Part shown: positions 1-38,140 of the stretch, one piece after another | Position numbering within the stretch: the stretch's first letter is position 1 | How the letters are laid out: each line of letters starts with the position of its first letter | Source of the DNA: Acetobacteraceae bacterium | Lineage (GTDB): Bacteria; Pseudomonadota; Alphaproteobacteria; Acetobacterales; Acetobacteraceae | DNA length: 38,140 bases | Direction: 5' to 3' | Assembly: GCA_035701785.1 (NCBI GenBank) | Contig: DASSRN010000602.1 | Location: 1-38,140 of the forward strand | The notes under the pieces: model-generated | The model's input: the letters and a program-made list of their open reading frames with translations, nothing else | Told to the model about the DNA's origin: nothing | Databases searched by the model: none | Made by a program: the position numbers and the translations under genes

Positions 1-282
1 TCGTTCCGAAACTTCACCACCGGCCACAGCCACACGTTCGGCGGCGAGTATGTCGAACTCGTTCCAGGCGAGCGCCTGCGCTACACTGATCGCTTCGATG
101 ATCCCAATCTTTCGGGCGTCATCGAGGTGACGGTGACGCTCAAGGCCGTATCCGTCGGCACCGAGGTAGATATCGTGCAGTCAGGCTTGCCGGACGTCAT
201 ACCGCCGGAAGCGTGCTACCTCGGCTGGCAGCAGTCATTGCGCAACCTGGCGAGGCTGGTGGAGCCCGAGATCAGGCAATAG
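1..282 (+). CDS. SRPBCC / AHSA1-like (activator of Hsp90 ATPase homolog 1-like) protein, C-terminal fragment; 5' end lies outside the window
   Basis: Frame +1 is open from base 1 to TAG 280..282. Hand translation gives ...GGEYVELVPGERLRYTDRFDDPNLSGVIEVTVTLKAVSVGTEVDIVQSGLP...GWQQSLRNLARLVE, typical of the C-terminal half of AHSA1/SRPBCC proteins. GC-rich third codon positions. Confidence 0.75.
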   Translation, partial: SFRNFTTGHSHTFGGEYVELVPGERLRYTDRFDDPNLSGVIEVTVTLKAVSVGTEVDIVQSGLPDVIPPEACYLGWQQSLRNLARLVEPEIRQ

Positions 283-285
283 CGC

Positions 286-1047
286 TCACCCGTCCCACAC
301 CTGGCTGGGCATCGGCAGGTTGGCGAACTCCGCCGGACCCGGCGGGTGGTCGCCTTCGATGCCCGCCATGCCCAGGAGCATGTTCCACTGCCGCACATGC
401 TGGCCAACATGCCAGGTGCTGCGCTCCAGGTATTCGTGCAGCAGTTGCGGGCCGTAGTAGGTCTGCACCGTTTCGCGGGCTGACTTGTCGGGCTTCGCCG
501 CCCACCATGCCCCCAGCCGCTGCCGCACATCCTTGCCATAGGCGACTATGTCGGCGGTGGTCTGCATGCTGTCCGGCGGCCGCGAGGTCAGTCCGCTGTA
601 TTCCAGCGTCGCACCGTCGGCGACTTCGAGGAAGGTCTCGGCGATGCGGAAGATGTGGTGGCCCAGCACGCGGTAGCTGCGCGGACGGTTCGGCACCTCC
701 GTGGCTAGCTTCGTGTCCGGCATCTGCGGGATCATGCGAACTGCGGCGCCAAGGAAGGCGTCGAGCCGCCCGATCAGCTGCCCAGGCGACAGCACCGGAC
801 CGGTCGCCTCGTTGAGCCCGAGGAACTTCACCACATGACCGATGTTCTGCGCGAACACATATTCGTCGCCGCGCGACAGCACGGGGACAGAACGGGCTCC
901 CAGCCGCCTCAGCTCATCGAGCCCCGCGGGGTCTTCCAGCACGTTGATGGATTGGAACTCGATCGCACGGACCGAGAGAAACTCTTTGAGTTTCAAGCAG
1001 CTGGTTCACCCCGGCTGCCAGAACACCTTCAGCGGCACCGTGTCCAT
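286..1047 (-). CDS. Glutaredoxin-like (thioredoxin fold) domain fused to a DinB-family domain. Interrupted by an in-frame TGA at 1006..1008 in the position of the first Cys of CxxC (Sec candidate or nonsense mutation).
   Basis: Track ORFs 286..996 and 1006..1872 (minus) share one frame (1006-286=720). Hand reading from ATG 1045..1047 (GAGGA 6 nt upstream) gives MDTVPLKVFWQPG-TGA-TSCLKLKEFLSVRAIEFQSINVLEDPAGLDELRRLGARSVPVLSRGDEYVF. This is beta1, xTSC, helix, beta2 and cis-Pro VPV of a Grx/NrdH fold. The C-terminal part carries DinB-like His motifs (VLGHHIFRIAE, WHVGQHVRQ). The TTG 'start' at 996 would remove beta1 and the active site. Confidence 0.6.
958..994 (-). promoter_or_regulatory. Two tandem RNA hairpins just 3' of the in-frame UGA (SECIS candidates, unproven)
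   Basis: mRNA sense. Hairpin 1 (genomic 978..994) is GAAACUC-AAA-GAGUUUC: 7 perfect bp, 17 nt long, starting after an 11-nt spacer from the UGA. Hairpin 2 (958..976) is CUCGGUC-CGUGC-GAUCGAG: 7 bp including one G.U, which would be an A.C mismatch on the opposite strand. Confidence 0.3.
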
Positions 1048-1176
1048 CGCCGTTCCTCTGTTACCTGACCGCACCTTCCACCCGCGTGACGCCGGCGTCA
1101 ATCGGCTGGACAGGGTCGCCGCGCCTGGGCGATCATTCGCAGCGGCGTTGGCTCGCGACCCTGCTTTGAGGCGGTG

Positions 1177-4100
1177 ATGGATGTTGCCGAATGGCTGCGC
1201 GCGCTTGACCTGACCCAGTACGCCGCGGCCTTCCACGAGAACTCGATCAGCGCCGATCTGCTGCCGCGCCTGACGGCCGATGATCTGCGCGACCTCGGCG
1301 TGACGTCGGTCGGCCACCGCCGCCGGCTGCTCGATGCGATCGCCGCGCTGCGCGCCGGGGCAGGGGCCGAAAGCCACGCCGGCGCCATCGCCGAGGAAGC
1401 GCAGCGCCGTCCGCCGCCGGGTGCCGAGAGGCGCCAGGTCACCGTGATGTTCTGCGACATGGTGAATTTCACCGCTCTTTCGGCGGAACTGGATCCCGAG
1501 GACCTGAGCGCTGTCATTCGCGGCTATCAGGCGACCGTCGCTGCCACGATCGACCGCTCCGGCGGTTTCATCGCGCGCTATGTCGGCGACGGCGTGCTGA
1601 TCTATTTCGGCTGGCCCGAGGCGCGCGAGGCCGATGCCGAACGGGCGGTGCGCGCCGGACTGGCGGTGGTCCGCGAGATCGGCCAAGCGCCGAGTGGCGG
1701 TGTCCGGGTGGCCCTGCGCATCGGCATTGCCACCGGCCTCGTTGTGATCGGCGAACCGATCGGGGCCGGTGACGCGCGCCAGCAGACTGCAATCGGTGAA
1801 ACCCCCAACCTCGCAGCCCGCCTGCAGGCGCTGGCCGGCGACGACGGCATCGTCATCGACGCCGAGACGCACCGCCAGATCGGCCGGCTGTTCGACTGCA
1901 CCGATCTCGGGCGTCTCACTCTAAAGGGCATTCCTGGCCAGGTGCAGGCCTGGCAGGTGCTGAAGGAGGCGGCGATCGGCAGCCGCTTCGAGGCGCTGCA
2001 CGACAGGAGCCTTTCACCGCTGGTCGGCCGCGACGAGGAGATCGACCTCCTGATGCGGCGATGGGAGCAGGCGAAGGGCGGCAGCGGGCGCGTTGTGCTG
2101 ATCGTCGGCGAGCCGGGCATCGGCAAGTCGCGGCTGGTGGCCGAACTGGAGGCCCGCCTGCGTGACCAGGATCATGCCAGGCTGCGCTACTTCTGCTCGC
2201 CTGACTATTCTGACGCTCCGCTGCACCCGATCGTCCGGCAGATGGCACTGGCGGCCGAACTCGATCGCGCCGACGCGCACGAGGCGAAGTCGCAACGGCT
2301 GCGAGCCTTGCTTGGTGCGGGAACCGAGCGGGCAGATGTGGCCGCACTGGGCGCCCTGCTCGGTGTCGACGAGGCCGGCGGGAAGCGTTCGAGCGCGCGG
2401 CTGCATAAGGAACGCATATTCGCCGCCCTGCTCCGCCAGGCGGAGCGGCTGTGCCGTGAGCGACCACTGCTGGCGCTGGTCGAGGACGTGCACTGGGCGG
2501 ACCCCACCACGCGCGAACTGATCGACCTCGCGGTCACCCGGATGGCGGAGATGCGCGGCCTGCTGGTGCTGACCTTGCGGCCCGAACTTCAGGTGCCGTG
2601 GACCGGCCATGCAGGCGTCACCTCGATCACACTCAGCCGCCTGGATCGGAACGAGAGCACGGCACTCGCCGGGGTGCTGGCGACCGAGGACCTGCCGCCG
2701 GTGCTGCTACAGCGGATCGCCCAACAGGCTGATGGCGTGCCGTTGTTCATCGAGGAACTGACCAAGGACTGGGTCGAGCGCGCCAGGGACCCCGACGCGA
2801 CGCTGCAGACGATCGGCGTGCCGACAACGCTGCAAGGGTCACTGCTGGCGCGGCTCGACCGGCTGCCGGACGCGAAGCAGGTGGCGCAGGTCGGTTCGGT
2901 GATCGGGCGCGAGTTCTCGCACGAACTGATCAGCACTGCCGCGGACCTGCCCGACGACGTTTTCGCCAGCGGGCTCGAACAACTGGTCTCGTCGGGCCTT
3001 GCGCAGCGCCGCGGCGAGCCTCCCGCCGCCATCTATCGTTTCAAGCACGCGCTGGTGCAGCGCGCGGTCTATTCGACGCTACTGCGCGCGAACCGCCAGC
3101 GATTGCATGGACTGGTCGCAGACGCCCTGTCCGCCCAGCCCGACCCGGCACCGCAGATTCTGGCGCACCATCTGACCGAGGCCGGGCGGATGCCGGAGGC
3201 GGTGAAACACTGGTTGCGCGCCGGACAGCGCCTGGCGGGACGCTCGGCGGAGCGGGAAGCGATCAGCCTGTTCCGGCGTGGATTGGCCGCGCTGCTCACG
3301 CTGCCCGAAGGGCGCGATCGCGACCAGCGGGAGCTCGAGTTCAACATGGCCCTCGGGATGCCGCTGGTCACCACGGAAGGCTACGGGACCGACGTCGTCA
3401 GGGCCGTGTACGAACGCATAGCCGAGTTGAGCGAGCGCCTCGGGGATACCAGAAGCCTGCTGATCGCCACCTATGGGACCTTCGTGAGCTGCGTCGCCCA
3501 GGGCGACAATCGGCAAGCCACGGCTATCTCCGAACGCGCGAGCATCCGCTTCGCCAATGCGGGTGAGCCGGTGGGCCGTCTGATCCTGCACCGCATGGCG
3601 GGGTTCGCTGCATTCCAGGCCGGCCGATTCCGCGAGGCGCGGCATCAGCTGGAGGCGGTGCTCGAGCTCTACGATCCGGACGTGCATGCGTCCCTGGCAG
3701 GGACCTGGGGACATGACGCCCGCGTGGCGGCGCTCGACTATCTTAGCCACACCGTCTGGCTGCTGGGCTATCCCGACCAGGCCTGCCACCTGATGGATCA
3801 GGCGTTTGAAGCGGCACGGCAGGTTGCGCATGCGGGCAGCATCGGCCACGCCAGGTATTTCGCCGGGATCCTTTTCGCCGATCTGCGCCGCGATGCGGCC
3901 GCCCTGCGCCACCATCTGGACGCGGCACAGGAGTTCGACCGCGAGTATGCCCGACCAGGGTACAGCGTCTCGTTCTTTCACGGTATGTCCCTGTGTGACC
4001 AGGGGATGCCGGCCGATGGGCTTGCCCTCGCCGAGAGGAGCCTGGCGCAGCCGCCCAACAGCGGTGGCGAGCGGCGCACCTACATCCTGGGGCGGTTGGC

Positions 4101-4515
4101 GGCAGCGTATGCTGCAGCCGAGCAACTCGACCGCGGCTGGCAGACCATCAGCGAGGCGCAGGCCCTGAGCGCACGCAGCGCCGAACGTTCCTGGGATGCC
4201 GAGTTGGAGCGGATCGCCGGCGAGATCCAGCGTGCCAGGACTGGTGGCGGCAGCGCTGAAGCGCATCTCCGGCTTGCCATCGATACCGCGCGTCAGCAAG
4301 GGGCGAAGAGCCTCGAGCTACGCGCCGCCGTCAGTCTCGCGCGTCTGTTGCAGCATCAGGAGCGGCAGGCCGAAGCCCGCCAGCTACTGGCCGTCGCGTA
4401 CGCCGGATTCACAGAAGGTTTCGATACGCCCGATCTGCGCGATGCGAGCGCACTACTCTCGGAACTGGCGGGAGAACCTTACCACCCAGCCCAGCGATCG
4501 GGCGGACCAACCTGA
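1177..4515 (+). CDS. SAM-domain / class III adenylate-guanylate cyclase / STAND-type AAA NTPase / TPR multidomain signalling protein
   Basis: The N-terminus MDVAEWLRALDLTQYAAAFHENSISADLLPRLTADDLRDLGV is SAM-like. Cyclase motifs: VTVMFCDMVNFT, GDGVLIYFG, GETPNLAARLQ. Walker A is VGEPGIGKSRL and Walker B-like is LALVEDVHWADPTT, followed by a long helical TPR-like C-terminus. ATG 1177 (GAGG 5 nt upstream) is preferred over GTG 1174. Confidence 0.9.
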   Translation: MDVAEWLRALDLTQYAAAFHENSISADLLPRLTADDLRDLGVTSVGHRRRLLDAIAALRAGAGAESHAGAIAEEAQRRPPPGAERRQVTVMFCDMVNFTALSAELDPEDLSAVIRGYQATVAATIDRSGGFIARYVGDGVLIYFGWPEAREADAERAVRAGLAVVREIGQAPSGGVRVALRIGIATGLVVIGEPIGAGDARQQTAIGETPNLAARLQALAGDDGIVIDAETHRQIGRLFDCTDLGRLTLKGIPGQVQAWQVLKEAAIGSRFEALHDRSLSPLVGRDEEIDLLMRRWEQAKGGSGRVVLIVGEPGIGKSRLVAELEARLRDQDHARLRYFCSPDYSDAPLHPIVRQMALAAELDRADAHEAKSQRLRALLGAGTERADVAALGALLGVDEAGGKRSSARLHKERIFAALLRQAERLCRERPLLALVEDVHWADPTTRELIDLAVTRMAEMRGLLVLTLRPELQVPWTGHAGVTSITLSRLDRNESTALAGVLATEDLPPVLLQRIAQQADGVPLFIEELTKDWVERARDPDATLQTIGVPTTLQGSLLARLDRLPDAKQVAQVGSVIGREFSHELISTAADLPDDVFASGLEQLVSSGLAQRRGEPPAAIYRFKHALVQRAVYSTLLRANRQRLHGLVADALSAQPDPAPQILAHHLTEAGRMPEAVKHWLRAGQRLAGRSAEREAISLFRRGLAALLTLPEGRDRDQRELEFNMALGMPLVTTEGYGTDVVRAVYERIAELSERLGDTRSLLIATYGTFVSCVAQGDNRQATAISERASIRFANAGEPVGRLILHRMAGFAAFQAGRFREARHQLEAVLELYDPDVHASLAGTWGHDARVAALDYLSHTVWLLGYPDQACHLMDQAFEAARQVAHAGSIGHARYFAGILFADLRRDAAALRHHLDAAQEFDREYARPGYSVSFFHGMSLCDQGMPADGLALAERSLAQPPNSGGERRTYILGRLAAAYAAAEQLDRGWQTISEAQALSARSAERSWDAELERIAGEIQRARTGGGSAEAHLRLAIDTARQQGAKSLELRAAVSLARLLQHQERQAEARQLLAVAYAGFTEGFDTPDLRDASALLSELAGEPYHPAQRSGGPT

Positions 4516-4895
4516 TTGTATGGTTTCTTCCAGGTCTGGCAGATAAAAGGATAGCTCAGCGGACAGCACTCGGCGTTTTCAATCGTGTAGCCGATGAGCG
4601 CCGGAAGAATGCTATTGTAACCCAGGTTGATCTTACAGGTGAAACGATAATTCTGGTAGTAGTATGTGATCCCTGTGCGGCCATATGAATTGAACGGGAC
4701 CGAATATTTCGGCTCGAAGGTCGCCGGGTCATCGAAATGCTGCAGCACGATCGCGATGCGCACACCAAGTGCGTAGAGATCTGCTTCTCCTTTGGCTACG
4801 GGAAAATCCTGCGGCACCGCCTGTTGTGCCCACGCCGTGGCGGACAGCCAAAGCGCTATCGCAGGAATGCTGGCCAGAAGCCTGAACGCGCGCAT
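4479..4895 (-). CDS. Small secreted Cys-containing hypothetical protein (about 138 aa) with a Sec-type signal peptide
   Basis: ATG 4893..4895 is preceded by GGAGG (complement of 4903..4907). The signal peptide is MRAFRLLASIPAIALWLSATAWA|QQ. The mature part holds 4 Cys (FTCK, ECCP, FICQ) and a Tyr-rich beta-like stretch. I recognise no family. I counted 90 G+C in 180 nt across 4561..4740. Confidence 0.55.
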   Translation of the reverse strand: MRAFRLLASIPAIALWLSATAWAQQAVPQDFPVAKGEADLYALGVRIAIVLQHFDDPATFEPKYSVPFNSYGRTGITYYYQNYRFTCKINLGYNSILPALIGYTIENAECCPLSYPFICQTWKKPYNQVGPPDRWAGW

Positions 4896-4918
4896 GAATT
4901 GCCTCCGGGCGTAGCTTA

Positions 4919-5557
4919 TCACGGCATCGCAATGCCCGGCAACGCCAGGCGCGCATGCAACGCCCGCATGATCTCCGCGTGTACCTCCGCTGCATCACCG
5001 TCGGCCGACAGCAGCACGCAGCGTCCTGGTGCTGCGGCGGCAATGTCACGGAAACCCTGTCGCACGCGCGCGTGGAACAGTGCGTCGAGCCGCTCGTAGC
5101 GATCGGCGTCGGTGCCGCGTGCAATCTGGCGCGCCACGGCAACAGTGTCGCTAACGTCCAGCACCAGCGTGACGTCGGGCACGATGGCCAGCATGGCGAC
5201 CAGGCTTGCGATTACGGCGCGGTCGGCACCCTGGCCATAACCCTGGTAGGCGACGGTGGAGTCATAGAACCTGTCGCACACCACCCATAGGCCCGCGGCG
5301 AGCGCCGGGCGAATGGTCTTCTCCACATGCTCGGCACGTGCGGCGAAGTGCAGCAGGGTCTCGGCCGGCGCGGACCAGTCGAACTCCTCCCCCAGCAGCA
5401 GTTCGCGCAACCGTTCGGCACCGGCAGCACCGCCCGGCTCGCGCGTGCGCAGCACCGGAATGCCGAACCCGGTCAGCGCCTCGGCCAGCATACCTGCCTG
5501 AGTCGTCTTGCCGGCGCCTTCGCCGCCTTCCAACGTGATGAAATGGCCTTGCGGCAC
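4919..5557 (-). CDS. tmk: dTMP (thymidylate) kinase
   Basis: GTG start, then PQGHFITLEGGEGAGKTTQ (P-loop), REPGG, and a DRYE-type lid segment. Length of 212 aa is typical. Confidence 0.93.
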   Translation of the reverse strand: MPQGHFITLEGGEGAGKTTQAGMLAEALTGFGIPVLRTREPGGAAGAERLRELLLGEEFDWSAPAETLLHFAARAEHVEKTIRPALAAGLWVVCDRFYDSTVAYQGYGQGADRAVIASLVAMLAIVPDVTLVLDVSDTVAVARQIARGTDADRYERLDALFHARVRQGFRDIAAAAPGRCVLLSADGDAAEVHAEIMRALHARLALPGIAMP

Positions 5558-5564
5558 CCGGCTC

Positions 5565-6782
5565 CTAGCCGCCGGTTACGTAATGCGACAGCACCGCCAT
5601 GGCGCGTCCGGGCAGGCTCAGCTTGGCGACGTCCTCGCCGGCAAGCAGCGACACCTCCATGCCGGGCACGCCCTGGCCTGCCACCACCAGCTTGCCCAAG
5701 GTCGTGCCCTTCTGTACCGGCGCGCGGATCGGCGTGTCGTAGCTGACTTTGACCGAGGCGTTCTTGCGCCAATTGCGCGGCATCGTCACCACAAGGTCGC
5801 GGCCGCCGACCAGCGCCACCGTCGGGCGCGTGCCCAGCCAGACCGGCACCCGTTCGACCACGTCGCCGGCGGAGAACAGCGTCACGTCTTCGAAGTTGGC
5901 GAACGCCCAGTCCATCAGGCGCTCGCCCTCTTCGGCGCGCTGATGCATGGAGTCGAGCCCGTTGAGAACCACAATCACCCGCCGCTCGCCACGCTTGGCG
6001 CTCGCAACCAGGCCATAGCCGCCGGCCTCGGTGTGGCCGGTCTTCAGCCCATCGGCCGTGCCCTTCTGCACCAGGGGATTGCGGTTGCCCTGCTCGATAT
6101 TGTTGTACTTGAAGGTCTTCTCGGCGTCGTAGTGGTAGTACTCCGGGAAGTCGGCGATGATCCGCCGCGCCAGGGTGGCGATGTCGCGACAGCTCATGCG
6201 CTGCTCGGGATCCGGCCAGCCGGTGGAATTGCGGAAGTTCGAACTGGTCAGGCCGAGTTCCTTCGCCTTCTGGTTCATCAGGTCGGCGAACTGCTCTTCC
6301 GACCCGGCGATCGCTTCGGCGAAAACCACGCAGGCGTCGTTGCCCGACTGCACGATGACGCCCCGGATCAGGTCCTCGACCTTCACCTGCGTGCCGACCT
6401 GCACGAACATCTTCGAGCCGCCCATCTTCCAGGCGCGCTCGCTTACCAGCAACTCGTCGTCCAGCCGCAGCTTGCCCTGCTTCAGCCGCTCGTAGACCAG
6501 GTAGATCGTCATCAGCTTGGTCATCGACGACGGCGGCATCTCGGCATCGGCATTCTTCTCGAGCAGCGCCGTGCCGCTGTTGAAATCCTGAATGAACGCC
6601 CAGCGTGCCAGGGTGTCGACCGGACCGAGCGGCGTATCGCCCGGGCTGCCTGCCGGCGCATCCTTCTTGCCGCCACGCGCGGCGGTCTTGGGCGGGGGCG
6701 GATGCTTCGGCTGTGCGGCGGCGGTGAGCGTGCCGCCGGCGAAGATGGCTGATGCCAACAATGCATTCCGGCGGGTGAGCAT
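5565..6782 (-). CDS. Serine-type D-Ala-D-Ala carboxypeptidase (PBP5/6 family)
   Basis: SMTKLMT (SxxK), SGND (SxN) and KTGHT (KTG) motifs. Signal-like N-terminus MLTRRNALLASAIFAGGTLTAAA. ATG 6780..6782 with AGGAG upstream. The longer track start at 6818 would overlap rlpA. Confidence 0.9.
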   Translation of the reverse strand: MLTRRNALLASAIFAGGTLTAAAQPKHPPPPKTAARGGKKDAPAGSPGDTPLGPVDTLARWAFIQDFNSGTALLEKNADAEMPPSSMTKLMTIYLVYERLKQGKLRLDDELLVSERAWKMGGSKMFVQVGTQVKVEDLIRGVIVQSGNDACVVFAEAIAGSEEQFADLMNQKAKELGLTSSNFRNSTGWPDPEQRMSCRDIATLARRIIADFPEYYHYDAEKTFKYNNIEQGNRNPLVQKGTADGLKTGHTEAGGYGLVASAKRGERRVIVVLNGLDSMHQRAEEGERLMDWAFANFEDVTLFSAGDVVERVPVWLGTRPTVALVGGRDLVVTMPRNWRKNASVKVSYDTPIRAPVQKGTTLGKLVVAGQGVPGMEVSLLAGEDVAKLSLPGRAMAVLSHYVTGG

Positions 6783-6795
6783 CGCGACTCGACTC

Positions 6796-7659
6796 CTACT
6801 GCACGACGATCCGCGCATCGGTTACTCCGGAGCGCAGCACCTGGTCCAGCACGTTGTCGGCCTGCTGCACGCTGTCGAGCGGGCCGATGTACACCCGATG
6901 CGTCTGCGTGCGTCCGTTGCGCGTGCTGTCGATCGCCGCGCCAAGTCCGCCGACGCGGCTGCGCTGGATGGCGGCGTATTCATAGGTCTGGAACGTGCCG
7001 AGTTGGATGTAGAGCCGGCCGGGATAGGCGGCGCTCTGCGTCACTGTCTCCGGCAGCCCGGCGATCGTCACGCTGGCGGGTAGCGCCTCGCGCGGCGCCT
7101 CGGTGGTCGGTGCCTGTACCGGCGTTGCTGCCGCGGGCGAGGACAGATCGACCTGCTGCACCACGCCGCGTGGAGCGGCGGCGATAGCGAGCTTCGGCGC
7201 GCCTGGCAGTTGATCGACCGCGGCGTGGCTTTCCGCGGGCAGCACCTCGACGCGGGCGCGCACCGGTGTGCCGGATGGAAACCGCAGCAGCACCGCAACG
7301 CGGTTGGTGACCTCGACCATGCGATGCGGTGTCGCTGGCCCGCGGTCGTTGACGCGCACCACGAGTTGCAGGCCGTTCTCCAGGTTGGTCAGCCGGACGA
7401 TGGCGGGAAGCTGCAAGGTCTGGTGTGCGGCTGTGAGTGCGGACTGGTCGAAGATCTCGCCGTCTGTGGTCAGGTCCGGATGGTCGGACGGGTAGACGAT
7501 GGCGAGGCCGGTCTCCGCGCCGTCGTAGCTCTCACTGGGGTAGTACCAGACGCCGCCTGCCTGATACGGCGAGCCCAGGACGTAGTGTGGTGCGGCCGGC
7601 GGCGGGCGGTGGCACGACGCCACCAGCAGTGTGAAGACGGCGGCGATCGCGCGTTTCAC
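6796..7659 (-). CDS. rlpA: Septal-ring lytic transglycosylase RlpA family lipoprotein (DPBB domain plus C-terminal SPOR domain)
   Basis: Lipobox in MKRAIAAVFTLLVASC. The DPBB-like core is GVWYYPSESYDG...AAHQTLQLPAIVRLTNLENGLQLVVRVNDRGP. The C-terminal SPOR-like segment is LYIQLGTFQTYEYA...YIGPLDSVQQADNVLDQV. The GTG start overlaps the upstream stop as GTGA. Confidence 0.88.
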   Translation of the reverse strand: MKRAIAAVFTLLVASCHRPPPAAPHYVLGSPYQAGGVWYYPSESYDGAETGLAIVYPSDHPDLTTDGEIFDQSALTAAHQTLQLPAIVRLTNLENGLQLVVRVNDRGPATPHRMVEVTNRVAVLLRFPSGTPVRARVEVLPAESHAAVDQLPGAPKLAIAAAPRGVVQQVDLSSPAAATPVQAPTTEAPREALPASVTIAGLPETVTQSAAYPGRLYIQLGTFQTYEYAAIQRSRVGGLGAAIDSTRNGRTQTHRVYIGPLDSVQQADNVLDQVLRSGVTDARIVVQ

Positions 7660-8624
7660 GCGACGAAGCGGTCCCCGAGCAGTCCGACGGCAAGCGCATA
7701 GTAGTCGGACGGATTGTAACGACGGATCGCAGCAAAGTTTGCGTAGACCAGGAACGCCTCGCCGCCGGCGCCGTCCGGCTGCACCACGGCGGCCTGCGTC
7801 GCCGGCGACGCCAGCGGACGACCGTCAACGGACCGCACGCCGAGGCGTAGCCACTCGCTGACCGGGCGGCGGTCGTCGCGTCCACCCGCCGCGCGCTCGA
7901 TCGTAGGGCCCAGCGTCACTTGCTGGCCCCAGCTTTCGCCGGATCGCCAGCCGGATCGGGCGAGGTAGTTGGCGATCGAGCCGAACACGTCGGGCCTGCT
8001 GGTCCAGATGTCACGCCGGCCATGCCCTTCGAAGTCGACAGCGTAGGTCAGGTAGGAGGACGGCATGAACTGCGGCTGCCCCATCGCGCCGGCATAGGAC
8101 CCCAGCATGTGCGCCGGCGTGACGTCGCCGTGGTCCAGGATGCGCAGCGCGGCGATCAGTTCGCCGCGGAAGAAGCTGGTGCGGCGTCCCTCCCAGGCCA
8201 GGGTCGCCAGAGCCTCGACGACGTGGAAGTCGCCCATGCCGGTGCCGAAGTTGGATTCCAGCCCCCAGATGCCGGTGATCACCCCGGGATCGACGCCGTA
8301 GCGGTCGCGCACCCGGCCGAGCAATGCGCTGTTCTGCTGATAGGCGATGCGGCCGTTGGCGATGCGCTGGTCGGACACCAGGCGGGCGCGGTACTCGGCC
8401 CAGGTAAGGGTGAACTCGGGCTGGTGGCGGTCGCGCTCGATCACCTTCGGGTTCGGCTGTACGCCTGCAAACGCATGATCCAGGGTCGCCTGCGCGATCC
8501 CGGAGCGACGGGCCTCGGCTCGGACCCCGAGGAGGAAGTTCTGGAAGCCATCTGGTGCGGCACTGGCTGGCGCTGCGACGACCGCGCTTAGCGAGGTGGC
8601 CAGAAGCGAGCGGCGGTTGAGCAT
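7656..8624 (-). CDS. Lytic murein transglycosylase (MltB / SLT_2-like) with a twin-arginine-type signal
   Basis: MLNRRSLLATSLSAVVAAPASAAP (RR signal), then GIWGLESNFG and AGAMGQPQFMPSSY motifs typical of MltB-like enzymes. Start set at ATG 8622..8624. The 66 extra N-terminal codons in the track ORF run into the AT-rich island and look non-coding. Confidence 0.85.
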   Translation of the reverse strand: MLNRRSLLATSLSAVVAAPASAAPDGFQNFLLGVRAEARRSGIAQATLDHAFAGVQPNPKVIERDRHQPEFTLTWAEYRARLVSDQRIANGRIAYQQNSALLGRVRDRYGVDPGVITGIWGLESNFGTGMGDFHVVEALATLAWEGRRTSFFRGELIAALRILDHGDVTPAHMLGSYAGAMGQPQFMPSSYLTYAVDFEGHGRRDIWTSRPDVFGSIANYLARSGWRSGESWGQQVTLGPTIERAAGGRDDRRPVSEWLRLGVRSVDGRPLASPATQAAVVQPDGAGGEAFLVYANFAAIRRYNPSDYYALAVGLLGDRFVA

Positions 8625-8820
8625 GCGTGGCTCTGTGGCATGGCGCGGAGAGTCGGGGCAATCGCTGCGAACGGTCATAAACCGTACGATGGAACTACAC
8701 GTAATGCGTGTCCTGCGCCCGTAGTGTGGTTGTATGCCAAGGCGGCGCAACTTGGTTCGGAATGGAAGATTCAGTGCTTTGGTGTGGTTTTCATAGTATG
8801 ATGCTGTCGCGCGGGTTCGC

Positions 8821-9000
8821 ATAGCTAGTTAAGACAAATACAAAATGTAGCTGTGCTGATAAATAATTTACAATCTGAGATTGAGATGCAAGTAATCGCA
8901 TCCCAGAATACAAGGGAAGGGGTGATCATTTCTTATTTTTTCTAATTTAGATTGTCTTTGACTTGTTTACATTTGTTGCTTCCTTTGGTAGAAACAGGTC
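8821..9000. other. AT-rich island (33% G+C) in a genome of roughly 67% G+C; probable regulatory or foreign DNA
   Basis: Hand count gives 60 G+C in 180 nt across 8821..9000, against 41/60 in flanking line 8521..8580. No ORF there has a credible RBS. Confidence 0.85.
8966..8994 (+). promoter_or_regulatory. Candidate sigma70-type promoter for the small ORF (TTTACA, 17-nt spacer, TAGAAA)
   Basis: TTTACA at 8966..8971, a 17-nt spacer, then TAGAAA at 8989..8994. This would give a leader of about 27 nt before ATG 9029. Pattern match only. Confidence 0.25.
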
Positions 9001-9028
9001 CAGGCAATCAAGCCATGGAGATTAAACC

Positions 9029-9202
9029 ATGACCGAGACACAAAAGATCACCCAGACCGGTACCCAGACCGTTTCTGCGGACGCAACATCCCCTGTCGCT
9101 CGGGCGGGCGCAAATTCTGACAAGCGCATCTCGATTACTGCTCCGGACAGTGTTAAGGACGCAGGAAGGGTGCATATCGGTGCCGGCATGATGCGTTTCT
9201 AA
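9029..9202 (+). CDS. Unlisted 57-codon ORF encoding a small hydrophilic protein or peptide of unknown family
   Basis: GGAG at 9017..9020 lies 8 nt before ATG 9029..9031, and TAA is at 9200..9202. Hand translation: MTETQKITQTGTQTVSADATSPVARAGANSDKRISITAPDSVKDAGRVHIGAGMMRF. It falls below the 60-aa cutoff of the track. Third-position G+C is about 59% by my count, lower than the neighbours. The next gene starts 65 nt downstream. Confidence 0.5.
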   Translation: MTETQKITQTGTQTVSADATSPVARAGANSDKRISITAPDSVKDAGRVHIGAGMMRF

Positions 9203-9267
9203 AACAAAAAAGCCAGCCCTTTGCGCCGACCGTGCGGCACGCCGTGCAGGCTGCTGGTGGAGAGCGC

Positions 9268-10059
9268 ATGAGCCAGGTGCCGGTTGTCGAGTTCTTCCGC
9301 CTGATCCCCGAGGCGAGGTCGCCGAAGCGAGCAGAGCGTTCAGCCGCTGGGTATCTGCCCAGCCGAGCGATGCGCTACTGCGATGCTGTGACCTCCGCCA
9401 CGGGGTTCGGCTACTGGATTTTCCCGCCGATCGACGTGCGCCTGCTTTGGGATGGCGAGCAGATCGCTTGGTCCTATGGCGACGACGAACGCTGGCTGCC
9501 CTTGTCAGGTACCCCGAGCGGCGCGGTCCAGTTTCCCGGGTTTGCTGCAGCATTCGACTCGATGGTTCCGGACGTTCTTCGCGGCTACTCCCCGCCGTTC
9601 CTCACCGCTCTGCCAGAGTTAGGTGCGATCCAGATCTGGACGGGTCTGCTGGCCAGGACCCGCCCCGGGTGGAGCCTCTCAGTGCGTCCGCCCGTCAACC
9701 TGCCCGGGATCCCCGGGCTCGCGGGATGGGAAGGCATCGTCGAGACGGACATCTGGTTCGGGCCACTTTTTTCGAATTTCCGCATTACCCGTACAGATAC
9801 ACCGGTGCACATACGGGCATACGCGCCTTTTCTGCAAGTCCAGCCGATTCCACAGCTCGCATATCGCGACGAGACGCTGGCCTCGTTCGTCTGTCGGGAT
9901 CCGTCGGAACTAGGCGCCGAGGACTGGGATCGCCTGGGAGAAGTGCTGCTGCCGCACCCCGACCACAGCGTCCGGCAGGGTGCCTATGCGGTGACTGTAC
10001 GCAAACGGCGTTTGTGTCCAATCGACCACACTACCCTGCTGGCCGATCCTAAGACCTAA
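9268..10059 (+). CDS. DUF6065-like protein of unknown function
   Basis: ATG 9268 is preceded by GGTGGAGAG. The segments AMRYCDAVTSATGFGYWIFPPIDVRLLWDG and GWEGIVETDIWFGPLFSNFRITRT resemble, from memory, the conserved F/YRC-P...GW...P...W-G and G-IETDW..Y.F..N blocks of DUF6065 proteins. No catalytic motif recognised. Confidence 0.65.
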   Translation: MSQVPVVEFFRLIPEARSPKRAERSAAGYLPSRAMRYCDAVTSATGFGYWIFPPIDVRLLWDGEQIAWSYGDDERWLPLSGTPSGAVQFPGFAAAFDSMVPDVLRGYSPPFLTALPELGAIQIWTGLLARTRPGWSLSVRPPVNLPGIPGLAGWEGIVETDIWFGPLFSNFRITRTDTPVHIRAYAPFLQVQPIPQLAYRDETLASFVCRDPSELGAEDWDRLGEVLLPHPDHSVRQGAYAVTVRKRRLCPIDHTTLLADPKT

Positions 10060-11354
10060 CGCGGAACCCCGGCGCGCCGCAGACCCTCAGTGTAGAACGC
10101 CCTGTCTTCCGGCCGCAGCGGTGGTCGGGCGACTATCCGGTCGATGGTCACGTCAGGGTCGATTGCGCGGAGCATCGACAGGCACTCTCGGGCCTCCTCA
10201 TGGCGCGACATATGACCCAGGATCGCGAGGCGCACGTTCAGCGCCGAAGCGTGGTTGGTATTCCGTTCCAGCACCAACTCGGCAAGCATGTCTGCCTCCT
10301 CAAGGTGATGGCTGAAGAAGTGTGCGGTCATCAGCGCGTGCTCGACGAAGAACAGGTGCGGATCTCGCGGCGACAGAGCCATGGACATCGTAGCATGGCT
10401 GATCGCCGCAGCATGTTCGCCGTTGTAGATCCTGGACCAGGCGCTCACCGTCCAGGCTACCGGCAGGTTGGGGTTCAACTCGATCGCACGCGCGTGCAGC
10501 AGTAGCGCGCTGCGCACGTCATGCATCAGATAGCCCTTCACATGGCCGGCGATGGCGAGCGCGCGTGCATCCAGCGGGTCTAGCTGCACCGCCTTCTCGG
10601 CCGAAGAGCCGGCGAGCCTGATGACCTCGCGGGGATCATCGGCCCAGCCCAGGCCGACCGCCATGATACTCCAGTAGGCCATCCATGCCTGCGCTGCGCC
10701 ATACTCGGGATCAAGCCTGATCGCCCGCGCCAGCAGGTCATGCGCCTGCACGAACATTGATCGATCCAGCCGGAAAATTCCCTGGATCGCAGTGAGTACG
10801 GAATGGTGCGCCTCGGCGACATCGGTCCGCATAGGCGGCTCGAAGGCCGAACTGCGGTGGAACAGTTCGGGATCGACCTGCGCTACGGTTTCCGATGCGA
10901 TCCGGTGCTGCAGCGAGAACAGGTCGTTCAGATGACCCTCGAAGCGGCCGGTCCAGATCACCTCGAAATCCAGCACCACATCGAGCAGGGTTACGTTGAC
11001 ATGCACCTCCTCATCCAGGACCTGAATGGTGCCGTCGATGACATAGTCGAGCTGGTAGGTGCGGCATCGGCTGAGCGCGTCGGGCGCCGGGCCCGTCCCA
11101 TCCCAGAACGTGGCCGTCGCCATCAGTCGCGGCGTGCGGAAGCGGGACAGCGCGGCCGAGACCTCCTCGGCCATGCCGAGAGCGATGCCGTGACCGATCG
11201 GCGTCCCGACGCTGCGGAACGGCAGAACCGCCATCCGCCAGCCGAGTTGATGATCGGAAATCCAGGCCCTCAGATCCGTGCTCTGCATGCTACGGCAGAC
11301 GGCCAACCATATCGTCACGGCGAGGCTTACCTGTAGATTTAACGATCGCCTCAC
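10056..11354 (-). CDS. TolB-N-like / TPR repeat protein with no recognisable output domain (start uncertain: GTG 11354 or ATG 11288)
   Basis: The N-terminal block RMAVLPFRSVGTPIGHGIALGMAEEVSAALSRF matches modules found next to TPRs in CadC-like regulators and some rhizobial cyclases. TPR-like helices follow (AIRLDPEYGAAQAW, AVQLDPLDARA, AIELNPNLPVAW, LRAIDPD). A hydrophobic N-terminal segment VSLAVTIWLAVC is present if the GTG start is used. Confidence 0.8.
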   Translation of the reverse strand: MRRSLNLQVSLAVTIWLAVCRSMQSTDLRAWISDHQLGWRMAVLPFRSVGTPIGHGIALGMAEEVSAALSRFRTPRLMATATFWDGTGPAPDALSRCRTYQLDYVIDGTIQVLDEEVHVNVTLLDVVLDFEVIWTGRFEGHLNDLFSLQHRIASETVAQVDPELFHRSSAFEPPMRTDVAEAHHSVLTAIQGIFRLDRSMFVQAHDLLARAIRLDPEYGAAQAWMAYWSIMAVGLGWADDPREVIRLAGSSAEKAVQLDPLDARALAIAGHVKGYLMHDVRSALLLHARAIELNPNLPVAWTVSAWSRIYNGEHAAAISHATMSMALSPRDPHLFFVEHALMTAHFFSHHLEEADMLAELVLERNTNHASALNVRLAILGHMSRHEEARECLSMLRAIDPDVTIDRIVARPPLRPEDRAFYTEGLRRAGVPR

Positions 11355-11517
11355 GCGCCATTATGCTGCCTCATGCGACATTATACCCTAGCAACGTGCA
11401 CGCGGTGCCACGCAACCATATCTACCATGCCGCGTGTCGGCCGCAAAAGAGTCGGGCGACGGCCCAACGGAACGGGCCATTGCTGAAACGAGCGGGGCCT
11501 GAGGTGAAGTCGCTGGA

Positions 11518-12702
11518 ATGCCTTTCCTGATCGCACCGCAGTCCCTGGCATTCACCGTCCTGCTGGGCGTGCTCGCCGCATTGCCCGCCGTCTCCATCGA
11601 CATCACCACGCCCGCGCTGCCGCTGCTGCCGCAGGCACTCGGCACATCGAGCGCGGTTGCCAGCCTCACGCTGTCGCTGTTTATGGTCGGCTTCGCGCTG
11701 GGTCAGCTGGTCGGTGGCTACCTGTCAGATCGCGGCGGCCGCAGGCCGGTGCTGCTGATTGGTCTCGCCCTCTATGCCGGCGCAGCGCTTTTCTGCACCA
11801 TCGCCTGGTCCGGTGTAGGGCTGGTCGCATGTCGCCTGGCACAGGGCGTAGGTGCCGGGGCCTGCTCGGTCCTGTCGTTCGCCATGGTCCAGGACCTGTT
11901 CGTCGGTGAGGAGGCACGCACCAAGCGATCCTACGTGACAGTGGTCTTCGGCCTCGTTCCCATGCTCGCCCCGGCCCTGGGCACCCTGATCATCCATCTT
12001 GGCAGCTGGCGGACAATCTATGCCGTTCTCGCCACGGCCGGGGGCTTATTGCTGATGGTGAGCAGCCTTGGGCTGAAGGAGTCCAGGCGAGCAGTCGCGG
12101 ACGGGACAGGTGCGATGAGCAGGCCGCGTGTCTTGCTCCTGGCCCACGACAAGCGCTTCGTAGCGATCGCGGCCGCCAACGCGCTCAGCTACGCCGCGAT
12201 CTTCGCCTATATCGCCGGGTCGTCGTTCGTGATGATCGGCATCATGGGATACTCCGCGGCGACCTTCGCGGCAGTGTTTGCCAGCACTGCTGCCGCCCTG
12301 ACCGCAGGCGCTTGGGTCAACGGCCGGCTCAGCACTGCGGGCATTGAGGCGGCTACCGCCATTGGTCCCGCGCTGACCGTCGCCGTCGCCACGACGCTCG
12401 CCCTCGCTGCCGCAAGCCTGAGCGGGCACACCTCCGGCCTGATCCTGCTGCCTCTGCTGCTGCTGACGATGTTCACCCGCGGCATCATCGCGCCGAACCT
12501 GCAGCATCTTGCGATCGAACGACACGTCGAACAGGCGGGAACGGCATCCGCCGCGGTCGGGGTTTCGCAACTGCTGTCCGGCGCCCTCGCGAGCGCGATC
12601 GTCGGCGTCGCGCTGCCCGCCTACGGCGTAAGTGCTGTTGCGGTTCCGATGGCCATAGTGACGATTGGCGCTCTCGCGCTCTGGTACGGGACCTGCCGTT
12701 GA
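11518..12702 (+). CDS. MFS transporter, Bcr/CflA drug-resistance subfamily
   Basis: About 12 predicted TM segments. The motif GQLVGGYLSDRGGRRPVLLIG is MFS motif A. The N-terminus AVSIDITTPALPLL is typical of Bcr/CflA proteins. Confidence 0.88.
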   Translation: MPFLIAPQSLAFTVLLGVLAALPAVSIDITTPALPLLPQALGTSSAVASLTLSLFMVGFALGQLVGGYLSDRGGRRPVLLIGLALYAGAALFCTIAWSGVGLVACRLAQGVGAGACSVLSFAMVQDLFVGEEARTKRSYVTVVFGLVPMLAPALGTLIIHLGSWRTIYAVLATAGGLLLMVSSLGLKESRRAVADGTGAMSRPRVLLLAHDKRFVAIAAANALSYAAIFAYIAGSSFVMIGIMGYSAATFAAVFASTAAALTAGAWVNGRLSTAGIEAATAIGPALTVAVATTLALAAASLSGHTSGLILLPLLLLTMFTRGIIAPNLQHLAIERHVEQAGTASAAVGVSQLLSGALASAIVGVALPAYGVSAVAVPMAIVTIGALALWYGTCR

Positions 12703-12704
12703 AC

Positions 12705-15014
12705 TCAGTTGCCGTCAGGCGCGGCGAAGGTCTTCGGACGCAGCGTCGCCTGCACCCGATCTCCTGCCATGGCCCTGCCGGAATAGTAGCCCTGGATCAG
12801 CCGGCAACCGAGGTCGCGCAGGATCGCGAGTTCGCGTTCGGTCTCCACGCCTTCCGCGACCACTGTTACGCCAAGCTGCTCACCGAGTGACAGGATCGCC
12901 CGAACGATCGCAATCGTACCATCGTCCTCGCCTAACCCGCGCACGAAGGACTGGTCGATCTTCATGCGCGTGAAGGGAAATCGGCGCAGGTAGCTGAGAC
13001 TTGCGTACGCAGTGCCGAAATCATCCAGTGTGATGCCGATACCCAGCTCACGCAGCCGATGCGTGGTCGCCAGCACAAGGTCTGATTCGTCGAGCAGCAC
13101 GCCCTCGGTCACCTCCAGATCCAGCCGTTCGGCCGGCAGGCCGGTCCGGCGCAGTACCTCGGTGACCTGTTCGGGGAAGTCGGGCTGGCGGAACTGCAGC
13201 GGCGAGCAGTTGACCGAAAGCCATACCGGACGGCCCCAGCCTGCAGCATCCATGCAGGCTGTCTCCAGAGCCCATCGGCCGAGTGGCATGATCTGCCCGC
13301 TCGATTCGGCAACCTGGATGAAGTGTTCCGGTTCGATCCACTCGCGGGTGGGGTGGTTCCACCGCAAGAGGGCCTCAAAGCCCCTTGCCTGCAGCGATGC
13401 GATGTCACAGACCGGCTGGTAGACCAGCGAGAACTGCCTCTGCTGGATTGCCTCCCGCAGGTCCTGCTCCATGAGGAAGCGTTCTTCCTGGCGGACCTGC
13501 ATCGCGGCTTCGAACAGTCGGAACGTGTTACGACCGGCTTCCTTGGCGCGATACAGCGCGATATCGGCGTTGCGCAGCAGCGCATCCGGATCGTCGCCGT
13601 CCTGCGGATAGAAGGCGACTCCCACCGACGTGCCGATGACCGAACGCTGACCCTTCAGCTCGAAGGGCTGGCCGACCGCCGCGATCAGCCGCTGCGCCAA
13701 CGAGATGGCGCCAGCCGGCTGATGGCCGGTCGACTGGATAATGGCGAACTCATCACCCCCCATCCGGGCGACGGTGTCCCCCTCGCGCAGGTTGTCGCGC
13801 AGGCGCTGGGCGACGGCGACCAGCAGGTGGTCGCCGGTCTCATGTCCGTGCGTGTCATTCACCAGCTTGAACCCATCCAGGTCGAGGTAGAGCAGCGCGA
13901 AACCGGTGCTGCCGCTCTGCGCCGCCGCCATCGCCACGCGGAGGCGCTCCTGGAACATGACGCGGTTCGCCAGCTGGGTCAGCGCGTCGTGGTGCGCCAG
14001 GAACCGGATGCGCTCCTCGGTCACCTTGCGGAACAGCGCCGGGCGGATGGTGTCGGCCAGCGAGGCAATGTCAGCGGTAACCGCATCGAGGTCGGACCGC
14101 TCGGTGGTGAAGCCCAGCGAGATCCCGAACCGCTGCTGCTGCACCCAGATCGGCACACAGACCTGAGCCGTAAGGCCGCCGCTGGCGCTGCTTTCGGTTG
14201 TCGGGAATTTGCTTGCCTGGGCCTTGTTGAAGCGCACCGCGCCGGCGGCGGCGGTGCTCAACTGGGTCATCGACGCCAGGAAGCGCGCACCATCGCCGAG
14301 CCGGTCCTCCTCGTCAAAGCGGCTGATCTCGTGCAGCGGATCGTTCGCCTGGATCAGCTGCCAGATCCGCCCGATCGCCGCGCCATGGAAGCGGCAGAGT
14401 TCCTCGAGCAGGTTGGTGAGCGCGCTGGCGCAGGACGCCGCCTCGGATACCAGGCGTAACAGCCGATCAACCCGCAGCGCTCGATCCGCAACGTGCATCA
14501 GGTGGAGATGCCGTTGTTCGCGCCTGCGATCGGCCATGATCATGCTGGCGATGTCACCGAGTGACGCGATCTGCGCCTCGGTCAGTCCGTCGCGCGGTGC
14601 CCGGTCGAGCACTGCGATGAAACCGATGCGCTCGCCGCCAGCCGACAGCAGCTTCAGATGCGCCATAAAGTGCATCCCGGCGAGATCCGGCAGCCTGCAC
14701 TGGGCGGAGAAGCGGGCGTCCTTCGTCAGATCGGGAACTGTGATGAGGCCCGGTTGAGCGTGCAGGATCCTGTCGATTTCCTGGATCGCGGTCGGCCGCT
14801 CCTGCGGCAGGCCGTAGGAAGCGAGGGTCGGGTTGCGGTCACTGCGGCGACCCTGGACCCCGACGATAGCCGCCGAGGTCCCCGCGACGTTGGCCGCCAG
14901 TCGGGCGAAGTGTTCCAGCAACAGGCCACTTCTGGGCGTCACGGCGGTCGCGGTCTCCCTGGCTTTCGCAGCGGCCGGCTTACCAGCGGATGATAGCACC
15001 GCCCGACGCGCCAT
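12705..15014 (-). CDS. GAF-type sensor / GGDEF / EAL protein (c-di-GMP turnover)
   Basis: RMGGDEFAII (GGDEF), FEALLRW (EAL) and DDFGTAYASLSYL motifs, with two N-terminal GAF-like regions. Confidence 0.9.
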   Translation of the reverse strand: MARRAVLSSAGKPAAAKARETATAVTPRSGLLLEHFARLAANVAGTSAAIVGVQGRRSDRNPTLASYGLPQERPTAIQEIDRILHAQPGLITVPDLTKDARFSAQCRLPDLAGMHFMAHLKLLSAGGERIGFIAVLDRAPRDGLTEAQIASLGDIASMIMADRRREQRHLHLMHVADRALRVDRLLRLVSEAASCASALTNLLEELCRFHGAAIGRIWQLIQANDPLHEISRFDEEDRLGDGARFLASMTQLSTAAAGAVRFNKAQASKFPTTESSASGGLTAQVCVPIWVQQQRFGISLGFTTERSDLDAVTADIASLADTIRPALFRKVTEERIRFLAHHDALTQLANRVMFQERLRVAMAAAQSGSTGFALLYLDLDGFKLVNDTHGHETGDHLLVAVAQRLRDNLREGDTVARMGGDEFAIIQSTGHQPAGAISLAQRLIAAVGQPFELKGQRSVIGTSVGVAFYPQDGDDPDALLRNADIALYRAKEAGRNTFRLFEAAMQVRQEERFLMEQDLREAIQQRQFSLVYQPVCDIASLQARGFEALLRWNHPTREWIEPEHFIQVAESSGQIMPLGRWALETACMDAAGWGRPVWLSVNCSPLQFRQPDFPEQVTEVLRRTGLPAERLDLEVTEGVLLDESDLVLATTHRLRELGIGITLDDFGTAYASLSYLRRFPFTRMKIDQSFVRGLGEDDGTIAIVRAILSLGEQLGVTVVAEGVETERELAILRDLGCRLIQGYYSGRAMAGDRVQATLRPKTFAAPDGN

Positions 15015-15107
15015 ACATGGCCGATTGCCCTATCTGGGAAGCTCCTGCCCGATCCGCAATGGCAACAAGTGGTCAACCATCTGCCAGTTGCGCGGTGCGT
15101 CGGTCGT

Positions 15108-15836
15108 TCAGCCGGGCGGTGCTACCGACAGGCGGCCAACCACCTTGTGCTTCTCGATCAGGCCGGCAACCAGGCCCGACGTCTTCGCCCGTTCGACGAA
15201 GTCGCGCAGGAACGCGGCACCCGTCGCGTTGGCGCGTGCCGTGCCGATCGCCTGCTGCACGGCGGTGAACTGTCCGTCGAGGATGCGTGCACCGGGCATT
15301 TTTTGGATGTCACCCAGCAGTCCGGGGCGAAGTCCGGCCAGCGCGTCCAGCTTGTCGCGCATGAATTTTTCAGTGGCGCTGGCCAGGCTGTCCGAGCGCA
15401 CGAGTTCTGCCTGCTTGATGTTGCGTTCCAGCCACAGGTCATAGGCGCTGCGCGCGGTGACCGCGATTTTCACGCCGGGCCGGTCAACCTCCTCGAGCTT
15501 CGTGATCGGCGAGCCGGCCGGTACCAGATACGTCGCCTCGATCTCAACGTAAGCCGGCGTAAAGGCGATCTTCTCCGCCCGTGCCGGTTCTGCGCCGATC
15601 AAACCGATATCCCACGTATCGGTTCCCGCTGCGTCCGCCAGTTCCCCCGGCTTGGGGAACGGCACGTATTTGATCGGCACTCCAAGACGATCCGCGATCG
15701 CCCGCGCCATGTCCGGCGACACACCGTCCGGGTCCCCAGAAGGCGAGCGGCCGGTGACCAGCAGGAAGTTGCTCATGTTGATCGCGGCGCGCAGCACGCC
15801 ATGCGGGGCAAGTTCAGCAACGACGGACTGGGACAT
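15108..15836 (-). CDS. Periplasmic-binding-protein type 2 (family 3 SBP-like) protein with no signal peptide
   Basis: GVLRAAINMSNFLLVTG...IKYVPFPKPGELADAAGTDTWDIGLIGAEPARAEKIAFTPAYVEIEATYLV is a PBP2 fold signature. Start taken as ATG 15834..15836, with ATG 15917 as an alternative. The 527-aa track ORF extension is antisense to the flavoprotein gene and Arg-rich. Confidence 0.72.
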   Translation of the reverse strand: MSQSVVAELAPHGVLRAAINMSNFLLVTGRSPSGDPDGVSPDMARAIADRLGVPIKYVPFPKPGELADAAGTDTWDIGLIGAEPARAEKIAFTPAYVEIEATYLVPAGSPITKLEEVDRPGVKIAVTARSAYDLWLERNIKQAELVRSDSLASATEKFMRDKLDALAGLRPGLLGDIQKMPGARILDGQFTAVQQAIGTARANATGAAFLRDFVERAKTSGLVAGLIEKHKVVGRLSVAPPG

Positions 15837-15983
15837 GCGATGCGATCCGGAAAGGTTGTAGGCGATCAGTGTACCGGTGGCTTTGGACAGGCTGCAAGCG
15901 AGGCCCGACTTTCCCATGCCGAACCGGCAGCCTAGCCTACGGCAACCGCATGGGAGGAAACGTGTGCGAACAAGGCAACGTCG

Positions 15984-17393
15984 TTGACCGGTGATCCTGA
16001 TGCCGGTGCTCGCGAGGCACTGCGGCTGATCGGTCCCGACCCGCAGAACTGGGTGCCGGACCGTCCCGGCATCGACCACAACGTCGTCGTGGTCGGCGGC
16101 GGGCAGACCGGCAGCGCCTTCGCTTTCGCACTGCGCCGCGCCGGAATTGGCCGGGTGTCGGTGATTGATGCCGCCGAAGACGAGAGGCGGGCAGGGGTGT
16201 GGCTGAACGCCGCGCGCATGAACCTGCTGCGTACGCCTAAAAGCCTGACGGGCCCGGAGATCGCTAACCCCGCGCTGAGCTTCCAGGCATACTACGAGGC
16301 GCGCCACGGCGCCGAGGCGTATTCCGCGATCGACCGGATCCCGCGCACCGACTGGGCAGCGTATCTGAGCTGGTTCCGCCAGTTCCTCGGCATCGCGATC
16401 CGCTACCGTACCCGGCTGCTGCGGATCGAGCCCGCGGACGGTCATTTCCGACTGCATCTGGATGCCGGCGGCGAGCCTCGCATGGAGACGACACGCAAGG
16501 TCATCCTGTGCACCGGCTTCACCGGCAATGGCGGCCCTTACGTGCCGCCGCTCATCACGGACCGACTGCCGCGGGCACTTTATGCGCATACCGAGAGCGC
16601 CATCGACTTCGGCGCATTGCGTGGGCGGCATGTGGCGGTGCTGGGAGCGGCGGCTTCGGCGTTCGACACGGCAGGCGTGGCGCTCGAGCAAGGTGCCGCG
16701 TCGGTGCGACTGTTCGCGCGGCGCCCCGAGATCGCCGCAGTACCGATCACCCGCTCACGCGGCTTCCCGGGTGCCTACGACAACTACTTCGCCCTGCCGG
16801 ATGCGATCCGCTGGCAGCAGGCGCTCAGATTCCGCCGCTGGGGCTCTACGCCGACGATCGATGCGATCGAACGCACCGTCGCGTTTCCGAACTTCCACCT
16901 CCATCTCGCGTCGCCATGGGAGCAGGTGACTGCCGAAAACGGCGGCGTGGTGCTGCGCGCGGCGGGCAACGAGTACCACTGCGATTTCGTCATTGTCGGC
17001 ACCGGCTACTTTGTGGATCTGGCGGCGCGGCCTGAACTGGCGGACTTCCACGACAAGGTGCTGCTGTGGCGCGACCGGTTCACGCCCGCGGTTGGCGACG
17101 AGGACGAATTTCTTGGCGCTCACCCGTATCTCGGCGCCGGCCACGAATACCTGGAGAAGACGCCCGGTGGCGCGCCCTACCTGCGCGACATCCACGTGCA
17201 GAACCCTGCGGGGTTTGTCAGCTTTGGCCTGCCAATCGGCGACGTGCCCAGCATGAAACGCGACATCCCGACGGTCGTGGCGCGCATCAGCCACGATCTG
17301 TTTCTGGCGGACGCCGCGCAGCATGAGCGACGTATGATCGGCGACGTGCCGGCAGATTTCGCACCGGCGCTCTACGCCTCGGCGGTTCGCTAA
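15984..17393 (+). CDS. FAD/NAD(P)-binding oxidoreductase (flavin monooxygenase-like, two dinucleotide-binding motifs)
   Basis: VVVVGGGQTGSAFA and VAVLGAAASAFD are Rossmann motifs. The start is uncertain: TTG 15984 has no good RBS, and GTG 16053 is 9 codons before the first GxGxxG. Confidence 0.8.
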   Translation: MTGDPDAGAREALRLIGPDPQNWVPDRPGIDHNVVVVGGGQTGSAFAFALRRAGIGRVSVIDAAEDERRAGVWLNAARMNLLRTPKSLTGPEIANPALSFQAYYEARHGAEAYSAIDRIPRTDWAAYLSWFRQFLGIAIRYRTRLLRIEPADGHFRLHLDAGGEPRMETTRKVILCTGFTGNGGPYVPPLITDRLPRALYAHTESAIDFGALRGRHVAVLGAAASAFDTAGVALEQGAASVRLFARRPEIAAVPITRSRGFPGAYDNYFALPDAIRWQQALRFRRWGSTPTIDAIERTVAFPNFHLHLASPWEQVTAENGGVVLRAAGNEYHCDFVIVGTGYFVDLAARPELADFHDKVLLWRDRFTPAVGDEDEFLGAHPYLGAGHEYLEKTPGGAPYLRDIHVQNPAGFVSFGLPIGDVPSMKRDIPTVVARISHDLFLADAAQHERRMIGDVPADFAPALYASAVR

Positions 17394-17734
17394 AGAAGGC
17401 GTTCGGCGGCCTGCATAGCGTGGTGAACAACGCTGGTAGCTACATCCCGAAGCCGGTGCTGGAGAGGTTCGGGCGGCGGGTCGATCGTCAACACCTCTTC
17501 GGTTGCCGGCCTGCGTGGCTCGCTCGGTCCCATCGCCTGCGGTGCCACCAAGTGAGCGCTGCGCGGCATGACCAAGGCGGCGGCACTCGACCTCGCGCCG
17601 CTATGCCACTGATCCCGATGAAGCGCATGGGTACGGCGGAAGAGGTGGCGAAGCTTGTACTGCTCCTGCTGTCGGACGAGAGCGCCTGCATCACGGACGC
17701 CGAAGTCGCGATCCACGGGGTTGCCACGCTGTAG
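17393..17734 (+). pseudogene. Decayed short-chain dehydrogenase/reductase (SDR) remnant
   Basis: Three frames each carry part of the SDR. The first reads KKAFGGLHSVVNNAGS. The second reads GGGSIVNTSSVAGLRGSLGPIACGATK-TGA-ALRGMTKAAALDLAP. The third reads PMKRMGTAEEVAKLVLLLLSDESACITDAEV. The N-terminal Rossmann part is missing, the catalytic Tyr is replaced by Cys, and there are internal deletions and a premature stop. Confidence 0.75.
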
Positions 17735-17746
17735 CGAGGCAAGGCC

Positions 17747-18241
17747 CTATTGGTCGTCAAGCTGCTCCGACAAGATCTTGGGCCGGTCCGCTGGCACCAT
17801 GCGGCAATCTGCCGTGACACGACCGCCATAGCGCGTCCAAATCTGAGTCTGTCCGAGCAGCGGCACCAGCACGTACCCGCGCAGCCGCAGTCGGCTCCGA
17901 TCATCGATTGACAGCCGGGTGCTGTAGGTCTGGCCGTCCTCGGGGTTGGTGATCTTGCCGTTCCACTCGTTCGGACCGGTTTCGGCTACACCCCGGATGA
18001 TCTCGAGGCCGCAGCGCGAGTTCCCATTCACGTCCTTGGGCAAGGGACCGCCCGTAGCCGCCGCGGCCATTCCGACGATGCGGCCGCAATACAGCGAGCC
18101 GCAGGGTTCGATGTCGATCACTCCACCGCCGTCCTCGGTGAGCCAGGCGCCCTCGATCGGTGCCGGAAGTCCTGCTGCCAGCGTGAACGCCGAAAAGAGC
18201 GCCGCCGTTGCGACCGTGCATCTCCTCCTCGACCGGATCAC
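17747..18241 (-). CDS. DUF2147 domain protein, secreted
   Basis: GAWLTEDGGGVIDIEPCGSLYCGRIV...NGNSRCGLEII...WNGKITNPEDGQTYSTRLS...LRLRGY matches the DUF2147 pattern. The GTG start at 18239..18241 overlaps the upstream stop (GTGA) and gives the signal-like VIRSRRRCTVATAALFSAFTLAAG. Confidence 0.78.
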   Translation of the reverse strand: MIRSRRRCTVATAALFSAFTLAAGLPAPIEGAWLTEDGGGVIDIEPCGSLYCGRIVGMAAAATGGPLPKDVNGNSRCGLEIIRGVAETGPNEWNGKITNPEDGQTYSTRLSIDDRSRLRLRGYVLVPLLGQTQIWTRYGGRVTADCRMVPADRPKILSEQLDDQ

Positions 18242-19281
18242 GTTGCCGCCTCGAGGCCTCCACGCACGAGCCGGATGAACCCGTCCACCGCGGCCGGGTC
18301 CATCCACCGCATCGCCGCGACCAGATCATTCTCCGGATCCACCCAGGTTATGTTGCCGCCGGCGCCGGAAGCGAAAAAGCTGGCCTCGTTGGCACTCGCA
18401 TAGCGTCTCCGCCCGGTGTTGAGCCACCATAGCAGCCCGTAGTTTGGGTTAAGCGGGCAGGGTCGCAGCGACTCGTCGATCCATCCCTCTGGCAGGAGCC
18501 GACGTCCGTGCCACAAGCCCCGCCGCAGCATCAGTTCACCGATCAGCGCCTGGTCCTCGGCGTGGATCTCGATGCCGCCACCCCAGTGGCTGCCGCCCGA
18601 CACCGACTCGATCATGCGCCCGTCGACTGCCACCATCGATGTGCGGTAGCCGTGCCAGCGCCACTCGCCCGACGCGCCGATCGGCCGCATGATCCTCTCG
18701 GCGAACACCTCGGGCAGCGGCCGGCGGAAGCGTTGCAGCAGCGCCAACGCCAGCCGGTTCACCCGCACGTCGTTGTACTCCCAGAAGGTGCCCGCGGGGC
18801 ACAGCGGCCGCGCAGCGCCCTTGCGACCTTTGCCCTCCACCGCAAGATTGCGGTTGCGGTCAACGATGTCGGATTTGCCGAACAGCGTGCCTTCCCACTC
18901 GGAAGTCTGCTGCAGCAGGTGTCGCCAGGTGATCGCGCCGTTATGCGGTCCGTCAAATCCGCCGTCCTGCACCGTGCGCCCGACCAACTCGTCGAGGTCC
19001 ACGATCAGCCCGTCCGCCACTGCGACGCCTGCCAGCAGGCTCAGGTAGCTCTTGGCGACCGAGAAAGTGAAGTCCACCTGCCCCGTATTACCCCACTGCG
19101 CCAGCACGTCGCCGCCGCGCAGGATCAGACCGTTCGGCGCGCCCCGGGAGCGAATCGGTCCCAGGATCTCGTTGTCCGGCGGCGGCTCGAAGAAGCCCGA
19201 TTCCAGGTGCGCCCGCAGGTCGCGCGGCCAGGGCGTCTCGTGCGCCTGAGCATAACGCACTGCTTCTTGTAGCGCCGCCAT
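18238..19281 (-). CDS. Serine hydrolase of the beta-lactamase / PBP4*-like family
   Basis: SVAKSY (SxxK) lies in the expected N-terminal position. ATG 19279..19281 is preceded by AAGGGAAGGA. No signal peptide seen. Confidence 0.8.
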   Translation of the reverse strand: MAALQEAVRYAQAHETPWPRDLRAHLESGFFEPPPDNEILGPIRSRGAPNGLILRGGDVLAQWGNTGQVDFTFSVAKSYLSLLAGVAVADGLIVDLDELVGRTVQDGGFDGPHNGAITWRHLLQQTSEWEGTLFGKSDIVDRNRNLAVEGKGRKGAARPLCPAGTFWEYNDVRVNRLALALLQRFRRPLPEVFAERIMRPIGASGEWRWHGYRTSMVAVDGRMIESVSGGSHWGGGIEIHAEDQALIGELMLRRGLWHGRRLLPEGWIDESLRPCPLNPNYGLLWWLNTGRRRYASANEASFFASGAGGNITWVDPENDLVAAMRWMDPAAVDGFIRLVRGGLEAAT

Positions 19282-19403
19282 AGCAAGTCCTTCCCTTATC
19301 ACCGCGGCGTGATATCACAGCGTCGCCCAGGCGCGCATACTGCCGCCGGGCGCCCAGCGCGGGTTGAACCGGGCGGGCGGGGCATTGGGACCGGGAGACG
19401 CGC

Positions 19404-20108
19404 GTGGCACGGCTCGAGCGCAACGTTAAACGTGCAGCCCTATTGGCAAGCCCTCTGTTCGCCGCCATGCGGCCCGAGGAACTCGACGAGATCCTCAACT
19501 TCTCATCCGAGCGTCGGGTGCGCCGTAACCAGACGATCTTCCAGCGCGGCGACAATGGATCGTCGATGATGGCGGTGCTGCGCGGCCGGGTGCGGATCAG
19601 CACCGTCTCCGGCGACGGCAAGGAAGTGACGCTGAACACCATCAACCAGGGCGAGATCTTTGGCGAGATCGCGCTGCTGGATGGCGAACCGCGCAGCGCG
19701 GATGCGACCGCGACCGAGGACACCACGCTGCTCGTGGTCGAACGCCGTAATTTCCTGCCCTTCTTGCGGCAGAACGAGGATCTCTTCCTGCGCCTGCTCG
19801 CCGTGCTGTGCCGGCGGCTGCGTCGTACTTCGATGGCGCTCGAGGACATTGCACTGTTCGACCTGCCGGTGCGGTTGGGCCGGGTGCTGCTGAAGCTGGC
19901 CGAGGACTATGGCCGGCCTGGCAATGACGGCACACGCATCGATCTGAAGCTGTCGCAGCGCGACCTCAGCAACCTGGTCGCCTCGTCGCGCGAGAGCGTC
20001 AACAAGCAGCTTCGGCTGTGGCGCGAAGAGGGCCTCGTGGACCTTGAGGATGGCTTCGTCATACTGCGGCGCCCTGTGGCGCTTCGCGATCTGACAGGCA
20101 GCCGATAA
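19404..20108 (+). CDS. Crp/Fnr family transcriptional regulator (cNMP-binding domain plus HTH)
   Basis: The cNMP-binding pattern is IFQRGDNGSSMMAVLRGRVRI...GEIFGEIALLDGEPRSADATA. The C-terminal HTH is LSQRDLSNLVASSRESVNKQL. GTG start with GGGAGA upstream. Confidence 0.9.
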   Translation: MARLERNVKRAALLASPLFAAMRPEELDEILNFSSERRVRRNQTIFQRGDNGSSMMAVLRGRVRISTVSGDGKEVTLNTINQGEIFGEIALLDGEPRSADATATEDTTLLVVERRNFLPFLRQNEDLFLRLLAVLCRRLRRTSMALEDIALFDLPVRLGRVLLKLAEDYGRPGNDGTRIDLKLSQRDLSNLVASSRESVNKQLRLWREEGLVDLEDGFVILRRPVALRDLTGSR

Positions 20109-22943
20109 CTAAGCGGTTGCGTGCTGGTGTGACATCCAGTCAGCGAGCAGGGAGACGTCCTCTGCGAGGATGTCGGGCAGGGCGGCCAGCAGTGGCGCTG
20201 TCGGTCTGCCTGCCGACAGCAGTGATTCCACATCGGCGGCGGTCTGGCCAACGCGCAGCAGCCCCACACTGCGGGCGGCGCTGGCCAGAGTATGCACCTC
20301 GCGCAGCAGCGCCCGGTCCTCGACGCGGATCGCCAGCTCCAGGCGGTTCATCATGCGCGGTGCCTCATCCAGGAAGAGTTGCACCACATCCAAGGCGTTC
20401 GCGAAGCCGATGTCGTCGGCCAGCCGCGACAGCACCGCTTCATCCAGCTGCGGACAGCAATCAGCCTTCGCTTCTCCCCTGCAGGTCGTCGTCACGTCGT
20501 CGATAGCCTCTGCGAGACGTTCGGCGGTCACCGGCTTGCTGACAAAGCCGTCCATGCCAGCCTCGCGGCAGGCTGCTTCCCGGCTGCGTTCGGCGTTCGC
20601 AGTCAGGCCCACAATCGGCGTCCGCGACGTGTGGCCCGGCAGGTCCCGGATCAGCCGCGTCGCTGTGAGCCCGTCCATTTCCGGCATCATCACGTCCATC
20701 AGCACGAGGTCGTAGGGCATCGTCTGCACTGTCTCCACCGCCTCCGAGCCATCGGCGACAGCATCCACGCGATGCCCCATGCGCTCCAGCATCCGCGACG
20801 CGATCAGGCGATTGGTGGCATTGTCCTCGACCAGCAGGATGTGCAGCCGCCGTGCTGGCTGCCTTGTCCGCCACACCGCCTGCTCTTCCACGAAGAGGAT
20901 GGGTGCCGGCCGCAACGCCACGCCAAAGTGGAACGTGCTTCCCTGCCCCGGCGTGCTCTCGACCGACAGCAGTCCACCCATGCGCTCGACCAGCCTCCGG
21001 CTGATCACCAGCCCCAGCCCACTGCCGCCGAACCGTCGCGAGATGGAGCCGTCCACCTGGCTGAACTCGTGGAACAGCCGCGGCAGCGCTTCAGCAGGGA
21101 TGCCGATCCCGGTATCGCGCACCGCCACCTCGATGCGCACAACATCGGTCTCGCATGCCGCGCACGACACCGCCATATCGATGCTCCCCTGTTCGGTGAA
21201 CTTCACCGCGTTCCCGACCAGGTTGAGCAGCACCTGCCGCAGCCGCCCCGGATCGCCGATGGCGCGTGCCGGCACGTCCTCGGCGACGCGCAACGTTAGC
21301 GCCAGGCCTTTCGCCCGCGCCGACGTCGCGCACATCTCAACCGACCCAGTGAACGTCGCGCGCAGGTCGAATTCGACCTCCTCCAGTTCCATGCACGACG
21401 CATCGAGCCGGGAGAAATCCAGGATATCGTTGACCAGCTGAAGCAGGTGGTCGCCCGAGTGGCGGATGACCTCGACGTAGTGCTGATCTTCGGGGTCGAG
21501 CCGGCGATCCAGCAGTAGCGCCGCGGCGCCGATGATGCCGTTCAGTGGCGTGCGGATCTCGTGGCTCATCACCGTCAGGAACTGTGCCCGCGCCTGTCCA
21601 GCGGCCTCGGCGGCGTCGCGCGCGGCGGCAAGATCGTGCTCGTTGTGCTTGCGTTCGGTGATATCCGTGTAGGTGCGTACCGCGCCACCATTCGGCAGGA
21701 GTGCTGTGCGCACCTCCAGCACCGTGCCGTTCGGACGCACGCGCTCGTAGACCGACACCTTATTGCCTAGCCCATACCGGTCGTGCACGGCATCGATCTC
21801 GACGCCCGTCGGAAGATCGGGCGCAAACTCGCCATGCTCGACCTGCCAGCGGACGATCGTCCCGAAGTCCATGCCCTCATGCAGCAGTGCCGCCGGCAGC
21901 CCGAGCAGCTCGCCGACCCGGCGATTGATCACCGCAACCTGCTGGTCGCGATCGACCATGATGATGCCCTGCCGCATGTTCTCCAGCGTCACGGTCAGCG
22001 CACCCTGGTAGCGTGCCAGGCGACGGCGATGGCTTGCCATGAGCATTCCGACGGCGACGACCAGCGCGGACAGCGCGATGCCCCCTATGATGTACTGCAG
22101 CCGGTGTAGCCGGTACAGTGCGAACACATCGTTTGTGTCGTAGCCGACCGAGACGACCAGCGGGTAGTCGACCAGGCGACGATAGCTGATGAAGGACGGC
22201 CGCCCGGTCATCGCCGCAGCCGACACCTGATAGTCGCCGCTGCTGCTCTGCGCCGCGCGCTCAAGCAGTGGCGAGTTGGTCAGCGGCTTGCCGACCAGTT
22301 CCGGCAGTGGCCGGCCCGCCCGCACGTAGCCGTCGAGTCCGACGAGCATGAGAAACCCGTCGCCCAGCTGCAACGACTCATAGAAGCGCGCGAGATAGTG
22401 CGGATCGAGCGACGCGACCACCACACCCAGGAACTCGCCTTCCCGGCCCGTGATGCGACGGGTGAACTGCACCGAGTGGCGGCCGGAGACGCGGCCCAGC
22501 ACCGGACGGCTGATGAACAGCCGATCCTGCGCCGCGTTGACGTGGATGCGGAAGTGCTCGCGGTCGCTGAGGTCGACGGGAACCTGGCCGAGATTGCTCT
22601 GGACCAGCATGCCGGTGGCGTCGATCAGCGACAGCTGAAAGGTCTGGTCGTTGATGAACGGCCGGTCGCGTGTCCAGCTGCTGAGGTCGAAGCGCGACGG
22701 GTCGCGCGCATAGGAATCGCGGATGAACAGCAGCACCTGGTCGATCGCACTGATCGAGCGGACGATGTTCTCCTCGAAGGCCAGAGCCAGGTTGCGGGCC
22801 TCTTTAATAGCATCGCGCTCAGTCGCGATGTGCTCCTGGCGCAGCTGCAGCCAGATCGCTCCCCAGATAAGTGCCAGCACGTAACCCAGCAGCAGAACCT
22901 GTACGACCGACCGAATGATCCAGCCGGGTCGGTGTGCGCTCAT
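20109..22943 (-). CDS. Hybrid sensor histidine kinase (TM / Cache-like / TM / PAS / HisKA / HATPase / REC / Hpt)
   Basis: [12 protein letters not shown] is the H-box. DTGIGIP and [13 protein letters not shown] are the G-boxes. [11 protein letters not shown]...[13 protein letters not shown] is the REC domain. The C-terminal [13 protein letters not shown] is Hpt. Confidence 0.93.
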
Positions 22944-24133
22944 GCCGGCACCGTATGATGCTCAAGCCAGTCGTGCAGCTCGCTTTCCGACATCGGCCGT
23001 CCGAACCGCCAGCCCTGCCCGACATGGCAGCCAGCAGCGCGCAGCCGTTCAATGACCGAGTCCGTTTCCACACCTTCAGCGACCACGGACAGGCCCAGCC
23101 CGCGCGCCAGCGAGATGGTCGCGCGGATGATCTTCCACGCCTCTTCATCCGTCTCGCACGATGCGATGAAGGACCGGTCGATCTTCAGCTCGGTGAACGG
23201 CAGCCGCAGTAGCGTCAGCAGCGACGAATAGCCAGTACCGAAGTCGTCCATCGACAGGCCGATGCCCTTGATGCGCAGCCGGGTCAGCACCTCGATCGCC
23301 GGCAGTGGATTGGCAATGAAGGTCGATTCCGTGACTTCGGCGATCACCGCGCCTGGCGCCAGCGCGTGCGCTACCAGCAATGCCTCGATCTCGTCGGGCA
23401 AATCGGGCTCGGTCAACACCAGTGGAGAAATGTTCACCGCCACGCCGCACGAAGGATGGCGGGTCCGCCAGCGCTGGCAGGCGGCGAGCGAGTCGGCCAG
23501 GACGCTGCGCGTGAGTGGAATGATCAGCCCGGTCTGCTCGGCCAGTGGGATGAAGACGTCAGGCGGTACCTGGCCATGCAGCGGATGGCGCCAGCGCGCC
23601 AGGGCTTCGACACCCACCGGCTTGCCGTTGGCCAGCGTCACCTTCGGCTGGAAGGCGGTGACGATGTCGTGCTGCTCGATCGCGTTGCGCAGTTCCGCCT
23701 CGGTCGGCTGGGTGCCGGTCACCAGCTTATGGTGCGGACGCAATGGCAGCGGCGCATCCAGCAGCGCCCGCAACGCCGTCGGGCCGACCGGCTTCGGCAG
23801 AGCGCCCGCGACGCGCAGACCAAGCTCGCTGGCAAAGCGGATGCAGGCGGCGCGCACCCGATCATCGAGCCGCGTGATGAAGATCACCACCGGATCCGAC
23901 TGTCCCGACGCGATCTGTCGCAGCAGGCTGATGCCCTCTCGTTCGCCCAGCGACAGGTCCAGTACCACAACATCATATGCCTGCGTGGCGAGCCGGGCAG
24001 TAGCATCGTCCAGCGAAGCCGCACTCTCGGCGTCGAAGCCGCACGAAGCCATCGCGCGCGTGATGATCAGGCACTGGACGGGTTCGTCATCCACCACCAG
24101 GAGGCGACGAACGGGATCGGTCTGCGTGTTCAT
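22940..24133 (-). CDS. Response regulator with EAL output domain (REC-EAL)
   Basis: MNTQTDPVRRLLVVDDEP...YDVVVLDLSLG is the REC domain. VEALARW and DDFGTGYSSL mark the EAL domain. The stop overlaps the kinase start as ATGA (22940..22943). The upstream 113 codons of the track ORF are discarded. Confidence 0.9.
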   Translation of the reverse strand: MNTQTDPVRRLLVVDDEPVQCLIITRAMASCGFDAESAASLDDATARLATQAYDVVVLDLSLGEREGISLLRQIASGQSDPVVIFITRLDDRVRAACIRFASELGLRVAGALPKPVGPTALRALLDAPLPLRPHHKLVTGTQPTEAELRNAIEQHDIVTAFQPKVTLANGKPVGVEALARWRHPLHGQVPPDVFIPLAEQTGLIIPLTRSVLADSLAACQRWRTRHPSCGVAVNISPLVLTEPDLPDEIEALLVAHALAPGAVIAEVTESTFIANPLPAIEVLTRLRIKGIGLSMDDFGTGYSSLLTLLRLPFTELKIDRSFIASCETDEEAWKIIRATISLARGLGLSVVAEGVETDSVIERLRAAGCHVGQGWRFGRPMSESELHDWLEHHTVPA

Positions 24134-24244
24134 CTGGGTCCGCTGCGCCAGAGGTCTGGCCGGCAACCATGCGCTCTGGCAATGAAGAAGCCGTGAAGCG
24201 ACGGAGATTGACACGACGCGGTGCAACTCGGTCTTGTGCCGCCT

Positions 24245-25108
24245 ATGCGCATGGCTTCCTGCGTTGGCGCGATTCTGGCCCTGCTGCTGGTCCGGGCGGC
24301 GGCCGCCGACGGACCGGTGCAGAACCGATTCTTCCTCACCAGCGACGGCGTACGGCTGCACTACCTGGAAGCAGGTCCGCGCTCCGGTCATACCATCGTG
24401 TTTGTACCGGGCTGGACCATGCCGGCTTGGATTTGGCAGCCGCAGATCGCTGCTTTCGCATCGCGTTATCACGTCGTCGCATTCGATCCGCGCGGCCAGG
24501 GCGAGTCGGATGCACCCGCATCAGGTTATGAACCGGGTCGCCGCGGCCAGGACATCGCCGAACTGATCGCGAGCCTGGAGCCGGTACCGGTGCTGCTGGT
24601 CGGCTGGTCACTTGGCGTGCTCGACACGCTCGCCTATGTGCGCTCGTTCGGCGACGAGAAGGTGGCCGGCCTCGTGCTGGTGGATAATTCGGTCGGCGAA
24701 GAACCACCGCCCCCGCCCCATCCGCCACGCCGCCGCTCTCCGGTGCTGCCGCATGCCATCGCGATGCACCGGTTCGTACTCGGCATGTTCCATCACCCGC
24801 CATCCGACGGCTACGTCGACCGCCTTACCGAGGCGACCTTGCGCACGCCGGAGTTCGCCAGCCGCGCGCTGCTGTCCTACCCATTGCCTCGTACCTACTG
24901 GCGTGACGCGGTGTATTCGACCAGCCGCCCGGTGCTGTACGTCGTGCGCCCAGGCTGGCTGTCGGAACAGGCGGCCAATCTGGCGCGCAACCGACCGGGC
25001 ACGCAGATCGCGGTCTTCGCCGATGCCGGCCACGCGTTGTTCGTCGACGACGCCGCACGGTTCAACACGCTGCTCGCAGGCTTCCTCGTCCGGAACGTCT
25101 GGCCGTGA
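24245..25108 (+). CDS. Alpha/beta hydrolase with signal peptide
   Basis: MRMASCVGAILALLLVRAAAADG is the signal. HTIVFVPGW and the nucleophile elbow GWSLGV are present, plus a C-terminal GHALF-type His. The stop overlaps the next start as GTGA. Confidence 0.85.
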   Translation: MRMASCVGAILALLLVRAAAADGPVQNRFFLTSDGVRLHYLEAGPRSGHTIVFVPGWTMPAWIWQPQIAAFASRYHVVAFDPRGQGESDAPASGYEPGRRGQDIAELIASLEPVPVLLVGWSLGVLDTLAYVRSFGDEKVAGLVLVDNSVGEEPPPPPHPPRRRSPVLPHAIAMHRFVLGMFHHPPSDGYVDRLTEATLRTPEFASRALLSYPLPRTYWRDAVYSTSRPVLYVVRPGWLSEQAANLARNRPGTQIAVFADAGHALFVDDAARFNTLLAGFLVRNVWP

Positions 25109-27555
25109 AGGGGCGCACCGCTCTGGTGCCGCTCTTCCTCATATCGCTGGCCGCGGTGGGGTACGAGACGGCGCTCACCCGTTACTTTGCCGTCGCAAAG
25201 TGGTCGGAATACGGCTACTGGGTCATCTCCATCGTCATGGCCGGCTTTGCACTGAGCGGCGTGGTGCTGGCGCTGTTCCGTGACGCCTTCGCCCGCCGCG
25301 GCGAGGCCTTGCTGGCGGCGTTGCCCACGCTGCTGATCATAGCCGCCGCCATTGGCTTTCACTTCACCACCACCAATCCGTTCAACCCACTGCAATTGCA
25401 GAATCCGGTCACCTGGAATCAGCAGCTGTGGAACATCGCCGGCTATTACGCCTGCCTGCTGCCGTTCTTCTTTCTGGCCGGCATCTTCGTCAGCCTGAGC
25501 TTCGTGCTGAACGCCGATCGCATCGGCACGGTGTATGGCTTCGACCTTACGGGCGCCGGTGCAGGGGCTGCCTGCGTGTTGGCGGCAATGTTCGTGGTGC
25601 ACGCCTTCTTCCTGGTCCCGCTGCTGCTGGTCCCGCTCGCCCTCAGCGCCTGCTTCGTCACGGGACGCCGGCGTTGGGCAGCCGCACTGGCCGCGTTCGC
25701 CACGCTGCTCGCCTCCGAGTCGCTGCTGCTGTTCGACAACCGGGCCGAATACAACGATTTCAAGGCGATCTACGCCCCGCTGCACACGCCGGGCGCACGC
25801 GTAGTCGCCAGGGTGCTGTCACCGCGCGGCGACTATTCATTGCTCGACGACTTCACCGAGCGCGTGGACACCGACATCTCCAACAATGCCGGCATGATGG
25901 GCGTGCCGGGTCCGCCGCAGACCTTCGGGCTTTACCGCGATGGCAACCGCATCGCCGCGCTGCCCAAGGGGCCGCCCGATGTGGGCTATGCGCCGGCGTC
26001 GCTGGACGCGCTGCCCTATCGGCTGATCCCGCACGCCAAGGTACTGCTGGCCGGTGCCTCGGGCAGCTTCCGCATCGAGGAGGTGCTGGCCCTCGGCGCG
26101 GCTCATGTGCGCGCACTGGAACCGGAACCCGTGCTGCTGCGCGCGCTGGAGCATGGCCTGGGGCCAGCCGATCGCTGGCGGGGCGACGACCGGGTCAGCG
26201 TTTCCGGCGAGGGCCCGGTTGCGGTGGTGCACGGCGGCGGCGAGTACGACATTGTCGATCTGTCGGCCGACTTCCTCGACGCGGCCGAGGCCAACACCAC
26301 GGCCTTCACCGTGCAGGCACTGGCTGCCAGCCTGCGCGCGCTGCGGCCGGGCGGCATCGTGTCCATCCCCGTTTCGATCCGCGACTTTCCGGTCTATGCC
26401 CTGCGCGTGCTGGGCACCGCGCGTGCCGCCCTGCTGGCGGCCGGCATCGCCGACCCGGCGGCGCATACTGTAGTGTATCGCTCCGCCTGGGGCGCACGTG
26501 TGCTGCTGTCCAACCAGCCGTGGAACGCCTCACGCATCGCTTCGGTGAAGGCGTTCTGCGACGAGCGCTCGTTCGACGTGTCGTGGTATCCCGGCATGGA
26601 TCCCGCCGCCATGCGCGGCAACATCTACAACGACCTGCCGGCCGTGTCGTTTGCCAGCGGTGAGGTCGCTTCGGACGGACCGGACGATGCGATCGCCGAC
26701 GAAGCGGGCGCGGTGCTGGCCGGCCAGGATTCTCCGTCGAGAGCGGCGTTCAATCTGGCGCCGATCACGCTGGACCGCCCATTCTTCTATGCCGTGCTGC
26801 GGCTGGACCAGCTCGGAACGATCCTGAAACGCCTGGAGATCTTGCCGCAAGCGGAGATCGGCGCGCTGGTCAATCTCGCCGTGCTGGCCCAGGCGGTGGT
26901 GATCGCGGCACTGGTGTTGCTGGTGCCGCTCGCGGCGTCGCGCCGGCTGCGGCTGCCGGAGCGCGGCGTGCTGCGGCCGATGGTGTATTTCTCCGCACTT
27001 GGCTTGGGCTTCCTGTTCCTCGAGATCTACCTGATCGAGAGGGCGAGCCTGTGGTTGAACGACCGGACCTCGGGGTTCGCGCTGGTGCTGACCGGCATGC
27101 TGGTGTTCTCCGGGATCGGCAGCATGCTGGCGGACCGCGTGCGCTCGCCACAGACCGGCATCGCAACGGCCTGCATCATGGTCCTCGCGTGGTGCGCCAT
27201 CGTGTTCGTGTTGTTGCAGCCGTTGATCCTGGCCACGCTCGCGCTGCCCTGGTTGGCGCGCGCTGCGCTCGTGCTGGTCGTGCTGGCGCCGGCGTCGGTC
27301 GCGCTGGGCCTGCCATTTCCGCTCGGTCTGGCACAGACCGGATCGGGCGGACTGCTGCCCTGGGCGTGGGGGCTGAACGGCGCATTCTCTGTGGTAGCGA
27401 CGCCACTCGCCAACCTGATCGCGCGCGAGGCCGGGTTCAGCCGGGTTCTGTTGTCCGCCGCGGTGCTGTATGTGATCGCCCTGGTGATGTTCCCGGTGAC
27501 AAGGAAAAGCCGCGCGTGGCAGTTGCACTCCGAACGATCACGCGCCGCGGAGTGA
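25105..27555 (+). CDS. Polytopic membrane protein with a central spermidine-synthase-like (class I MTase fold) domain between two roughly 7-TM bundles
   Basis: Seven hydrophobic segments lie in aa 1-210 and seven in aa 590-800. The central part reads KVLLAGASGSFRIEEVLALGAAHVRALEPEPVLL...YDIVDLSADF, which aligns to the SpeE pattern vLiiGGGDG..rEvl...v..vEiD...fDvIi.D. GGGDG is replaced by GASGS. Confidence 0.82.
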   Translation: MKGRTALVPLFLISLAAVGYETALTRYFAVAKWSEYGYWVISIVMAGFALSGVVLALFRDAFARRGEALLAALPTLLIIAAAIGFHFTTTNPFNPLQLQNPVTWNQQLWNIAGYYACLLPFFFLAGIFVSLSFVLNADRIGTVYGFDLTGAGAGAACVLAAMFVVHAFFLVPLLLVPLALSACFVTGRRRWAAALAAFATLLASESLLLFDNRAEYNDFKAIYAPLHTPGARVVARVLSPRGDYSLLDDFTERVDTDISNNAGMMGVPGPPQTFGLYRDGNRIAALPKGPPDVGYAPASLDALPYRLIPHAKVLLAGASGSFRIEEVLALGAAHVRALEPEPVLLRALEHGLGPADRWRGDDRVSVSGEGPVAVVHGGGEYDIVDLSADFLDAAEANTTAFTVQALAASLRALRPGGIVSIPVSIRDFPVYALRVLGTARAALLAAGIADPAAHTVVYRSAWGARVLLSNQPWNASRIASVKAFCDERSFDVSWYPGMDPAAMRGNIYNDLPAVSFASGEVASDGPDDAIADEAGAVLAGQDSPSRAAFNLAPITLDRPFFYAVLRLDQLGTILKRLEILPQAEIGALVNLAVLAQAVVIAALVLLVPLAASRRLRLPERGVLRPMVYFSALGLGFLFLEIYLIERASLWLNDRTSGFALVLTGMLVFSGIGSMLADRVRSPQTGIATACIMVLAWCAIVFVLLQPLILATLALPWLARAALVLVVLAPASVALGLPFPLGLAQTGSGGLLPWAWGLNGAFSVVATPLANLIAREAGFSRVLLSAAVLYVIALVMFPVTRKSRAWQLHSERSRAAE

Positions 27556-28433
27556 TGTCCGCCGCCGGCGCGCTCGCCCTGGCGCCGCGCCTTGGCGCCG
27601 CGGCGGCGTGGACGCGCAGCGCGTACGAGACGGCGATGAACGCATCGGGTCGCCCCGTGAACCTGACGGATGCGCAGTTCGAGGCGATCCAGAAGCGCAA
27701 GCCGGCTGCGCTGAAGCATATCGAAGGCTACCTGAAGGAACGTCTCGGCGCTGCCGATCCGGCGGTTATGGCAGCATTCGAAACGGTGCCGCGCGAGTAT
27801 TTTCACTACATCTACTCCGAGCATCGCGCGACGCCGGGCGACGCCTATGAATCGGACCCGAAGCCCTGGGCACTGGGCTACGGTTCGGCGCTTTCTGACT
27901 ATCTGGGTCAGGCCTACATGACGCAGATCTGCAAGCCGAAGGCCGAAGACACCACGCTGGAGATCGGCACTGGGAGCGGCTTCCAGAGCGCGCTGCTGTC
28001 CCGCATCGTGAAGCGCGCCTATTCGATCGAGATCATCGAGCCTCTTGGCAAGGCGGTTGGCAGGATCTTCGCGCCGCTTGGCTATGACAATGTCCATACG
28101 CGCGTGGGCGATGGCTACTACGGCTGGCCCGAAGTGCAGGGCGGCTTCGACATCATCATCGTGACCTGCGCCGCGCAGTATGCGCCGCCCGACCTGTTCA
28201 AGCAGATCAAGCCAGGCGGTCGGCTGGTGATCCCGATTGGCCAGCCGTTCAAGCGTGGGCAGGTGCTCTACGTCTACACCAAGGACGAAGACGGCAAGAT
28301 CCACTCGAAGCGTGACATGGGGGTCTTCTTCATCCCTATGACCGGCGCGATCGCCAAGAACCCGCCGCCGCCGCACGCTGCGGCTGCCCCGCAGCCGACG
28401 CCCGCCGCCGCGGACAAGCCCGCGGACGAGTAG
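27555..28433 (+). CDS. Protein-L-isoaspartate O-methyltransferase-like (PCMT family) protein with N-terminal extension and Pro/Ala-rich tail
   Basis: FETVPREYF, TLEIGTGSGFQSALLS (SAM motif I), VGDGYYGWPEVQGGFDIIIVTCAA and LKPGGRLVIPIG are present. The ATG overlaps the upstream TGA (TGATG at 27553..27557). The 168 upstream codons of the track ORF lie inside the membrane-protein gene. Confidence 0.85.
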   Translation: MSAAGALALAPRLGAAAAWTRSAYETAMNASGRPVNLTDAQFEAIQKRKPAALKHIEGYLKERLGAADPAVMAAFETVPREYFHYIYSEHRATPGDAYESDPKPWALGYGSALSDYLGQAYMTQICKPKAEDTTLEIGTGSGFQSALLSRIVKRAYSIEIIEPLGKAVGRIFAPLGYDNVHTRVGDGYYGWPEVQGGFDIIIVTCAAQYAPPDLFKQIKPGGRLVIPIGQPFKRGQVLYVYTKDEDGKIHSKRDMGVFFIPMTGAIAKNPPPPHAAAAPQPTPAAADKPADE

Positions 28434-28508
28434 GCCCCGCCTCCATTGTCATTGCCCGCCGTGCGAAGCAATCTCGCATCCGCGGGCACTGACGCCGTGG
28501 AGGAAACC

Positions 28509-29279
28509 ATGAGCTACGAACACATCCTGGTCGATGTCGAGGACGGCGTCGGAACGATCACACTCAACCGCCCCGACAAGCTGAATGCGATGAACCGCAG
28601 GCTGTCGGCCGAACTGCACGATGCCGTGAAGGCGATGGACGCGAACGACGCGGTCGGCTGCATCGTGATCACCGGCGCCGGCAAGGCGTTCTCGGCCGGC
28701 GGCGACATCCACGAGCAGCGCGAGGACGACCGCAAATACAGCTTCGAGCAGCTCGAGGCGATGCGTGATGGCCGCCGCGCCTACGACATCGCCGGCTCGG
28801 CCAAGCCGACCATCGGGATGATGAACGGGCTGGCTTATGGTGGCGCCGCCGTGCTGTCGTCATCGCTCGATATGCGCGTCGGCTGCCAGGACACCAAATT
28901 CCGCTTCCTCGCCGCGGCGTACGGGCGGATCAACAGCACCTGGTCGCTGGGCGCGCAGGTCGGCTGGCCGATCGCCAAGGAACTGCTGTTCACCGCCCGC
29001 GTTGTCGAGGCCGAGGAGGCGTATCGCATCGGCCTCTTGAACCATCTGGTGCCGCGCGCGCAGCTGCGCGACAAGACGATGGAGATCGCGCGCATGATCG
29101 CCGGCAATCACCGCGGCGCAGTGATGGGCGTGAAGTCGCTGCTGTTGCAGCAGAAGGGTGAAAGCCAGGAGCGTGCCTACGAGATCGAGCACGACTACAC
29201 CACGCACGTGATGCGCGGCGCCAAGGCCGAAGACGCGTTCCCCGAATTCATCGCACGCAAGGGACGGGCGGTCGGCTGA
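28509..29279 (+). CDS. Enoyl-CoA hydratase/isomerase (crotonase) family protein
   Basis: MSYEHILVDVEDGVGTITLNRPDKLNAM...ITGAGKAFSAGGDI...NGLAYGGAAVL. GGAGGA lies 5 nt before ATG 28509. Confidence 0.9.
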   Translation: MSYEHILVDVEDGVGTITLNRPDKLNAMNRRLSAELHDAVKAMDANDAVGCIVITGAGKAFSAGGDIHEQREDDRKYSFEQLEAMRDGRRAYDIAGSAKPTIGMMNGLAYGGAAVLSSSLDMRVGCQDTKFRFLAAAYGRINSTWSLGAQVGWPIAKELLFTARVVEAEEAYRIGLLNHLVPRAQLRDKTMEIARMIAGNHRGAVMGVKSLLLQQKGESQERAYEIEHDYTTHVMRGAKAEDAFPEFIARKGRAVG

Positions 29280-30199
29280 TGCAGAAGATCAAGTACGAGA
29301 AGCGCGACCACGTCGCCTACATCACGCTGAACAACCCCGAGAAGGCCAACATCTTCGACAAGGAGACGTCGGACCAGATCTCTGAGGCGTGGATCGACAT
29401 GTGGGAGGATCGCGACGTGCGCTGCGCGATCCTCACCGGCGCCGGCGATCGCCACTTCTGTGGCGGGCACAACCTGGCGCCGCGCAAGAACATCACCGAG
29501 GAGGAGCGCGAGTATCTGCGCACCCAGCGCATCTTCTGGCCGCTGGCCGGCACGGTGCACGGACAGAAGACCGGCGTGGACGGTAGGTTCGGCGATCACT
29601 ATCCGCGTGTGTGGAAGCCGGTGATCGCCGCAGTGAACGGCTGGGCTGCCGGCGCGGGTCTGTACGTGCTGCTGTCATCCACCGACATCCGCATCGCCAG
29701 CGCGGAGCACGCGCGCTTCAAGTTTTCGCTGCTGTCACAGGGCTGGATCGGCCATGGACCTGGCGCCGCGCTGCTGATCAAGCAATTGCGCTATGCCGAT
29801 GCGATGAAGATCCTGCTGACCGACGAACCGTTCGATGCGGCCGAGGCGCTGCGGATCGGCCTGGTCAACGAGGTGGTGCCGCACGCGGATCTGCTGGAGC
29901 GCGCCGAGCGCTATGCACGGCATATCGTCAAGCTGCCGCCGGTTGCGGTGCGCATGATGAAGGAGTTCGTGGTGCGGTTTGGCGACCTGCCGACCGATCA
30001 GGCGTGGCACGTGCAGAACCTGATGAACAACCTGCTGATCCAGGTCACCACCGACGGGGAGGAAGGTCGCGCCGCGTTCAACGCCAAGCGTCCGCCGGAT
30101 TTCACCGGCGCGCTGCGGCGGCGTGGCGAGGCCTGGCCGGAGCCGTCGGAGGAGGACGCGCAACGACTGGACGAGGCGTATCGTAGCGGCGAGTTCTGA
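29279..30199 (+). CDS. Enoyl-CoA hydratase/isomerase family protein (second copy, longer C-terminus)
   Basis: VAYITLNNPEKANIF...LTGAGDRHFCGGHNL...VNGWAAGAGLYVLL. The start overlaps the upstream stop as ATGA. Confidence 0.85.
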   Translation: MQKIKYEKRDHVAYITLNNPEKANIFDKETSDQISEAWIDMWEDRDVRCAILTGAGDRHFCGGHNLAPRKNITEEEREYLRTQRIFWPLAGTVHGQKTGVDGRFGDHYPRVWKPVIAAVNGWAAGAGLYVLLSSTDIRIASAEHARFKFSLLSQGWIGHGPGAALLIKQLRYADAMKILLTDEPFDAAEALRIGLVNEVVPHADLLERAERYARHIVKLPPVAVRMMKEFVVRFGDLPTDQAWHVQNLMNNLLIQVTTDGEEGRAAFNAKRPPDFTGALRRRGEAWPEPSEEDAQRLDEAYRSGEF

Positions 30200-30255
30200 C
30201 GAGCCGCACCGCGTACGCCGCGCTGAGGGTTCCGTGTGATCGATCCCGCTGCGAT

Positions 30256-31061
30256 TCAGCGCAGGGACGCCTCGAGGCGTTGGAGCAGCCGCGCCCGCAG
30301 GGCAGGGCTTCCAGCTGGCCCGCGAAGTACCCTGCCGTAGATGATGTGCAGGTATGGCTGCATGGCCGCCGTCAGCACCGCGGGGGACATGCCGGTAAGG
30401 CGAGCGTATTCGGACTGCATGGCTGCATTGACCGCGCGCGGCCGCTCAGGATCGGCGACGCTTTCCGGCACCAACTCGGAATGGATGAAGTGGCTGCACG
30501 CAAGGTCGAGGCCGGCGGGCGCACGGGTTGTACCTCCCCAGTCGATGAGTTTTGGGCCATCCGCCGTCATCATCACGTTGCCGGCGTGACGGTCGCCATG
30601 GCCCATCCGTCTGCCGCCGCCAGGCGCTCGATCAAGGTGAGAATGCCGGTGGCAATGTGCTCCGGAAGCACGCCGCCGGATAGCCGTGACAAGCTGGACT
30701 CGGTCTCGCGCAGCGAGAGTATGTCCAACGGTGGGGTCGTCCTGTGAACAGATATGGCGAGGGTCGCGAGGATCGCGCCCGTTTGCTCCGGCGTCATGAC
30801 GCCGCTCCGCGAGAGCTGCATCAGGGTCGGTCCGTCTAGACGCTGCAGCACGACGCCGAAGCGCCCGTCCACCGTCACCTCGTCGAACACCTCCGGCGCC
30901 GGGAGGCCGGCGACAAAGGCGGCGCGGGTCATCCGCGCCTCCCACCAGCTATGGCGCCGCGAAAAGCCGGCCTTGAACAGTTTCAGGACCTGACCGGGTG
31001 CCCAGGCATGGACGTCCGACCAGGCGCCTTCGCCGATCTTCTCCCCGAGAGATCGCTGCAT
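30256..31061 (-). pseudogene. APH-type phosphotransferase (aminoglycoside/choline kinase fold) split by a frameshift near 30600..30625
   Basis: The N-terminal frame (track ORF 30573..31307, ATG 31059..31061, GGGGGA RBS) reads MQRSLGEKIGEGAWSDVH...VLKLFK...LTLIERL. The C-terminal frame (track ORF 30256..30945) reads ...GHGDRHAGNVMMTADGPKLIDWGGTTRAPAGLDLA, the HGDxHxxN / IDW catalytic-loop pattern. The two frames meet within GCGGCGGCAGACGG. Confidence 0.7.
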
Positions 31062-31202
31062 CCCCCGTTCCTGCGCCCGAGGAGCAAACACACTATGGGG
31101 CCGCGTTCTACCGAAAGATGATGGTCGGTGCATCGAAAAAGCTCTTGCCCCGACGGGTAAAGCCACTCCCATCATAGATGACCCCGACCAGGACACGCAG
31201 CT

Positions 31203-31664
31203 ATGCAGTTTGCCGATATCGAACCGGGCCTTCATGTCGTTTGGGACGACACGCCATCCGTCGAAACTCGCGACAACCTCATCCAGAAGATTGATGCCTT
31301 TCATCACCGCACGTTCCCGTCCGAATTCGAACGGTTCGCGCTGCTATTGCAGGACGCTGCCGCATGTCTCAAGGGCGGGCTCTCCGGACTGATCTATTGC
31401 GACTGGCTCCGTGTTGATGGGCTCTGGATTGATGACGTCCTGAGACATCGAGGTATTGGGACCGAGTTGATGACACGTGCGGAAAACCACGCCATCGCGA
31501 GGGGTTGCCACTCAGCGTGGTTGACCACCTTTCAGGCGCGCGGCTTCTATGAAGCAGTGGGATACGAACTGTTCGGCGCGCTGGACAATTATCCCGCTGG
31601 CCAAAAGCAATATTTCTTGCGGAAGCCCCTTATCCCTGAGCAAAAGCCAAGTAGAGCCCGATAA
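31203..31664 (+). CDS. GNAT family N-acetyltransferase
   Basis: LWIDDVLRHRGIGTELMTRAENHAIARGC...GFYEAVGYE is the acetyl-CoA binding motif A (R/Q-x-x-G-x-G/A). G+C is lower than the neighbours: 30/60 in line 31561..31620. Confidence 0.85.
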   Translation: MQFADIEPGLHVVWDDTPSVETRDNLIQKIDAFHHRTFPSEFERFALLLQDAAACLKGGLSGLIYCDWLRVDGLWIDDVLRHRGIGTELMTRAENHAIARGCHSAWLTTFQARGFYEAVGYELFGALDNYPAGQKQYFLRKPLIPEQKPSRAR

Positions 31665-31698
31665 CCGGACAATGGTTGGACTCTCGGGAAAACCGATC

Positions 31699-32502
31699 CT
31701 ACCGCCGTCCGCAGCCGAACAGCAGTTCCACATCAACCTCAACCGGACCACCTGCAACCGTATCTCCCTCCAATTGCCGGCGGACATCTTCCCGCACGAG
31801 CCGCTGGATTTCGGTCGGCAGCGCCACAAAGGCCTGCCCCGGCTCTCCGTGACCCTCCTCGATGGACTTGAAGTAAGCTCCGAAGGACCGAAATGGATAG
31901 CGCCTGGTCTCGGTGAAGGTTTCGACCTGCTGGAAACCCGCAGCGGTGAACAGCGAGCGCAGATGTCCGGCATCGCCGAGAGAGAAATAGCGGGCTGCGA
32001 GCGCTGCGCGCTCCGGCCAATAGTGGCCGACGATGGCATCGACACGCGTGGCGAATGCTCGTTCTGGCACGGTATTGACCGAGACGGCGGCCCATCGGCC
32101 CTCGCGCAGGACGCGGCGGAACTCCGACAGGCCGCGTGCTGGATCAGGAAACAGCATGAGGCCCATGGCGCACAGCACCGCGTCGAATTGCCGATCCGGA
32201 AAGGTGAGCGATTGGCCGTCCTCGACAGCGAGAGAAACATTCAGCTTTCCGCTGAGACGACCACTCGCCTTCGCAAGCATAGCCGGCGAAAGGTCGGTCG
32301 CGACAACGACGCCGGATGGCCCGACGGCGTCGGTCGCCGCTTCGGCGGCCGCTCCGGTGCCAGTGGCAACATCCAGCACCTTGTAACCAGGCCCCACGCG
32401 AGCGGCACGAAGCAACGCAGGAATGAACTGACCGGAGATGCTGCCAAAGGCACGGTCATATCCTGCGGCGGCTCCCGCTCGATAAGAGAGCTCTTGGGCC
32501 AT
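31699..32502 (-). CDS. Class I SAM-dependent methyltransferase
   Basis: VLDVATGTGAAAE (motif I), VATDLSPAML and FDAVLCAMGLMLFPD motifs. Confidence 0.88.
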   Translation of the reverse strand: MAQELSYRAGAAAGYDRAFGSISGQFIPALLRAARVGPGYKVLDVATGTGAAAEAATDAVGPSGVVVATDLSPAMLAKASGRLSGKLNVSLAVEDGQSLTFPDRQFDAVLCAMGLMLFPDPARGLSEFRRVLREGRWAAVSVNTVPERAFATRVDAIVGHYWPERAALAARYFSLGDAGHLRSLFTAAGFQQVETFTETRRYPFRSFGAYFKSIEEGHGEPGQAFVALPTEIQRLVREDVRRQLEGDTVAGGPVEVDVELLFGCGRR

Positions 32503-32610
32503 CGCACACCTCGATGCGTTGCAATCAGAAAATAGCTCGACCGCACCGGCTTGGCGATCAGTACGGTGCGAATGTCCGCTTGGTTGATCAGACCCGCGCG
32601 GCGCTCGCCT

Positions 32611-33180
32611 CTACCCCGCGACAGACCGGGTCCGCCCCCAATCCTGACGCGTGAGCCGAAACAGCACGCAGCGTCGTCGTGGGTGACCTTCCGGCAGATG
32701 GGGGTGATCGAAATCATCGGCGGACGAGTACGTCATACCCAGCCGACGCATCACTTGCTGTGACCGGAGATTCGCGGGAATCGTAGTGGCGACGATCTCG
32801 TCCAGCCCTAGCTCCTCAAAGCCGAACCGCAATGCCGCGCGGGCTGCCTCGGAGGCGTAGCCACATCCCCAGAACGGTCGGGCGAGCCGCCAGCCGACAC
32901 CAACAGCCGGCGTGAAATGCGCCTCGTAGCTGGGGCGAGACAGGCCGACTGCGCCAATCAATTGCTGTGTCTCGCGCAACTCGACTGCCCAGTAGCCGAA
33001 CCCTTGCTGCGCGAACTGCGCCCGTTGTCGCTCGATCCACGCGTTCGACACGTCCAGTGTCGGCAATGGCGTCAGGTGCTCCATGACAACGGTATCCGCC
33101 GAAAGCGCGGCGAACGGCGCGCGATCCTGCTCCTCCCAGGGACGCAGTGTCAGTCGGCTGGATTGCAACGGAAGGGGCAT
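32611..33180 (-). CDS. GNAT N-acetyltransferase (RimJ/RimL-like)
   Basis: MPLPLQSSRLTLRPWEEQDRAPF...GYWAVELRETQQLIGAVGL...WGCGYASEAARAAL. ATG 33178..33180 is preferred, with GTG 33201 as an alternative. Confidence 0.85.
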   Translation of the reverse strand: MPLPLQSSRLTLRPWEEQDRAPFAALSADTVVMEHLTPLPTLDVSNAWIERQRAQFAQQGFGYWAVELRETQQLIGAVGLSRPSYEAHFTPAVGVGWRLARPFWGCGYASEAARAALRFGFEELGLDEIVATTIPANLRSQQVMRRLGMTYSSADDFDHPHLPEGHPRRRCVLFRLTRQDWGRTRSVAG

Positions 33181-33282
33181 CCGTCCAAAGACCGCAGCCA
33201 CGAGCGGCTGACAAGCCTTGACCGTGCGCGGGCGACCGTCGGCGTCTGCGTCAAGCGCCCCTCGCGCGGAACTGTTGCGGCC

Positions 33283-34155
33283 TCAGCGCACCAGCAGGCC
33301 CGCACCCGCGATGATCAGACTCAGGTTGGCCGCCACCGCGAACTGGCGATCGCTGAGCCGGTCGAAGATGGCGAGCCCGCAGGCAGCGCCCACCAGCGCG
33401 CCCGGCGTATATGCCAGTGCGTGAAGCCCGGACTGGTGTCCGGCAGGAGGGCCCATCAGCATGATCAGGCACAGCGCCAGGATCTGCATGATGAGAATGT
33501 AGGGCTGGCAGACGCAACGTTGTTGCCATTTGTCCCAGCCCTTGAGGCTGCACCAGATGGTGACAAGTGCGCCCGGGAAGCCGGCCAGGCCGCCGGTGAC
33601 GCCGCCCACCAGGCCTGCAACGCCATCGCCGGTCCATCCCCAGTCGCGCCGTAGCTGAATCGGAGGCCTGCACAGCATGCACGCGCCGTATCCGATCAGG
33701 AAGCTTCCCATCGCAATCGCAAAGCCGCGCGGGGGAATATGTAGAAGAAGCTGGATTCCCAAGGGCAAGCCGATCACGCCCCCGACGATGAAGGGTCGCA
33801 GGCTGCTCCATCTGATCGAGCCGAGCAGCGACCACACAATGAGCAATTGGATCGCAATGCTGCAGACGATCATGAGCTCCACCACCATGACCGGCTCGCT
33901 CATCAGGTGCAGCAGTGGAGCAGCGCACAGGGCGGAAAACGCGAAACCCGCGATTGACGAGATCAGCGCCGCCAGGAAGACGACCGCGAGCACGGATAGG
34001 CGTGTCGCTGGCGTTTCGAGAATGGCCGTGCCAACTGTGTACGCGATCCACATGGCAAAGGCCAGCAGAAGCGACGCGGGGTGAAGTAACGCTGCCGATC
34101 TGGCCCCACGCCGATACGCAAGGGAGTCGACGCGCAAGGCTTCGACGTCATCCAT
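33283..34155 (-). CDS. TauE/SafE (TSUP) family anion exporter / permease
   Basis: Eight or more hydrophobic segments with repeated GxxGG-type motifs (GLVGGVTGGLAGFPG). Length and pattern are typical of the TSUP family. Confidence 0.85.
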   Translation of the reverse strand: MDDVEALRVDSLAYRRGARSAALLHPASLLLAFAMWIAYTVGTAILETPATRLSVLAVVFLAALISSIAGFAFSALCAAPLLHLMSEPVMVVELMIVCSIAIQLLIVWSLLGSIRWSSLRPFIVGGVIGLPLGIQLLLHIPPRGFAIAMGSFLIGYGACMLCRPPIQLRRDWGWTGDGVAGLVGGVTGGLAGFPGALVTIWCSLKGWDKWQQRCVCQPYILIMQILALCLIMLMGPPAGHQSGLHALAYTPGALVGAACGLAIFDRLSDRQFAVAANLSLIIAGAGLLVR

Positions 34156-34185
34156 GGTTCGTACTCCGTGTCGAAACCTTGGGAG

Positions 34186-34461
34186 CTACGGCATGCCCAG
34201 CTTCTGCAACTGGTCCATCAGCACGAGTGTGTCGTCGGACAGTGCCGCGGTTGCGAGCAGCGACCGGAATACACCCTCCGCATTGCTGGATGACGGGCGG
34301 CTCAGCGAGAGCAGGCTCGCCAGTAGTGCCAGCGCAAGCGCTGCCAGCACCAGGCAGTCGTCGCCTCGCTGATACGTATTGCAGTACGCAGCTTTCGGCT
34401 TTCTTGCTGCCAAGTTACCCCCTGTCTTCACAGTGGTGCCGCCGCCATTGCCAGCGAGCAT
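34186..34461 (-). CDS. Possible small membrane protein (91 aa), unknown family
   Basis: One clear hydrophobic helix, CLVLAALALALLASLLSL. G+C-rich third positions mainly in the 3' two-thirds. No RBS checked convincingly. Could be a spurious ORF. Confidence 0.3.
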   Translation of the reverse strand: MLAGNGGGTTVKTGGNLAARKPKAAYCNTYQRGDDCLVLAALALALLASLLSLSRPSSSNAEGVFRSLLATAALSDDTLVLMDQLQKLGMP

Positions 34462-34524
34462 GTTCGATCTTCATGGGGGGCCGCCTCATCAACATTGTGG
34501 AGGCGGTGAGTTCTGGACGCGCCC

Positions 34525-35616
34525 TTAGCGCTGCTCGGTCGTTTTGGGCGACCACAGTCCGGCGAGCATCGCGACCACGTCGGTCTGGCGACTTAGCCCG
34601 GTCTTCTCCAACACGCCGCGTACGTGGCTGCGGATCGTGCTGGTGGCAACGCCTGCCGTCGATGCAAGGCTCTCGACCGTCTGACCTGATGCAAGACCGC
34701 GTGCCACGCGCGCCTCGGCCGCAGTCAGGTCGAACAGGGATTGCACAAGGTCCACCGGCGGCGCTGCCGGCATGCTGACAGGCGTCAGAATCAGTGCTGC
34801 GACCGAGTTGCTGAAGATATCGCGCGCTGACAGCCTGACCGGAACGAAATGCAGGACCATCGCCTGCTCAGATTCGATATCGCGCACGGGAAAGGACCGG
34901 ACGCTGGCAGACAATTGGGAATGCGCAATCGCTTCCCGCAACAGCTTATCGGCTGTCGCATCCTTCAAACCGATCCGGTCGTGTGCGAGCCATCGCAGGC
35001 AACCCTGCAGTTCCTCGATAAATTGGTTCGCCGCGAGCACCCGGCCGCTGTCGTTGATCACCAACGCCGGCAATCCGATTGCTGCCAGCGTCTGCGCTGC
35101 CGTGTGCGCTCGCTCCAGCCGCAACCGCGCCGCGAGCAGCGCGCTGCGTGCCAGGTGTGGCCGCAGCAGATCCAGCTGCCGAACCGCAGCCTGCTCCACC
35201 GGCCCACGGCTGCGCTCCCGTTCCAGAGCGATCGAAAACCAGTCGCCCGTCGGCAAAGGTACCGCTGTGCACGCGCTCCACCCCAGCCCACGTGGATACA
35301 GCATGTCGCGATACGAAGGATCGCTGCCGAGCTCGTCGTCGGTGTAGACGTCATGCTCGACAAGAAAGCCGGCATGGCCCGCCGAGGTGAAGCGGCGAAA
35401 GCGCTCGGAACGAAGGATGTATCCGCTCTGAAAGAACGGCGAAGCGGCTTGGCGACCGATGTCGGTCGAGGAGATGAACTTGTGGACGCGGCTGCTCGAG
35501 ACGAACAGAAAGCCAGTTCGTGCTGCGGCGATGTCGGCCAGCTCGCTCAGCACGCTCTCCCAGCCATCCGGCACGAACCCGCATTCGTAGATCCGGTCGA
35601 TGACTCCTGCCTGCAT
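34525..35616 (-). CDS. LuxR-family (HTH) transcriptional regulator with an uncharacterised N-terminal sensor region
   Basis: The C-terminal LTAAEARVARGLASGQTVESLASTAGVATSTIRSHVRGVLEKTG is a LuxR/FixJ-type HTH. ATG 35614..35616 is preceded by GAGGAGAG. Confidence 0.85.
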   Translation of the reverse strand: MQAGVIDRIYECGFVPDGWESVLSELADIAAARTGFLFVSSSRVHKFISSTDIGRQAASPFFQSGYILRSERFRRFTSAGHAGFLVEHDVYTDDELGSDPSYRDMLYPRGLGWSACTAVPLPTGDWFSIALERERSRGPVEQAAVRQLDLLRPHLARSALLAARLRLERAHTAAQTLAAIGLPALVINDSGRVLAANQFIEELQGCLRWLAHDRIGLKDATADKLLREAIAHSQLSASVRSFPVRDIESEQAMVLHFVPVRLSARDIFSNSVAALILTPVSMPAAPPVDLVQSLFDLTAAEARVARGLASGQTVESLASTAGVATSTIRSHVRGVLEKTGLSRQTDVVAMLAGLWSPKTTEQR

Positions 35617-35748
35617 CGGCTCTCCTCGCACCCTGGCGAATTTAGTCCGGGTAACTCATCAGCGATCGCGCGGCATCGCAAGGCTGATCAGCGTCGCGTT
35701 CTGAAAAGCGGCAACATGGATCAGGGTTTTTGGCTGGTCGTCAGCCGC

Positions 35749-36546
35749 TCAGCGCGCGGCGACCCGCGGCTTGTCGCCCAGCATCGCAGCCAGGGTCGGC
35801 TCGATCGCCGCTGCCATCAGTGCCTGGCCTTCCGCCGAGGGATGCAGCGGCGGCTCCGGCGGCGTCAGCTTCGGGTCGAAGAACAGGTCCGTATCGAGCC
35901 TGCCATTGCGCATGAACACTTGACCGACATCGAGATACGTGACGTCGCCGCCGCGCCGATAGCGCGCCGCGAGCGCGCTGTTGATCGCCGCAGTGCTCTC
36001 GGTGACCCAGGCGTTGCGCTCCGACGGCAGTACGCCAAGCAGCAGCAGCCTGGTCTGCGGCAGCCGATGCCGCAACTGCTGCACGATCGCGTCGATGCCA
36101 GCGACCGTGTCGTCGACCGACCAGTGCAGCCGGCCCAGATTGTTGGCGCCGATCAGGATCACCGCGACCTTGGGCGCGATGCCGGCGACCTCGCCGTTCT
36201 CGATCCGCCACAACAGGTGCGCCGTCGCATCGCCGGTGAAGCCGAGATTGACCGCGTTGCGGTCGCCATAGAAGCGCTGCCACACCGGCACGAAGTCGCG
36301 CCACGGCTCGGGACCGCTGCGCTCGTAGTCCTGCGTGATCGAATCGCCCAGGAAGATCAGGTCCACGGGTCGGCTGCGCAGTTCCTCCAGCTTCGCCGCG
36401 TGCCGTTGGCGCCACCATGCGAGGTCCATGCGCGAGATCGGTGTGGCCGCCAGCGGCGCATGTGGCTGCGATGGCGCGGCGCCGCTCAGCAGCAGGCCAG
36501 CGGCCAGGACGAGGAACGACAGGCGACGCATCACGGGCGAATCCAT
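35749..36546 (-). CDS. SGNH/GDSL hydrolase family protein, secreted
   Basis: Signal RRLSFLVLAAGLLLSGAAPS. Block I is LIFLGDSITQ and block III is ILIGANNLG, with block II around NLGFTGD. Confidence 0.85.
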   Translation of the reverse strand: MDSPVMRRLSFLVLAAGLLLSGAAPSQPHAPLAATPISRMDLAWWRQRHAAKLEELRSRPVDLIFLGDSITQDYERSGPEPWRDFVPVWQRFYGDRNAVNLGFTGDATAHLLWRIENGEVAGIAPKVAVILIGANNLGRLHWSVDDTVAGIDAIVQQLRHRLPQTRLLLLGVLPSERNAWVTESTAAINSALAARYRRGGDVTYLDVGQVFMRNGRLDTDLFFDPKLTPPEPPLHPSAEGQALMAAAIEPTLAAMLGDKPRVAAR

Positions 36547-36581
36547 TGGCAGGTGACGACGGGTCTTTATATACGCCCTGC

Positions 36582-37241
36582 GTGTCGCCCGAACTGATCA
36601 TCTTCGACTGCGACGGGGTGCTGATCGACAGCGAGGTGGTCGCCTGTCGCGCCGATGCCGAATGCCTCGCCCAGGTCGGCGTCACGCTGTCGGTCGAGGA
36701 GATCATCCACCGCTATCTTGGCATCAGTGCCGCCGAGATGTGCGCCGACATCGAAACGCGGCATCGCATCAGATTGCCACCGGACTTCGGCGAAACGATG
36801 CGGCAGCGGGTCGCGGCTGCGTTCGAGACGGAGCTGTTGCCGATCTCGGGCGTGGCGGAGGTGCTTCCGGCGCTGCCGATGCGGCGCTGTGTCGCCTCCA
36901 GCAGCAGCCCCGAACGGCTGCGCCATTCGCTGGCGCTCACCGGACTGCTGCACTGGTTCGAACCGCACGTGTTCAGCGCCACCCAGGTGGTGCGCGGCAA
37001 GCCGGCGCCTGACCTGTTCCTCTTCGCCGCCGCTTCGATGCGCGCGTCTCCGGAAGAATGCGTGGTCATCGAGGACAGCGTGCCAGGTGTGCAGGCCGCA
37101 GTATCAGCATGTATGCGCCCGATCGGCTTCATCGGCGGCAGCCATTGCCGCCCTGGCCATGCGGACCGGCTGCGCGCAGCGGGCGCAGCGGCTGTCATCG
37201 ACGACATGCGCGGGCTTCCGGCAGTGCTGGCGTCAGCCTAG
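36582..37241 (+). CDS. HAD-superfamily hydrolase (beta-phosphoglucomutase/phosphatase-like, subfamily IA)
   Basis: VSPELIIFDCDGVLIDSE (DxDG motif I), VASSS (motif II), GKPAPDLF and VIEDSVPG (motifs III/IV). GTG start at 36582; there is no in-frame ATG nearby. Confidence 0.82.
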   Translation: MSPELIIFDCDGVLIDSEVVACRADAECLAQVGVTLSVEEIIHRYLGISAAEMCADIETRHRIRLPPDFGETMRQRVAAAFETELLPISGVAEVLPALPMRRCVASSSSPERLRHSLALTGLLHWFEPHVFSATQVVRGKPAPDLFLFAAASMRASPEECVVIEDSVPGVQAAVSACMRPIGFIGGSHCRPGHADRLRAAGAAAVIDDMRGLPAVLASA

Positions 37242-37271
37242 CATCCAGCCATCGCCGCCAGGGGACAACGC

Positions 37272-38140
37272 ATGCGCATCACCAAGATCGAGGACCTGCA
37301 CTGCAACGCGGGCTGGCGCGACTTCTCGTTCGTGAAGATCAGCACCGACGAAGGTCTCGTCGGCTGGTCCGAGTTCATGGAATCCTACGGCTCTGCCGGC
37401 TTGGCCGGGGTAATCCGCAAGCTCAGTGAAAAGCTGATCGGCTGGGATCCGCGACCGGTGGAGAAGATCACCGCCTACCTGCACGGCGTGACGCGGCAGT
37501 CGGTCGGCGGCATCGCGCAGCAGGCGATCGCCGCGATCGAGAACGCGCTTGTCGACCTGAAGGCCAAGGCACTCGGCATCCCGGTCTACGAAATGCTGGG
37601 CGGCCCGATTCGCGACCGCCTGCAGCTCTACTGGTCGCATTGCGGCACCTGGCGGATCAGCCACGCCAGCCGCATCAAGGAATGGACCGGCTTCGATCCG
37701 ATCCGCTCGCTGGACGATGTGGAGCGTGCCGGCGCCGAGGTGGCGCGGCGCGGCTTCAAGGGATTGAAGACCAACATCTTCCGCTTCGGGGGCGGTGAGC
37801 CCTTTGTGCACATGCCGGGCTTTAACGGTCCGGGCTGGCCGGAGCTGAACATCTCGCGCGACCTGGTGGATGGGCTGGTCGCGCAGATGGCGGCATTCCG
37901 CAAAGGCGCCGGCCCGAAAGTCGGGCTACATCTCGATCTGAACTTCAACTTCAAGACCGAGGGCTATATCCGCCTGGCGCAGGAGCTGGAGCCGTTCGAC
38001 CTGGTGTGGCTTGAGGTGGACAGCTACGACCCCGGCGCGCTGTCGACCATCCGCCGATCGGCGCGCACGCGCATCGCGTCACTGGAATCGCTGCACGGGC
38101 GGCGGCAGTTCCGGCCGTTCTTCGAACAGCAGTCGGTCGA
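37272..38140 (+). CDS. Enolase-superfamily enzyme (mandelate racemase / muconate lactonizing, galactonate-dehydratase-like), 3' end outside the window
   Basis: Hand translation is open to the window end: MRITKIEDLHCNAGWRDFSFVKISTDEGLVGWSEF...AIENALVDLKAKALGIPVYEMLGGP...GFKGLKTNIF...LHLDLNFNF...FDLVWLEVD. Absent from the track because no stop lies inside the window. Confidence 0.88.
   Translation, partial: MRITKIEDLHCNAGWRDFSFVKISTDEGLVGWSEFMESYGSAGLAGVIRKLSEKLIGWDPRPVEKITAYLHGVTRQSVGGIAQQAIAAIENALVDLKAKALGIPVYEMLGGPIRDRLQLYWSHCGTWRISHASRIKEWTGFDPIRSLDDVERAGAEVARRGFKGLKTNIFRFGGGEPFVHMPGFNGPGWPELNISRDLVDGLVAQMAAFRKGAGPKVGLHLDLNFNFKTEGYIRLAQELEPFDLVWLEVDSYDPGALSTIRRSARTRIASLESLHGRRQFRPFFEQQSV

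Follow-up and report, generated by a model that had tools for sequence, protein, structure and literature searches.

Selenocysteine (Sec)-containing glutaredoxins are listed in a published selenoprotein inventory as 'Glutaredoxin (Grx), PF00462, UxxC' (Table 1, PMC13188914), and experimental work on a Sec glutaredoxin exists for Clostridium (Kim et al. 2011, as cited in PMC13188914). The DinB/YfiT superfamily comprises the bacillithiol, mycothiol and glutathione S-transferases BstA/YfiT and MST and also includes mycothiol-dependent maleylpyruvate isomerase (PMC10950700). Known DinB/YfiT members act with a free low-molecular-weight thiol, have no fused redoxin and include none reported as a selenoprotein. 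No DinB-containing entry appears among the 119 families and subfamilies listed in the inventory (PMC13188914). Bacterial SECIS elements that follow the bSECISearch consensus, of the E. coli fdhF and fdnG type, are hairpins within the open reading frame whose small apical loop carries a G followed by a U. The loop of the E. coli fdhF SECIS lies 18–19 nt from the UGA, and the fdnG SECIS of Roseomonas has a GU-initiated loop at the same distance of 18–19 nt.

We analyzed a 38,140-nt stretch of DNA from an Acetobacteraceae bacterium (the window) that encodes a candidate selenoprotein related to these systems on its minus strand. Like the Sec glutaredoxins, the predicted protein has a PF00462 thioredoxin fold with Sec in place of the first Cys of a CxxC motif at the N-terminus of helix 1, a UGA followed by a putative SECIS inside the open reading frame, and common Cys homologues. 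Unlike those small, single-domain proteins, it has an NrdH-like fold and is fused to a DinB/YfiT domain of ~170 residues. The features of the gene are as follows:

286..1047, minus strand: glutaredoxin(UxxC)–DinB fusion gene of 253 codons including the proposed Sec codon, with its stop at 288..286
1054..1058, minus strand: Shine–Dalgarno-like GAGGA, read from the sequence, 6 nt 5′ of the start codon (ATG, 1047..1045)
1006..1008, minus strand: UGA probably read as selenocysteine, U14, the predicted attacking residue of a U-T-S-C redox motif
997..999, minus strand: TGC codon of C17, the predicted resolving Cys of UxxC, invariant in the Sec and Cys groups

A single frame leads from the ATG at 1047..1045 through MDTVPLKVFWQPG to the TGA at 1008..1006 and continues as TSCLKLKEFL... 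to the stop at 288..286. The 240 codons 3′ of the TGA have coding-like composition (GC3 0.84, GC2 0.45), and homologues are collinear with the window gene over its full length. The initial annotation had described this single minus-strand frame with its GAGGA ribosome-binding site, ATG, TGA and two downstream hairpins, and every coordinate proved correct when the sequence was read again. A promoter and terminator scan of positions 1..1400 returned nothing informative, and gene neighbors are not conserved, with an SRPBCC-like gene shared with L001 only.

Comparison with relatives divides the homologues into a TGA type and a Cys type. The TGA-type set, which includes 21 species-level genomes from the clade of the window, lineages that are 37–57% identical and metagenome loci, carries TGA at this codon in 102 of 102 sequences examined, with 21 of 21 in the window's clade (62–89% identity). 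TGA is found in all 80 metagenome loci whose contig contains the site and in seven more lineages checked by DNA (37–50% identity, GC 33–64%). The TGA had been proposed to replace the first Cys of a CxxC motif, and it indeed aligns with Cys in all 59 of the aligned, more distant genome homologues that make up the Cys type; Cys also occupies the position in the Roseomonas marmotae and Caballeronia plasmid genes, in L087 and L088 and in many full-length cluster representatives. Alignment of orthologues, which the initial annotation had put forward as a check, thus finds TGA kept in every close one and Cys in the distant ones. An open reading frame scan of the window and L001–L021 for coding frames broken by one TGA recovered only the Grx–DinB genes and adjacent same-frame operon genes. 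To judge from these alignments, the placement of the TGA is far beyond chance.

The predicted protein is built from two domains:

859..1029, minus strand: glutaredoxin/NrdH-like thioredoxin-fold domain, aa 7–63, with the cis-Pro V54-P55 (Pfam PF00462)
388..726, minus strand: DinB/YfiT-type four-helix-bundle domain, aa 108–220 (Pfam DinB_2 just below its cut-off, His triad and fold of a proxy)
655..657, 409..411 and 397..399, minus strand: His triad of H131, H213 and H217, respectively

With Cys placed at the TGA, the window protein matches glutaredoxin PF00462 at 38.8 bits (cut-off 22.9, E 1e-9) and the PDB glutaredoxin 7c10 with its Grx domain (E 2e-6), and scores 23.3 bits for DinB_2 PF12867, slightly under the cut-off of 24.8; many relatives have a precomputed PF12867 match. 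An AlphaFold2 model of a Cys-form proxy (P0126), which is 46% identical to the window protein and stands in for it here, has a pLDDT of 96.7 and a pTM of 0.92. Foldseek matches the proxy N-terminal domain to 1h75 (NrdH, TM 0.81) and 3zit at TM 0.81–0.88, and the C-terminal domain to the DinB/YfiT protein DR0053 (6iz2, TM 0.83) and also to 2f22 and 2nsf. The glutaredoxin–DinB fusion originally read from the sequence agrees with the PF00462 score and with the DinB/YfiT fold of the proxy. Both U14-x-x-C17 and V54-P55 are invariant, and U/C14, S16, C17, P55 and the His triad do not vary either, the latter over 81 sequences. The profile match, the C/UxxC that opens helix 1, the cis-Pro and the modeled thioredoxin fold together mark the N-terminal part as a predicted glutaredoxin/NrdH-like redoxin. 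The C-terminal part is modeled as the four-helix bundle of the DinB/YfiT superfamily with its predicted three-His metal site, the three conserved His residues falling in the expected helices (H131; H213-x3-H217). Canonical glutathione S-transferases similarly pack an N-terminal thioredoxin-fold domain on an all-helical C-terminal domain, but this resemblance is loose (TM ~0.3); the helical part here is a DinB bundle predicted to bind metal, and UxxC is a redox motif of the dithiol type. Membership in the NCBIfam UXX-star glutaredoxin-like selenoprotein families NF041212, NF041211, NF047338 and NF041114 was considered and rejected, with scores of 13–32 bits against cut-offs of 66–100 and with a Sec that in those families precedes the C-terminal stop by two residues but here is residue 14 of 253.

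We examined the RNA downstream of the TGA, where two hairpins lie:

978..994, minus strand: hairpin 1, GAAACUC-AAA-GAGUUUC, 11 nt 3′ of the UGA, a conserved helix specific to the window's clade
958..976, minus strand: hairpin 2, the proposed SECIS core, with a 7-bp stem CUCGGUC/GAUCGAG and loop CGUGC (965..969)

Only in TGA-type genes does synonymous variation drop to the lowest level of the gene directly 3′ of the TGA: codons +2 to +17 hold 0.17–0.32 bits of synonymous-codon entropy in these genes versus ~0.85 bits gene-wide, and the same codons hold 1.0–1.45 bits in Cys-type genes. This comparison points to an RNA-level constraint that exists in TGA genes only, and the low variation arises mostly because of hairpin 2. 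In the aligned sequences hairpin 2 is paired in 96.5% of cells, with compensatory (double) changes at 6 of its 7 pairs, values reached in 0 of 500 shuffles and set against only 26–52% pairing in slid controls, with the proviso that the sequences counted come mostly from two clades, so that independent compensatory events are fewer than the cell counts suggest. At least 6 of the 7 pairs are possible in 0 of 59 Cys-type genes. A conserved, co-varying structure 3′ of the codon, another check put forward at the outset, is thus present in hairpin 2.

Hairpin 2 resembles the bacterial SECIS consensus as an in-frame hairpin with a small apical loop bearing G then U, and differs from E. coli fdhF and Roseomonas fdnG (18–19 nt) in that its loop begins 36 nt 3′ of the UGA. 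The initial annotation had held this to be too far, an objection that falls away against the published bSECIS model, which allows a loop of 3–9 nt, a stem of 4–16 bp, a G within the first two loop positions, a spacing of 16–37 nt and a minimum free energy (MFE) of −7.5 kcal/mol or lower (PMC13188914). Hairpin 2, with its G-U-containing loop, falls within all of these bounds and is borderline in spacing (36 of 37 nt) and in energy (−7.6 versus −7.5 kcal/mol). A G-U combination occupies pair 37-47 in 65 of 69 sequences and would be an A·C mismatch on the opposite strand, in agreement with the original observation that the stem pairs better in the mRNA sense. The window loop is CGUGC, so its closing C·C is unable to pair, unlike that of CGUGG variants. 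On these sequence features we propose that hairpin 2 behaves as the SECIS core.

Hairpin 1 had been considered a SECIS for its E. coli-like geometry; the geometry holds, and the helix is limited to the window's clade and fails two rules of the model, having an MFE of −5.5 kcal/mol and, as had been pointed out for its AAA loop, no G at the first two loop positions. It is 100% paired in the window's clade, where it is kept at synonymous sites, 73.5% paired overall and absent from other TGA lineages. In that clade this second conserved helix occupies the spacer, a departure from the SECIS consensus, and the UGA–hairpin 2 spacer folds at −6.7 kcal/mol versus −3.0 for shuffles. A general rule that genes with hairpin 2 fold this spacer into a helix was rejected, since other such lineages give −4.0 versus −4.0 for shuffles. 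Both hairpins are present in the minimum-free-energy fold of the window sequence, whose energy alone is unremarkable (z = −1.0; 30 of 200 shuffles fold equally well), and their significance arises only through comparison with relatives. At the gathering threshold Rfam returned neither a SECIS nor another family for the full window, and a relaxed limit of E ≤ 10 on 880..1080 likewise gave no match.

Three other explanations of the TGA must be weighed. A fresh TGC-to-TGA nonsense mutation or a sequencing error, making the gene a recent pseudogene in the window genome only, had been offered as the alternative to Sec and needs a single base change. It is refuted by the conservation of the TGA across relatives, as 21 independent species-level genomes share the codon, as do ~80 metagenome contigs, at protein identities as low as 37%, while the frames on either side are intact and under selection, and we regard its probability as negligible. 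It is also extremely improbable that the TGA is a true stop, with the protein starting downstream and the 13-codon 5′ frame a leader peptide or relic. This is how the best 120 protein matches are all annotated, with a truncated N-terminus and a length of 218 or 236 aa, and downstream GTG and TTG starts are present; however, these 'starts' vary between lineages, and the truncated product would be without strand β1 and the entire Grx redox motif. The codons 5′ of the TGA are moreover conserved at the level of the protein and correspond in alignments to β1 and the CxxC of full-length Cys homologues. Purifying selection on the protein is evident over the seven that immediately precede the TGA: F and W are each retained in 99 of 101 sequences, Q and P are present in all 101, and all four synonymous codons are in use for each of the upstream Pro, Gly and Val residues. 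An in-frame start lies 6–17 codons 5′ of the TGA in 101 of 102 relatives. By all appearances, the segment 5′ of the TGA is translated, and the structure particular to TGA genes comes after the codon.

The remaining alternative is recoding of the UGA to a residue other than Sec, or to Sec along with another residue, with Cys inserted through a tRNA-Sec-like tRNA or by SelB under selenium limitation, or with near-cognate read-through. Cys is the functional equivalent in homologues, and no Sec machinery turned up for the clade of the window: tblastn with E. coli SelA, SelB and SelD and ARAGORN detected none in the 38-kb window or L001–L080, a tRNA scan of the window was empty, the ±10-kb flanks of the 21 window-clade genomes contain no selA, selB, selD or tRNA-Sec, and two homology searches that took the L138 and Roseomonas SelA proteins as queries gave no match tied to the clade. 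Against this, the gene adjoins selC, selA and selB in relatives, a linkage that strengthens the initial suggestion of a selenocysteine candidate. On metagenome contigs L091 and L092 the gene is followed by tRNA-Sec(tca), selA and selB, and on L138 selA, selB and tRNA-Sec are followed by the gene 2.6 kb further, these three contigs representing two lineages. The L138 lineage is betaproteobacterial, and L092 also holds a gene of the UGSC selenoprotein family. The neighboring tRNA-Sec has the anticodon tca and SelA makes Sec rather than Cys, the SECIS-like hairpin suits SelB-dependent decoding, and a costly UGA would have no reason to persist if the product were Cys, leaving non-Sec recoding highly unlikely. 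Within the family Acetobacteraceae, a Roseomonas mucosa plasmid carries fdnGHI-fdhE-selA-selB-selD and SelA is named in many genera; the Sec trait, with a complete set of machinery genes, is present in cultured members (Roseomonas).

Retention of TGA in close orthologues, Cys in distant ones, the co-varying structure and the linkage to sel genes together support the selenocysteine reading, and on this comparative evidence the TGA at 1008..1006 very probably encodes selenocysteine and has a conserved hairpin of its own in the mRNA as signal. Translation would start at the ATG at 1047, and at the UGA, SelB with Sec-tRNA(Sec) would be recruited by the SECIS in the coding sequence directly downstream, with hairpin 2 (958..976; loop C-G-U-G-C, 36 nt 3′ of the UGA) as its core. 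Selenium insertion in the window's organism and SelB binding to hairpin 2 are what this mechanism predicts. The product would be a protein of 253 residues with an N-terminal glutaredoxin/NrdH-like module, in which U14-T-S-C17 forms a selenenylsulfide redox center and the Sec/Cys pair serves as the attacking and resolving redox couple, and a DinB domain that may bind metal and a substrate or low-molecular-weight thiol. Its function is presumably that of a thiol-dependent redox or thiol-transfer enzyme.

The homologues, which form ~835 clusters at 50% identity, come from Alpha- and Betaproteobacteria at the least and from unassigned contigs whose GC content varies widely, and are seen in soil-labeled genome bins and JGI metagenome contigs. 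We suggest tentatively, holding it somewhat short of probable, that they are an undescribed, widespread selenoprotein family and the first selenoenzyme on the DinB/YfiT thiol-transferase scaffold, which gene callers systematically miss and whose SECIS sits at the extreme permitted distance and gives way in some lineages to another hairpin closer to the UGA. The bacterial selenoproteome would thereby gain a well-supported, apparently uncatalogued family whose variants in public genomes and metagenomes number in the hundreds, genes that public annotation cuts at the active site in all of the best 120 matches. For the study of SECIS rules, the family would supply a test set in which at least two hairpins at different positions serve a single homologous codon, one lying at the 36-nt limit, with clean Cys-type negative controls. 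Selenium would be linked to DinB/YfiT proteins, a superfamily for which few physiological substrates are known, and the Sec/Cys pair would flag the catalytic residue of the fusion and offer a handle for biochemistry. The role of the client that keeps the Sec-decoding trait alive is usually ascribed to FdhA or SelD. Because this gene lies directly beside selC-selA-selB in some bacteria, it may be a principal client sustaining the trait there.

The glutaredoxin-DinB gene is read on the minus strand in one frame interrupted by a TGA.

1058..1054, minus strand: GAGGA, 5′ of the ATG at 1047..1045
1047..286, minus strand: glutaredoxin-DinB frame, a single frame with ATG 1047..1045, TGA 1008..1006 and its end at 288..286, the sole further stop

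Reading from the ATG at 1047..1045 on this strand gives MDTVPLKVFWQPG, then the TGA, then TSCLKLKEFL…, and the post-TGA part has a composition of the coding kind (GC3 0.84, GC2 0.45). With Cys set at the TGA, Pfam places Glutaredoxin at residues 7–63 (38.8 bits, cut-off 22.9) and DinB_2 at residues 108–220 (23.3 bits, slightly below the cut-off of 24.8). This composition and two-domain result bear out the in-frame TGA and domain-bearing open frame claimed in the initial annotation, and the two downstream hairpins described there both appear in the minimum-free-energy fold of the window sequence. Taken singly that fold is ordinary (z = -1.0; equalled by 30 of 200 shuffles), and the significance of the observation was sought in its relatives.

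Relatives were compared by in-frame translation of their DNA with one genome per species, an alignment set beforehand as a check for Cys or TGA at this codon. All 21 closer relatives (62–89% identity), genome bins labelled Acetobacteraceae or 'uncultured Alphaproteobacteria' plus one Stellaceae, carry FWQPG-TGA-TSC, and all 59 more distant relatives (41–48% identity), including Burkholderiales, Paraburkholderia, Caballeronia, Ramlibacter, Bradyrhizobium and Limibaculum, carry FWQPGC[TS]SC. A search of 50%-identity cluster representatives returned 835 clusters; of eight representatives examined at DNA level, seven have TGA at the same codon, on contigs spanning 33% to 64% GC, and the eighth is a Cys form whose start was mis-called. 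Another 80 loci came from a metagenome scan, 73 of them with the site on the contig, and TGA occupies the codon in 80/80 loci with the site on the contig (these 73 and the seven cluster lineages), a count that is not an unbiased frequency, as the two peptide patterns of the scan probably favour TGA-type clades.

Public annotation of these genes is distorted by the TGA. A protein search with the window's protein gave 2,703 matches, the best 120 of which (81–91% identity) are all 218 or 236 aa long and start after the TGA position, the pattern made by gene callers stopping at a conserved TGA. In these best 120 the mis-annotation is systematic, with TGA-type homologues in the public protein collection, including NCBI and ENA genome bins, called without the active site; many cluster representatives at 33–50% identity are likewise N-truncated. 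Cys forms of cultured strains carry no annotation beyond 'DinB family protein' or 'glutaredoxin domain-containing protein'. On Roseomonas marmotae plasmid NZ_CP061094 (L173:3315-6382), a Cys form (VYWMTGCSSC) annotated 'DinB family protein' lies within a same-strand gene run that also encodes a peptide ABC transporter, an isochorismatase-family protein, an AtzG-like protein and an amidase, neighbours resembling catabolic clusters of the amide or biuret type and a possible clue to the substrate. Another cluster representative (P0206, 721 aa) has a Cys-form module as its C-terminal third, behind an N-terminal MmgE/PrpD dehydratase-family domain, a second fusion architecture.

A fresh pseudogene, which the initial annotation weighed against selenocysteine, and a sequencing error are both ruled out because the TGA is common to 21 genomes and 80 loci. 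A functional protein that starts downstream of the TGA is very improbable, as such a product would be without its active site. Among the residues of the seven codons preceding the TGA, F and W each persist in 99/101 sequences and Q and P in 101/101; Pro, Gly and Val each draw there on their full set of four codons, and an in-frame start lies 6–17 codons 5′ of the TGA in 101/102 sequences. In full-length Cys homologues the counterparts of these pre-TGA residues form strand β1 and the CxxC turn. Both sides of the TGA are translated on this evidence. The TGA at 1008..1006 is, with high probability, a selenocysteine codon.

Synonymous-codon entropy in the window's clade (22 sequences) falls to 0.17–0.32 bits at codons +2 to +17, the whole-gene minimum against a mean of about 0.85, whereas the equivalent codons of the 59 Cys-type genes have 1.0–1.45 bits, and nucleotide-level constraint is thus found only where the TGA is present. 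Base pairs were counted in an ungapped alignment of 69 distinct 60-nt sequences from the UGA onward. In hairpin 2 (columns 33–39 with 45–51, window 958..976) the partners can pair in 96.5% of cells, with both-sided changes in six of seven pairs (for example UCGGUC/GAUCGA to ACGGCC/GGUCGU, UCAAUC/GAUUGA or UCGGUU/AAUCGA). Pair 37–47 is G-U in 65/69 sequences, so that this structure exists solely in the mRNA sense, the orientation preferred in the initial annotation. For both hairpins jointly (14 pairs), the observed percentage paired, covariation score and number of compensated pairs were each reached by 0/500 shuffles, and sliding the 3′ partner by 1–3 columns lowers pairing to 26–52%. At least six of the seven hairpin 2 pairs can form in none of the 59 Cys-type genes (mean pairing 42%); hairpin 2 shows the downstream covariation that the initial annotation proposed to check for. 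The peptide over it, S-V-R-x-I-E/D-F, is specific to TGA-type genes, and Cys forms have T-K-Q/S-G-I/V-E/D-F/Y at that position.

The bacterial SECIS model has an apical loop of 3–9 nt, a stem of 4–16 bp, a UGA-to-loop distance of 16–37 nt, G within the first two loop positions, usually then G or U, and a minimum free energy of at most -7.5 kcal/mol (PMC13188914). Hairpin 2 agrees in every respect (loop CGUGC, 7 bp, 36 nt, -7.6 kcal/mol) and is well supported as the SECIS core, borderline in spacing and energy. Hairpin 1 (978..994), which had been likened to E. coli fdhF, breaks the G and energy rules (loop AAA or AAG, -5.5 kcal/mol); it is paired in 73.5% of cells overall and holds in the window's clade only, where its perfect conservation, including at synonymous sites, indicates a real structure outside the SECIS model. 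The spacer fold in this clade reaches -6.7 versus -3.0 kcal/mol for shuffles; a folded spacer as a general trait of hairpin-2-type genes was rejected, other lineages giving -4.0 versus -4.0 kcal/mol in shuffles. An Rfam search gave zero family matches. Four loci (L085, L086, L135 and L136) are TGA-type yet without hairpin 2 in the 66 nt after the TGA, and have an alternative hairpin 19–22 nt after the UGA with loop AGUAU, AGUUU or AGGA, which suggests SECIS replacement inside one protein family at one homologous codon.

Across 81 sequences, U/C14, S16, C17, the cis-Pro loop (V54-P55), H131, H213 and H217 are invariant, as are a number of Arg, Gln and Trp residues of the C-terminal domain. We modelled a Cys form 46% identical to the window's protein (P0126, 46-sequence alignment), and obtained a single, very confident body (pLDDT 96.7, pTM 0.92). 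Its fold matches are to NrdH and other small redoxins for the N-terminal domain (1h75, 0.81; 3zit, 0.88) and to DinB/YfiT proteins for the C-terminal domain (6iz2, TM 0.83; also 2f22 and 2nsf, the mycothiol-dependent maleylpyruvate isomerase), and the fold search found no solved structure uniting the two. Members of the DinB/YfiT group are metalloenzymes built on a four-helix bundle with a site of three His; S-transferases for bacillithiol, mycothiol and glutathione belong to it (PMC10950700). From the invariant residues, fold matches and this enzymology we infer a thiol-dependent redox or transfer enzyme, in which Sec14 would be the attacking residue and Cys17 the resolving one.

Gene neighbourhoods are not conserved among relatives. 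Divergent from the selenoprotein gene, window 1174-4515 (+) encodes a 1113-aa signalling protein with SAM, class-III nucleotide cyclase, AAA_16 and TPR domains, a paralogue of which lies nearby in one relative locus only (L015), so this pairing is unconserved. An 816-aa ORF at 25105-27555 (+) has coding-like composition (GC3 0.83) and zero Pfam matches. The genes of the 38,140-nt window are ordinary chromosomal ones with no sel, fdh or tRNA genes, and none occur in the ±10-kb flanks of L001–L080.

Three metagenome contigs set the TGA gene beside selenocysteine machinery. In two (L091 and L092) the gene is followed by tRNA-Sec (anticodon tca), then by selA, whose product is 49% identical to E. 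coli SelA, and then by selB; the third (L138; 67.5% GC, protein 57% identical to the window's) has selA, selB and tRNA-Sec, with the gene 2.6 kb beyond. In L138 the tRNA-Sec (3220-3315) and the selB ORF (1468-3267) overlap at the 3′ end of the latter, a layout described mainly for Alphaproteobacteria (PMC8124441), and the nearest relatives of the SelA of this contig carry Burkholderiales/Betaproteobacteria labels. L092 also carries, at 445-972 (minus), a gene of the UGSC family (PF24696) that likewise has an in-frame TGA (691-693, …VVEGLAD-U-GSCTSC…), 2 kb from the Grx-DinB gene and selC-selA-selB, so that this one contig holds a small 'selenium island'. A Roseomonas mucosa plasmid encodes fdnGHI-fdhE-selA-selB plus selD, and proteins named SelA occur in Roseomonas, Roseococcus, Roseicella, Pseudoroseomonas and Teichococcus. 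Within the window's own clade, SelA homology searches traced no SelA to a contig bearing the TGA gene; the machinery is shown there at family level only, the main gap of the case.

Among selenoproteins, no kind is commoner than one with selenocysteine in place of cysteine in a thioredoxin-fold UxxC module, and the Grx-DinB gene would be decoded by the standard bacterial mechanism. The newest inventory (PMC13188914, May 2026), with 119 families and subfamilies, has entries for Grx (PF00462, UxxC) as a single domain and for a number of named fusions, whereas the window's protein also carries a DinB domain, which is in none of the 119 entries; the word DinB is absent from that paper. A full-text literature search for DinB with selenoprotein returned nothing relevant, though supplementary lists of earlier screens may file such proteins under 'glutaredoxin'. 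Zero NCBIfam models reach threshold, which fits the uniformly truncated public annotations. By the inventory review's own rule, a Grx-DinB selenoprotein would count as a new family entry.

Follow-up and report, generated by a model that had tools for sequence, protein, structure and literature searches.

We identified a small open reading frame in the genome of an Acetobacteraceae bacterium as a real, conserved peptide gene whose C-terminal motif occurs in 1 to 18 tandem copies in relatives and almost always sits just upstream of a gene for an uncharacterized DUF6065 protein with a predicted dUTPase-like fold. This pairing points to an undescribed peptide-maturation and export system, probably a new kind of RiPP, although no modification of the peptide has been observed in this computational analysis. 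The window, meaning the whole stretch of DNA analyzed, is 38,140 nucleotides long (assembly GCA_035701785.1, contig DASSRN010000602.1, positions 1 to 38,140 of the forward strand). A first-pass annotation had proposed that the small ORF and its neighbor form a precursor-peptide/enzyme or small-protein/partner pair, with the adjacent exporter and TPR protein as accessories. Our results support this interpretation, and the gene content and coordinates were confirmed. The features of the locus are as follows.

8966 to 8994 (+), promoter-like block consisting of TTTACA (8966-8971), a 17-nt spacer and TAGAAA (8989-8994), inside an AT-rich island
9017 to 9020 (+), Shine-Dalgarno GGAG of the peptide gene, 8 nt before the ATG
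9029 to 9202 (+), 57-aa peptide gene with a variable T/S/A-rich N-terminal part and one conserved C-terminal cassette
9152 to 9199 (+), the 16-residue cassette VKDAGRVHIGAGMMRF, ending at the stop codon
9203 to 9267 (+), 65-nt spacer between the peptide and DUF6065 genes, carrying the GGAG of the DUF6065 gene at 9259-9262
9268 to 10059 (+), DUF6065-like protein of 263 aa with a predicted dUTPase-like beta-barrel fold, the candidate maturation enzyme
10056 to 11354 (-), TPR protein (432 aa as listed, with the conserved part starting near residue 35, HQLGWRMAVLPF), a probable regulator or receptor
11518 to 12702 (+), Bcr/CflA-family MFS efflux transporter, the probable exporter of the product
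12705 to 15014 (-), GGDEF-EAL protein of 769 aa with a weak GAF-like N-terminus

We first evaluated the identity of each gene by profile searches. The DUF6065-like ORF is best started at the ATG at 9268, in agreement with the N-termini of its homologues, and scored 36.9-37.1 bits against Pfam DUF6065 (PF19541), for which the cut-off is 26.6. All 37 aligned homologues also matched, but only profile positions 85-161 of 236 were covered, so this is a divergent subfamily. The TPR gene overlaps the DUF6065 stop by 4 nt in convergent orientation. Its TPR hits were weak in Pfam (TPR_17, 26.4 vs 24.4) but clear against consensus TPR proteins in the PDB (E 3e-22), whereas the TolB-like N-terminal domain suggested in the first-pass annotation was not confirmed by any library, with no Pfam or NCBIfam hit in residues 1-190. 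The MFS transporter matched TIGR00710 (Bcr/CflA) at 224.1 bits against a cut-off of 200.9, and the GGDEF-EAL protein matched Pfam EAL and GGDEF at 240 and 164 bits, respectively. No PADLOC hit was found, and the only PHROG hit was a weak one of unknown function to the TPR part.

We next examined the conservation of the small ORF upstream of DUF6065 genes. Five protein homologues of the peptide were found at 60-98% identity, and the C-terminal motif recurred upstream of the DUF6065 gene in 61 of 64 sources. All 121 motif hits in 706 kb, searched in six frames, lie within 1.7 kb upstream and on the same strand as the DUF6065 gene, an arrangement far beyond chance. Two of the three negative sources lack upstream DNA, while the third, a homologue with 1.7 kb of upstream DNA, has no motif. 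In 22 loci, the D, G, V, G, G, M, M and F positions of the cassette are invariant while the degenerate ones (D, G, V, F) use several synonymous codons, showing that the peptide is translated and under purifying selection. The general form of the cassette is [TS]-[KQR]-D-x-G-[RKQ]-V-x-h-G-x5-[FY], and the shared core across the wider family is basic-V-x-h-G, often followed by GG. The N-terminal ~40 residues are a variable spacer and not a conserved leader, and the shortest precursors are only 26 aa.

The number of cassettes varies among relatives, as in a multi-core precursor: one copy was found in 29 sources, two in 23, three in four, four in four, and 18 in one (75-nt period x 17.5, 97% identity). 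Clades at 43-46% enzyme identity keep the pairing with their own motif variants, GDKVvRDtATQDqGKVRLGDnAPaF in 2-4 copies and TKDKGQVvIGSRSPAF in 2-3 copies. Remote clades at 29-40% identity again have upstream small ORFs with KVKAIGGG-type motifs, some of them repeated.

We also considered whether the small ORF could be a cis-acting leader or arrest peptide controlling translation or transcription of the DUF6065 gene. It does lie 65 nt upstream on the same strand, and its conserved sequence ends exactly at the stop codon. However, it has its own strong Shine-Dalgarno sequence, which is conserved in an alignment of seven loci, and it reaches up to 462 aa with 18 in-frame cassettes in a relative. 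The spacer, which is 49-86 nt in most related loci, has no plus-strand terminator-like site and no conserved or significant RNA structure (z = 0.57). The AT-rich island upstream is real (GC of 0.51 in 8501-9000 against about 0.66 around it), and TTTACA and a downstream TTG(A/G)TA element are the only conserved blocks among the seven otherwise divergent upstream regions, although a consensus scan did not call the promoter-like block and its function is inferred. We thus regard a leader-peptide role as very unlikely.

The neighboring genes are conserved as well. In most Acetobacteraceae loci, the TPR and MFS genes remain linked to the pair in varying order and orientation, and near-full-length matches to the GGDEF-EAL protein, at 51-80% identity, lie next to the pair in about 20 loci in different arrangements. 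Other clades use EamA or other MFS exporters, with EamA, response regulators and a dCache kinase in clade 2 and a PRMT-like methyltransferase, EamA and TPR in the gamma clade, where one locus also has a PAS-GGDEF-EAL gene. TPR homologues in three loci and in the gamma clade carry an extra N-terminal winged-helix-like domain, which fits a regulator. Remote DUF6065 homologues occur in a RiPP context: a LanB dehydratase is immediately upstream in one locus, B12-radical-SAM and DUF6817 genes are immediately upstream in a second, and an Asp/Asn beta-hydroxylase is present in a third. DUF6817-DUF6065 fusion proteins also exist, and a DUF6817 enzyme, SmaX, is an experimentally shown RiPP tailoring enzyme acting on hydroxy-Asp in Gly-rich cores (PMC12186529). 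Within the window module itself, however, Pfam and NCBIfam searches identified no known class-defining RiPP enzyme, no RRE and no dedicated peptidase, and MFS and EamA pumps are not typical RiPP exporters.

Between 746 and more than 3185 homologues of the DUF6065-like protein were found. Its predicted structure (pLDDT 79.3, pTM 0.78) matched only trimeric dUTPases among the top 50 Foldseek hits (probability 1.0, E 2e-4 to 6e-3, TM 0.55-0.73 on the target), and a weaker first model gave the same family. This assignment rests on a prediction only, and the sequence-level link is not significant: a profile search of PDB sequences returned no dUTPase, no Pfam dUTPase or DCD hit appeared even at E <= 5, and hhalign against E. 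coli Dut gave E 0.31 over 30 columns. Cys38 and Asn144 are invariant, and Glu159 and Asp161 are near-invariant. No column had His at 45% or more in the remote-representative alignments, and in another alignment the only such columns (64 and 250) hold Glu and Cys in the window protein; no His is conserved family-wide. The 2-His-1-carboxylate iron site of Fe(II)/2OG Asp beta-hydroxylases (SmaO, CinX, YhhC type) is therefore absent.

The predicted fold raises the possibility that DUF6065 is a nucleotide-handling enzyme of the dUTPase superfamily and that the repeat peptide is a stoichiometric partner (a regulator, inhibitor, scaffold or trans-acting Gly-rich arm) rather than a substrate. The motif EGIVETDIWFGP lines up with dUTPase motif III in the best hhalign segment, the Gly-rich peptide motif with its terminal aromatic residue may loosely recall dUTPase motif V, and some relatives are fused to an HD-like domain. 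On the other hand, a range of 1 to 18 cassettes is poorly explained by a partner of fixed stoichiometry, other clades have non-Gly-rich motifs such as LGDNAPAF and IGSRSPAF, and the conserved exporter and RiPP-enzyme neighbors fit a product better than a regulator. We consider this alternative doubtful.

A further alternative, possible but in our view unlikely, is that the cassettes are cut out and exported as short, unmodified linear signaling peptides, with DUF6065 acting as a new kind of processing peptidase (Cys38 as nucleophile) and the TPR protein sensing them with c-di-GMP as the output. In support of this, DUF6065 is the only enzyme in the window module, the cassettes end in h-G-[GAS]-type sequences and an aromatic residue and follow one another directly, and the exporters are small-molecule pumps. 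The conserved TPR neighbors with winged-helix domains also agree with this idea, and the remote homologues beside enzymes that already supply the modification (LanB, radical SAM) leave a processing role open for DUF6065. However, there is no conserved His or other standard partner for a Cys protease, the fold is not that of any known peptidase, and the TPR protein of the window lacks a DNA-binding domain. In remote clades, the peptide ends one residue after GGG, so cutting there would release almost nothing.

Taken together, we favor, with moderate confidence, a model in which the 57-aa ORF is a cassette-type ribosomal precursor peptide and the DUF6065-like protein is its dedicated cytoplasmic maturation enzyme. 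A promoter-like element in the AT-rich island would drive the peptide gene, probably together with the DUF6065 gene. The enzyme is inferred to recognize each cassette and to modify and/or cut it, with the conserved Asp and the Gly run as the most likely targets, and relatives with 2-18 cassettes would yield several product molecules per precursor. The small product is inferred to leave through the MFS pump (EamA in other clades), while the TPR and GGDEF-EAL proteins may regulate or respond to it, which suggests a self-produced signal or bioactive peptide tied to c-di-GMP control. A more far-reaching possibility, which we hold only tentatively, is that DUF6065 proteins are the class-defining enzymes of an undescribed RiPP family widespread in soil Proteobacteria, using a dUTPase-derived barrel with a catalytic Cys/Glu/Asp set for a new peptide modification on a basic-V-x-h-G(GG) cassette, with each precursor giving 1-18 copies of an exported self-signal read by TPR regulators and c-di-GMP enzymes. 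No paper in the literature searched mentions DUF6065 or PF19541, and our model would assign a first biological context to a family of 956 clusters at 50% identity (more than 3000 at 90%) and add a new enzyme fold to peptide natural-product biosynthesis. The recurrent link to exporters, TPR/winged-helix regulators, two-component systems and c-di-GMP enzymes hints at peptide-based cell-cell signaling in Alpha- and Gammaproteobacteria, where acyl-homoserine lactones are the best-known signals.

Several known systems share some of these features. As in RRNPP-type peptide quorum sensing of Firmicutes (Rap/NprR/PlcR/PrgX/Rgg), a small peptide gene lies next to a TPR-repeat protein that carries a DNA-binding domain in relatives, which suggests peptide sensing. 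Here, however, the hosts are Proteobacteria, the peptide has no hydrophobic signal sequence, the TPR protein of the window lacks an HTH, and there is an intracellular partner enzyme and an MFS pump. No homology to RRNPP receptors was shown. Relative to homotrimeric dUTPases (Dut), with which the segment R140...N144...EGIVETD aligns at motif II-III, the DUF6065-like protein has about 100 extra residues, no recognizable motif I Asp or C-terminal P-loop-like motif V, and an invariant Cys38 without counterpart. Its genomic context is a peptide gene and not nucleotide metabolism, and nucleotide hydrolases have no precedent in peptide maturation.

In the SmaO/SmaX Asp-to-aminomalonate cascade (PMC12186529), the enzymes act on Asp in Gly-rich core sequences, and the cassettes described here likewise have a conserved Asp and a Gly run. 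The window has no DUF6817 gene and no Fe(II)/2OG oxygenase, DUF6065 cannot be a standard 2-His-1-carboxylate hydroxylase like SmaO, and the SmaO target is D-G while the motif here is D-x-G. In multi-core RiPP precursors, such as those of cyanobactins, multi-core microviridins and other graspetides, plant BURP-domain peptides and fungal dikaritins, a short ribosomal precursor similarly carries a variable number of tandem, near-identical cassettes next to a dedicated enzyme gene and an exporter, and multi-core processing has precedent (PMC5934393). The system described here differs from these in having no ATP-grasp, protease/macrocyclase, BURP or UstYa enzyme and no conserved leader, in its DUF6065 partner with a predicted dUTPase-like fold, and in export by an MFS or EamA pump rather than an ABC/PCAT transporter.

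The region examined lies in a GC-rich (~0.66) chromosome segment, with a 200-300 nt AT-rich island (GC 0.51 in 8501-9000) just upstream of the small open reading frame (ORF). Two further dips in GC content were found at 4501-5000 (0.57) and 31001-32000 (0.58-0.59). The genes around the island are ordered as follows:

6796..7659 (-), RlpA-like gene
7656..8822 (-), SLT_2 lytic transglycosylase
9029..9202 (+), small ORF, 57 aa
9268..10059 (+), DUF6065-like gene, 263 aa
10056..11354 (-), TPR gene, overlapping the DUF6065 stop by 4 nt
11518..12702 (+), Bcr/CflA MFS gene
12705..15014 (-), GGDEF-EAL gene

Both + strand genes of the peptide-DUF6065 pair are preceded by GGAG Shine-Dalgarno sequences, at 9017-9020 and 9259-9262, and the 65-nt spacer between them has no +-strand terminator-like site. 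Folding of the spacer RNA (9195-9275) gave nothing different from shuffled sequences. A terminator-like hairpin with a T-run was found on the minus strand inside this spacer (9211-9231), where it would stop antisense transcripts reading through from the convergent TPR gene, although the number of such sites is at chance level for the region. A scan of the whole window against Rfam found nothing, no tRNAs were found, and repeat searches around the AT-rich island returned only short, chance-level matches. The Pfam DUF6065 match is genuine but partial (37 bits against a cut-off of 26.6, covering profile positions 85-161 of 236), while NCBIfam contained no model matching either the peptide or the DUF6065 protein. 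The TolB-like label that the first-pass annotation gave to the TPR protein could not be confirmed for its N-terminal half, but the TPR half is solid.

Elsewhere in the window, a 1113-aa protein with SAM, adenylate/guanylate cyclase, and AAA_16 ATPase domains (a STAND-like signalling protein) is encoded at 1174-4515 (+). A hybrid histidine kinase (dCache-like, PAS_7, HisKA, HATPase, receiver, Hpt) followed by a receiver-EAL protein at 20109-24472 (-) adds more c-di-GMP and two-component signalling near the module. An ORF at 27051-28433 (+) has a protein-L-isoaspartate O-methyltransferase (PCMT) domain in residues 233-432 and about 230 unassigned N-terminal residues; long ORFs on both strands overlap it, so its true start is unclear, and no link to the Asp-containing peptide motif described below was established.

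We next took comparative approaches to evaluate whether the small ORF is a gene and whether it is tied to DUF6065. A protein search found five homologues of the 57-aa product at 60-98% identity, all of which share ...ITAPDSVKDAGRVH(I/V)G(A/G)GMMRF at the C-terminus and differ in the N-terminal half. In the window peptide, this variable N-terminal part includes an exact 10-nt direct repeat at 9050-9071 (ACCCAGACCG twice, 12 nt apart) that encodes TQTGTQT, a low-complexity T/Q-rich sequence. One of the five homologues lies directly upstream of a DUF6065 gene, followed by TPR, MFS, and GGDEF-EAL genes, although the gene upstream of the peptide gene is different (ApbA family). A scan of one genome per species returned 52 loci encoding DUF6065 relatives, mostly from Acetobacteraceae MAGs, and a tblastn search with ORF inspection showed a small ORF with the same motif upstream of nearly all of them.

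To test the specificity of this pairing, we ran a regular expression for the motif on all six frames of 64 sources (706 kb). The search gave 121 hits, every one of which was within 1.7 kb upstream of the DUF6065 gene and on the same strand, with none anywhere else. Of the three negative sources, two have fewer than 55 nt of upstream DNA, and only the locus L054 is truly negative. In 22 loci, the last 16 codons, which in the window encode TKDAGRVHIGGGMMRF, keep D, G, V, G, G, M, M, and F invariant, whereas the degenerate positions (D, G, V, F) use several synonymous codons, which is the signature of selection on the protein. An alignment of seven otherwise unalignable upstream regions shows three conserved elements before the start codon: TTTACA, a TTG(A/G)TA element about 17 nt downstream, and the GGAG. 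The peptide gene therefore appears to have its own promoter inside the AT-rich island, at 8966-8994 of the window.

The C-terminal motif behaves as a cassette. Copy number among the sources is 1 (29 sources, including the window), 2 (23), 3 (4), 4 (4), and 18. The 18-copy case is the locus L026, where a 462-aa ORF (4528-5916) carries 18 near-identical 25-residue cassettes (GDATPARDATKDSGRVRIGGGAIHY) with a 75-nt period x 17.5 at 97% identity by TRF, which looks like a recent expansion. This range of 1-18 copies is the main reason for disfavoring two alternative readings, namely that the peptide is a stoichiometric partner of a nucleotide enzyme, which we consider unlikely, or that it is a cis-acting leader peptide, which we consider very unlikely. 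In the main clades each unit ends in Phe or Tyr, the next unit follows directly or after a short spacer, and the last unit is followed by a stop codon or by 1-3 residues. The shortest precursors are 26 aa (MAKQTKTPASTKDTGRVKIGGGSLTF), so no long conserved leader exists.

Distant enzyme clades (43-46% identity) keep the arrangement with their own motif variants. In the Xanthobacteraceae / Pseudolabrys type the cassette is GDKVvRDtATQDqGKVRLGDnAPaF, present in 2-4 copies, and in the Gammaproteobacteria it is TKDKGQVvIGSRSPAF, present in 2-3 copies. Across these clades a 14-residue frame, D-x-G-x-V-x-h-G-x5-F, is preserved. A metagenome scan seeded with still more remote representatives (29-40% identity) again found upstream small ORFs, with the sequences MKIALATSVRAVTSNGSKVKAVGGGLGKVKAIGGGN, MKKIVLSSKVKRTYSGSVKVFANGGGAR, a six-fold KD[ST]GKVKLGAGLAPAAL repeat, and STRDMGKVKVGGTVTRF. 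The element shared across the family is basic-V-x-h-G, often followed by GG. Enzyme clade and peptide motif therefore co-vary, which argues for direct recognition. A different small-ORF type, with an acidic helical N-terminus and a C-terminus ending in GAAW followed by the stop codon, lies upstream of remote DUF6065 homologues in three loci (L078:274-477, L084:838-933, and L088:3383-3484).

In the Acetobacteraceae loci, homologues of the window's TPR, MFS, and GGDEF-EAL proteins (46-88% identity, mostly full length) remain next to the pair while their order and orientation change, for example in L005, L009, L016, L021, L022, L026, L030, and L040. The flanking RlpA and SLT_2 genes, by contrast, are syntenic only in the closest relative, L042, so they are not part of the module. 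In clade 2, the neighbors are HTH_3, RR-GerE, a dCache-HAMP hybrid kinase, ABC_sub_bind, an EamA exporter, and a single-domain response regulator, followed by the precursor and DUF6065. In the gamma clade we found the precursor, DUF6065, a PRMT-like methyltransferase (in L055), EamA, a 566-600-aa TPR protein homologous to the window's (25% identity, E 2e-6), and a PAS-GGDEF-EAL protein. The L055 methyltransferase gene (6779-7804; PRMT_C and PrmA hits, arginine methyltransferase-like) lies immediately downstream of the DUF6065 gene, and the cassettes there contain a conserved Arg (IGSRSPAF). The gamma-clade TPR proteins, and those of the loci L031, L035, and L037, carry an additional N-terminal winged-helix-like domain. 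The recurring theme is a precursor and DUF6065 with a small-molecule exporter and signal-transduction or regulatory proteins. Searches with PADLOC and PHROG exclude known defense or phage modules.

The DUF6065 family is large, with 746 proteins found by a single-sequence query and more than 3185 by a profile in the 90% clusters, and a scan of 1.84 billion representatives found 956 clusters at 50% identity with E <= 1e-3. The protein is very conserved within the clade (71% mean column identity). Across remote representatives only Gly28, Cys38, and Asn144 are invariant, while Glu155, Glu159, and Asp161 (motif EGI[IV]ETD.W.GP) are present in 76-100% of sequences, and no His is conserved anywhere across the family. 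A first AlphaFold model from a shallow alignment was weak (pLDDT 62), so we replaced it with a second model from 60 diverse sequences, which reached pLDDT 79.3 and pTM 0.78. In a Foldseek search against the PDB, all top 50 hits of this model are homotrimeric dUTPases, with E 2e-4 to 6e-3, probability 1.0, and TM 0.55-0.73 on the target, and the weak model gave the same answer. Sequence-level tests, however, do not confirm membership. A search of PDB sequences with the family profile returned no dUTPase and only weak, probably spurious acetylcholine-binding-protein hits, and no Pfam dUTPase hit appeared at E <= 5. The hhalign comparison against E. coli Dut was not significant (E 0.31), although its best segment aligns VR..N..EGIIETD with Dut motifs II-III, PRSG..GLIDSDY. 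We therefore describe the protein as a predicted dUTPase-like barrel of unknown activity and not as a dUTPase.

Remote DUF6065 homologues also sit in recognizable RiPP contexts. In the locus L071 (695-4741) the homologue lies directly downstream of a full-length LanB lantibiotic dehydratase, with an HTTM-domain protein downstream. In L080 (1392-4747) it lies after a B12-binding radical SAM enzyme and a DUF6817 protein, in L072 (3304-4759) it follows an Asp/Asn beta-hydroxylase, and in L082 and L088 it is next to MFS exporters. Two remote representative proteins (P0346 and P0380, 452 and 436 aa) are DUF6817 (HD-like, SmaX family) fused N-terminally to DUF6065. The only paper mentioning DUF6817 in the literature searched shows that the DUF6817 enzyme SmaX converts beta-hydroxy-Asp to aminomalonate in a Gly-rich RiPP core, after hydroxylation by the Fe/2OG enzyme SmaO, and reports that SmaO-SmaX fusions exist (PMC12186529). 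The two DUF6817-DUF6065 proteins may be fusions of this type. We considered whether DUF6065 could itself be a SmaO-like 2OG oxygenase, but because no His is conserved it cannot be a standard 2-His-1-carboxylate oxygenase. Even so, the association places the family among peptide-tailoring enzymes and makes the conserved Asp of the cassette a candidate target. Literature searches for DUF6065, PF19541, and dUTPase-like proteins with precursor peptides returned nothing.

Taken together, our analyses identified a translated and selected small gene that is paired with DUF6065 across deep divergence (L054 being the exception), carries a variable number of cassettes whose motif co-varies with the enzyme clade, and lies in a conserved neighborhood of exporter and regulator genes, alongside an enzyme with a dUTPase-like predicted fold and remote homologues that neighbor RiPP enzymes. 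From these observations we infer that the peptide is the substrate of the enzyme, that each cassette yields one small product, that this product is exported by the MFS pump, and that the TPR and GGDEF-EAL proteins regulate or respond to it. We consider this precursor and maturation-enzyme model more likely than not, with moderate confidence, while a variant in which the cassettes are only cleaved to give a signaling peptide is possible but unlikely. The first-pass annotation, which had proposed from gene arrangement a precursor-peptide/modifying-enzyme (RiPP-like) or small-protein/partner pair with export and regulation by the adjacent genes, was confirmed in its observation and supported in its interpretation, although the module should extend to the GGDEF-EAL gene (to 15014) and to the promoter region from 8966. 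The system resembles known RiPPs in being a RiPP-like cassette system, but differs from them in an enzyme family and a predicted fold not previously linked to peptides in the literature searched.
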